Of a DNA stretch of 32,000 nt, positions 1-32,000 are shown piece after piece. Positions within the stretch are counted from its first letter, which is position 1, and each line of letters begins with the position of its first letter. The translations under genes were made by a program, and so were the position numbers. A model generated the notes under the pieces. That model saw nothing but the letters and a program-made list of their open reading frames with translations. It was not told the DNA's origin and did not search any database. Source of the stretch: Kiritimatiella glycovorans (lineage in GTDB: Bacteria > Verrucomicrobiota > Kiritimatiellia > Kiritimatiellales > Kiritimatiellaceae); contig NZ_CP010904.1 of the NCBI RefSeq assembly GCF_001017655.1, forward strand, positions 2,670,001-2,702,000, written 5' to 3'.

Positions 1-1042
1 CCATCCGGCCCGCGTCGTCCGGACGGAACAGATATCCATTGACGCCGTGTTCGACCAGCTCCGGGATGCCTCGCGAGCGCGGGCCGATGATCGGCAGGCC
101 GAAGGCCATCGCTTCCAGCAGACTGACCGGCTGGTTCTCGGTTTTGCTCGCGGTGATGAAGGCATCGCCCAGCCGCGGGATATTATCGGCGATCAGCCGG
201 TCGTGGGTCACGCGTCCGACGCGCACGACGGCGGATTCGATCCCGGCCCGCGGGATCAGCCGGTCGAGTTCCCGGTTCGCGCTGCCGTCGCCGACAATCA
301 CAAATCGGGCGTGCTTATGTTTCAGGTACACCTGCCGGAAGGCCTCTACGGCCACATCGAGCGACTTTTCACCCGAGACCCTTCCGATGTAGATAAAGTT
401 GAAGGTATCCCGGATCCCGTATTGCTCTCTCAGTGCGGCGATCTCTTCATCGGCGCGCAGTTCGGGTTCGCGGATGCCGTTGGAAATCACCGTCGGCTCC
501 CACTTGAGGCCCTTGAGCATCAGGAACCGCTTGACCGTGCGCGAGGGGCTGATCACCGCGTTGCAGCGATTGAAAAAGGTGATCGAGTACTTCCACATCA
601 TCTCCTTGGTGAGCCTCGTATCGGGCATGTAGAAGTGGCGCAGGTATCCCGGTTCGGCGTAAAAGGTGTGGAACGTACCGATCACGGGGACGTTCCGGAT
701 CCGGGACTGGAGAAGCCCCTCCCAGCCGCAGCCCCACTCGGTGTGCACATGAATCAGTTCCGGACGGAATTCGCGCACGGTCTGGTAGGCCGGAAAAAAC
801 GAGGGTACGGCGATGTTCAGGTCCGGAAACTTGCGCGTGGGGATGCTGATCGGGAGATCGTGGATGCGCGCTTCGGGATGCATCTCGTTGAGCGCATCTC
901 CGCCGGCATCCTTCATCGGCCGCGGCCTGAAGATCGTCACTTCGTGGCCGCGCTTGACCAGCTCATTGGCCTGATTGATCACGGCGAAACTCACGCCGGA
1001 CACCCGCGGCAGAAAACTGTCTGTAAACATGCAGATACGCAT
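1..1042 (-). CDS. Glycosyltransferase, GT4 (group 1) family; N-terminal 347 codons only, C-terminus lies beyond the left edge
   Basis: Absent from the ORF track because it has no stop in the window. My translation from ATG (1042-1040) reads MRICMFTDSFLPRVSGVSFAVINQANELVKRGHEV. Further on it reads SKTENQPVSLLEAMAFGLPIIGPRSRGIPELVEHGVNGYLFRPDDAGRM, the GT4 E-x7-E region. GAGGAG lies about 11 nt upstream. The 670-aa plus-strand ORF 47..2059 is its antisense shadow. Confidence 0.85.
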   Translation of the reverse strand, partial: MRICMFTDSFLPRVSGVSFAVINQANELVKRGHEVTIFRPRPMKDAGGDALNEMHPEARIHDLPISIPTRKFPDLNIAVPSFFPAYQTVREFRPELIHVHTEWGCGWEGLLQSRIRNVPVIGTFHTFYAEPGYLRHFYMPDTRLTKEMMWKYSITFFNRCNAVISPSRTVKRFLMLKGLKWEPTVISNGIREPELRADEEIAALREQYGIRDTFNFIYIGRVSGEKSLDVAVEAFRQVYLKHKHARFVIVGDGSANRELDRLIPRAGIESAVVRVGRVTHDRLIADNIPRLGDAFITASKTENQPVSLLEAMAFGLPIIGPRSRGIPELVEHGVNGYLFRPDDAGRM

Positions 1043-1117
1043 GGGTCGGAAATCTCCTCTCGGCCCGTGACGGTTCCGTTAAGAATCGGGATCAGAATAC
1101 AGGATTATGCGTCCCGC

Positions 1118-2107
1118 TCAATCCCCTTCCGCCCCGGGCAGCGTGGTCCTCAGAGCCTGACCGCCCCCCTCGAGGGGCTGGATCGTGTAGGTCCCCGTCG
1201 AGGCGGGAATCAGCAGCGATTCGCCCCCGTGCCAGCGCGTCGTCCCGCCGGCGGTCCTCACGCGGGCCTCCCCGTCCGGAAGAAACCAGGCGTGAAACGT
1301 CGTCCCGTCCGTCTGCAGCGTGATCTCGGCGTCGAGCCTGAAGCGGTCGAGACGGAAGTAGGGCGAGCGGCAGATCCTGTCGCCGGCGGTGCCGTGTTCG
1401 GTGAAGGGCCGCGAAGTGCAGCGCGGATCGTCTTCGTCCCCGAAGTCGATGACCTCCAGCGCCTGTTCGAGGTGAAGCTCTCTCGGGCGGCCGTCGTGCC
1501 CCACCCGGTCCCAGTCGTAGACGCGATAGGTGGTGTTGCTGTTCTGCTGAATCTCGAGCAGCAGGCAGCCGCGGCCGATGGCGTGTACCCGTCCGCCGGG
1601 GACCCATACGGCTTCGCCGGCGGCGGCGGGCACGCGGCGCAGCACGTCGGCGAGCCGTTGTTCCCGCACGGCGGCCAGGAAGTTCTCGCGTCCGGTCCCG
1701 GGGGCCAGCCCGCAGTACACGCCGGCCTCGCGATCGCCCTCGAAAAAATACCACATTTCCGTCTTGGGGTCGCCGCCCGAGCGCGCGGCGCTCCGGTTAT
1801 CGGGATGGACCTGGACGCTGAGCACGTCGCGGGCGTCGATCAGCTTGATCAGCAGCGGGAACCCGTCCTCCGGCGCGGCGCTTCCCAGCAGGTCGCGGCC
1901 GTACACGGCGACCAGTTCGTCCAGCCCGCGCCCCGCCAGCGGACCCTCGCGGACCACGCTCAGGCCGTCCGGATGCGCCGAGATCTCCCACGACTCCGCC
2001 GCGCGGCCGCCCGGCAGATCACGGTTGAATCGCGAGGCGAGGCGGTCGCCCCCCCATAGGTAGTCCTTGTAGACCGGCCTGAATTTCAGCGGATACAGCT
2101 CACTCAC
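1118..2107 (-). CDS. manA: Mannose-6-phosphate isomerase, type I (cupin)
   Basis: Contains SELYPLKFRPVYKDYLWGGDRL, ESWEISAHPDG and LLIKLIDARDVLSVQVHPDN, typical of class I PMI. The track start is ATG 2134. I prefer GTG 2107, which has a GAGGGGA Shine-Dalgarno 7 nt upstream and forms a GTGA overlap with the upstream stop at 2104-2106. Confidence 0.85.
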   Translation of the reverse strand: MSELYPLKFRPVYKDYLWGGDRLASRFNRDLPGGRAAESWEISAHPDGLSVVREGPLAGRGLDELVAVYGRDLLGSAAPEDGFPLLIKLIDARDVLSVQVHPDNRSAARSGGDPKTEMWYFFEGDREAGVYCGLAPGTGRENFLAAVREQRLADVLRRVPAAAGEAVWVPGGRVHAIGRGCLLLEIQQNSNTTYRVYDWDRVGHDGRPRELHLEQALEVIDFGDEDDPRCTSRPFTEHGTAGDRICRSPYFRLDRFRLDAEITLQTDGTTFHAWFLPDGEARVRTAGGTTRWHGGESLLIPASTGTYTIQPLEGGGQALRTTLPGAEGD

Positions 2108-2997
2108 GGCAAAATCCCCTCTTTCGTCATCCATTCCCGCGCCACGGCGCGCTCGTCGCGATGATGGATATCGACCTCGGAATTGAGTTCGCGGATGGTC
2201 TCCGTGTCGAGATGCTCCGCAAGGGGGGCGAGGGCTTCGCGAATGCCGCCGTACTGTTCCAGCGCCGCTTCGCGCACCACCGGCGCGGGGTTATACACGG
2301 GGAAGAAATCGCAATCGTCCTCCAGGGTAACGAAATCGAACGCCGCGATGCGGCCGTCCGTGGCGAACCCCATCGCCACGTCGAGCTGGCCGTCGCGGAG
2401 TGCCTTGTAGACGAGGCCGGTGGACATCTTCCGGATCTGTCCGTAGGGCACGCGGAACCCGCAGGTTTTCATCAGCCGCTTGAATCCGTCGGGTCGTTCC
2501 CAGAATTCGCTGTTCATCCCGAACGCCAGGTCCTGCGGGTGGTTCTGCACGTGCGAGGCCAGGGCGGAAATCGTGTCGATCCCCTTCTCCTCCGCCTCCG
2601 CCCGGCGCATGATCAGCGTATAGGTGTTGTTGAACGGGAGCGGATCGAGCCAGACCAGCCCTTTCTTCGCGTCATGCTTGCGGACCCATTCCAGCACCCG
2701 CTCGCGGTCGGTCATGACCGAGCGGTCCTTCTTCTTGTAATAAACCGTGTAGGCCGTGCCCGAGTACTCGTAGTAGAGGTCGAAGGCCCCGTTGATCAGC
2801 GACTTCCGCGCCAGCGACGATCCGACCCCCGTCCGCAGATCCACTTCGTACCCCGCGTCCTCCAGCAGGAGCGCCGCCATCTCGGCCAGCAGGAACTGCT
2901 CCGTAAAATTCTTGCCGCCGACCACGATCGGTTCAGCCGCAACCGCGGCGGCGAACATCCCGCTCGCCACCATGACCCCTATCATCCAGCGTTTCAT
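2104..2997 (-). CDS. Glycine betaine/choline-type ABC transporter substrate-binding protein (OpuAC/ProX-like), secreted
   Basis: N-terminal signal peptide MKRWMIGVMVASGMFAAAVAA. Motifs VVGGKNFTEQFLLAEMAALLLEDAGYEV and LYYEYSGTAY are characteristic of the OpuAC family. No permease or ATPase partner is in the window. Confidence 0.8.
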   Translation of the reverse strand: MKRWMIGVMVASGMFAAAVAAEPIVVGGKNFTEQFLLAEMAALLLEDAGYEVDLRTGVGSSLARKSLINGAFDLYYEYSGTAYTVYYKKKDRSVMTDRERVLEWVRKHDAKKGLVWLDPLPFNNTYTLIMRRAEAEEKGIDTISALASHVQNHPQDLAFGMNSEFWERPDGFKRLMKTCGFRVPYGQIRKMSTGLVYKALRDGQLDVAMGFATDGRIAAFDFVTLEDDCDFFPVYNPAPVVREAALEQYGGIREALAPLAEHLDTETIRELNSEVDIHHRDERAVAREWMTKEGILP

Positions 2998-3074
2998 GCT
3001 TCATCTCCCTTTGCCCTCATTTTCGGATCAAAGCGGAGATACTGCAAGGGAAGAGGTCGGATACCCGAAGCGGT

Positions 3075-3257
3075 CACAGAGGATGCCGGGGTCGGGAGGG
3101 GAGACGACAAACGTTCGTAGTAGCGCCGCACGCCTGCCCCCCCGGCAGGCCAGGCGCGTGAAAGATAACGGCCCTGGCCCTGCTTCGCAGGCCTGCGGGC
3201 CTACTACGAACGCAAGAGAGAACGCACCATTTCTTTGCCTGTGCTCTTCTCATTCAT
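3075..3257 (-). repeat. S module copy 1 (long imperfect palindrome; inverted relative to copies 2 and 3)
   Basis: The reverse complement aligns base-for-base at roughly 88-90% with 5611-5789. The core is bounded by CGTTCGTAGTAG (3112-3123) and CTACTACGAACG (3201-3212). Confidence 0.9.
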
Positions 3258-3330
3258 CTTTGCGATCTTTGCGCCTTGGCGAGAGACCTTTCTTGTGTTT
3301 CCGACCACGGATTACGCCGATGAGGCGGAT

Positions 3331-3367
3331 GGGATTTCGAAATCCGAATCGAAGTCGAAATCGGGAT
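3331..3367 (-). repeat. R module (CCGATTTCGA-type short periodic motif)
   Basis: GGGATTTCGAAATCCGAATCGAAGTCGAAATCGGGAT. Its reverse complement resembles AATCCCGATCCCGATTCTGATTCC at 5800-5825 and GAATGCCGATTTCGACCCCGAA at 14600-14621. Confidence 0.6.
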
Positions 3368-3374
3368 GCAGAGA

Positions 3375-3464
3375 GAACATAATTCGTACTCGAGTTCCTT
3401 GAACCGGGGGAGTGGGATCGCGCCTGCGGCGCTCCGAGTACGAGTGCGAGTACGAATTATGTTC
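3375..3464. repeat. T module: 18-bp perfect inverted repeats separated by 54 bp (hairpin-forming)
   Basis: GAACATAATTCGTACTCG (3375-3392) and CGAGTACGAATTATGTTC (3447-3464). Related arms occur at 7281-7307, 13781-13827, 13981-13999 and 14543-14578. Confidence 0.9.
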
Positions 3465-3512
3465 ACCCCTTCATGCTCTTCATGACCTTCATGGTGAATC
3501 CCTATCTTTCCC
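3461..3512 (+). repeat. H module copy 1 (9-bp periodic CTTCATGNN x3, then AATCCC..TTTCCC tail)
   Basis: GTTCACCCCTTCATGCTCTTCATGACCTTCATGGTGAATCCCTATCTTTCCC. It ends 8 nt before the stop codon (3521-3523) of the minus-strand Wzy-TPR gene. Confidence 0.9.
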
Positions 3513-3520
3513 GCCGGCGG

Positions 3521-5542
3521 TTATTCCCCGGTCCTTTCCCTGAGCCACTTGATATTGCGCCGGATGGAGCGGGAGGGACGGGCGTCGGCGGCGCGGAGGA
3601 ACGCTTCGAGGGCCTCGCGGTAGCGGCCCGCCTTTTTCAGTTCCATGCCGAGTTCCTTGTAATAGTGCTCGTTTTCGACGCGCTTGATCTCCGCGGCCTC
3701 CACCATATATTCGAAGCCGCGCTGTTTATTGCCGAGAAAGACATGGACGCGGCCGAGGTCCATCAGAATCTCGGCGTTCGGCGGGTTGTCCTTGTGGGCT
3801 TCAAACAGCGCGTCGCGCTCGAACTGCGCCCAGTAACGCTTCTGCCCGCGGTCGAGCGTGGAGGTGCGCCGTTCGTGGTAGAGTTCTCCGAGCGCGTAGT
3901 GCGCGCGCCAGCTCCGGGGTGAGATGGTGCTCGCGGTCCGGTAGTGTTTCACCGCCGTCTCGTACTCCCGCGCCCGGGCCGCGCGATCACCCGCATGGCG
4001 CACCAGCCCCGAGACGCCGTACTGGAGGGCGAAGAAGAGTCCGATCAGCGAAGCGACGATCCCCGCAGCGAGCAGGATGCGCCGTTCCAGCTTCGGAAGG
4101 CTCCGGCGGCGGAGCGCGAGCGCGGGGCCCGCCGCGATGCCCGCGAGCAGGGCCATGACCTGCGGATTGGCGTACATCTGGAAATTGAAATCGAACATCG
4201 CATGGACCAGCGTGCCGGAGAGCATCGCCAGCGCCGCGGCGATCAGCGCGGCGGGCGCGCCGGGCGGCGCGCGGCGCAGGAGACGGATGAAGGCGGCATA
4301 CCCCCAGACGATCGCGAAGAGAAAGATCCCGAGACCGATCCAGCCGCACTCGGCGATCAGGTTGAAGTACTCGCTGTGCGCGAAGCGGGCCATCTTGGGC
4401 TGGGATCCCGTCCCGCGATCCCAGTAATGGCGATAGTCCGGGATGATCCATTCATACGTGCGGAGACCGTGACCCGCCCAGGGGTGATCGGCATGCATCC
4501 GCAGGGTGTCGGCTATCAGCATGGGGCGAAATACATGCTCGCGAGACACCAGCGCCGCGGCGATCGAACGCATATCCTCGTCCGAACCTTCGGCATCGCC
4601 GACATGCTCCTCCGCTTCTTTTGAAGTCTGCCAGGCTTCATAGAGGTCGGTGGCGTAGGCGACAACCTTTCCGCCGCGCTCTCGAAATTCGGGAGAGACC
4701 TGCCACAGCCCGTAGAGTCCCGCACCCATGAGGAAAGGCGCGAGGAGTGCGGCGAGGATGAATCCCTTCCAGCTCCGGCGGAGGATCAGGAAGCACGGCG
4801 TCGCGACGACCGCCGTGATCGCGCCGAGCCAGCCCGCACGCGACTGCGTGAGGTGCAGGGCCCACGTACACGGCACGAGCGCACCCAGCGCGAGCAGGCG
4901 CAGCGGCCAGCCCGCCGCTCTGAGGAAAGGCAGCACCAGCGCAAAGGGAAGCAGCAGGCTCAGGTAATCCGCGAGGTGATTCGGGCATCGGTAGGTCCCG
5001 TTGGCGCGCTCGCCGTACTGCGTCTCCTCCCAGAGGACCATGTTGCCGTCGGTTACATCCTGCACGATCCCATAGATGGAAATTCCAACCGCCACGGCCA
5101 TCAGCAGGAATAGCATCCAGCGTCCGCGCCGGAAATCACGCAGCAGGTTCGTCCATGCCCAGTAAGCCCCGAGAAAGGTCCCGATGCGGAGATAGCCGAT
5201 CTGCGTCTCGTACGGGATGCGCGAGGTGAACAGGAAAAGGCCGCTGACCAGGAACAGCGCGGTCCACACGACTGCGGCGGGCGGGACGCGGAACACCTCG
5301 TCGATCTGCTCCGGATCCCGGCGCAGGCGCGAGAGAAAAAACAGCGCGACGCCCAGCATCGACGCCATCACGAACGGCGCCACCGACCAGATATGCGTGT
5401 CGGATCCGCCGAAGAGCACCGGCGCGCCCAGGGGGGGCAGCGCGAGCAGGCACCATACCAGCCCCGTGAGCACGCGAATGACCCCGGCCTCGCTGTTTTC
5501 ACTGTCGCGGTTCATCATCGATTCGCACTTTTTACCCGCCAT
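3521..5542 (-). CDS. O-antigen ligase/polymerase-like (Wzy_C family) polytopic membrane protein with C-terminal TPR repeats
   Basis: Multiple hydrophobic helices. HLTQSRAGWLGAITAVV matches the Wzy_C-type loop. The C-terminal 170 aa have a TPR-like pattern (AHYALGELYHERR, ILMDLGRVHVFLGNKQRGFEYMVEAAEI, YYKELGMELKKAGRYREALEAFLRAADARP). Confidence 0.8.
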   Translation of the reverse strand: MAGKKCESMMNRDSENSEAGVIRVLTGLVWCLLALPPLGAPVLFGGSDTHIWSVAPFVMASMLGVALFFLSRLRRDPEQIDEVFRVPPAAVVWTALFLVSGLFLFTSRIPYETQIGYLRIGTFLGAYWAWTNLLRDFRRGRWMLFLLMAVAVGISIYGIVQDVTDGNMVLWEETQYGERANGTYRCPNHLADYLSLLLPFALVLPFLRAAGWPLRLLALGALVPCTWALHLTQSRAGWLGAITAVVATPCFLILRRSWKGFILAALLAPFLMGAGLYGLWQVSPEFRERGGKVVAYATDLYEAWQTSKEAEEHVGDAEGSDEDMRSIAAALVSREHVFRPMLIADTLRMHADHPWAGHGLRTYEWIIPDYRHYWDRGTGSQPKMARFAHSEYFNLIAECGWIGLGIFLFAIVWGYAAFIRLLRRAPPGAPAALIAAALAMLSGTLVHAMFDFNFQMYANPQVMALLAGIAAGPALALRRRSLPKLERRILLAAGIVASLIGLFFALQYGVSGLVRHAGDRAARAREYETAVKHYRTASTISPRSWRAHYALGELYHERRTSTLDRGQKRYWAQFERDALFEAHKDNPPNAEILMDLGRVHVFLGNKQRGFEYMVEAAEIKRVENEHYYKELGMELKKAGRYREALEAFLRAADARPSRSIRRNIKWLRERTGE

Positions 5543-5580
5543 CGGGCGGTACAGACAAGAGAGAAGAGGAGCCCGTCAAA

Positions 5581-5610
5581 GGCCACTAAAGGGCACAAGG
5601 GGGCACAAAG
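5581..5610 (-). repeat. K module copy 1
   Basis: GGCCACTAAAGGGCACAAGGGGGCACAAAG is the reverse complement of the CTTTGTGCC..CTTGTGCC..GTGGCC motif seen at 5890-5931, 7671-7700, 12111-12153 and 14383-14456. Confidence 0.85.
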
Positions 5611-5789
5611 ATGAATGAGAAGAGCACAGGCAAAGAGATCGTGCGTTCACTCTCCCGCTCGTAGCAGGCCCGCAGGCCCGCGCAGCGGACCAGGGCCGTT
5701 ATCTTCACGCGCCTGGCCTGCCGGGGGCAGGCTTACGGCGCTACTACGAACGTTTGTCGTCTCCCATCCCGAACCCGGTATCCTCTGTG
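5611..5789 (+). repeat. S module copy 2
   Basis: Begins ATGAATGAGAAGAGCACAGGCAAAGA, contains CTACTACGAACGTTTGTCGTCTCC and ends ATCCTCTGTG. It is the inverted partner of 3075-3257. The left terminal repeat is degenerate (CGCTCGTAGCAG, 5656-5667), so the outer stem is weakened in this copy. Confidence 0.9.
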
Positions 5790-5842
5790 GTCTCGGTGGT
5801 GAATCCCGATCCCGATTCTGATTCCTATTCCCCCCGAACCAA

Positions 5843-5931
5843 CCTTCATGCTCTTCATGTCCTTCATGGTAAATCCCATTCTCTCCCCCCTTCTGTGTCC
5901 CCTTGTGCCTCTTTGTGGCCTTGTTGTGGCC
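5843..5931 (+). repeat. H module copy 2 fused directly to K module copy 2
   Basis: CCTTCATGCTCTTCATGTCCTTCATGGTAAATCCCATTCTCTCCCCCC followed by CTTCTGTGTCCCCTTGTGCCTCTTTGTGGCCTTGTTGTGGCC. It ends 4 nt before the stop (5936-5938) of the minus-strand ATPase gene. Confidence 0.9.
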
Positions 5932-5935
5932 CGGT

Positions 5936-7168
5936 TCACCCGCCCGCCGGTATCCACGGAATCTGGTAGACGTGGTGCTCCAGTTCCGCAAAGTGGCCCG
6001 TGGACGTGATAATCCCGGCAAACGCCACCCGGTCGCCATAGGTCTCGCGGAATCTGAGCAGCCCCCTGTGCTCATCACCTCGCAAAAGCGCATTCCATTT
6101 GCATTCGAAGGCAAAGAGTTTGCCTCCGCATTCGAGGACGAGATCCACCTCCTGTTGCTGGCTGCGCCAGTGATAAAAGCGGACATTTGAAAGCGTCGAC
6201 GAAACCAACGCCCGCATCTCGAGGAAGACGGCGGACTCGAACAGGAACCCGAGCATGGGGTGGGTCAAGAGGGACTCCCGCGAAACGACCTGAAGAAGGT
6301 GACAGATCAACCCCGTATCAAAGAGGGTTCCCTTCGCTCTCTTCGCGATACGCTTGATCTGATTCCCCGAATAGGCCGGCAGTTTATGCCAGACCCCTCC
6401 GGTCTCCAGTGACTGAAGCCACCGCTGCGCAGAGGGGGGCGACATCCCAATGTCACGACCGAGACGGCTCTTGTTGATTTCCCGCATGGTCAGGGGGGCG
6501 AGCAAACGCATGAAGTCGATCATGCGGGAGGCATCCTCCAGTTGGACGGCCAGAGAAAGATCACGTTCGATGTAGGTCCGCAAGTAACTCTCGAAGAAGG
6601 GACCGACAAACTTTTCCTTTTTCCCCAGAAGGCCTGGAAGCCCCCCGAGCCTGATCATGGCCTCGGGCCGCCTCAGGTCTTCGGTTTCGCTGAAATCGGC
6701 GCGGGTCAGGCTCCCCTCTTCAAGCAGCATGGGGAGCCAGTGCTTTGCGCTGCCCCGGCCTGAGCGCTCCCATACGGTCATCGGGAACAGCTCCATTAGA
6801 AGCACGCGCCCCGCCAGACTCTCCTGAAGATTCCGGATCAGATGAAAGGGCTGCGAGCCGGAAAGAATGAATTGTCCCGTCCGGTTGTGTTCATCGATGC
6901 GACGCTTGATCTCGGGCAGAAGCTGCGGCGCGTACTGTACCTCGTCAATAATAAGCGGCTGATCATAGTTGCGCAGGAAGGTAACCGGATCGCGCCTCGC
7001 CTGCGTGCGCAATGTGGTATCATCAAGCGTCACGTAATCGTAAGATGCCTGAAAAAGATGCTTCAGCAGCGTGGATTTACCCGCCTGACGGACGCCCGAA
7101 AGGGCCACAGCCGGAAACTGCGAGGTCGCCTCCAGCAAAGAGGATTCCGTATGACGAGCTAAATACAT
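5936..7168 (-). CDS. AAA+ ATPase of the AAA_14/DUF4143 type (ATP-binding protein with nuclease-fold-like C-terminal domain)
   Basis: Walker A GVRQAGKSTLLKHLF and Walker B-like PLIIDEVQY. The C-terminus EVDLVLECGGKLFAFECKW has the DUF4143/restriction-endonuclease-like pattern. GC is visibly lower than in neighbouring genes. Confidence 0.8.
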   Translation of the reverse strand: MYLARHTESSLLEATSQFPAVALSGVRQAGKSTLLKHLFQASYDYVTLDDTTLRTQARRDPVTFLRNYDQPLIIDEVQYAPQLLPEIKRRIDEHNRTGQFILSGSQPFHLIRNLQESLAGRVLLMELFPMTVWERSGRGSAKHWLPMLLEEGSLTRADFSETEDLRRPEAMIRLGGLPGLLGKKEKFVGPFFESYLRTYIERDLSLAVQLEDASRMIDFMRLLAPLTMREINKSRLGRDIGMSPPSAQRWLQSLETGGVWHKLPAYSGNQIKRIAKRAKGTLFDTGLICHLLQVVSRESLLTHPMLGFLFESAVFLEMRALVSSTLSNVRFYHWRSQQQEVDLVLECGGKLFAFECKWNALLRGDEHRGLLRFRETYGDRVAFAGIITSTGHFAELEHHVYQIPWIPAGG

Positions 7169-7230
7169 GGAGCAATATTAATGCGTCGCGTTAAATTTGC
7201 AATACTTTTGTGGTGCTGATTCCGAACCGT

Positions 7231-7307
7231 GGGGGAGAGAATGGGACTAACCATGAAGGACAAGAAGAGCATGAAGGGGTGAACATAATTCGTACTCGTA
7301 CGCGTAC
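7231..7307 (-). repeat. H module copy 3 (inverted) plus a truncated T arm
   Basis: GGGGGAGAGAATGGGACTAACCATGAAGGACAAGAAGAGCATGAAGGGGTGAAC is the reverse complement of H. GAACATAATTCGTACTCGTACGCGTAC follows and has no partner arm. Confidence 0.85.
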
Positions 7308-7670
7308 GTTGTGACGCGAGCGGATTTCTAATCCAGCCGCTACGATTTCAGTAGTTCCACAAAAATCTACAAAGAACCATATTTGAAAAGACCGTGTCAG
7401 AAGTACGACGGATCGATTAAGCGTATCCGAGTAAAGGTGGCGGTTAAGTGGGCGACGAAGGGTCCGCTGAAGTGTGGACTGCGCCCTTCCACGAACCCTT
7501 AACCGCATTCTTCACCGCAACACTTACCCGGATACACGTAATCGAACCGCTTCCTCCTGACTTCCGAATCGGGACCCCCGAATCCGCAACACCCTCCTTG
7601 CCGCTCAAGGACTTACGACAACTTTTCTGACCTCCTCGGAAGTCAGCAGATTGGATTTCCCGCTCACTCT

Positions 7671-7700
7671 CTTCTGTGTCCCCTTGTGCCTCTTTGTGGC
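7671..7700 (+). repeat. K module copy 3
   Basis: CTTCTGTGTCCCCTTGTGCCTCTTTGTGGC. It ends 1 nt before the stop codon (7702-7704) of the minus-strand HAD gene. Confidence 0.9.
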
Positions 7701-7701
7701 T

Positions 7702-8310
7702 TTATTCCGTCACCCCCAACACGTTCGCGACCGTGAGCGCGCCCTGCGCGGGATCGTGGCGATGCACCCGGAATCCCTCTTTCGCGGCCGCAATCGTATT
7801 CCGCACGTCATCGTCGATGAACAGGCTTACTCCGGGATCGATGGCGGCCCGTCGGGCCACGTGGCGGAAGATCGCCGGATCGGGCTTGGTCATTCCCAGT
7901 TCATACGAGAGGAAGATGTGTTCGAAGAACCCGCTCATCGGGACGCCGCCGGACACAGCCCGGAATGTACGCTCGCATTCGCGGTAGTGGATGGCATTCG
8001 TATTGCTGAGCAGGAAGAGCCGGAATCCGCGCTCCTTCAACTCGTCGAGCATGGCGATGTGCCCCGGCGGGACCGCGCCGATGATCTCGTTCCAGGCCGT
8101 GTCGATCTGCCGGTCGCCGAGGTCCCGCCCCGCCGCCTCCCGTACACGATCGCGAAACTGCGCCTCATCGATGACCCCGCGCTCGAACTCGCCCGCCAGG
8201 CCCACCATGCCGTGAAGTCCCAGCGCGGTCAGGCGCCGGAGCCCGCGCATCCGGTGGATATCGATCAGCACGCCTCCGAGATCGAAGAGGATGTTTCTGA
8301 TGGGGTTCAT
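7702..8310 (-). CDS. HAD-superfamily phosphatase, subfamily IA (YihX-like sugar-phosphate phosphatase)
   Basis: Motif I ILFDLGGVLIDI, LLSNTN, GMTKPDPAIF and FIDDDVRN parallel the E. coli YihX layout as I recall it (FDLGNVIVDI, VLSNTN, GMRKPE, FFDDN). Confidence 0.8.
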   Translation of the reverse strand: MNPIRNILFDLGGVLIDIHRMRGLRRLTALGLHGMVGLAGEFERGVIDEAQFRDRVREAAGRDLGDRQIDTAWNEIIGAVPPGHIAMLDELKERGFRLFLLSNTNAIHYRECERTFRAVSGGVPMSGFFEHIFLSYELGMTKPDPAIFRHVARRAAIDPGVSLFIDDDVRNTIAAAKEGFRVHRHDPAQGALTVANVLGVTE

Positions 8311-8475
8311 GGTCCGGCATTATGGATGACGCGAAGGCCTGAAGAAAGAAAAGGAAGCGCGGCCGGCACCGGGCCGCGGGGCATGCGTTTCCGGGGTGTT
8401 CGCATGTCTCTCAGGTTCCGTTCGGAATCAAATATCCCTCGAATTTGCCCCGGCATCGCGGTACACCACGTCTTC

Positions 8476-10086
8476 ATGAAGCCGGAAGACGCATCAGGCC
8501 CCTGGTGGCGGAGGGGTTCTATTCAGGCGCGGATCCTTTTTGCCGCGACGCTCCTGCTGTTTCTGCTGACCTTCCCCGAGAACCACACGGAGGCGGAGGA
8601 CGCGTACGACTACGCGTGGAACGTGGAACGGGGCGGGGAGGCCCTGTTTCACTCGTTTCACCTCCTCTATCTCCCCCTCATGCGCGCGCTCCGGGGATTC
8701 ATCCGGCCTTTCTCCACAGAACTGCATGCGTATCCGGTCATGGCGGCGGTGAGCCTGCTGAGCGGCGCGGCGGCGGTTGCGGCGCTGTTTCTGGTCGTAC
8801 GCCGCCTGCGGGACACGGGCGTGGCGCTGTTCGCCGCGGCGGGGCTGACGTTCTCGTACGGATTCTGGCGGTATGCCTGCGAGGCGGAGGTGTATGTCCC
8901 GGCCTCGCTCGCCGCGCTGGCGGCGTTCGGCTGCGCCGTTCGTGATGAACGCGGGGCGCGCCTCCAGGCGGCCGCCGTCGGCTTCTCGATCCTGGCGGTC
9001 TCGCTTCACGTGCTGCAGGGCTGGGCGGTACTCGTCTGCCTCCCCGTATACCACCTGCTCCGGCGCCGACCACGCCGCGCGCTCATCCATCTGCTCGGGT
9101 CGGCTGCGGGCATCGCCGCCGTATACGGAACCACGGCCGCGACCGGCCGACTCTTCTTCACGGCCGGAAGCTGGCAGCCCGAAGGCGGCCTCCGGGTGGC
9201 GTCGCTGCTCAAGGGGATCGTCGGCGCGGGCCAGAGCCTGGTCGCGGGCAATTTCGTCTTCGCCTTCCCCGGGGCGGCTTCGGCCATCGAACGGATGTTT
9301 CCCTACCGCGCGCTGAGCGAGGAGATCTTCATGGGCCGCGCAGGACCGGCGGGGCTGCGGTTCGCCGCCGCGGGTACGCTGGTCGCGCTCGCGGTCGCGG
9401 CAACACTCGCCCTGCTCACCGAGGTGCGCTCCAAACGGGGCGGGGCGGGCGCCCCGTGGTCCGCGCCCCGCCGTGCCGCCGCGGGCGCGGTCATCCTGTG
9501 GCTCACCGGCGCCTCCGGCGCGGTCTGCGTCTTCGAACCGGGCAACCCCGAACTCTGGACGGCCGTCCTGCCGCCGCTGTGGATGACCGCCGGGCTGGTG
9601 CTTCCCGCCGCCACGCCGCGCCGCCGGGGGACGAGAACGGCCCTGATCGCTCTGCTCGCCCTGCACAACTGGACCGGCGGGATGGCATGGATCGCCGGCG
9701 GCGAAGGGGACTACCACGCACGCAAGGCGGAGTGGGTCGTGGAAAACACGGATTCGCAGGATAAGGTCCTCACGGCCGACAATCCCGTGTTCTTCTTCTA
9801 CCTGCGCTACCACGCGCCGGCCCGCGTCGTCTCGCTGCAACGCCTCGCGGAGGACGCCTTCGATCCCGCTCCCCCGCCCGGAGGGTATACGTATGTTTAC
9901 GGGGATGTGTTCGCTCCTCCTGAATCGATGGGAATCCGCTTCCCCGGTCGCAGCACAAAGCTGAAGCGTTTTGCGGAGAGGCTCCGCCCTGCGGTCGAAC
10001 CGGTCGCCTCGCACCCCTTCGGAAAGATCTACCGGGTTCGGGAATCCCTCGAATTTTCCGCCCCGGGACGCTACACAGGGATGTGA
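8476..10086 (+). CDS. Polytopic membrane protein, candidate GT-C-type (ArnT/PMT-like) glycosyltransferase or polymerase
   Basis: The 3' part of track ORF 7651..10086. The 5' part overlaps the HAD gene on the other strand and is rejected. In-frame ATGs lie at 8383, 8404 and 8476. From 8476 the protein starts with a basic N-terminus followed by a TM helix (MKPEDASGPWWRRGSIQARILFAATLLLFLLTF). An acidic first loop (EAEDAYDY) and about 10-12 hydrophobic helices follow. The function is inferred, not recognised. Confidence 0.6.
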   Translation: MKPEDASGPWWRRGSIQARILFAATLLLFLLTFPENHTEAEDAYDYAWNVERGGEALFHSFHLLYLPLMRALRGFIRPFSTELHAYPVMAAVSLLSGAAAVAALFLVVRRLRDTGVALFAAAGLTFSYGFWRYACEAEVYVPASLAALAAFGCAVRDERGARLQAAAVGFSILAVSLHVLQGWAVLVCLPVYHLLRRRPRRALIHLLGSAAGIAAVYGTTAATGRLFFTAGSWQPEGGLRVASLLKGIVGAGQSLVAGNFVFAFPGAASAIERMFPYRALSEEIFMGRAGPAGLRFAAAGTLVALAVAATLALLTEVRSKRGGAGAPWSAPRRAAAGAVILWLTGASGAVCVFEPGNPELWTAVLPPLWMTAGLVLPAATPRRRGTRTALIALLALHNWTGGMAWIAGGEGDYHARKAEWVVENTDSQDKVLTADNPVFFFYLRYHAPARVVSLQRLAEDAFDPAPPPGGYTYVYGDVFAPPESMGIRFPGRSTKLKRFAERLRPAVEPVASHPFGKIYRVRESLEFSAPGRYTGM

Positions 10087-10937
10087 TGAAATTCTCGATC
10101 GTCACCCCGAGCATGAACATGCTGGAAGACCTGCGCCGATGCCGAGTGTCGGTGGCGGATCAGGAAGGCGTGGAACTCGAGCACCTCGTGCAGGACGGCG
10201 GATCGACCGACGGCACTGCCGAATGGCTCAAGTCTCAGCACGGACTGCTCGGTGTGTCCGAACCGGACGGCGGGATGTACGAGGCGCTGAACCGGGGGTT
10301 CAGCCGCGCGACGGGGGAGATCTTCGCGTGGCTCAACTGCGACGAGCAGTATCTTCCCGGAGCGCTGCGGGGCGTGCACGACTTCTTTGAACGACATCCC
10401 GGCATCGACCTTGTCGCGGGCGATTACCTCGTTGTGGAGGATGGCGGCGAATTGCTCGCATGGCGGAAGACGCTGCCTCCGCGTCGTCTCTACCTCCGCA
10501 CGGGACATCTTTACACGCTCTCGTGCGCGCTGTTCTTCCGGCGGCGGGTCTTTGAGGCGGTGAAGTTTGATCCCCGGATGCGCTGCACGGCGGACCACAA
10601 ATTCATGCTCCGGGCGCTTGAGCACGGGTTTCGGGCGCGCCACCTCCCGGGCTACCGCGCCGCGTTTTTCCTGCGGGAACACAATCTGTCGCTGAGCCCG
10701 AGGGCATGGGATGAGCTGGCCGCACTGCAGCGCGATAATCCGCGGCCGCTTCGCCTGTGCGCGGGACCGATCCGCGCGCTGAAATGGACCGAAAAGTTCG
10801 TGCGCGGCGGCTATCGGCAGCGCTTCCCCCTGACCTATTCCATCTATCTCGACGATGAGGACGAACGCCGACGCATTACGGCGCGCACGGGAACGTGGCG
10901 CTGGCCTGAACGGGGACGTGAGGGGGTGTCGACATGA
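10086..10937 (+). CDS. Glycosyltransferase family 2
   Basis: MKFSIVTPSMNMLEDLRRCRVSVADQEGVELEHLVQDGGSTDGT is a GT2 N-terminal signature. The track start 10083 is GTG. ATG 10086 shares 1 nt with the upstream TGA (TGATG). Confidence 0.8.
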   Translation: MKFSIVTPSMNMLEDLRRCRVSVADQEGVELEHLVQDGGSTDGTAEWLKSQHGLLGVSEPDGGMYEALNRGFSRATGEIFAWLNCDEQYLPGALRGVHDFFERHPGIDLVAGDYLVVEDGGELLAWRKTLPPRRLYLRTGHLYTLSCALFFRRRVFEAVKFDPRMRCTADHKFMLRALEHGFRARHLPGYRAAFFLREHNLSLSPRAWDELAALQRDNPRPLRLCAGPIRALKWTEKFVRGGYRQRFPLTYSIYLDDEDERRRITARTGTWRWPERGREGVST

Positions 10938-12100
10938 AGGGCGACAACCTGCGCGTAGCGATCGATCTGGCCCCGATGCGTCCGGGTAAAGGCGGGACGG
11001 GGAGCGGGATCTGGACGTATGCGTGCGAGCTGCTGCAGGCGCTGGACACGCTTCCGGACGCCGGGGACATGGAGATCCTCTGTCTTGTGCGACCGGAGCA
11101 GCGCCCGCTGCTTCCCGACCCCGGCCGCACCGACATCCTTGAAGTCCCCGAATTCCCGCCCGGCATCCTGCCGCGGCTCGACTGGGTGCACCGCCGGCTC
11201 CCGCGCATCTGCCGCAATGAGCGGATCGACGTGCTGCACAAGCTCGCGACGGAAGTGCCCTGGCGGTCTCCGGCGGCGGGCGTCACGACGGTGCACGATT
11301 TCTTCTACCGTTTCCTGTTCCGTGAAATGCCGCCTCCGCTGACGCACCTCCGGGAACGGCTGAACAGGGCGTACTTCGATCTCATGGAGCGGCGGTGTTT
11401 CGCGACCGGCGCGCGGATCATCACGGTTTCCGAAGCGGTGGCTGAAGAAGCCCGGACCCTCTTCCCGAAGGCCGCCGACCGCATCCGGACCGTGCCGCAC
11501 GGCGCGCCGGCCCCCGATCCCCTGCCCCGTCCGCGGGAAGGCGCTCCCTTCACGTTCATCTGCGTCGCCAAGTTCATGCCCTACAAGGGGCAGGACAAGG
11601 TTCTCCGCGCGTTTGAACACCTGCATCAGAGCATCACCGGGCCGGACAAACCGCGCCTGCTGTTCCGGGGATTCGAAAACGACCGCGATTACTACGATCA
11701 GTTGCGCCGGCGTATCGAATCGAGTCGCGCGCGGGAGGATATCGAGATCCTCGGATACCAGGCCGATGCCGGGATACGTGAGATCTACGCGGAATCCGAT
11801 GCCGCGCTCCTGTTTTCCGCCTGTGAGGGGTTCGGTCTGCCCGTACTGGAGGCCCAGTCGCTGGGGCTTCCGATGATCTGCAGCGGCCTCCCGGTGCTGC
11901 GGGAGGTAGGGGGAGCGGCGGCGGTCTACGTGGATCACAACGATCCCGCCGTTGCGGCGGCGGAGATGGAGCGGCTGATGACGGATCCTGCGCACTACCG
12001 CCGGATCAGGGAAACGGGTCTCGAAAACGTGAAGCGGTTTTCGTGGGCGCAGGCCGCGGAGCGCACCCGCGCGATCTATCGCCAGGCTGCAGCGTCTTGA
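10934..12100 (+). CDS. Glycosyltransferase family 4 (group 1)
   Basis: The C-terminal domain SACEGFGLPVLEAQSLGLPMICSGLPVLREVGG carries the E-x7-E motif. ATGA overlap with the upstream GT2 stop. Confidence 0.85.
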   Translation: MKGDNLRVAIDLAPMRPGKGGTGSGIWTYACELLQALDTLPDAGDMEILCLVRPEQRPLLPDPGRTDILEVPEFPPGILPRLDWVHRRLPRICRNERIDVLHKLATEVPWRSPAAGVTTVHDFFYRFLFREMPPPLTHLRERLNRAYFDLMERRCFATGARIITVSEAVAEEARTLFPKAADRIRTVPHGAPAPDPLPRPREGAPFTFICVAKFMPYKGQDKVLRAFEHLHQSITGPDKPRLLFRGFENDRDYYDQLRRRIESSRAREDIEILGYQADAGIREIYAESDAALLFSACEGFGLPVLEAQSLGLPMICSGLPVLREVGGAAAVYVDHNDPAVAAAEMERLMTDPAHYRRIRETGLENVKRFSWAQAAERTRAIYRQAAAS

Positions 12101-12110
12101 CGACACAGGG

Positions 12111-12153
12111 GCCACAAAAAGGCACAAGCGGACCACAGAAGAAGGGGGGGGGG
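12111..12153 (-). repeat. K module copy 4 (inverted) with G10 tract
   Basis: GCCACAAAAAGGCACAAGCGGACCACAGAAGAAGGGGGGGGGG. It begins 10 nt after the GT4 stop codon (12098-12100). Confidence 0.85.
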
Positions 12154-12164
12154 ATCGGTGTGGC

Positions 12165-12290
12165 GATAATTCTTGAGCGCCTTTCGCGCGGTCGTCCGCG
12201 CAGCGCACCAGCCCCGAAACACCATACTGGAAGCGAAAAACACGCCGACGGCGAACGCCGGCAGCAGAAACAGCCGCGCGAAAGGTCATG
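12165..12290 (-). pseudogene. Remnant of a paralog of the Wzy-TPR gene (last TM helix / linker region only)
   Basis: Core 12203-12240 (GCGCACCAGCCCCGAAACACCATACTGGAAGCGAAAAA) aligns with 3998-4036 of the intact gene at about 32/39 identity with one indel. Translated: FQYGVSGLVRCADDRA versus LQYGVSGLVRHAGDRA. No start, no TPR part, and one end runs into the K module. The outer limits are approximate. Confidence 0.5.
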
Positions 12291-12296
12291 CACCCA

Positions 12297-12695
12297 TTAA
12301 GCACCCAGGCATCTATTCACTGCGTCATAAACGGACCTGGCATAAGCTCTGAACTCTTCCGCCTTGTGCGTTGAAGGCTTGCCCTCGGGCAGAAGCCCCA
12401 AGTCACCGGGATAACGTGCGTCTATATAAAGCTGATCCAGCAAAGCGGGCACAACAGATTCTTCATCTACATCCATCAATTTATTATCTAATATAAGGCC
12501 CGTTAACTGTTCAATGCTGTGTGTCTTTTTGAAAGATATAGCCCGCTCTTCCATCAACGCCTTGTACGATTTCTCCACACATTGCTGAGCGTGGAAAGCA
12601 AGCATATGGGTTAGGTCCGCCCGCCCCTCCAGTTGCTGCATGACCTTGAGATCATCCAGAGCGGCATCGAGCCAGGCCTGCGTGGTCTTTTTCAT
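12297..12695 (-). CDS. HEPN domain protein (PF05168-like), putative toxin partner of the upstream nucleotidyltransferase
   Basis: AFHAQQCVEKSYKALMEE and LYIDARYPGD are typical of the HEPN domain paired with MNT. I do not see a clear Rx4-6H RNase motif. There is a 44-nt overlap with the MNT gene. The region is markedly AT-richer than its surroundings. Confidence 0.8.
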   Translation of the reverse strand: MKKTTQAWLDAALDDLKVMQQLEGRADLTHMLAFHAQQCVEKSYKALMEERAISFKKTHSIEQLTGLILDNKLMDVDEESVVPALLDQLYIDARYPGDLGLLPEGKPSTHKAEEFRAYARSVYDAVNRCLGA

Positions 12696-13035
12696 AAAGA
12701 ACCCTGCCCTCTCTAAGTATATCCCCGCAGAAAACGCTATTCATAGATAAAAACCTTTTATGCATAGGTCGCGTGTGAACAATTATATCTACAGGATATT
12801 TACGCCGAATATCTTTTATTCTGTTGGCTACCCTTAAATAGACCTCGCTCTTCTGATCATAGTTGCGCGGGATAAAATCATCCGTCGTCACTACCAGAAT
12901 ATCAATATCACTGTCTTCACCTGAGGCACCTCGAGCCCGACTTCCGAACAAAACGACCTTTTCAACCCCGGCGGAAACAAGCCGGGAGGTGATCTCCTGA
13001 ACAACCCTGTCAGACACACGATCCATAAACGTCAT
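12652..13035 (-). CDS. Minimal nucleotidyltransferase (MNT, PF01909-like), putative antitoxin
   Basis: KVVLFGSRARGASGEDSDIDILVV carries the GS-x9-DxD polymerase-beta-type NTase motif. ATG at 13035-13033. Confidence 0.85.
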   Translation of the reverse strand: MTFMDRVSDRVVQEITSRLVSAGVEKVVLFGSRARGASGEDSDIDILVVTTDDFIPRNYDQKSEVYLRVANRIKDIRRKYPVDIIVHTRPMHKRFLSMNSVFCGDILREGRVLYEKDHAGLARCRSG

Positions 13036-13168
13036 GGTATGGCGCCGATGTCGGAATTCAAGACGGAACTAAACCCCTGAACCCGTCTTTGCCGATTAAA
13101 TCTTACTTCCCACAACCCACTTTCCACATCCCATACACACGGAAGCTGAACCACGAAGCCGCAGCGTC

Positions 13169-13197
13169 TTGACGTTATAGCGTCATAGCGTTAACTT
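13169..13197 (+). promoter_or_regulatory. Sigma70-like promoter with candidate operator for the RHH/RelE operon
   Basis: TTGACG (13169-13174), a 17-nt spacer, then TAACTT (13192-13197). The spacer contains a tandem ATAGCGT-C-ATAGCGT direct repeat, a plausible antitoxin operator. The Shine-Dalgarno GGAGGTG lies just before ATG 13216. Confidence 0.45.
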
Positions 13198-13215
13198 TGC
13201 CATTGGAGGTGAACA

Positions 13216-13449
13216 ATGACTGCATCCGCCAGGCGAGCGACCATTTATCTGGACAGCGATCTGCACAAGGCCCTGCGGCTGAAATCCGCCGAGACCTCTT
13301 GTTCGGTCTCGAAACTCGTGAACGACGCCGTGCGCGAGGAACTCGCGGAAGACGCCACGGATCTTGCGGCCTTTGATGAGCGAAAGAACGAACCCGCCAT
13401 CCGTTTCGAAGATTTCGTCAGGGATCTGAAGCGTCATGGCAGAATATGA
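13216..13449 (+). CDS. Ribbon-helix-helix (CopG/ParD-like) antitoxin
   Basis: RRATIYLDSDLHKALRLKSAETSCSVSKLVNDAVREEL has the RHH beta-strand plus two-helix pattern. It lies upstream of, and overlaps by 14 nt, a RelE/ParE toxin gene. Confidence 0.8.
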   Translation: MTASARRATIYLDSDLHKALRLKSAETSCSVSKLVNDAVREELAEDATDLAAFDERKNEPAIRFEDFVRDLKRHGRI

Positions 13450-13693
13450 CATCTTTGTCCGCAAGTCCGTCGCGAAAGATCTGAAGCGCATCCCTGCCGC
13501 GGATGCAACGCGGATCGTCGAAGCCATCCGCGCCCTGGGCGGGAATCCGCGTCCCCCGCAGGCCCGGAAGCTTTCGGGCGATGAAAAATACCGCCTGCGC
13601 TGCGGGGCCTATCGGATCCTTTACGAGATCGACGACGGAAAGCTCGTGGTCTGCGTGGTAAAAGCCGGCCACCGGAAAGACATCTATCGGTAA
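13436..13693 (+). CDS. RelE/ParE-family type II toxin
   Basis: 85 aa. AKDLKRIPAADATRIVEAIRAL, YRLRCGAYRILYEIDDGKLVVCVVKAGHRKDIYR is the classic RelE/StbE/ParE layout. Confidence 0.85.
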   Translation: MAEYDIFVRKSVAKDLKRIPAADATRIVEAIRALGGNPRPPQARKLSGDEKYRLRCGAYRILYEIDDGKLVVCVVKAGHRKDIYR

Positions 13694-13780
13694 CCTCCGG
13701 AGGGGACGGGAGAAGGTTTGTTAATCCCACTCTTTCCCCTCGATTTCCATCTCCTGAGATCAACATTGGGATACCCGGGC

Positions 13781-13827
13781 GAATATCGTACTCGTACGCG
13801 TACTCGGAGCGCCGAAGGCGCGATCCC
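13781..13827 (-). repeat. T module, left arm plus interior (inverted orientation)
   Basis: GAATATCGTACTCGTACGCGTACTCGGAGCGCCGAAGGCGCGATCCC is approximately the reverse complement of 3411-3464. It pairs with the arm at 13981-13999 across the S copy. Confidence 0.8.
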
Positions 13828-13833
13828 AAAAGA

Positions 13834-13980
13834 TAAATGAGAAGAGCACAGGCAAAGAAATGGTGCGTTCCCTCTTACGTTCGTAGTAGGCCCGCAGGCC
13901 TGCGAAGCAGGGCCAGGGCCGTTACCTTCACGCGCCTGGCCTGCCGGGGGCAGGCTTGCGGCGCTACTACGAACGTTTGT
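13834..13980 (+). repeat. S module copy 3 (best-preserved hairpin)
   Basis: A 12-bp perfect terminal stem CGTTCGTAGTAG (13878-13889) / CTACTACGAACG (13964-13975). Inner pairings are 13890-13903 with 13950-13962 and 13908-13917 with 13935-13943. The apical loop is 17 nt (13918-13934). Confidence 0.9.
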
Positions 13981-14060
13981 ACGAGTACGAATTATGTTCA
14001 CCCCTTCATGCTCTTCATGGCCTTCATGGCCTTCATGGTTGATCCCATATTTTTCCCCCC
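13981..14060 (+). repeat. T right arm plus H module copy 4 (four 9-bp units instead of three)
   Basis: ACGAGTACGAATTATGTTC followed by ACCCCTTCATGCTCTTCATGGCCTTCATGGCCTTCATGGTTGATCCCATATTTTTCCCCCC. It ends 18 nt before the stop of the minus-strand ATPase fragment. Confidence 0.9.
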
Positions 14061-14078
14061 GGTTTTTTTCATCCCGCA

Positions 14079-14303
14079 TCACGGGCACACGGCGCGATCG
14101 GGCTCAAGTCCGGAGAGAAAATCACTGCAGGGCAGGCAGAGGATATCGTCGATGCGCAGGCGCTCGCTGCCCCGATAGAGCAACATCGTGTCGCACCCCG
14201 GGTAATCTTCACGAAAGCTCTTCAAGCCCCGGAGGTCCCTGCGATCTACACGTCGGCTGTTCTTCACCTCGATCGCACCGGACGTGGATTCGCCGTAGAT
14301 CAA
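14079..14303 (-). pseudogene. 3' fragment of a second AAA_14/DUF4143-type ATPase gene
   Basis: The 74-aa ORF starts at TTG. Its sequence AIEVKNSRRVDRRDLRGLKSFREDYPGCDTMLLYRGSERLRIDDILCLPCSDFL matches the C-terminal pattern of DUF4143 ATPases. No Walker motifs lie upstream. The upstream sequence is a palindrome cluster and repeats. Confidence 0.6.
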
Positions 14304-14382
14304 GTTAGCAACTAATTATGGCATCGGAATTGCCATATTCAGACCGAATATGGCATCGCACCTGCCTTTTTTCCTTCTCTCC

Positions 14383-14517
14383 CTCTTCTGTGTCCCCCTT
14401 GTGCCCTTTTGTGGCTATTGCTCTTTCTCTCCCTTCTTCTGTGTTCCCCTTGTGGCTCTGTTCTCCCTCCCCTCTTCTGCTCTTCATGCCCTTCATGGTT
14501 AATCCCAATCTTTCCCC
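14383..14517 (+). repeat. K module copy 5, a partial K copy and H module copy 5
   Basis: CTCTTCTGTGTCCCCCTTGTGCCCTTTTGTGGC (14383-14415). CTTCTTCTGTGTTCCCCTTGTGGC (14433-14456). CCTCTTCTGCTCTTCATGCCCTTCATGGTTAATCCCAATCTTTCCCC (14471-14517). Confidence 0.85.
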
Positions 14518-14542
14518 ACGGTTTTCCATTTGCGGCGCGCTC

Positions 14543-14621
14543 GGAGATCGCGCCCTGCCCACCGCTCCGAGTACGAATCGCATTCTCTATCTCTGTGGTG
14601 AATGCCGATTTCGACCCCGAA
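14543..14621 (+). repeat. Degenerate T interior plus S-tail/R module
   Basis: GGAGATCGCGCCCTGCCCACCGCTCCGAGTACGAAT resembles 3413-3455. CTCTGTGGTGAATGCCGATTTCGACCCCGAA resembles 5783-5812. Confidence 0.6.
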
Positions 14622-14732
14622 GCGTTTTTTCGGAATCGACTCCTATGGCGTAACTTTATAGGTTGTTTCCGAAGGATAGAGCGAAAATGCGTCCGAAACC
14701 GTTTAACGACATGAACACGCGTGGAGCTTCGT

Positions 14733-15857
14733 ATGGGCGTTCCGTTTCTTGATCTCCGGGCCATGACAGACGAGGTAATGCCGGAGGCGATGCGTCGGAT
14801 CGAAGCGGTGTGCGCCTCGTCTGATTTTATCCTCGGCGAAGAACTGGAACGGTTCGAGACCGCCTTCGCCGACTACTGCGGCGCGCGACACGCGGTCGGA
14901 GTCGCCTCCGGGCTGGACGCGCTGAAACTCATTCTGCGGGCGTACGAGATCGGACCCGGCGATGAAGTGCTCGTCCCGGCTCACACCTTCGTCGCCACGG
15001 CGCTGGCGGTATCTGCGGTGGGTGCGCGTCCTGTACTCGTTGACATCGAACCGGACTTCTTCACGATCAATCCCGAGGCCCTGGCATCGGCGGTAACCTC
15101 GCGTACGCGGGCGGTGATCCCCGTGCATCTCTACGGTCAAACGGCGGACATGGACCCGGTCGTCGCGTTCGCACGCCATCATGGGCTGAAGGTGATCGAA
15201 GACGCGGCGCAGGCGCACGGCGCATCCTATGGCGGGAGGCGGGCGGGAGGTCTCGGCGACGCGGCGGCGTTCAGTTTCTACCCGGGCAAGAACCTCGGGG
15301 CCTTCGGCGACGGCGGGATGGTAACGACCGACGACGCCGCGTTGGCCGAGCGGGTGAAGACGCTGCGAAATTACGGATCGAGCCGTAAGTACTACCATGA
15401 GGAATTGGGTGAAAACAGCCGGCTCGACACCCTTCAGGCGGCGGTGCTGAACGTGAAGCTCGCGCGACTGGACGCCTGGAATGAGGGGCGGCGGAACGCG
15501 GCGCGGGGGTATGCCGAAGAACTGGCCGGTGCGGAGGGCCTCATCCTGCCGCGTGAACAAAAACCGGCAGGGCATGTCTACCATCTGTATGTGCTGCGCA
15601 GTGAAAGACGGGATTTACTGATGCGCAGGCTCGGCGAGTGCCGAATAGGCTGCCTCATTCACTACCCCGTACCCGTCCACCTGCAGAAGGCGTTCGCGTT
15701 CCTGGGGCATGAGAGAGGCGCCTTCCCGGAGGCGGAGCGGGCCGCGGACGAGGTGCTCTCGCTGCCGATGTTCCCGACGATGACCCGTGAACAGGTGAGC
15801 GAAGTGGCCGCTGCGGTGCGCGGAAAATCCTCCGGCGAAACCACGGAGGGCGCATGA
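14733..15857 (+). CDS. DegT/DnrJ/EryC1/StrS-family PLP-dependent sugar aminotransferase
   Basis: [80 protein letters not shown] and [11 protein letters not shown]. The track start 14721 is GTG; I use ATG 14733. Confidence 0.9.
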
Positions 15858-17281
15858 ACGCGTGTCGCGGAGAGGATCGGTCACAGGCGGACGGGGCGCC
15901 CTCAGGGGCACGGCTCGCAACAAACGCCCTCTCCCTGATGTTCTCCGACGGGCTGGTGCTTCTGATCGGTCTCCTGCTCGGCAATCTCATCCTGTTCTGC
16001 ATGCAGGGGGTGCCGATCTCGGTACGCTATTCCCTTATGATCATTCCCACCTGGTGGGCGGCGGCGATCCTTATCGGCCTCGTACCCGGCTGGGGGCTGG
16101 GTCCGGTCGAAGAGCTGCGGAGGATTGAACTGCTGCTGCTGGCGGTATTCGCGCTCGCCGGTGTCGCCTATTTCTTCAGCCGCGAACACGTGCTGCCCAG
16201 CCGCGTGGTCTACATCGCCTCCTACCTCTCCAGCGCCGCGCTGATACCTCTTCTTCGCTGCGGCATGCGTAAGCTGCTGACGATTCCGGGGTGGTGGGGC
16301 ACGGCGACTGCCGTGTACGGGAATGCCGATACGGTGCCGCGCATCATCGACGCGCTGCAGCGGGAACCGGAACTCGGATACCGGCCGACGGCGATTTTTT
16401 CCGACGATCTGGCCTGGGGTTCGCGTTTGAAGGGAATCCCGGTGCTCGGCGGCACGGACGAATCGACCGCGACCGCCGGGACGGCGATCGCCTCGCTGGC
16501 CCATTTCCCCGAACGGCGGCTGACGGCGTTCGTCGACGAGACGCTGAGCCGCTACCGGCGGGTCATCCTGCTGCCGGCGATCCACGAGAACGCCTTTTCC
16601 TGGGTGGTCCCGCGCAATTTCGGCGGCCTGATCGGGCTGGAAGTCACCAGCAACCTGCTCCGATCCAGTTCCCGCGCCATCAAGCTGGGATTCGAATACG
16701 GGTTCGTACTGATTACGCTGCCGCTGTGGCTTCCGCTGACGGTGCTGACGGCGCTGCTCGTGCTGGCGGTGGACCGTCACAAACCGTTCTATCTGCAACT
16801 GCGCCGCGGGCGGTTCAACCGCCCGTTCCGCGCGATCAAGCTGCAGACGATGGTGTCCGACGCCGAGGCGCGGCTCGAACAGGCCCTGCAGGAGAATCCG
16901 GCCCTGCGCGAGGAATGGAACGAACACTTCAAGCTGCGCGAAGACCCGCGCATCACGCCGCTGGGCCGTTATCTCCGGCGCTGGTCGCTGGACGAGCTTC
17001 CGCAGTTTTTGAACGTGCTGGCCGGGCAGATGGCCCTGGTCGGCCCCCGTCCGCTCCCCGAGTACCATCACGCCTCGCTCTCGGAAGAGGTGCTGGCCCC
17101 GCGTTACCGGGTGCGGCCCGGAATCACGGGGCTGTGGCAGGTCTCCGGGCGCAGTGAGGCCGCCCTGGAGGAAATGGAGAAACTCGACACTTTTTATGTG
17201 CGCAACTGGTCGGTCTGGCTGGATCTCGTGGTTCTCGCGCGCACCGTATCCGCGGTGATGATGAAACGCGGCGCGTACTGA
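15854..17281 (+). CDS. Polyprenyl-phosphate sugar phosphotransferase (bacterial sugar transferase family, WbaP-like large form)
   Basis: N-terminal TM helices. The C-terminal catalytic domain shows [37 protein letters not shown] and [17 protein letters not shown] overlap with the DegT stop. Confidence 0.88.
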
Positions 17282-17292
17282 CCCCCCCTTGA

Positions 17293-18084
17293 ATGCTTAT
17301 GAAGCCTACACAACAGAGCCGGCCGCCGCGTTTTGATGTCCTGGGCGTGGGCGTGGACGCGATCGATATGAGCGATGCGCTGAGAGTCTTTGAGGAGGCG
17401 ATCGAGCGCGGCGGGGGGCATGATTATGCCTGTGCGCTGGGGGTGGCGGGGATTATGGAGGCGCGGCGCAACCCGGAGATGAGGCGAATTCTGAACGCCT
17501 CGATCCTGAATACGCCGGACGGGATGCCGCTGGTATGGCTGGGGAAGCTTCACGGCTACCGGAACATCCGGCGGGTCTACGGGCCGGACCTCTTGAATGA
17601 GGTCTGTGCGTATTCCGCGGGACGCGGATGGCGGCACTTCTTCTACGGCGCGGCGCCGGGCGTGGCCGATCAGCTCGCCGACGAGATGCGCCGGAGATAT
17701 CCCGGCATCGAGATCGCCGGGACGTATTGTCCTCCGTTCCGCGAACTGACGGAAGAGGAAGAAGAGGGGCTTTTCGCGCGGGTGCGCGAGGCCGGAACGG
17801 ATATCTTCTGGGTGGGGATCAGCACTCCGCGCCAGCTCTACTTCATGGGGAAGTACCGGGGCCGCATCCCGGCGAGAATCATCTGCCCGGTCGGGTACGC
17901 GTTCGATGTCCATGCCGGGGTCAAAAAAGACGCGCCGGAGTGGATCAAACACAGCGGATTCCAGTGGCTGCACCGCGCACTGACCGATCCGCGGCTGTGG
18001 TCGCGCTATCTGCGCGACAACCCGCGTTTCGCGGTCGAGGCCTTGCTGCAGTTGTGCCGGCTGAAGAAATTTCCCAAAGATTGA
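17293..18084 (+). CDS. WecB/TagA/CpsF-family glycosyltransferase (GT26)
   Basis: FDVLGVGVDAIDMSDALRVFEEAI, NTPDGMPLVWLGKLHG, FFYGAAPGVADQLADEM and FWVGISTPRQLYFM match the GT26 layout. Confidence 0.85.
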   Translation: MLMKPTQQSRPPRFDVLGVGVDAIDMSDALRVFEEAIERGGGHDYACALGVAGIMEARRNPEMRRILNASILNTPDGMPLVWLGKLHGYRNIRRVYGPDLLNEVCAYSAGRGWRHFFYGAAPGVADQLADEMRRRYPGIEIAGTYCPPFRELTEEEEEGLFARVREAGTDIFWVGISTPRQLYFMGKYRGRIPARIICPVGYAFDVHAGVKKDAPEWIKHSGFQWLHRALTDPRLWSRYLRDNPRFAVEALLQLCRLKKFPKD

Positions 18085-18098
18085 CGCAAGGCGCGAAA

Positions 18099-18158
18099 GG
18101 TAGGGACGGCTCTCCGCAGCCGTCCGGATTGCGGCGGTTTCGGAGAAACCGCCCTACC
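18099..18158 (+). other. Compact three-helix (Y-shaped) stem-loop element downstream of the GT26 gene
   Basis: Outer stem GGTAG (18099-18103) / CTACC (18154-18158). Hairpin 1: GGACGGCT (18104-18111) / AGCCGTCC (18118-18125). Hairpin 2: GGCGGTTTC (18133-18141) / GAAACCGCC (18145-18153). No U-tract follows, so it is not a canonical intrinsic terminator. Confidence 0.5.
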
Positions 18159-18215
18159 AAGACGCACAGGGCGGAGGAAGAAGGCAGACCTCAGGGCCCG
18201 ACCCTTAATCAAACA

Positions 18216-18244
18216 TTGCACAGCGAGCTAATATACTTTAAAAA
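18216..18244 (+). promoter_or_regulatory. Candidate sigma70-like promoter for the second phosphotransferase gene
   Basis: TTGCAC (18216-18221), a 17-nt spacer, then TAAAAA (18239-18244). It sits in the only AT-rich patch of the 214-bp gap. AAGGGGA lies upstream of ATG 18299. Confidence 0.3.
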
Positions 18245-18298
18245 ATCCGCCCTTATGGTCACCGGTCTGTTTTCGGGGGCAAGGGGAAAACCGCGTAG

Positions 18299-19750
18299 AT
18301 GAGAAAACTGCTCAAACGTTACGGCCGGAGTGCGAGTTATCTGCTGCTCATAGATTATCTCCTGATCGTCGGCACCTTTGGGGTCGCCCTGCGGTTCCGG
18401 CATTACGCCTTCGGCATGAACATCATCGATCTCGCTCACGGCGAGATCGTCCCCGAGGCGGCGTTTGTCTTCTTCTACGCCTTCTTCGGGCTGGGCCTCT
18501 TCAGTGCGTTCAACCTTTACAAGCGCAAGACGTGGATCTCGCTGCGATGGCATCAGCTCGGGATCATCGAAAGCACCGTGGTGTTTATCCTCATCTACGT
18601 GCTCTTCAAATCCATATTTAAGAGCGCAATCTTTCTGGAGTCCCGTCTGGTAACCTTCAACTGGGGTGTGCTGCTGCTGCTGGCGCTCAGTGCGCACCGG
18701 CTGATCCTGTTTCCGCTCATTTTGCGCTACGCCTCGAAAGCCGGGCTGCAGCGGCGGGTCGTGGTCATCGGCGACGGCCCGCTCGCAAAGGATTTCGTCC
18801 GGAAATGGAACGCGGGGCGGTATTCGACCATTGAGGTCCTCGGCCAGCTTACGGGACGCGGGGAAGAGGAGCGGGCGTTAAAGGACATCCCCCGCCTGGG
18901 CGATGTGGCTGATTTGCGCGAACTGATCGATCTGCACAAGATCGAGGGGGCAGTAATCGCGGAACCCGGCCTTACGCATCAGCAGCTCATGGATCTGATC
19001 GAGGAATGCGTGGGGCTGTTCGGCTGGGTGGATGTCCACTCGGCGAAATCGGCGGTCTGGCATGAGAAACTGAATGCCGACCTGCTCTTCGACATCCCGT
19101 TCGTGCGCTTACGCAGCATCCCGGACAATCCGCTTTACTTCGGGTACAAGCGTATGTTTGACGTGGTCGCCTCGTCGCTCGGCCTGCTGATCCTTTCCCC
19201 GGTCATGATCGGCACGGCCATCGCGATCAAGGTGACCTCCCCCGGCCCGGTCTTCTATGTGCGCGAGCGCGTCGGCAGTGGCGGCAGGCCCTTCAAGTTC
19301 TACAAGTTCCGCTCCATGGCCGTGGGAGCGGATAAGGACGAACAGCGGGCGAATGATATCGCCCGGTATATCGCGAACGGCGAAGGTCAGCAGAGCAAGG
19401 TGGTCAATACGGCCTATGTGACCCCGGTGGGACGCTTCATCCGCAAGTGGGCGATCGACGAACTCCCCCAGCTTTTCAACGTAATCAGGGGCGACATGTC
19501 CCTTGTCGGTCCGCGCCCCGTCCCGCCGGATGAATTCAATTTAAATGAGGAGTGGCACAAACGTCGCTTCGACATCAAACCGGGGTGCACGGGATTGTGG
19601 AAGCTCTACGCCAGCCGCGAGCGCGATACCTCATTCAACCAGACCTGCCTGTACGACCTCTACTACTCGAGGAACATGAACCCGCTGATGGATCTCTACA
19701 TCATCTTCGGAACCGTTTTCGTGATTCTCACGGGGCAGGCGGACGGCTGA
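18299..19750 (+). CDS. Polyprenyl-phosphate sugar phosphotransferase, second copy (EPS-type with central nucleotide-binding-like domain)
   Basis: KRMFDVVASSLGLLILSPVMIGTAIAIKVTSPGPVFYVRERVG, FKFYKFRSM, DELPQLFNVIRGDMSLVGPRP and PGCTGLW. Confidence 0.88.
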   Translation: MRKLLKRYGRSASYLLLIDYLLIVGTFGVALRFRHYAFGMNIIDLAHGEIVPEAAFVFFYAFFGLGLFSAFNLYKRKTWISLRWHQLGIIESTVVFILIYVLFKSIFKSAIFLESRLVTFNWGVLLLLALSAHRLILFPLILRYASKAGLQRRVVVIGDGPLAKDFVRKWNAGRYSTIEVLGQLTGRGEEERALKDIPRLGDVADLRELIDLHKIEGAVIAEPGLTHQQLMDLIEECVGLFGWVDVHSAKSAVWHEKLNADLLFDIPFVRLRSIPDNPLYFGYKRMFDVVASSLGLLILSPVMIGTAIAIKVTSPGPVFYVRERVGSGGRPFKFYKFRSMAVGADKDEQRANDIARYIANGEGQQSKVVNTAYVTPVGRFIRKWAIDELPQLFNVIRGDMSLVGPRPVPPDEFNLNEEWHKRRFDIKPGCTGLWKLYASRERDTSFNQTCLYDLYYSRNMNPLMDLYIIFGTVFVILTGQADG

Positions 19751-19752
19751 CT

Positions 19753-19769
19753 CCCCGAAGCCGGCGGGG
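19753..19769. terminator. Weak GC hairpin between convergent genes (possible bidirectional terminator)
   Basis: CCCCG-aagccgg-CGGGG sits in the 43-bp gap between stop 19750 (+) and stop 19794 (-). No U-tract. An alternative CCGAAG/CTTCGG pairing (19755-19760 with 19777-19782) is possible. Confidence 0.2.
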
Positions 19770-19793
19770 CTGAATCCTTCGGTGGCGTACTCT

Positions 19794-20393
19794 TCAGCTG
19801 GAGACCCGGCACAAACGGCCGTTTTCGATCCGATATCGCATCCCGCTCTGCGGATTCACGATCTGCCCGTCTTCCTCCGTTAACCGCGTGCCGTCGTAGT
19901 CCACGTATCCCGCGGGAGATGCCGGATTCCCGGTAACCAGGCGATGGGGTTCGATATCTTTTGTGACGACACTCCCGGCGCCGATCATGCAGTAACTGCC
20001 GAGGACGATGCCGGGGAGGATCGTAGCGTTGGCGCCGATACTAACCCCTTCCTCCACACGGGTCCTTACAAGCCAGTCCGCTTCATCGCGGCGGGATCCT
20101 TCCTGCGAAGGCATCCTCTGACTCCGCGGAAACAGATCGTTGGTAAATACCACCCCCGGCCCGATAAAGACGGAATCGGCCACCTCCACACCCTTCCAGA
20201 CCATGACCCCGTTCTTGATCGTAACGCCATCGCCGATCTTCGCTCCCGATTCGATGAATGCGTGGTCGCCGATATTGCAACGGGGCCCTATGGTCGCGCC
20301 TTCCATGACGTGGGCAAACGCCCAGATGCAGCTTCCCTCTCCGATGTGTTCCGATTCACATAAGGCATGAGGATGGACATATACGTCACGCAT
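19794..20393 (-). CDS. Left-handed beta-helix (hexapeptide-repeat) N-acetyltransferase, FdtC/QdtC/WlbB-like
   Basis: MRDVYVHPHALCESEHIGEGSCIWAFAHVMEGATIGPRCNIGDHAFIESGAKIGDGVTIKNGVMVW shows hexapeptide periodicity. The start is re-set from 20507 to ATG 20393, giving an 8-nt overlap with the upstream stop at 20386. Confidence 0.85.
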   Translation of the reverse strand: MRDVYVHPHALCESEHIGEGSCIWAFAHVMEGATIGPRCNIGDHAFIESGAKIGDGVTIKNGVMVWKGVEVADSVFIGPGVVFTNDLFPRSQRMPSQEGSRRDEADWLVRTRVEEGVSIGANATILPGIVLGSYCMIGAGSVVTKDIEPHRLVTGNPASPAGYVDYDGTRLTEEDGQIVNPQSGMRYRIENGRLCRVSS

Positions 20394-20928
20394 GGCCGGC
20401 TCCCTTCGACGAGGATCCCCTGAGGTGATCCCACGCACGGGCCTGACGATCGAATTCGTCGCGTTCACGTATATAATCCGCCTCATCGTACTCCATGTTC
20501 GCGACAATCAGAAACTGGGAATCGGGCGCGAACTCTGTCAGCGTGCGCCAGATGTGCGGGAAGAGCAGCAGGGCATGGATAGATTCCCCGTCATTCGCGA
20601 CGACGCGCGAGGCCCTTTCCTCGGCAGATCCCGAATCCGTGGAGCGATCCCCGACCAGCCGGACCTTATCTTCCGCGCCTTTCCCGTCATCGAGGATCAC
20701 GGTACAGCCGCCGCGAAGGCAGACCAGGATTTCCTCGGTCTCAAAATGAGCATGGCCGCCCCGGTGGTCGCTTGCATCCATGCCCGAGGTCCAGAGCACC
20801 TTGCCGATCCGGAACGGGAGCGCGTTATCCGGCCCCGCCCCCGGCTGGAACTGAACCAGCGATGCGCCGCCGCGACTGCGACGACGCGGGAACGTGAGGA
20901 CGCGGTAGAGCGGCCGCGTCACTAGCAT
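20386..20928 (-). CDS. WxcM/FdtA-like cupin, dTDP-4-keto-6-deoxyhexose 3,4-ketoisomerase
   Basis: ALPFRIGKVLWTSGMDASDHRGGHAHFETEEILVCLRGGCTVILDDGKG, LLFPHIWRTLTEFAPDSQFLIVANMEYDEADYIRERDEF is the FdtA/QdtA domain pattern. FdtA and QdtA stereochemistry cannot be told apart by eye. Confidence 0.8.
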   Translation of the reverse strand: MLVTRPLYRVLTFPRRRSRGGASLVQFQPGAGPDNALPFRIGKVLWTSGMDASDHRGGHAHFETEEILVCLRGGCTVILDDGKGAEDKVRLVGDRSTDSGSAEERASRVVANDGESIHALLLFPHIWRTLTEFAPDSQFLIVANMEYDEADYIRERDEFDRQARAWDHLRGSSSKGAGHA

Positions 20929-21866
20929 TCCCCCTTGGCCTTGAGGTACTTCTTATACAGCTTCACATACTCGGGCATATATTCGCGCAGGGTGGTGGTC
21001 GGCTCCCAACCCAGCGCGCGGATCTTGCTGCAGTCCACCGAATAGCGCCGGTCCTGGCCGACGCGGTTTTCGACATAGACCAGCGAATCCTTGTCGTGGC
21101 CCATCTCATCGAGAACGATCTGTACGGCTTCCAGTACGGAGTGTTCTTCGTTCGAGGAAATGTTGTAGACCTCACCCAGCTCGCCCTTCTCCATGAGCAG
21201 CAGGATCGCCCTCGCGTGATCGCCCGCGTAGAGCCATTCGCGCCGGTAACTGCCGTCGCCGTGGATCGTCATCGGTTTCCCGCTGAGCAGGAACTCGATC
21301 GTCTTCGCCAGGAGTTTCTCGGGGTACTGCCCGAACCCGTAGTTGTTGCAGGTGCGGCAGACCATGATCGGCAGCCCGTAGGTATTGCGCCAGCCGAGGA
21401 TAAGCTGTTCCGCGGCGGCCTTCGTCGCGGAGTAGGGATTGGACGGATTCAGCGGGTCGACTTCGGAGAAGCATCCGTCAAAAATGGTGCCGTAGACCTC
21501 ATCGGTCGAGACGTGGATCAACTTCGGTCGGTCGGTCTCGTCCTTGGACCGGACCAGCTCGAGCAGATTGTAGACCCCGCGTACATTGCTGTGAAAAAAG
21601 TCTTCGTTCGCCATGATCGAGTTGTCGACATGCGATTCCGCAGCGAAATTGATGATGTAGTCAATGTTCACCGGCAGGTGCTTGATTTCGCTGATGTCGT
21701 CCTCGATGAACTCGTAATGATCGCGCGAGTCGAAGTCGAGATCATCACGCGCCGCATAGGTCCGCTTATCGAGATTGATCACGTAATAGCCGGCCTGCAG
21801 CGCCGCCTCTACAAAATACGAGCCGATAAAACCGAGCCCGCCGGTGACCAGAATCTTTTTTCTCAT
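20922..21866 (-). CDS. rfbB: dTDP-glucose 4,6-dehydratase
   Basis: MRKKILVTGGLGFIGSYFV, HVSTDEVYG and YSATKAAAEQL (SDR Y-xxx-K). The track start 21869 is GTG. ATG 21866 has an AAGGA Shine-Dalgarno about 7 nt upstream. Confidence 0.9.
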   Translation of the reverse strand: MRKKILVTGGLGFIGSYFVEAALQAGYYVINLDKRTYAARDDLDFDSRDHYEFIEDDISEIKHLPVNIDYIINFAAESHVDNSIMANEDFFHSNVRGVYNLLELVRSKDETDRPKLIHVSTDEVYGTIFDGCFSEVDPLNPSNPYSATKAAAEQLILGWRNTYGLPIMVCRTCNNYGFGQYPEKLLAKTIEFLLSGKPMTIHGDGSYRREWLYAGDHARAILLLMEKGELGEVYNISSNEEHSVLEAVQIVLDEMGHDKDSLVYVENRVGQDRRYSVDCSKIRALGWEPTTTLREYMPEYVKLYKKYLKAKGEC

Positions 21867-22150
21867 CACTTTTCCTTCGGTTGATTATGCATCATTTCTG
21901 CTGAAAAACCGCTCACACGCGGCTATGGAAGCTCAGGCCGCTGATCGGAAGCAACCACGAACCGCACGAAATACCCAAAAACAAACGATCCTTCTTCCCG
22001 CCTTCTTTTCCTTCTGCGGTGGTTCTGCCGGGCAGCAGAAAGCCTGTCCGCCGAAAGCGCAAAGTGCTGAAGGCGGACCGATCACGCCCTATCTCCGGCG
22101 GCGCGCTCGGATATCACGCCCTACCGGCTCGCGAAACCGGCGCATCCGCT

Positions 22151-23113
22151 TCAACTCTCCCTCACCTGTTCCCCGACCCACCGGTACGTCTTTTCCATGC
22201 CCTTTCGCAAGGGCTGCACCGGGCGCCAGCCGAGTTTCTGTTCGATGCGCGTGTTTTCCGAATTGCGGCCGCGGACACCGAGCGGACCGGGGACGTGTTT
22301 GAGTCTGATCGACTTGCCGGCAATCTCCGCCGCCATGAGCGCGAGGTCGTTGATCGAGATCATTTCATCCGAGCCGATATTGAGCGGCCCCATGACATCC
22401 GATTCCATGAGCCTGCGTACCCCTTCTATGCATTCATCGATATAGAGGAACGAACGGGTCTGTTCACCGTCGCCCCAGATTTCGACTTCGCCACCCTCTT
22501 CTGCTTCAGCGACCTTGCGGCACATCGCGGCGGGGGCCTTTTCGCGCCCGCCCGTCCACGTTCCCTCGGGTCCGAAGATGTTGTGAAAGCGGGCGATGTG
22601 GATCTCCAGGCCGAAATTGCGGTGATAGGCCGCATACATGCGCTCGGAGAACAGCTTTTCCCAGCCGTACTCGGAGTCCGGCCTCGCGGGATAGACATCC
22701 GACTCCTTCAATCCGGGGTTGGACGTCTCCATCTGGATATCCTCCGGATACACGCATGCGGAAGAGGAGTAAAAGATCTTCCCGACCTTCTTACGGACGG
22801 CCTCGTGGACCACGTTCAGATTGCAAAGTGCGGAGTTGTGCATGATTGTGGCGTCGTTCTCGCCCGAGAAGACGAAGCCTGCGCCGCCCATATCCGCCGC
22901 AAACTGGTAGATCTCGTCCATCCCCTCGTCGATAACCCGCGCCACGACCTCCGGATCGCGCAGATCGCCCTGCACGAAATCGTCGGCGGGCAGGTCGCAG
23001 AACTCATGCTGTTTGATGTCCACGCCGCGGACCCAATAACCCTCATCCTTGAGGCGCTTCACCATATGGCCGCCGATAAACCCGCCGGCGCCGCAGACTA
23101 AAGCTGTTTTCAT
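22151..23113 (-). CDS. GDP-mannose 3,5-epimerase homolog (extended SDR)
   Basis: Strong blockwise resemblance to plant GME as I recall it: FYSSSACVYPE, GTWTGGREKAPAAMCRK, WGDGEQTRSFLYIDECIEGVRRL, NIGSDEMISINDL and PGPLGVRGRNSENTRIEQKLGW. Confidence 0.8.
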   Translation of the reverse strand: MKTALVCGAGGFIGGHMVKRLKDEGYWVRGVDIKQHEFCDLPADDFVQGDLRDPEVVARVIDEGMDEIYQFAADMGGAGFVFSGENDATIMHNSALCNLNVVHEAVRKKVGKIFYSSSACVYPEDIQMETSNPGLKESDVYPARPDSEYGWEKLFSERMYAAYHRNFGLEIHIARFHNIFGPEGTWTGGREKAPAAMCRKVAEAEEGGEVEIWGDGEQTRSFLYIDECIEGVRRLMESDVMGPLNIGSDEMISINDLALMAAEIAGKSIRLKHVPGPLGVRGRNSENTRIEQKLGWRPVQPLRKGMEKTYRWVGEQVRES

Positions 23114-23203
23114 TTCGACTCTCCCGTACTCATATGCATTTCAAATAGTACTTCCAGTTTTCCGTTCAAATCCGCGAAGGACAAGAAAAAGGGGCCTACC
23201 GTA

Positions 23204-24097
23204 TCATTTGAGGGTCGCGCTCAGGGTATCGATCCAGCCCTTTTCCCGGGAAGACAGCTGATCATATTTTGACGCGGTGGGTCGAATCTCGCTAAGCCTG
23301 CCCGTAAATACGGGACCCGGCCGCATCCCCAGTTCGCTGAAAAGCCGTCCGGATTCACCGGGAGGATCGGCCAGCAGATCTTCATAGATGACCTTGACCG
23401 CCTCCGGGTGCAGAGCCGCGAATTCGTTGCAGCGATCCATCATGGTCCGATACCTCTTCGCGAACCGTATCACCGGGCTGCGCTTTCTGCTGCACAGAAG
23501 GTAGTACGAACTCAATACGGCGCGGGTGTCGCGGCGTCGGATCAGAACGACGCGCGTCTCATTAATATGGTGCTTGATGAACGGAAGCGACCAGACATGA
23601 GCGGGTGTTTTCTCCACCACGCGCTCGTCGCCCGTACATTCGAGCGCGGAAGCGAACACCGCGCGCGCAAACGCTCCGGGGGATTCGGCCAGCGCTTCGC
23701 GCCAGGCCGCAACCCAGGTGCTGATGCGTTTCGCGTCGCCTTCCCGCAACCTCACGCCTGCGGCGTCAGGCAGGGGATTTTTCGGCATGAGATCGTACTC
23801 ATCCGGAACCCGGCAGAAGCGCATCACGTTTCGCGCCAGCTCCTCCAGCCGATCCCGACGGCGCACGCGGTCGCGCAGGTGCCTCGCCCGCCCCGTCGCC
23901 CACGAAGCCGGGCCGGTCAGCAAACCGGCAGCGGCCGCTTCGCGGAAGCTGCGCGCCCACGGCGCCGAAGCAAAGTAGATATGGGAGAAGATCCCGGTCT
24001 CGCCGAGATAGCGCGTATCCTGCGCGAGACCGAGAATCTGGCCGAGGAGCGAGGTCCCCGAGCGCGGGGGACCGATCACAAAAACAGGTGCCTTCAT
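23204..24097 (-). CDS. Sulfotransferase (PAPS-dependent, P-loop type)
   Basis: The 5'-PSB loop is VFVIGPPRSGTSLLGQILG. The 3'-PB-like region is VVLIRRRDTRAVLSSYY. The start is re-set from 24253 to ATG 24097, because the N-terminal extension overlaps the upstream gene end at 24111. Confidence 0.8.
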   Translation of the reverse strand: MKAPVFVIGPPRSGTSLLGQILGLAQDTRYLGETGIFSHIYFASAPWARSFREAAAAGLLTGPASWATGRARHLRDRVRRRDRLEELARNVMRFCRVPDEYDLMPKNPLPDAAGVRLREGDAKRISTWVAAWREALAESPGAFARAVFASALECTGDERVVEKTPAHVWSLPFIKHHINETRVVLIRRRDTRAVLSSYYLLCSRKRSPVIRFAKRYRTMMDRCNEFAALHPEAVKVIYEDLLADPPGESGRLFSELGMRPGPVFTGRLSEIRPTASKYDQLSSREKGWIDTLSATLK

Positions 24098-24110
24098 GGA
24101 AAGGGGGAAA

Positions 24111-25148
24111 TCAATCCGGACGCTTTCCTGCGGCCAATCCGGCAAGCACATCCACCACCTCACCCGCCACGTCGGGTCCTTCATAGCTGAAATGCGCAGG
24201 AATTTCGCGTTTACGGATTTCGACCCGATCCACTTTCCCGGGCTCGTCCACAAACGTCAGCCGCCCCCGCTCGGCCAGGTGCTCATCCAGGTAAGGCTTG
24301 CGACCGGTGAAGATCGAATAAACAGGAACCCCGAGCAGTCCCGCTTCACGATTCATGGTTCCGCCGCCGCTGATGAATACGTCCGAATTCCAGATCAGCT
24401 GCAACCCGTCTACCGGCTTTTCAAGAAAATGGACGCCGTCGCCGAAACGGTCATGAATAAACCTGCGATCGCGTTCGATCCGGCTGACGATAAGCGGCCA
24501 GACATCTTCGTGATCCAGGGCATGCTCGATCACGCGCAACAGGATCTTTTCGCTGCGCGGGTCGTGGTAATTCGCATACATGGCGGAGGGGCGGATCGTG
24601 ACCAGTATTTTATTTTCGGGGACGCCGTTTTTCTCCCGGAAGGCGGGATCCGGCGTGAACTGCGGGAGATAGAGCTGTTCCTTGTATCCTCCGTACCGCA
24701 CCACTTTCTCCATCCGGAATCCGTTGGGAGCCAGCCGCTCCTCCGGGATGTATTCAGGGATCAGCATATATCTGGAGAACAGGTTGTAGATGCCGACTTC
24801 GGTATATTCGTAATCCATCATGGTCACGGCGGGGAGGCCCATCATGCGACAGGCCGTAACCATCGTCCGCGACCCGTGGCTGACGGAGAGATCAATCCCC
24901 TTCCCTTTCGCGTGCACCATGAGCTGAGCGGAGCGCTCGAAGAGATTGACGATCTTGCCGATCTTATGACGTCCTCCATGCCGCCCGATCGTCACGTGGG
25001 GGATGTCCCACATCTCGAGCAACGCCACGGTCTGGGCGAAGTCCCGCGCGGTAACCAGCGTCTCGATCCCGCGCCGCTCCAGTTCCCGGATGATCGGCCT
25101 GAACAGCGGAACGTGCGGCGTGTGATCGAGATCGATCCAGATCTTCAT
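24111..25148 (-). CDS. DUF354-family protein (GT-B/epimerase-like fold, function unknown)
   Basis: MKIWIDLDHTPHVPLFRPIIRELERRGIETLVTARD matches the DUF354 N-terminus. ATG 25148 forms an ATGA overlap with the upstream stop at 25145. Confidence 0.7.
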   Translation of the reverse strand: MKIWIDLDHTPHVPLFRPIIRELERRGIETLVTARDFAQTVALLEMWDIPHVTIGRHGGRHKIGKIVNLFERSAQLMVHAKGKGIDLSVSHGSRTMVTACRMMGLPAVTMMDYEYTEVGIYNLFSRYMLIPEYIPEERLAPNGFRMEKVVRYGGYKEQLYLPQFTPDPAFREKNGVPENKILVTIRPSAMYANYHDPRSEKILLRVIEHALDHEDVWPLIVSRIERDRRFIHDRFGDGVHFLEKPVDGLQLIWNSDVFISGGGTMNREAGLLGVPVYSIFTGRKPYLDEHLAERGRLTFVDEPGKVDRVEIRKREIPAHFSYEGPDVAGEVVDVLAGLAAGKRPD

Positions 25149-25876
25149 GCTTCGGGATCCTTTCGTACATGAAACATCCGGTAGTGACCCCACGAACGGT
25201 CGCGCAGTCTTTCAAGATTGAGCCGCGTCAGCTTCCAGCACAGCAGGTTTACACCGCGCAACAGTTTAGCCCCGGCGCCGCCTCGCGGGAGCGTGTCCAT
25301 GTAAAAAGCCTGCACGTCATACCCTTTTTCCTCAAGGTGTGCACCGATCACGTATTCCGCTTCAGGGTCCTGATAGCCGTACTGTTCGACCATATGAGGC
25401 TCACTGACCTCCGTGGCGCGCGATTCGCTGTAGGAGGGAACTACGATGTACACGTCTCCGCCCGGCACGCAAAGCTCGAGATGCCGATCCACAAGCCGAA
25501 GCATAATCTCGCGCTTGAAGTGTTCCGCAAGTCCGACACTGACAACCGCATCCCAGCGCTGTTCCGGGTCGAAGTCGAAGATGTCGGCTCTGATCTCCCG
25601 GCTTGCGGGGGCCATCCGGCGCGCCATGCTAAGCGCCTCTGCTGAACGGTCCAGGATGGTGCTCTCGTCGAAGTCCCTGCTCAACGCCCCGGAAAGACGA
25701 CCCGAACCCGCACCGATCTCCAGGCAGGACCCGCGCTTCCGGGCCGTGGAGCGAATGTAGTGCGCGATCACACCGTTTAGGACTACATTTCCCTTGAGCC
25801 CCAGTCGTATGCCGAGTCTCCGCGCGGCGTTCCCGTAATGATGGTCCCAGTTGGTCTCTTCGCGTTTTTCCGTCAT
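25145..25876 (-). CDS. Class I SAM-dependent methyltransferase
   Basis: Motif I is CLEIGAGSGRLSGAL. An acidic residue ends beta-2 (STILDRS). The start is re-set from 26053 to ATG 25876, giving an ATGA overlap with the upstream stop at 25873. Confidence 0.75.
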   Translation of the reverse strand: MTEKREETNWDHHYGNAARRLGIRLGLKGNVVLNGVIAHYIRSTARKRGSCLEIGAGSGRLSGALSRDFDESTILDRSAEALSMARRMAPASREIRADIFDFDPEQRWDAVVSVGLAEHFKREIMLRLVDRHLELCVPGGDVYIVVPSYSESRATEVSEPHMVEQYGYQDPEAEYVIGAHLEEKGYDVQAFYMDTLPRGGAGAKLLRGVNLLCWKLTRLNLERLRDRSWGHYRMFHVRKDPEA

Positions 25877-26919
25877 CGCACGCCCCCCGAATCCCGTCCC
25901 GGACCTCTCGCCCGACCTCTCCCCTTTTTCCACAACCGGCCGAGAAAAAATCGCATGACTGCCGGGTGAAAGCAATATCCGCTGCGCAGCAGTTCGAGCT
26001 TCATCCGCACCCTCATCCGATTCGGCTCCAGCGGATCGTCCGCAGCCGCACACTGACGCCCGAGAGCATCGATCGAAAATGGCTCCAGGGCATCGACCCG
26101 GTGCCGTCGCTGTCGTGTCTCGAAGACAGCCGTCTCCGCCCCGGGTCCGCCGCGAATCATGAGTCCGCGGGTCGTGGTTCGCGAGAAATTCTGATCGAAG
26201 AGAAAATTGCCGTGACTGAACACCGTGACGCGCCCGTTTTCAGCCGATACCGGCTGTACTACGTGGGGATGATGTCCCGCTATAAAATCTACACCGCTCC
26301 GGTGCAGCTGCCGTGAAAGATCTTTCTGTTCGCGGTCCGGCAGGTGACGATATTCCTTCCCCCAGTGGACACTCACGATCCGGTATTCATTCGGAGCCGC
26401 GACCGGGGCCTTTTTGACCTGCACCAGAAGATCTCCGGCTGCAGTCCGGTTCCCCGGCCCGCTCGAAACCCGATCGTGGACCAGTGAGGCTCCCCAGATG
26501 CGCACCGGCACGCCGCAAATTTCCGACACGACGGATTCGCCATCCACGCCCGCGACGAGGATGCCGCGTTCCCGAAGACGTTCGATCGTCCATTGCGCGG
26601 CGGCCGGACCGTGCTGCGCGAAGTGATTGTTCGCGACATTGGCCACGATCGGGACCTCGATCGGGCCGAAAAACTGAAGCGCCGAGAGCGGTGCGCGGTA
26701 ACACGAGTCCTCCGGCGAGGCGGCCCGCCACTGCTCGTCGGGCATCAGGCTGCATTCGAAATTGAGCAGCAGAAGATCGGAGGTGTTGATGATGTCAAGA
26801 ACCCCGGGCGCAATCAGTTTGTCGAAGCGACCATTATAGCGCGACGGGATACCGCGCCGGTAGTGGTGCGTGTTTTCACCCAGCATTACATCGCCCACGC
26901 TGCAGAGACTAAACGGCAT
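25873..26919 (-). CDS. CapA/PGA_cap-family metallophosphoesterase-like protein
   Basis: The N-terminus has VGDVMLGE. VSVHWGKEYRHLPDREQKDLSRQLHRSGVDFIAGHHPHVVQPV is typical of the CapA family. The track start 26928 is TTG; I use ATG 26919. Confidence 0.75.
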   Translation of the reverse strand: MPFSLCSVGDVMLGENTHHYRRGIPSRYNGRFDKLIAPGVLDIINTSDLLLLNFECSLMPDEQWRAASPEDSCYRAPLSALQFFGPIEVPIVANVANNHFAQHGPAAAQWTIERLRERGILVAGVDGESVVSEICGVPVRIWGASLVHDRVSSGPGNRTAAGDLLVQVKKAPVAAPNEYRIVSVHWGKEYRHLPDREQKDLSRQLHRSGVDFIAGHHPHVVQPVSAENGRVTVFSHGNFLFDQNFSRTTTRGLMIRGGPGAETAVFETRQRRHRVDALEPFSIDALGRQCAAADDPLEPNRMRVRMKLELLRSGYCFHPAVMRFFLGRLWKKGRGRARGPGRDSGGVR

Positions 26920-28198
26920 GGCTCTCAATCACCCTGAATTTATCGTCGCTACCGCCCGGTTCTTTAAAAGAAAGCATCTCGACTTCAAGGCCTGCGCACG
27001 CCTCCCGTATGCTATTCCGCAGTCGTTCGCTCGCCCGGGCTCCGGTGTCGGGGGTCATGCGTACATACACCGACAGTTTTCCGGATTTTTCCTGAACAAT
27101 ACGGTAGCGCGTCACTTCCGGGAAATCGGCGAGGACGGCATTCAGCAGCGAACCGTGCACGCGGCTTCCGTCCGGAAGGCGAATCAGATCCCGTGTGCGC
27201 CCCTTGAGGTTCACGATGCCGGGCCAGGGCAAGCCGCAGGGGCAGTCGTCCATGTCCCGCACTTCCGCCACATCGCCCACACGGTAACGGACGAGCGGAA
27301 AACTCCGGGTGTTGAGCGAGGTCAGCAGCAGTTCACTCTCCCCTTCCGCCGTGCGCTGCGACTCCACCCACGTGTTGAGCGGATCGTAATGATATCCGGC
27401 ATGTTCTCCGCACTCACACGAGACGAGGCCTCCGTCGTTCGCGCCGTACATGTCATAGACGGGCACCTTCAGCATCGATTCGATTTGGCGACGCATGGCG
27501 GGAAGAAGCTGTTCCGAGGTCGTAAACACGGCCCCTAACGAAGCCATCTGCTTCGACAGGCCGGGTTCCTGTTCGAGCAACGCACATAACGCGCCGGGAT
27601 AGGCGAAGATAAACCGGGCGCGCCGGAGCGCGCGGGAGGGCGGCAACGCACCCTCGCCAATCCGATGGGCCTGAACCAGGGTATTATGCTGCAGGAACCG
27701 ATACACGGACTGCCTGAAACTTCCCTCGCCCTGCAGCGAGCGCCCTGCCACCGTTATGTAGGGATCTCCGGGTTCATATCCCGCACAGCGATGCCAGCAG
27801 AAGAGCAGATACGCCCGGGCCCTGCAGGTGGTATCGGCATCGACGTAATACTCAAAAGGGCTGCCCGTGCTCCCGCCCGTGCGCCGGCGCGCCGGCGGCG
27901 GATAACCCGAAGGCGGCGCGTACAGCTCATCCCGGTGTTCACTCACGCGTGTCTTGTCCATGACCGGGAGAGAATACAGCGCCTCTTCCGGCTCCTCACG
28001 CAGCGTCGCCTCTTTAACGCCCCGGAGCAGCGATCCGTAAAAGGGGTTGTGCCTCTGCAGTGATACCAGCAGCTCGCCCAGGGCGCGTCTTTGCCGCAAC
28101 CGCCAGTCGCCCAATCCGTCCCCTGCGCAGAGCCGCCGGTAGCCCTCCAGCGAACGGGTCCGGCGGACAAGATCAATGATCCGGTATCGCCAGCTCAT
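26909..28198 (-). CDS. Adenylate-forming enzyme of the PaaK/CapK (phenylacetate-CoA ligase / F390 synthetase-like) family
   Basis: The P-loop-like TGGSTGSPFEYYVD corresponds to the SSGTTG motif. The size (429 aa) and the C-terminal GRTRDLIRLPDG..V are typical of this family. Confidence 0.75.
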   Translation of the reverse strand: MSWRYRIIDLVRRTRSLEGYRRLCAGDGLGDWRLRQRRALGELLVSLQRHNPFYGSLLRGVKEATLREEPEEALYSLPVMDKTRVSEHRDELYAPPSGYPPPARRRTGGSTGSPFEYYVDADTTCRARAYLLFCWHRCAGYEPGDPYITVAGRSLQGEGSFRQSVYRFLQHNTLVQAHRIGEGALPPSRALRRARFIFAYPGALCALLEQEPGLSKQMASLGAVFTTSEQLLPAMRRQIESMLKVPVYDMYGANDGGLVSCECGEHAGYHYDPLNTWVESQRTAEGESELLLTSLNTRSFPLVRYRVGDVAEVRDMDDCPCGLPWPGIVNLKGRTRDLIRLPDGSRVHGSLLNAVLADFPEVTRYRIVQEKSGKLSVYVRMTPDTGARASERLRNSIREACAGLEVEMLSFKEPGGSDDKFRVIESHAV

Positions 28199-29360
28199 CG
28201 ATCACTTCCTTCACGGTTTCGTATCGCGCGGCCCAGGTCTGGTCCTTCACCGCCGCCCGGCGAGCCGCTCTTCGCTTTTCATCGTCTTCGCCGATTGCGC
28301 GCCGCGCCTGCGTGACGAATTCCTGCGGCGATCGCGCGGTGTAGACCCAGTCCCCGTACCGCTTCTCGACGATCGGAATGGGACAGGCCACCACGGGAAG
28401 CCCGAGCGCCAGGTATTCGAGCGTCTTCAGGGGGAAGCAGTTGGTGATCCATTCCCCGGCGCGCCAGTTCAGCAACCCTACGTCGAATCCGCGGGCATAT
28501 GCAGGAAGCCTTTCATAGGCGACCGGACCCGGAAAATGAATATGCGGATGTGCTTCCAGCGCGGAGTAGTCCCCCAGAATTTTCCCGATCACAACGACCG
28601 AAAAACCGTCCTCGGCCAGCGCGAGGAAGGCGTCCTTATCGTTGGCGTCGGACAGCGATCCAAAGTAGCCGGCCACGGGCCGCCCGGAGCGGCGGATCTG
28701 CTCTACCGCCTCCGCGACCGGGCCTTCCGGCGAGAAACGATCGATGTTGACTCCGTGCGGCAGTAAATGGACCTTCCGTTGCTCCGCGAGTTCGAGCAGC
28801 CCCTGCCGGATGTGTTCTGAAGCTGCAAACCGGGCGTCCGCCGCCATGCACAACTGTTTCTCGGCATCGCGGAGCCGCGCGCGCAAGGATTCCGACTCCG
28901 TCCGGAATGCACTGAGCAGATCGTGGGCCTCGTAGACGCGGGCACGAAAGGGACGATCGAGCAGCGGGAGCGCAGTGACGCCCGGCGTGCACCACAACAC
29001 GGCGCGTTTCACCCTGATGCCGAACAGCAGCCGCAGCAGGCGGAACTGACCCCGAATCAGCATACGGTTGATCCGCGCGCCGCGTCGCGAGAACGCGGGG
29101 ATGTACAGGGGCACGCAGACCCAGAGCCGGGCACTCGGATGCCGGAGAAAGTTGAGGTGTGTGCGCAGCTTATTGCGAATCTTGCGCCACGCGGATACGG
29201 AGGAGGAGGACGACGACCCGCCGAAAGGAGAACGGAATGCGATCGGGTTGATCCACAGCACGCGCCAACCGTCATCGAGAAACTGCTGCATGAGCTGTTC
29301 CGTACTGGACACCGAGGGCCGGTACCAGTCGGGGCCGCAGCAGATGATCCATTTACGCAT
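28173..29360 (-). CDS. Glycosyltransferase, GT-B fold (GT4-like/TuaH-like)
   Basis: N-terminus MRKWIICCGPDWYRPSVSSTEQLMQQFLDDGWRVLWINP. C-terminal half PLKTLEYLALGLPVVACPIP. The family call is moderate. Confidence 0.65.
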   Translation of the reverse strand: MRKWIICCGPDWYRPSVSSTEQLMQQFLDDGWRVLWINPIAFRSPFGGSSSSSSVSAWRKIRNKLRTHLNFLRHPSARLWVCVPLYIPAFSRRGARINRMLIRGQFRLLRLLFGIRVKRAVLWCTPGVTALPLLDRPFRARVYEAHDLLSAFRTESESLRARLRDAEKQLCMAADARFAASEHIRQGLLELAEQRKVHLLPHGVNIDRFSPEGPVAEAVEQIRRSGRPVAGYFGSLSDANDKDAFLALAEDGFSVVVIGKILGDYSALEAHPHIHFPGPVAYERLPAYARGFDVGLLNWRAGEWITNCFPLKTLEYLALGLPVVACPIPIVEKRYGDWVYTARSPQEFVTQARRAIGEDDEKRRAARRAAVKDQTWAARYETVKEVIDELAIPDH

Positions 29361-30138
29361 GACTCAGTTCCTTCAGCGTATGGAACCGGCGTCCGGATTC
29401 ACGCAGGCGTTCGAGAAAGGCGACGAGTTCATCCATATCCGAACACACTGTGAAGCGGTGGTGGGTCAGAATACCGACCCGGTCCATGCCGGAGGGGAGA
29501 CGCCGCCATTCGTCGTACAGACGCGTCGCGCTCTTCTGTTCGCCATGGTCTTCATCGATCTGCCGCGCCGTATGATTGAGCACTACGGGGTATTCGCGGA
29601 ACCGGTACCCCGGCACATCGGCGCCGAAATAGACCACGTTGCGCCCCGCCAGGTGCTTTCTGCGCAACAGCCGCCCCAGGCGGTTATAGATCCGGCGCTT
29701 TCGGGTAAAGCGAATCCCGGTGCTGATCACGCGGTACCCCGCATCCTCCAGCGCATGCAGCGTATCGGCGTTGTAACCGCCAAACGGAAAACTGAATGCC
29801 CGGAACCATCCGTCGCCGAAATGGCGATTCATGAGATCACACCCCCGGCGGATATCCTCAGCCTGTTCGCGCCGGGGACGCCCGACGCCGAATTCCCCCG
29901 GCGGCCTGCTGCAGTGCTGCTTGTGGGCCAGCCCGTGCTGGATCAGCTCGAGCTGACGGGGATACGCCTCCATCCTGTCTCGAAGCCAGCGGACGACTTC
30001 TTCGGAAACATTGGCCGGTTCGACGGCGTGGGTAATCGGAAACCCCTTTTCCAACAGCGCATCCGTCAAATAAACCAGCGTATCGTCCAGCGATCCGCGC
30101 ACATCGTCATTGCGAATGAATAGATTCTTTGCGCTCAT
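29353..30138 (-). CDS. Polysaccharide deacetylase-like (NodB/CE4-like) protein
   Basis: IRNDDV (motif 1 Asp-Asp) and QHGLAHK (His-x3-His-like motif 2). There is an 8-nt overlap downstream and an ATGA overlap upstream. Confidence 0.6.
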   Translation of the reverse strand: MSAKNLFIRNDDVRGSLDDTLVYLTDALLEKGFPITHAVEPANVSEEVVRWLRDRMEAYPRQLELIQHGLAHKQHCSRPPGEFGVGRPRREQAEDIRRGCDLMNRHFGDGWFRAFSFPFGGYNADTLHALEDAGYRVISTGIRFTRKRRIYNRLGRLLRRKHLAGRNVVYFGADVPGYRFREYPVVLNHTARQIDEDHGEQKSATRLYDEWRRLPSGMDRVGILTHHRFTVCSDMDELVAFLERLRESGRRFHTLKELSHA

Positions 30139-30803
30139 GCGGTACTCTCGGCAGTGCTCATCGGATAACCGAAATCAAAGTCGCGTTGATAGATCCCGTT
30201 TACGATCGCCCTGGATTCGGAGTCGTAATATTCGTCCGCGTGCCCGTGGTCGGATTTTTGCGTGCGTATACTCAGGTCCAGCCCCAGATCCCTTGCGGCA
30301 TCTTTCAGTTCCGTTTCAATTCGATACCACTTTTTGAGCCGTATGCGCGGCCCCGCAATCCGCTTTTTCAAGCGGGGATGAAGCATGAAGTGCTGGGGAT
30401 AGAAATGCGGCTCTTCCCGGTAGATCGCGGGAAGCATGCGCACAAACTCAATAAAAGTCGTCTGAAGCAATCGCTCACGGATTTGCTCGAAATCATCCTG
30501 CTCGCTCAAACCCAGAAAAGGGAAGGCAAGAACCTGGCACGTCTGCCACCCCGTATCCGGCGTTCTCTGCGGCGGACTGCGGCGAAACTTGTCGGCGAAA
30601 CAGGAAACCACTCGATCATACGGATTGCGCACAAACATGTAATGTTCGCGCCGGTGACCGCGCAGCGCGTCAAAAAGCAGGGCGCGGGCGAACTGCACGT
30701 TGCTCAACTCCTGAAGTCCCGCCTGCTTTGTGAGCGTGGTGTAAAGCACCTTGCAGCTTGTGGAGAGATAATAGTTTCTCTCAGGATGAATAAAGCGCGG
30801 CAT
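30135..30803 (-). CDS. Sulfotransferase family 2-like protein
   Basis: MFVRNPYDRVVSCFADKF is the characteristic RNPxxRxxS motif. The start is re-set from 30929 to ATG 30803, which shares 1 nt with the upstream TGA (TGATG). Confidence 0.7.
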   Translation of the reverse strand: MPRFIHPERNYYLSTSCKVLYTTLTKQAGLQELSNVQFARALLFDALRGHRREHYMFVRNPYDRVVSCFADKFRRSPPQRTPDTGWQTCQVLAFPFLGLSEQDDFEQIRERLLQTTFIEFVRMLPAIYREEPHFYPQHFMLHPRLKKRIAGPRIRLKKWYRIETELKDAARDLGLDLSIRTQKSDHGHADEYYDSESRAIVNGIYQRDFDFGYPMSTAESTA

Positions 30804-31957
30804 CAGTCCTCCTGCACTTCCTGCGACGAGGCGGATTCGAATATCTTCCGATAGCGTTTTTCCTGCGCGGACCAGCTGTAGCGTGCTTGGAACCCGGGGG
30901 TGATGTTCTCCGCAGGCGCGTCCTTCCATATCCGTTTGAGGGCCCCGCGCATGGCGTCTCCGGTGATCGAGTCCAGACAGATCCCTACGTGCTGGTCTTC
31001 GACCACCTGGTGCAAGCCCGGAAAATTATTGGTGATCGCCGGAAGGCCGCACAGAAAGTAATCATAGATCTTGTTCGGTGCGCAGTAATACTGGTTCAGA
31101 TTGTCGTTTCGGTAAAAGGCCAGCCCGGCGTCGTATCCGGAAAGGCATTCATACATCTCGGCGTGGGAAACCGGCGGCAGAATGCGCACATGATCGATAC
31201 CGTGTGCCGCAATTCTCTCGTGAAGCATGCGCTGATAATCCTCCGGCCCGAACCCTATGAAGTCGCAGCGGGCCTCGGCGGGATCCACCTCGGCAAAGGC
31301 GTCGATCACTTCCTCGCAGCAGCGTTCGGGCTGCAGCGCTCCGATATAGACGATATCGAGCGGAGCGGTGGTTTCACGACTCCTTTCAGGAACGGGCCGC
31401 GAGGGACGCGGCAGGTTTTCGATCAACACGTGCTGCGCACGGCTCCGGTAATGCGTACGGCAGAATTCGAGCCGGTTGCGCTCCGCATGCAGGATCACAT
31501 CCGCCGCGCGAAAAACCACGGCATGAACCGGACGCCACATCAGCTTTTTCAGCGGCCGCATGCCCATGTGCATGAACAATTCGTTGCAGTCAAAGATGTA
31601 TCGAGTCGCGCGAAGCCGTCGTCTTGCCAGCGCTCCGCTCAGTGCCCCGTAAAGTTCTTCGCATACAATAGCGTCGGGCTCGAGCTGTACGAGTTCCTCC
31701 GCTGCGCGAAGGTTCCAGCGCAGGTGGTTCAGGTAGTTGCGAACCTTGTTCGGGTGACGGCGCAGGGGTCGGTCGAGGATCTTGAAGTCGTACGTTGAAT
31801 CATCCGCTTCCTCGTCATCGGTGCGCCCATGCAGGACCGTCACGTCGTGGCCGGCCTGGCGCAGCGTGCCGATCTGCTTGAGCATCCTGCCCTTGTAGCG
31901 CAGCATGCCGACAAAAACGAAGACCACGTTTATCCGTCTGCCCATGAAATACTCCAT
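30803..31957 (-). CDS. Glycosyltransferase family 4 (group 1)
   Basis: RINVVFVFVGMLRYKGRMLKQIGTLRQAGHDVTVLHG is the N-terminal Rossmann half. The C-terminal half shows YCAPNKIYDYFLCGLPAITNNFPGL. An alternative start is ATG 31945. Confidence 0.75.
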   Translation of the reverse strand: MEYFMGRRINVVFVFVGMLRYKGRMLKQIGTLRQAGHDVTVLHGRTDDEEADDSTYDFKILDRPLRRHPNKVRNYLNHLRWNLRAAEELVQLEPDAIVCEELYGALSGALARRRLRATRYIFDCNELFMHMGMRPLKKLMWRPVHAVVFRAADVILHAERNRLEFCRTHYRSRAQHVLIENLPRPSRPVPERSRETTAPLDIVYIGALQPERCCEEVIDAFAEVDPAEARCDFIGFGPEDYQRMLHERIAAHGIDHVRILPPVSHAEMYECLSGYDAGLAFYRNDNLNQYYCAPNKIYDYFLCGLPAITNNFPGLHQVVEDQHVGICLDSITGDAMRGALKRIWKDAPAENITPGFQARYSWSAQEKRYRKIFESASSQEVQED

Positions 31958-32000
31958 TCGAATGATTCATCTTCCGCCGCGTCTTCGATGACGCGCGTGA

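Follow-up and report, generated by a model that had tools for sequence, protein, structure and literature searches.

REPINs are palindromic repeats that carry a GTAG tag and are moved by RAYT transposases. REP families have been described as species-specific or common to several species, and GTAG REPs have been reported in the PVC superphylum (PMC3733652). Two further kinds of repeat should be kept in mind. TAACTGA heptamers form direct repeats in Beggiatoaceae, Cyanobacteria, and Bacteroidetes, with S1, Csp, and CsrA-type proteins proposed as their binders (MacGregor 2015, PMC4679880). In Geobacter, multicopy sequences fill 12% of intergenic regions, their co-occurrence is non-random, and opposite-strand paired arrays in G. 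metallireducens have been termed "predicted global regulator binding sites" (PMC2700814, PMC2996986). For G. bemidjiensis, Table S6 gives the forms YTT[TCTTTGCG]3TGAGG and TTT[WCCTCTGTG..]nGTGAG, and the CTTTGCG type is listed for this species (Aklujkar et al. 2009, 2010; PMC2700814, PMC2996986); the heptamers CTTCATG and CTTCGTG are absent from those supplementary files of the G. bemidjiensis paper that were searched for them.

Here, we examine 32,000 nucleotides of Kiritimatiella glycovorans (contig NZ_CP010904.1, positions 2,670,001 to 2,702,000), a stretch that we call the window and by whose numbering all coordinates are given. A DegT protein from it gives a 100% identical match in this species. 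Six of its intergenic gaps (2998-3520, 5543-5935, 7169-7701, 12101-12296, 13694-14078, and 14304-14732) are mosaics of common non-coding modules that vary in order and orientation. The gaps lie in and around a low-G+C accessory-gene patch within a polysaccharide-synthesis locus: G+C falls at 6-8 kb and again at 12-15 kb, reaching 0.52-0.58, and this is the site of the DUF4143 ATPase, HEPN/MNT, and ParE genes.

Module anatomy of the six gaps

An initial annotation of this DNA had divided the mosaic into five modules (S, T, H, K, and R), of which the first four recur where it had placed them or close by. Its view that the gaps hold almost no unique sequence is overstated, as repeats cover only 24-80% of them (59, 72, 24, 34, 80, and 36%, in order) and gap 3 contains approximately 350 nt of unique sequence, but the recurring modules are real and restricted to the gaps, with repeat coverage at 0.2% elsewhere. 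The gaps make up 7.7% of the window, yet 9 of the 24 tandem-repeat rows fall there, and strong k-mer self-similarity at lags of 6, 8, 9, 10, and 12 persists when H is masked. S, T, H, the H tail, and K all recur against approximately zero copies expected, whereas R does not do so significantly. The recurring order reported for them, inverted K-S-R-H-K, holds only loosely, because S1 is inverted relative to S2 and the first two H arrays are not inverted relative to each other.

The three copies of S share approximately 155 nt at approximately 90% identity, and a 24-mer core is exact in all three (0 expected). S1 (3107..3262, minus strand) is a unit of approximately 155 nt with a 100-nt near-perfect hairpin, and it has a 42-nt extension (3065-3106) in common with S2 (5606..5757, plus strand; extension at 5758-5790). 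The hairpin consists of two inverted arms, each starting CGTTCGTAGTAG, and it is because these arms are GTAG-headed that S resembles a REPIN. In S3 (13829..13980, plus strand), the hairpin reaches approximately -77 kcal/mol, and its two strands give z = -4.9 and z = -6.0.

T had been given as one complete hairpin and four partial copies. The complete hairpin stands (3375..3466, z = -4.4; 18-bp outer arms at 3375-3392 and 3449-3466), its loop containing a hexamer array (CGTACT-like, three units) and a small GC hairpin; the 24-nt T arm is found three times (0 expected). The T-S-T arrangement described at 13.8 kb is real. There, in gap 5, a left part of T (13786..13828, plus strand), which is 93% complementary to 3413-3455, is followed by S3 and then by a matching right arm (13981-14002), so that S3 takes the place of 20 nt of the T loop. 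This is best read as an S element inserted into a T hairpin.

Of the five H copies claimed, four are recovered by pattern against 0 expected, and the fifth has a decayed first unit. The tail that follows H (GGTTAATCCCATTCTTTCCCC), thought to have a single extra copy, is more frequent: four copies lie within three mismatches (0 expected) and alignment adds two diverged ones, giving six in all. The first unit is a composite of T arm, H array, and tail (3438..3515, plus strand; H at 3469-3494, three CTTCATG units), with only 6 nt between its end and the Wzy_C-TPR stop. H and tail alone occupy 5843..5890 (plus strand; H at 5844-5869). The composite returns inverted, as tail, H, and T arm, at 7225..7307 (minus strand; H at 7251-7276, middle unit CTTCTTG) and upright at 13979..14064 (plus strand), where H has four units (14004-14038). 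The decayed array and its tail lie at 14472..14524 (plus strand; H at 14472-14497), and a solo tail without H lies at 13719..13746 (plus strand).

The five to six copies attributed to K are borne out, the core (CTTGTGCCNNTTTGTGGC) occurring five times against 0.02 expected. An inverted K at 5579..5607 (minus strand; three YTTGTG-type units with a period of 9-10 nt) and the K at 5894-5922 form 29-nt inverted repeats of 86% identity, so two K copies bracket gap 2. The latter belongs to the copy at 5890..5925 (plus strand), which lies 10 nt from the AAA_14/DUF4143 ATPase stop and has an exact 30-mer (5890-5919) in common with the K at 7667..7701 (plus strand), itself directly adjacent to the HAD hydrolase stop codon. 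Another inverted K (12108..12146, minus strand) lies 8 nt after the GT4 gene stop and is followed by a run of 10 G, and two K-like units sit within a 51-nt tandem duplication at 14375..14476 (plus strand). A further module, CTTTGCG-AT-CTTTGCG-C-CTTGGCG (3256..3285, plus strand), follows the same three-unit grammar as H and K; one of its 16-mers is also present in a Deltaproteobacteria MAG. By grammar alone, K and the CTTTGCG module are assigned to a putative superfamily with H.

R, a TCGAA-type array (3329..3367), had been credited with three copies, which did not hold up: a 9-mer occurs twice against 0.79 expected, a count equalled in 20 of 100 shuffles, and the sole longer match is 31 nt at 74%. 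R-related arrays in other genomes are anecdotal only. One stretch of gap 4, 12185..12231, is no repeat module but a remnant of the Wzy_C-TPR gene, an 81% copy of an internal piece (3980-4026).

Triple-heptamer arrays across phyla and phages

Among the matches listed, the H pattern (CTTCATGNN)x3 occurs at more than 120 genome loci, in isolates and MAGs, and the record titles of these matched genomes, from which phylum spread was read, name at least a dozen phylum-level groups. H is therefore not lineage-specific; the same heptamer is found across many bacterial phyla and in phages. The arrays are uniform: 151 of 159 (95%) have three units, and 99% keep the 9-nt spacing. Measured from one heptamer to the next, the distance is 9 nt in 94-99% of cases, and few chains reach four units or more. 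They end in G-T, with T at position +2 in 96% although this was no requirement of the search, and an A-rich stretch follows. In the sister family CTTCGTG, 110 of 112 arrays have three units. The viral collection holds at least 120 loci for CTCTGTG, 96 for CTTCGTG, 15 for CTTTGCG, and 14 for CTTCATG, compared with 3 and 1 for two composition-matched control heptamers; the array-bearing contigs encode portal, terminase, and capsid proteins. The K copies and the CTTTGCG module of our window end unlike the GT rule of H.

Within genomes, the arrays belong to dispersed element families with copies of 100-250 nt that are 75-97% identical. The idea of a dispersed family applies widely to H, and by grammar to K and the CTTTGCG module; S, in contrast, was not found outside the window in metagenome contigs or predicted proteins. 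That the modules match no described repeat family agrees with our searches: Rfam gave no match, even at E <= 1, and the literature searched contains no description of them.

Gene boundaries at array loci were taken from crude ORF calls with a longest-ORF heuristic. By these, the tail side lies a median of 23-26 nt from the next gene boundary, be that a start or a stop, and the head side 106-112 nt. In phage contigs, 44 arrays are aimed at gene ends and 28 at gene starts; the corresponding counts for genomes are 63 and 44. The orientation of the arrays relative to flanking genes shows no bias. In 62 inverted pairs, the sequence beyond the AC...GT ends carried no target-site duplication. Array neighbours include no transposase or recurrent gene; the 147 proteins encoded next to arrays represent 187 Pfam families, most of them of a housekeeping kind.

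Proposed nested elements and the alternatives

We read the gaps as nested non-autonomous repeat elements and the arrays as putative sequence-specific sites on double-stranded DNA, and we give this reading a probability of about one half. It starts from what is observed, namely, the anatomy and nesting of the elements, the cross-phylum spread, and the array grammar. The gaps combine two kinds of part. The first is lineage-restricted palindromes, namely the REPIN-like S and the 18-bp-armed hairpin T. The second is triple arrays (H, with K and CTTTGCG by grammar), in which a pyrimidine-rich heptamer is repeated three times with a 9-nt period (9-10 nt in K). H arrays run on into G-T and a short tail, and H belongs to a superfamily of CTTCATG, CTTCGTG, CTCTGTG, and CTTTGCG types found in many bacterial phyla and in phages. 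From these patterns, we infer that a trans-acting protein may read each array as a binding platform on double-stranded DNA, candidates being nucleoid and regulatory proteins as well as mobilisers of the recombinase or transposase type, and that the elements are probably mobile. A non-autonomous element would have the array at its outer end, the tail being read as the terminus because it is the tail side that lies near a gene boundary. The mosaic may then have arisen by insertion of elements beside or into one another, together with local duplication, and if genes nearby are affected, say by S and T hairpins that end up in transcripts, this would be secondary.

One might instead, with the initial annotation, regard the modules as RNA-level cis elements of the REP/BIME type, co-transcribed with their neighbour genes, whose hairpins stop 3' exonucleases, attenuate read-through, or mark processing sites. 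S and T do fold far better than shuffled sequences (z = -4.4 to -6.0), and K or the H tail starts 6-15 nt past the stops of Wzy, HAD, GT4, and a 74-aa ORF, and no more than 46 nt from that of the ATPase; REPs, too, have been reported mostly downstream of coding regions (PMC3733652). For approximately half of the H arrays elsewhere, an inverted partner lies at a distance of 7-40 nt and could pair with the array, but most arrays are solo and the inverted pairs carry no spacer co-variation: 51 H pairs gave 73 Watson-Crick positions versus 77.6 +/- 7 by chance, and 18 CTTCGTG pairs gave 31 versus 24.9 +/- 4.1, which is not significant. The absence of such co-variation and of orientation bias argues against the arrays as strand-specific RNA elements and speaks for sites on DNA instead of a stem. 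Terminator-like sites in the window are not enriched (13 versus 10.6 +/- 3.6 expected), and none falls at S, T, or H save a weak one in a T arm. The stretch past H is A-rich rather than U-rich, the Rfam search speaks against a known RNA family, and co-transcription of functionally unrelated genes over gaps of 400-530 nt is hypothetical, as it is for the string of four minus-strand genes (HAD, ATPase, Wzy-TPR, and SBP), and so would be an influence on mRNA stability. Taken as a whole, we consider this explanation rather doubtful.

Local duplication only is unlikely as well. Here S, T, and K would be rearrangement debris from accessory-gene insertion, and H alone would have a wider existence. 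All copies of S, T, H, and K are packed into 11.7 kb and the window's other 20 kb contain none (no copy at 15-32 kb), the region is low in G+C and carries toxin-antitoxin genes, and the Wzy fragment (12185-12231) and the 51-nt tandem duplication (14375-14476) are debris of this sort in the gaps. S has no match in metagenome contigs or predicted proteins, so its three copies could be purely local duplication. That absence says little, however, because K. glycovorans is without a close sequenced relative (the next DegT match is 64% identical). S occurs in both orientations and in three flanking contexts, once inside T, and for these reasons insertion fits it better than segmental duplication. 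T-arm 18-mers adjoin H arrays in an unrelated MAG, and the three-unit grammar of K is that of families abundant elsewhere.

It is quite improbable that the arrays are single-stranded RNA sites for S1, cold-shock, or CsrA-like proteins that tune downstream translation. They are pyrimidine-rich, and 28 phage-contig arrays lie tail-first to a gene start at a median of 26 nt with a Shine-Dalgarno sequence between, in analogy with the cross-phylum TAACTGA repeats (PMC4679880). As many arrays or more face gene ends, however; inverted partners place a complementary purine-rich sequence in the same transcript; and the fixed three units and conserved G-T are left without account.

Small coding genes, in which the purine strand of H would read ATG AAG nnC (M-K-x-M-K-S-M-K-G-stop), are scarcely credible: the tail does supply a Shine-Dalgarno-like GGGAGAG/TGGGA on that purine-rich strand and three of five copies (3469-3494, 7251-7276, and 14004-14038) form ORFs of 9-12 codons with a TGA from the T arm, but the other two continue into unrelated sequence, other phyla have TTTTCACC before the array without a ribosome-binding site, in the third codon it is positions 1-2 that vary, which is no synonymous pattern, and sister arrays such as CATGTAG contain stop codons.

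Comparison with known systems

The label "BIME/ERIC-like" given to the mosaic does not hold, as alternating REP units joined by defined linkers are lacking. Like REP, BIME, and REPIN sequences, the modules are short extragenic repeats that form mosaics between genes, often just past stop codons; the two inverted GTAG-headed arms of S recall a REP doublet; and target-site duplications are likewise lacking, as judged from the inverted array pairs. The window ORFs that were scanned include no RAYT. Unlike REPs, the periodic modules (H, K, and others) are direct triple repeats and not palindromes, and the H heptamer is identical in genomes titled from at least a dozen phyla, among the matches listed.

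With MITEs, the elements have in common that they are small (100-250 nt), non-autonomous, and multicopy within a genome, that inverted 29-nt K copies flank gap 2, and that they nest, S inside T. They differ in that array elements have neither target-site duplications nor a related transposase nearby, S has no terminal inverted repeats, and a conserved core common to several phyla is embedded in sequence that is otherwise lineage-specific in each element.

TAACTGA repeats offer another specific short word placed in tandem, between genes, in distantly related phyla. Their units are contiguous (period 7) in 2-43 copies, whereas the arrays described here have 2-nt spacers and a fixed three units, end in a conserved G-T, and show no orientation bias. 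Most TAACTGA repeats are found just a few nucleotides ahead of a start codon, suggesting that they act as strand-specific RNA.

In the literature searched, the triple arrays are not described as a cross-phylum, phage-borne family; only the Geobacter genome papers list similar sequences, unexplained. Those were described in single genomes, unnamed and with a hypothetical function, and no family across phyla or phages was recognised. They nevertheless have three pyrimidine-rich units ending TGCG or TGTG, followed by G-T-G-A, and this is the grammar of H, K, and the CTTTGCG module.

Gene setting and composition of the gaps

Boundaries were set from the ORF map together with Pfam assignments, and the six gaps (gap 1, 2998–3520; gap 2, 5543–5935; gap 3, 7169–7701; gap 4, 12101–12296; gap 5, 13694–14078; gap 6, 14304–14732) add up to 2,459 nt and make up 7.7% of the window. 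The first three lie among minus-strand genes for an OpuAC-type binding protein (2104–2997), a Wzy_C+TPR protein (3521–5542), an AAA_14/DUF4143 ATPase (5936–7168), and a HAD hydrolase (7702–8310). The others adjoin or lie among the GT2 and GT4 genes (10083–12100, plus strand), HEPN (12297–12695) and MNT nucleotidyltransferase (12652–13035) genes on the minus strand, an RHH-like antitoxin and ParE (13216–13693, plus strand), and a plus-strand DegT aminotransferase gene starting at 14733, whose product has an identical match in K. glycovorans and a next-best match of 64% identity.

The G+C content is 0.52–0.58 at 6000–8000 and 12000–15000, as against 0.60–0.70 in the flanking 1-kb bins, and these stretches coincide exactly with the DUF4143 ATPase, HEPN/MNT, and RHH-ParE genes and the repeat-rich gaps. 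Because the dips fall at the ATPase and toxin–antitoxin genes, they suggest that accessory genes were inserted into a glycosyltransferase/polysaccharide locus. The genome paper counts 75 transposase genes, lists 12 tentative genomic islands, and does not discuss repeats or intergenic sequence (PMC5148204).

Between the HAD and GT2 genes, long ORFs on opposite strands overlap (7651–10086, plus; 8494–10014, minus; G+C 0.66–0.70); neither has a Pfam match, and either strand could be coding. The 74-aa ORF that separates gaps 5 and 6 (14079–14303, minus strand) has no Pfam match at E ≤ 1, and its resemblance to the DUF4143 ATPase is limited to 10 residues in the ATPase's C-terminal region (RGLxxFRExY, E = 0.036); one might guess that it is a gene remnant of the DUF4143 kind. 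An H array, the CTTCATG triple array, follows both this ORF and the ATPase gene.

The initial annotation described the gaps as recurring modules with almost no unique sequence. Repeat finding and pattern counts against shuffled sequence bear out the recurrence for the core of S, a long palindrome (three exact copies, none expected by chance), for H (four arrays by pattern and a decayed fifth, none expected) and its tail (four copies and two diverged ones, none expected), for the arm of the hairpin T (three copies, none expected), and for the core of K, a YTTGTG-type periodic module (five copies, 0.02 expected). They do not do so for R, the TCGAA-type array at 3329–3367, whose 9-mer occurs twice against an expectation of 0.79, which is not significant. 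Repeats cover 59, 72, 24, 34, 80, and 36% of gaps 1–6, respectively, and 0.2% of the window outside them; with just 24–80% of each gap filled, the phrase about unique sequence was too strong. Nine of the window's 24 tandem-repeat rows fall in the gaps. The proportion of positions with 11-mers shared with other loci (41% in the gaps vs 47% in coding sequence) is uninformative.

Self-similarity of 5-mers in the gaps at lags of 6, 8, 9, 10, and 12 is 3–10 times that of shuffled sequence and stays after H is masked; short periodic mini-arrays are therefore a general trait of these gaps. A three-unit build is common to H, to K (units [CTTCTGTG][TCCCCTTGTG][CCTCTTTGTG]GCC), to the hexamers of the T loop, and to a module at 3256–3285 (CTTTGCG, CTTTGCG, CTTGGCG). 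K or the H tail begins 6–15 nt past four stop codons and at most 46 nt past a fifth, and a composite unit of T arm, H, and tail (75–85 nt) is present in three copies, one of them inverted.

In S, which is ~155 nt long, a purine-rich arm of 50 nt leads into a near-perfect hairpin of 100 nt; the copies S1 and S2 have a further 32–42 nt in common. T has 18-bp arms and a 56-nt loop. In gap 5, the third copy, S3, is flanked by the left part of T (13786–13828) and its right arm (13981–14002) and substitutes for 20 loop nucleotides of T, which reads as nesting of the insertion type. The gaps are thus best described as a nested mosaic of lineage-restricted palindromic elements (S and T) and triple-array modules; the mosaic first proposed holds in substance for S, T, H, and K, and fails for R and for near-total repeat content. 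Cassette-like genes raised the question of integron attC sites, and by eye neither S nor T has RYYYAAC/GTTRRRY boundaries.

The remaining gap sequence includes several features of its own. About 350 nt of gap 3 (7308–7655) are unique, including a hairpin-capable GCGGTTAAG...CTTAACCGC at approximately 7441–7507, and have no Pfam or Rfam match; this stretch could be a small RNA or a decayed gene. In gap 4, the 47 nt at 12185–12231 match an internal stretch of the Wzy_C-TPR gene (3980–4026) at 81% identity and look as if left over from a rearrangement or from a second gene copy, and a terminator-like hairpin downstream of the HEPN gene (12243–12263, minus strand) adjoins this fragment. Directly after the inverted K copy that lies downstream of GT4 come ten Gs in a row (12146–12156), which may be prone to slippage.

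Triple arrays in other bacteria and in phages

Searching the genome collection with (CTTCATGNN)2CTTCATGG returned at least 120 loci, a few of which resemble coding or long tandem repeats (loci L009, L012, L046, and L088). They come from isolates, including Methylobacter tundripaludum, Desulfobacter vibrioformis, Desulfoluna limicola, and Thiocapsa sp. KS1, and from MAGs titled Pseudomonadota, Thermodesulfobacteriota, Planctomycetota, Verrucomicrobiota, Kiritimatiellae, Lentisphaerota, Acidobacteriota, Nitrospirota, Chloroflexota, Bacillota, Latescibacterota, and others; by these titles, isolates and MAGs span at least a dozen phyla, and phages carry the array as well. Among the listed loci, H is the sole part that matches the window.

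In the window, H has a period of 9, with three units in three copies, four in one, and one of three units decayed in each of two; all five arrays read ...CATGGT, then D-A/G-A/T-T-C-C-C. Elsewhere, among the matches listed, three units are found in 151 of 159 arrays, T occupies +2 in 96% of arrays without the search imposing it, an A-rich stretch comes next, and the 2-nt spacers are pyrimidine-rich. Neighbouring heptamers in the listed matches lie 9 nt apart in 99% of cases for H and in 94–99% across heptamers, and chains of four or more units are rare. CTTCGTG arrays are built alike, 110 of 112 having three units. We define a triple-heptamer + GT family on this basis, its units being pyrimidine-rich heptamers of the CTTCATG, CTTCGTG, CTCTGTG, or CTTTGCG type: the window's H has its unit count, 9-nt period, and G-T then A-rich end. 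K departs from it, with a period of 9–10 and the end GTGGCC, and follows the G-T rule in part only. In their grammar, K and the CTTTGCG module would nonetheless join the H-type arrays.

Within one genome, H sits in dispersed 100–250-nt elements that are mutually 75–97% identical, and the non-H parts of these elements are lineage-specific. Counterparts of other window modules beside H in unrelated MAGs are anecdotal: an 18-mer from the hexamer array in the T loop, arrays of TCGAAATCC type, CTTTGCGCCTTGGCG, and CTCTGTGGTGAAT. The MAG 'uncultured bacterium SRP090828_co4_59' (L010, L020, L027, L038, L044, L066, L084, L093, and L103) has intergenic chains of many differing triple arrays, with the words GACGCAAAG, CACAGATTT, CTTCATG, GGCTGAAG, CATGTAG, TTCGAAA, and CGTACTCG; they are a richer form of the window mosaic and share one 18-mer exactly with the T-loop array of the window.

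In the viral collection, counting three heptamers followed by GT gave at least 120 loci for CTCTGTG, 96 for CTTCGTG, 15 for CTTTGCG, and 14 for CTTCATG, vs 3 and 1 for two composition-matched control heptamers, the latter matches being mostly on giant-virus contigs. Recurrent gene families on the viral contigs bearing H or CTTCGTG include portal, terminase, and capsid. Among the IMG/VR contigs (L141–L236 and L237–L356), up to 6 CTTCGTG arrays are found in 14 kb of one contig (L165), and contig 3300032046_000115 has 7 across four stretches. In L163, a near-identical segment of array, spacer, Shine–Dalgarno sequence, and ATG precedes two different genes.

How the arrays may be read and spread

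The spacers of 51 inverted H pairs are Watson–Crick complementary at 73 of 204 positions, vs 77.6 ± 7 when arms are re-paired at random, and 18 inverted CTTCGTG pairs give 31 complementary positions vs 24.9 ± 4.1. As the spacers do not co-vary, selection of inverted H pairs as stems is rejected: the conserved entity is the word, not the stem. The orientation of solo arrays with respect to flanking genes is unbiased, and on phage contigs tail-to-start and tail-to-end arrangements number 28 and 44. The tail side lies a median of 23–26 nt from the next gene boundary, start or stop alike, vs 106–112 nt for the head side; the tail therefore behaves like the outer boundary of a self-contained unit, and the distances fit an element terminus.

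We put the probability at about 0.5 that these are non-autonomous repeat elements whose arrays are putative protein sites read on duplex DNA. Conservation of the word rather than the stem, together with the lack of strand bias, favours duplex-DNA recognition over a strand-specific RNA role. An RNA-level, REP-like role ranks second; the S hairpin has z = −4.9 on one strand and −6.0 on the other. Rfam gave no match at the gathering threshold over the window and none at E ≤ 1 over 2900–14800, and only sub-threshold miRNA-precursor look-alikes on the canonical H hairpins of 8 other loci. A tRNA/tmRNA scan of the window found none, and terminator-like and promoter-like sites show no excess.

Purely local duplication of S, T, and K ranks third. 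S is present in three copies in 32 kb and in none in metagenomes, where its core 22-mer had two chance matches only, with dissimilar flanks; a profile search of predicted proteins with the S-encoded peptide, for spurious ORFs over other S copies, also gave no match. Since the host has no close sequenced relative, this absence says little about dispersal in its genome.

Cut-and-paste transposition with target-site duplications has no support, no direct repeat of at least 4 nt being found around any of 62 inverted array pairs; spread by elements that make no duplications, for example of REP/RAYT type, is possible. Arrays as marks of mobile gene cassettes, or of transposase or toxin–antitoxin neighbours, are rejected, as the neighbouring genes are ordinary and diverse, with no transposase or other recurrent gene found near arrays.

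On the purine-rich strand, the tail resembles a ribosome binding site (GGGAGAG/TGGGA), and H contains the mini-ORFs MKVMKSMKG*, MKDKKSMKG*, and MKAMKAMKSMKG* at 3469–3515 (minus), 7225–7285 (plus), and 14004–14064 (minus); in all three of these copies the T arm consistently supplies the closing TGA. The 9-nt period itself probably accounts for these mini-ORFs.

More interest attaches to the H-type arrays: the same 7-nt word, repeated exactly three times with a strict 9-nt period and a G-T end, is kept across many phyla and phages. A non-coding word kept across phyla usually indicates a conserved reader; if one exists here, identifying it would lead to a new regulatory, nucleoid, or mobility system. 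We consider it unlikely that the CTTCATG, CTTCGTG, CTCTGTG, and CTTTGCG arrays are all recognition sites of one ancient, widespread protein system, present in many bacterial phyla and shared or exploited by phages. Its candidate proteins would be a DNA binder that is trimeric or has three domains, or a recombinase domesticated as RAYT is for REPs; if true, the arrays would punctuate genomes across the bacteria as a class so far unrecognised, its architecture fixed at 3 × 9 nt. If the mosaic is only REP/MITE-like debris, such elements are now documented in Kiritimatiellota, and annotators should be warned that ORFs across these gaps are spurious.

Comparison with known repeat systems

BIMEs of the E. 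coli type consist of REP/PU units, imperfect palindromes of ~35 nt in alternating orientation with defined linker motifs between them, and are bound by IHF and gyrase. In the window, by contrast, palindromic structure is limited to S and T, the remaining modules, H and K among them, consist of periodic direct repeats, and no shared palindromic unit alternates. ERIC, an imperfect palindrome of 127 nt built round a conserved core, is known only from enterobacteria and vibrios; the host here belongs to Kiritimatiellota, and the window has no ~127-nt module of that layout. The BIME/ERIC affinity initially proposed is unsupported. MITEs have terminal inverted repeats and target-site duplications; the 62 inverted array pairs lack such duplications, and the ends of S (AAAGATGAATG... 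and ...ACGAACGTTTGT) are not inverted repeats.

REPs and REPINs are short palindromic units tagged at one end with GTAG or CGTC; two inverted units form a long hairpin, and dispersed copies number tens to hundreds per genome; the cognate RAYT, an IS200/IS605-type Y1 transposase, has a gene flanked by REP repeats. No Y1 transposase was found among the 23 window ORFs scanned against Pfam. The arms of S read CGTTCGTAGTAG... and ...CTACTACGAACG and pair into the 100-nt hairpin; the GTAG-type tag is 4 nt long and weak evidence, and just one arm of the two has a small palindrome of its own. With GTAG-tagged REPs reported from the PVC superphylum, often in inverted pairs (PMC3733652), the CGTTCGTAGTAG arm start offers a lead that S may be a REP-type element.

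The H-type arrays stand outside any curated family or accepted explanation, and a search for literature on the array motifs, with most subscription journals outside its coverage, returned nothing relevant, primers only. Another heptamer shared across phyla, the directly repeated TAACTGA, is a separate case, its function likewise unexplained (PMC4679880). The closest prior descriptions are the lists of 'multicopy nucleotide sequences' of Geobacter genomes. Paired octanucleotide arrays of G. metallireducens were termed 'predicted global regulator binding sites' (PMC2700814), and the G. bemidjiensis lists include YTT[TCTTTGCG]3TGAGG and TTT[WCCTCTGTG..]nGTGAG, with multicopy sequences present in 12% of intergenic regions, often several per region (PMC2996986).

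Follow-up and report, generated by a model that had tools for sequence, protein, structure and literature searches.

Sulfotransferases, a GDP-mannose 3,5-epimerase and a sulfate-activation module in a Kiritimatiella glycovorans gene island point to a sulfated surface polysaccharide

Among the closest described systems is a putative sulfated glycosaminoglycan-like EPS cluster in Pontiella sulfatireligans F21, a member of the same class (Kiritimatiellae) as Kiritimatiella glycovorans, for which a sulfated polymer was demonstrated chemically (PMC7356697). Like the K. glycovorans locus, the F21 cluster contains GT2/GT4 glycosyltransferases, a PF13469 sulfotransferase, a methyltransferase, a sugar aminotransferase and a GDP-mannose-modifying SDR (PMC7356697). 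In contrast, a sample of 200 other genomes from the class yielded no member of the subfamily to which the K. glycovorans sulfotransferase ST2 belongs. The Synechan (xss) cluster of Synechocystis PCC 6803 is reportedly a Wzx/Wzy-type cluster with embedded sulfotransferase genes. It makes a sulfated bacterial exopolysaccharide, and sulfotransferases are prominent in its description (PMC8205485). The K. glycovorans island differs from it in phylum and in sugar set. The island also differs in containing a GDP-mannose 3,5-epimerase (below, GME) and an adjacent PAPS synthase/CysQ/permease module in a genome in which assimilatory sulfate-reduction genes were not found, and in having no OPX/PCP (Wza/Wzc) match inside it. 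Sinorhizobium meliloti enzymes of the LpsS/NodH type, of PF13469/PF00685 type, carry out the PAPS-dependent sulfation of surface glycoconjugates that is also predicted for K. glycovorans, and one distant homolog of the sulfotransferase ST3 is annotated 'LPS sulfotransferase NodH'. However, identity is very low (about 25-37% over partial length), and the K. glycovorans sulfotransferases are several and are embedded in a Wzx/Wzy locus. In animal heparan sulfate NDST the deacetylase and sulfotransferase are fused, and in K. glycovorans the CE4 and ST2 genes are ATGA-coupled. The sequence relation to NDST and 2-O-sulfotransferase is undetectable past the superfamily level, the NDST1 deacetylase domain does not appear among the 50 best fold matches to the CE4 protein, and the animal enzymes are Golgi-lumenal whereas the K. 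glycovorans proteins are predicted to be cytoplasmic.

The window analysed here is a 32,000-nucleotide stretch of the K. glycovorans L21-Fru-AB chromosome (NZ_CP010904.1, positions 2,670,001 to 2,702,000). The ORF listing, re-translated from the start codons of an earlier note made from the sequence alone, gave the same block of ten minus-strand genes (31957 down to 22151) that the note had described, with the same junctions: overlaps of 1, 4, 8, 26, 11, 4 and 4 nt, followed by a 13-nt gap and then a 90-bp gap (Table 1). Domain searches likewise agreed with its calls of two glycosyltransferases, a DUF354 protein, two sulfotransferases and a CE4-like deacetylase. We take the DUF354 protein to belong to a GT-B-like transferase family. 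Three block genes had gone unnamed, those for the PaaK/CapK-like ligase, the PGA_cap protein and the methyltransferase. In a crude scan, transmembrane segments were absent from nine of the ten products, GT4b having two hydrophobic windows, and none of the ten had a hydrophobic N-terminus. The array does not end at 22151, since the RmlB, FdtA and FdtC genes continue on the same strand to 19794, and it also extends upstream of 31957. The block is the middle of a mostly co-directional run of about 32 kb, which in turn is part of a polysaccharide island exceeding 70 kb.

Table 1. Positions within the window, strand and basis of identification of the features discussed
Feature	Position	Strand	Basis
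GT4 glycosyltransferase GT4a (first block gene in the window)	30803-31957	-	Pfam Glyco_trans_1_4, Glyco_trans_4_4, Glycos_transf_1
ST2, Sulfotransfer_2-family sulfotransferase, 222 aa	30135-30803	-	PF03567, E about 1e-6 to 2e-6
CE4-like polysaccharide deacetylase	29353-30138	-	PF01522 (Polysacc_deac_1), 27.4 bits, E 3e-6
GT4 glycosyltransferase GT4b, TuaH-like	28173-29360	-	Pfam GT4 domains; NCBIfam TuaH 69 bits, below cut-off
PaaK/CapK-like adenylate-forming ligase	26909-28198	-	NCBIfam AMP-dependent ligase and PaaK models, all below cut-off
PGA_cap (CapA-like metallophosphoesterase-fold) protein	25873-26919	-	PF09587, E 1.6e-37
Class I SAM-dependent methyltransferase	25145-25876	-	Methyltransf_23/25/12/11
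DUF354 protein	24111-25148	-	PF04007, E 3.8e-35
ST3, Sulfotransfer_3-family (TPST/Stf-like) sulfotransferase, 297 aa	23204-24097	-	PF13469, E 3e-22
Intergenic gap, 90 bp, 44% GC, GGGAGAG ribosome-binding site ahead of epimerase start	23114-23203	.	Sequence
GDP-mannose 3,5-epimerase (GM35E/GME), extended SDR, 320 aa	22151-23113	-	phmmer vs PDB
RmlB-like 4,6-dehydratase	20922-21869	-	Pfam GDP_Man_Dehyd/Epimerase
FdtA-like 3,4-ketoisomerase	20386-20928	-	Pfam FdtA
FdtC-like hexapeptide acetyltransferase	19794-20393	-	Pfam Hexapep
Convergent set: DegT aminotransferase, two Bac_transf initiating phosphoglycosyl transferases, WecG/TagA-family GT26	14721-19750	+	Pfam
Wzy_C (O-antigen ligase/polymerase-like) membrane protein with TPR repeats	3521-5542	-	Pfam
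Class I mannose-6-phosphate isomerase ManA	1118-2134	-	TIGR00218, 130 bits vs cut-off 116; PMI_typeI_cat

The best PDB match of the epimerase is the Arabidopsis GME AtGM35E (2C59/2C54), with which it aligns over its full length (phmmer vs 2c59: E 3.9e-99, 335 bits, residues 6-318); the next-best family is GDP-fucose synthase at 93 bits, and no other SDR scores higher. The motifs SSAC, YGWEK, GGREKAP and GVRGRNS are all kept, as are the residues that define GME (PMC8787198): the protein shares with AtGM35E and with MfGM35E of Methylacidiphilum fumariolicum the GxxGxxG motif, the catalytic Ser-Tyr-Lys triad, the Cys that acts as acid, the Lys that acts as base, and the Arg that acidifies the Cys (PMC6678494, PMC8787198). 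As judged from its sequence, the product is a true GDP-mannose 3,5-epimerase and not a UDP-sugar epimerase or decarboxylase, in agreement with the first assignment. MfGM35E comes from the same phylum, Verrucomicrobiota, and likewise from a glycan locus (PMC6678494). The K. glycovorans GME differs from characterised GMEs in having no link to an ascorbate or antibiotic pathway, and it stands among sulfotransferases, a setting not reported for any characterised GME in the literature consulted. The idea that bacterial GME homologs are uncommon does not fit the phylum, in which 44 of 401 sampled genomes have one, nor the previous characterisation of a bacterial GME (PMC6678494). Its gene has the 90-bp gap on its upstream side (44% GC, vs 60% for the operon) and a gap of 281 bp on its downstream side, and may therefore form a transcription unit of its own. 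The promoter proposed in the upstream gap was not recovered, as a sigma-70 consensus scan gave no minus-strand match, which is weak evidence since promoters of this phylum are uncharacterised.

Both sulfotransferase-like proteins carry conserved residues at the PAPS-binding motif positions. For ST2, whose family has 326 representatives, K18, R59, S67, K72 and H133 are invariant among 60 members, 58 of which match PF03567. The AF2 model of ST2 (pLDDT 95) gave no Foldseek match with a significant E-value, and other structural matches are middling; the best 22 are all sulfotransferases, led by heparan sulfate 2-O-sulfotransferase (Z 7.2), and the NDST1 sulfotransferase domain gives Z 5.7-5.9. ST2 has no transmembrane segment and is predicted to be cytoplasmic. 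In ST3 little or no variation is seen in the 5'-PSB loop G-P-P-R-S-G-T-S, in the E162-K163-T-P..H167 motif or in the 3'-PB R188...S196, and the PSB region is alignable to human TPST1/2. That these proteins are inactive, or use acceptors other than carbohydrates (lipids, peptides or small molecules), is the least probable of the alternatives weighed here and highly improbable: the 5'-PSB loop of ST2 is atypical and the only PDB sequence matches of ST3 are protein-tyrosine sulfotransferases, weak ones (E 0.05), but the catalytic residues are invariant family-wide, start and stop codons overlap with those of glycosyltransferase and deacetylase genes, and synteny with glycan genes is kept on the contigs L103, L104 (a metagenome contig) and L072.

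A source of PAPS is encoded about 27 kb past the window end, where a bifunctional sulfate adenylyltransferase/APS kinase (960 bits vs cut-off 669) adjoins CysQ (288 bits vs cut-off 229) and a DASS-family sulfate permease. No member of the PAPS_reduct family (PAPS reductase/CysD) and no NIR_SIR sulfite reductase was found in the whole genome (one contig, 99.97% complete), so that a use of this PAPS in sulfate assimilation is excluded, as far as gene content tells. GDP-mannose could be supplied through ManA, as had been proposed, together with four phosphohexomutases and a ManC-like mannose-1-P guanylyltransferase.

Elsewhere in the phylum, the 20 further GME loci that were checked lack a sulfotransferase within about 10 kb. 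Contig L103 (37% GC) keeps ST2, a heparinase-II/III-like gene, GT4, CE4, GT4b (52% identical), the ligase (45%) and PGA_cap (38%) together, alongside Wzx, Wzy_C and another sulfotransferase, and has no GME in its visible 12.5 kb; on L104 the GT4a homolog adjoins the ST2 homolog. Contig L072 (30% GC) carries Wzx, GME (71% identical), WecG, a sulfotransferase, GT4, a Sulfotransfer_2 protein and GT2, and its remaining proteins are merely 20-30% identical to those of the island, so GME and two sulfotransferases recur there in a non-orthologous cluster. Since the ST2 subfamily was not found in the sampled class genomes, GME and ST2 differ in evolutionary history, and the two may have been juxtaposed through mosaicism of the island. 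It is possible, if rather unlikely, that the epimerase and the sulfation block (from GT4a to PGA_cap, plus the heparinase-like gene upstream) are distinct modules that happen to be neighbours. Sulfate would then go onto uronic acids or amino sugars, for instance by N-sulfation following CE4 de-N-acetylation, which would give a glycosaminoglycan-like polymer, and the L-sugar would be unsulfated or part of another glycan. The block on L103, the relatives' GME loci, the coupling of ST2 and CE4, the HexNAc and HexNAcA pathways of the island and the exopolymers of cultured Pontiella, mostly (75-80%) N-sulfated (PMC7356697), all favour such an arrangement. On the other hand, L103 stops right behind PGA_cap, so its lack of GME covers the visible part only, GME lies amid two sulfotransferases on L072, and it is in the same co-directional array, 90 bp past ST3. 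In the deacetylase, N10-D11-D12, H68/H72, P118 and H226-H227-R228 are invariant in 25 homologs, and the AF2 model (pLDDT 93.5) matches a CE4-type fold, with CE4 esterases and de-N-acetylases as best Foldseek matches (E 5e-8, probability 1.00); acetylxylan esterases are among these, and CE4 enzymes also remove O-acetyl groups.

Outside the window the island encodes two more sulfotransferases, three GT4s, AsnB, Wzx, an 11-TM Wzy-like protein, WecB and TviB-like and TviC-like proteins. Because the wider array provides for dTDP-3-acetamido-3,6-dideoxyhexose, UDP-GlcNAcA (TviB-like) and UDP-ManNAc (WecB), and for an AsnB-type amidotransferase, its gene content speaks for an amino-sugar/uronic-acid heteropolymer and not for an algal-type galactan. 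The earlier note had predicted an algal-like sulfated L-galactose-type polymer; taken as a sulfated L-galactan of the kind of agar or porphyran, this is in our view very unlikely. GME does supply L-galactose to red-algal galactans (PMC8787198) and sulfotransferases adjoin it here, but nothing ties any of them to L-galactose, and more than 10 glycosyltransferases and at least four nucleotide-sugar pathways besides that of GME argue for a complex heteropolymer. What stands of that prediction is the set of GME, sulfotransferases and PAPS synthesis genes; nothing places sulfate on the L-sugar or marks the product as an exopolysaccharide.

Wzy_C proteins with TPR repeats also occur in EPS loci. That the product is an LPS O-antigen instead of a released exopolysaccharide or capsule is a serious possibility, to which we give somewhat less than even weight: Wzx, Wzy-like and O-antigen-ligase-like proteins are found in the annotated stretches, the four Wza/Wzc matches of the genome lie outside the island (at 0.22, 0.72, 1.58 and 2.27 Mb), and a role in LPS synthesis has been proposed for MfGM35E (PMC6678494). 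Against it, an extracellular polymer is visible in this strain (PMC5148204), and Wza/Wzc from other sites could serve the island. The island may encode more than one glycan, given its pair of initiating transferases and its two proteins of the Wzy_C type.

Our preferred reading, which we hold to be moderately probable, is that the island encodes one sulfated polysaccharide of the Wzx/Wzy type, built as lipid-linked repeat units, with a GME-derived L-sugar donor; that all the genes serve one polymer is something we infer. GME would convert GDP-D-mannose, formed via ManA, phosphomannomutase and ManC, to GDP-L-galactose and/or GDP-L-gulose, and one glycosyltransferase would take the GDP-L-sugar as donor alongside those of the other island pathways (possibly including UDP-GalNAcA). 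Four cytoplasmic sulfotransferases, two in the block and two just past the window, each with a presumed acceptor, would sulfate the growing unit at the cytoplasmic face with PAPS from the island module, CysQ clearing the PAP by-product, and the CE4 deacetylase, translationally coupled to ST2, probably frees an amine or hydroxyl for sulfation or other decoration. Wzx would then flip the completed unit and the Wzy-like protein polymerise it.

Because GME, sulfotransferases and a dedicated sulfate-activation module occur in one long array, it is very probable that K. glycovorans, an anaerobe of a salt mat, produces a surface polysaccharide that is sulfated and that may carry L-galactose or L-gulose. 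The locus is not a new kind of system, and the prediction of a sulfated polysaccharide is sound and testable.

The ten minus-strand genes that the earlier note had reported were reproduced in an ORF listing and by re-translation from the start codons chosen there, in a genome of Kiritimatiella glycovorans that is a single contig of 2,949,723 bp, of which the window takes up bases 2,670,001-2,702,000, has 63.31% GC and is 99.97% complete (CP010904 is the chromosome of strain L21-Fru-AB; PMC5148204). The junctions are also as described, with overlaps of 1, 4, 8, 26, 11, 4 and 4 nt followed by a 13-nt gap and then by a 90-bp gap ahead of the epimerase gene. This last gap is AT-rich as had been stated (44% GC vs 60% for the operon), and a GGGAGAG ribosome-binding site stands at its end, before the epimerase. 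The candidate promoter proposed within it had no minus-strand match in a scan with the sigma-70 consensus, a result of little weight in either direction. Pfam and NCBIfam agreed with the names that seven of the ten genes had received, the other three having been left unnamed. A crude scan found no hydrophobic segment in nine of the ten products and flagged two windows in GT4b, the TuaH-like glycosyltransferase.

Features of the polysaccharide island and of related loci (window positions unless a locus or the genome is named; L052 and L053 are genome stretches past the window end, L033 to L049 GME loci of the phylum, L072 a contig labelled Candidatus Woesearchaeota; names of the ten genes from Pfam and NCBIfam)
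Feature	Position	Strand	Remarks
Gene 1, GT4 (GT4a)	30803-31957	-	first of ten, from 31957 downwards
Gene 2, Sulfotransfer_2 (ST2)	30135-30803	-	invariant Lys segment at 30750-30803, residues 1-25
Gene 3, Polysacc_deac_1 (CE4)	29353-30138	-	
Gene 4, GT4, TuaH-like (GT4b)	28173-29360	-	
Gene 5, PaaK/CapK-like adenylate-forming ligase		-	
Gene 6, PGA_cap		-	
Gene 7, SAM methyltransferase		-	
Gene 8, DUF354		-	
Gene 9, Sulfotransfer_3 (ST3)	23204-24097	-	
Gene 10, extended SDR (GME)	22151-23113	-	320 aa
RmlB-like dehydratase, FdtA-like ketoisomerase, FdtC-like acetyltransferase	downstream of epimerase	same	
DegT aminotransferase, two Bac_transf initiating enzymes, WecG-family GT	downstream of epimerase	facing	
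Heparinase II/III-like, two-domain oxidoreductase, third sulfotransferase, unassigned 448-aa protein	upstream of 31957, set 1		sulfotransferase on plus strand
Two GT4s, 11-TM protein, third GT4, AsnB-type amidotransferase, Wzx	upstream of 31957, set 2		11-TM protein likely Wzy
Fourth sulfotransferase, TviC-like epimerase, WecB, TviB-type UDP-GlcNAc 6-dehydrogenase	upstream of 31957, set 3		sets 1-3 lead away from the window
Heparinase II/III-like protein	L052:2-1858		overlaps window 31930-32000; in array of GT4a
Fused ADH_zinc_N/GFO_IDH_MocA oxidoreductase	L052:1855-3996		
TviB-like dehydrogenase, fused ATP sulfurylase/APS kinase, DASS/CitMHS permease with TrkA_C domains, CysQ	genome 2,727,926-2,734,074 (L053:5925-12074)		
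GT26 gene of the window	17293-18084		4 kb from GME
GT26 genes near GME elsewhere	L033:12619-14346; L035:7377-8444; L037:8512-9336; L049:10970-11860; L072:6922-7617		
Small SAM methyltransferases near GME	L037:9302-9976; L038:8149-8820		directly downstream; one GT4 away
Sulfotransferase-family genes outside the island	genome 1,393,863-1,400,006; 54,573; 2,088,768; 2,179,806		six in the 6-kb block; about nine in all
811-aa protein	7651-10086	+	
HEPN/nucleotidyltransferase pair	12297-13035	-	toxin-antitoxin-like
DUF4143 AAA ATPase	5936-7168		

The best PDB matches of the epimerase are four Arabidopsis GME entries (E 3.9e-99, 335 bits, residues 6-318), with a second plant GME also among them, compared with 93 bits for GDP-fucose synthase, 92 for UDP-glucose 4-epimerase and 91 for UXS among other SDRs, and it reached no NCBIfam equivalog for any other SDR. 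GM35E enzymes are set apart from their relatives by a Ser/Tyr/Lys triad, a catalytic Cys, a catalytic Lys and a Cys-acidifying Arg (PMC8787198). Behind the N-terminal glycine motif GAGGFIGG (residues 8-15), the SSAC and YGWEK segments of the K. glycovorans protein align to SSAC and YGLEK of AtGME, so that the [ST]...YxxxK triad (AtGME S143, Y174, K178) is present. The Cys in SSACVYPE aligns to the catalytic acid C145, the Lys in GGREKAP to the catalytic base K217 (His in GDP-fucose synthase), and GVRGRNSEN to GVRGRNSDN, which keeps the Cys-acidifying Arg306 (Lys in GMER). The GME placement rests on the PDB comparison, and there the clustering with UDP-sugar enzymes that would have spoken against it was not seen; a tree of phylum homologs only, without a named characterised GME, puts the epimerase in a well-supported subclade with order-level relatives, near the enzyme of contig L072. 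Its predicted products from GDP-D-mannose are GDP-L-galactose or GDP-L-gulose, and L-galactose or L-gulose is likely to be incorporated into the glycan. As to the precursor, ManA in the window is over its cut-off, and the genome has four phosphohexomutase-family genes and a mannose-1-phosphate guanylyltransferase-type gene, whose 272 bits come from the transferase portion of the model. The earlier description of bacterial GME homologs as uncommon does not hold in this phylum, where 44 of 401 sampled genomes have one (E <= 1e-60) and a verrucomicrobial GME has already been characterised (PMC6678494).

Both sulfotransferase-like proteins of the block keep their PAPS-binding residues in the alignments, and the loss of these residues, which the earlier note had named as a refutation, was not seen. 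ST3 scores 80 bits against PF13469 (cut-off 27) and has the 5'-PSB loop GPPRSGTS at residues 9-16 (motif PxxRSGT[ST]). In an alignment with eight database homologs and two other sulfotransferases of the island, this loop and the 3'-phosphate-binding R188 and S196 vary little or not at all, and E162, K163 and H167 of the E-K-T-P...H motif, which we take to be the catalytic residues by analogy with TPST, are nearly invariant. Its sole PDB sequence matches are human tyrosylprotein sulfotransferases, weak and over the PAPS loop. ST2 matches PF03567 over part of its length only and matches no PDB sequence. An exhaustive HMMER search gave a family of 326 representatives of about 220 residues, and in 60 members, 58 of which match PF03567, the residues K18, R59, S67, K72 and H133 are invariant. 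The segment from R59 to S67 reads RNPYDRVVS, and the K18 loop, S-C-K-V-L-Y-T-T, is atypical. The canonical 5'-PSB loop is P-K-x-G-x-T; the ST2 subfamily has no such loop, and its invariant Lys is part of T-x-x-K-V-[ML]-Y-[ST]-T-L, possibly a variant form of the 5'-phosphosulfate-binding loop. The AlphaFold (AF2) model of ST2 has a pLDDT of 95 and no Foldseek match in the PDB at E <= 0.001. When the model was aligned to 48,161 chains, places 1 to 22 were all taken by sulfotransferases with middling Z scores of 7.2-4.7 over residues 7-216, led by heparan sulfate 2-O-sulfotransferase with Z 7.2 over 165 aligned residues, and the NDST1 sulfotransferase domain scored Z 5.7-5.9. The fold is visible only by such exhaustive structural alignment, not by Foldseek or a sequence search of the PDB. 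From their sequences, ST2 and ST3 are predicted to be PAPS-dependent sulfotransferases acting on a glycan, which is supported indirectly by the island's PAPS synthase and CysQ and by the lack of an assimilatory use of PAPS. Sulfotransferase-family genes number about 13 in the genome. About nine lie outside the island, a complement that is large for a 2.95-Mb genome known for 56 sulfatases, and six of these form a single block at 1.39-1.40 Mb.

A search of the genome for PAPS synthesis genes gave one APS-kinase match, in a 575-aa bifunctional sulfate adenylyltransferase/adenylylsulfate kinase (960 bits vs a cut-off of 669). This PAPS synthase is adjoined by a DASS/CitMHS-type anion permease and a CysQ 3'(2'),5'-bisphosphate nucleotidase (288 bits vs 229), and the module lies about 27-32 kb beyond the window end. 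No member of the PAPS_reduct family (CysH/CysD) was found in the K. glycovorans genome by a search that was positive in 14 of 14 control genomes, nor was a NIR_SIR sulfite reductase by one that was positive in 11 of the 14. Since neither was found in a genome that is 99.97% complete, PAPS is left without an assimilatory outlet; sulfation is the only evident use of PAPS, and sulfate appears to be activated for sulfation only. The growth medium of the organism contains sulfide and cysteine, which fits the missing assimilation (PMC5148204). The prediction of a sulfated glycan is stronger than the earlier note could know because a dedicated PAPS module is present and no assimilation genes were found, and both this prediction and the gene identifications are well supported.

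The CE4 deacetylase, the start of whose gene overlaps the ST2 stop (ATGA), has N10-D11-D12 and H72 invariant and H68 nearly so among 25 homologs and exceeds the PF01522 cut-off. It thus keeps the Asp-Asp of CE4 motif 1 and the His-x3-His metal ligands of motif 2. In Foldseek its model (pLDDT 93.5) finds de-N-acetylases and acetylxylan esterases of family CE4 (probability 1.00, E 5e-8), in line with the (beta/alpha) barrel fold of the family; the NDST1 deacetylase domain was absent from the top 50 fold matches. At E <= 1e-10, no member of the ST2 subfamily turned up in 200 other sampled genomes of the class. A metagenome scan recovered contig L103 (L103:1-11941; JGI contig Ga0256842_1002681; 37% GC), which is probably related to those that carry the nearest homologs of ST2 and CE4 and corresponds in synteny to window 25873-31957 together with the heparinase-II/III-like gene. 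Its genes stand in nearly the window order (Wzy_C, Wzx, Sulfotransfer_3, ST2, heparinase-II/III-like, GT4, CE4, GT4b, ligase, PGA_cap), with identities to the window proteins of 59% for ST2, 52% for CE4, 52% for GT4b, 45% for the ligase and 38% for PGA_cap, and of about 31% between the two heparinase II/III-like proteins (tblastn). None of the L103 proteins Wzy, Wzx, Sulfotransfer_3 and GT4 matches anything in the island by tblastn (E <= 1e-5), and no GME is seen in the visible part of the contig, which ends just after PGA_cap. The unit formed by ST2, CE4, GT, ligase and CapA is a conserved, mobile one.

The pairing of epimerase and sulfotransferases was seen in two cases, too few for a rule that goes beyond adjacency. 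Against such a rule, no sulfotransferase was found within up to 10 kb on each side of GME homologs in 20 loci of the phylum by tblastn with the window proteins and by two home-built HMMs; the HMMs were built from small alignments, so that distant types may have escaped them. The epimerase genes there have GT4, WecG-family, Wzy_C and methyltransferase genes as neighbours. The lack of the ST2 subfamily in the sampled genomes of the class and of a GME in the visible part of L103 also counts against it. In its favour, the second case is L072 (contig CAZDCI010000007.1, labelled Candidatus Woesearchaeota, about 30% GC), where a compact cluster at 4411-11391 has in a row Wzx, GME, a WecG-family GT, Sulfotransfer_1/3, GT4, Sulfotransfer_2 and GT2. 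The GME encoded there shares 71% identity with the enzyme of K. glycovorans, a 63% GC genome, while the other L072 proteins are only 20-30% identical to the island's. This suggests that the epimerase gene was transferred between domains, or that the contig was mis-binned. With identities that low, the combination has been assembled in a non-orthologous cluster. A pairing that is more than adjacency is plausible but unproven. A WecG/TagA-family (GT26) gene lies within 10 kb of GME in 5 of 21 other loci, and directly adjacent to it in L049 and L072. The GT26 enzyme is a candidate L-galactosyl/L-gulosyl transferase, though GT26 genes are common in glycan loci. A small SAM methyltransferase gene is found near GME in two relatives.

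The earlier note had predicted an algal-like sulfated L-galactose-type exopolysaccharide. The prediction of a sulfated glycan stands, while the placing of sulfate on the L-sugar, the likeness to algal galactans and the exopolysaccharide nature are unsupported. A galactan of the algal type would have mostly galactose in its backbone and sulfate on L-galactose. The island has more than ten GTs and several pathways for amino sugars and uronic acids, which speaks against a simple galactan; its genes agree better with a sulfated amino-sugar/uronic-acid heteropolymer. Such a heteropolymer, read for K. glycovorans from its genes, would resemble the exopolymers of the related genus Pontiella, which were measured as sulfated, mostly N-sulfated (PMC7356697). 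A visible extracellular polymer has been reported for K. glycovorans; the main text of that species description was found to mention no sulfotransferase or epimerase (PMC5148204), and no polymer composition for the strain was found in the main texts of PMC5148204, PMC7356697 and PMC6388578.

The sulfotransferase genes of the island are embedded among GT, Wzx and Wzy-type genes. Synechan, a sulfated bacterial exopolysaccharide (PMC8205485), is reportedly made by a Wzx/Wzy cluster with embedded sulfotransferases, and the island is like a synechan-type cluster in this respect. No OPX/PCP (Wza/Wzc) export pair of its own was found in the island, and all four Poly_export and Wzz matches of the genome lie outside 2.65-2.74 Mb; the polymer could therefore be an EPS or an O-antigen. 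The K. glycovorans locus joins the already known bacterial Wzx/Wzy clusters with embedded sulfotransferases. The 811-aa protein matches no Pfam family and contains about seven hydrophobic segments; its gene is the first of a plus-strand set that includes GT2 and GT4 genes. The HEPN pair and the DUF4143 ATPase interrupt the glycan genes, and are consistent with a mosaic, horizontally remodelled island.

The heparinase II/III-like protein has no hydrophobic N-terminus, and its gene and that of the fused oxidoreductase lie directly upstream of GT4a. The island and L103 share a block of heparinase-II/III-like, GT4, Sulfotransfer_2, CE4, TuaH-like GT, CapK-like ligase and CapA-like genes. In principle, this block could be a bacterial cytoplasmic counterpart of heparan-sulfate-type tailoring, acting on a lipid-linked HexNAc/HexNAcA repeat with a GME-derived L-galactose or L-gulose branch, an explanation that we regard as improbable. 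The steps would be de-N-acetylation and N-sulfation, to which the lyase-fold protein might add a C5 epimerisation. If true, it would add a new class of prokaryotic glycosaminoglycan-like polymer, from a known degrader of sulfated glycans.

The epimerase and the sulfotransferases are small soluble proteins suited to expression, and if active they would be added enzymes for L-sugar nucleotide synthesis and in vitro glycan sulfation. The type strain is in culture, so that sulfate content, N- versus O-sulfation and the L-sugar are directly measurable. Sulfated polysaccharides are well known in animals, algae and cyanobacteria; to our knowledge, defined loci for their biosynthesis are few in other bacteria, and K. 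glycovorans has so far been treated only as a consumer of sulfated glycans, because of its 56 sulfatases. Because the genome has about 13 sulfotransferase genes and a PAPS pathway without an assimilatory outlet, the locus predicts that K. glycovorans is also a producer of a sulfated glycan.
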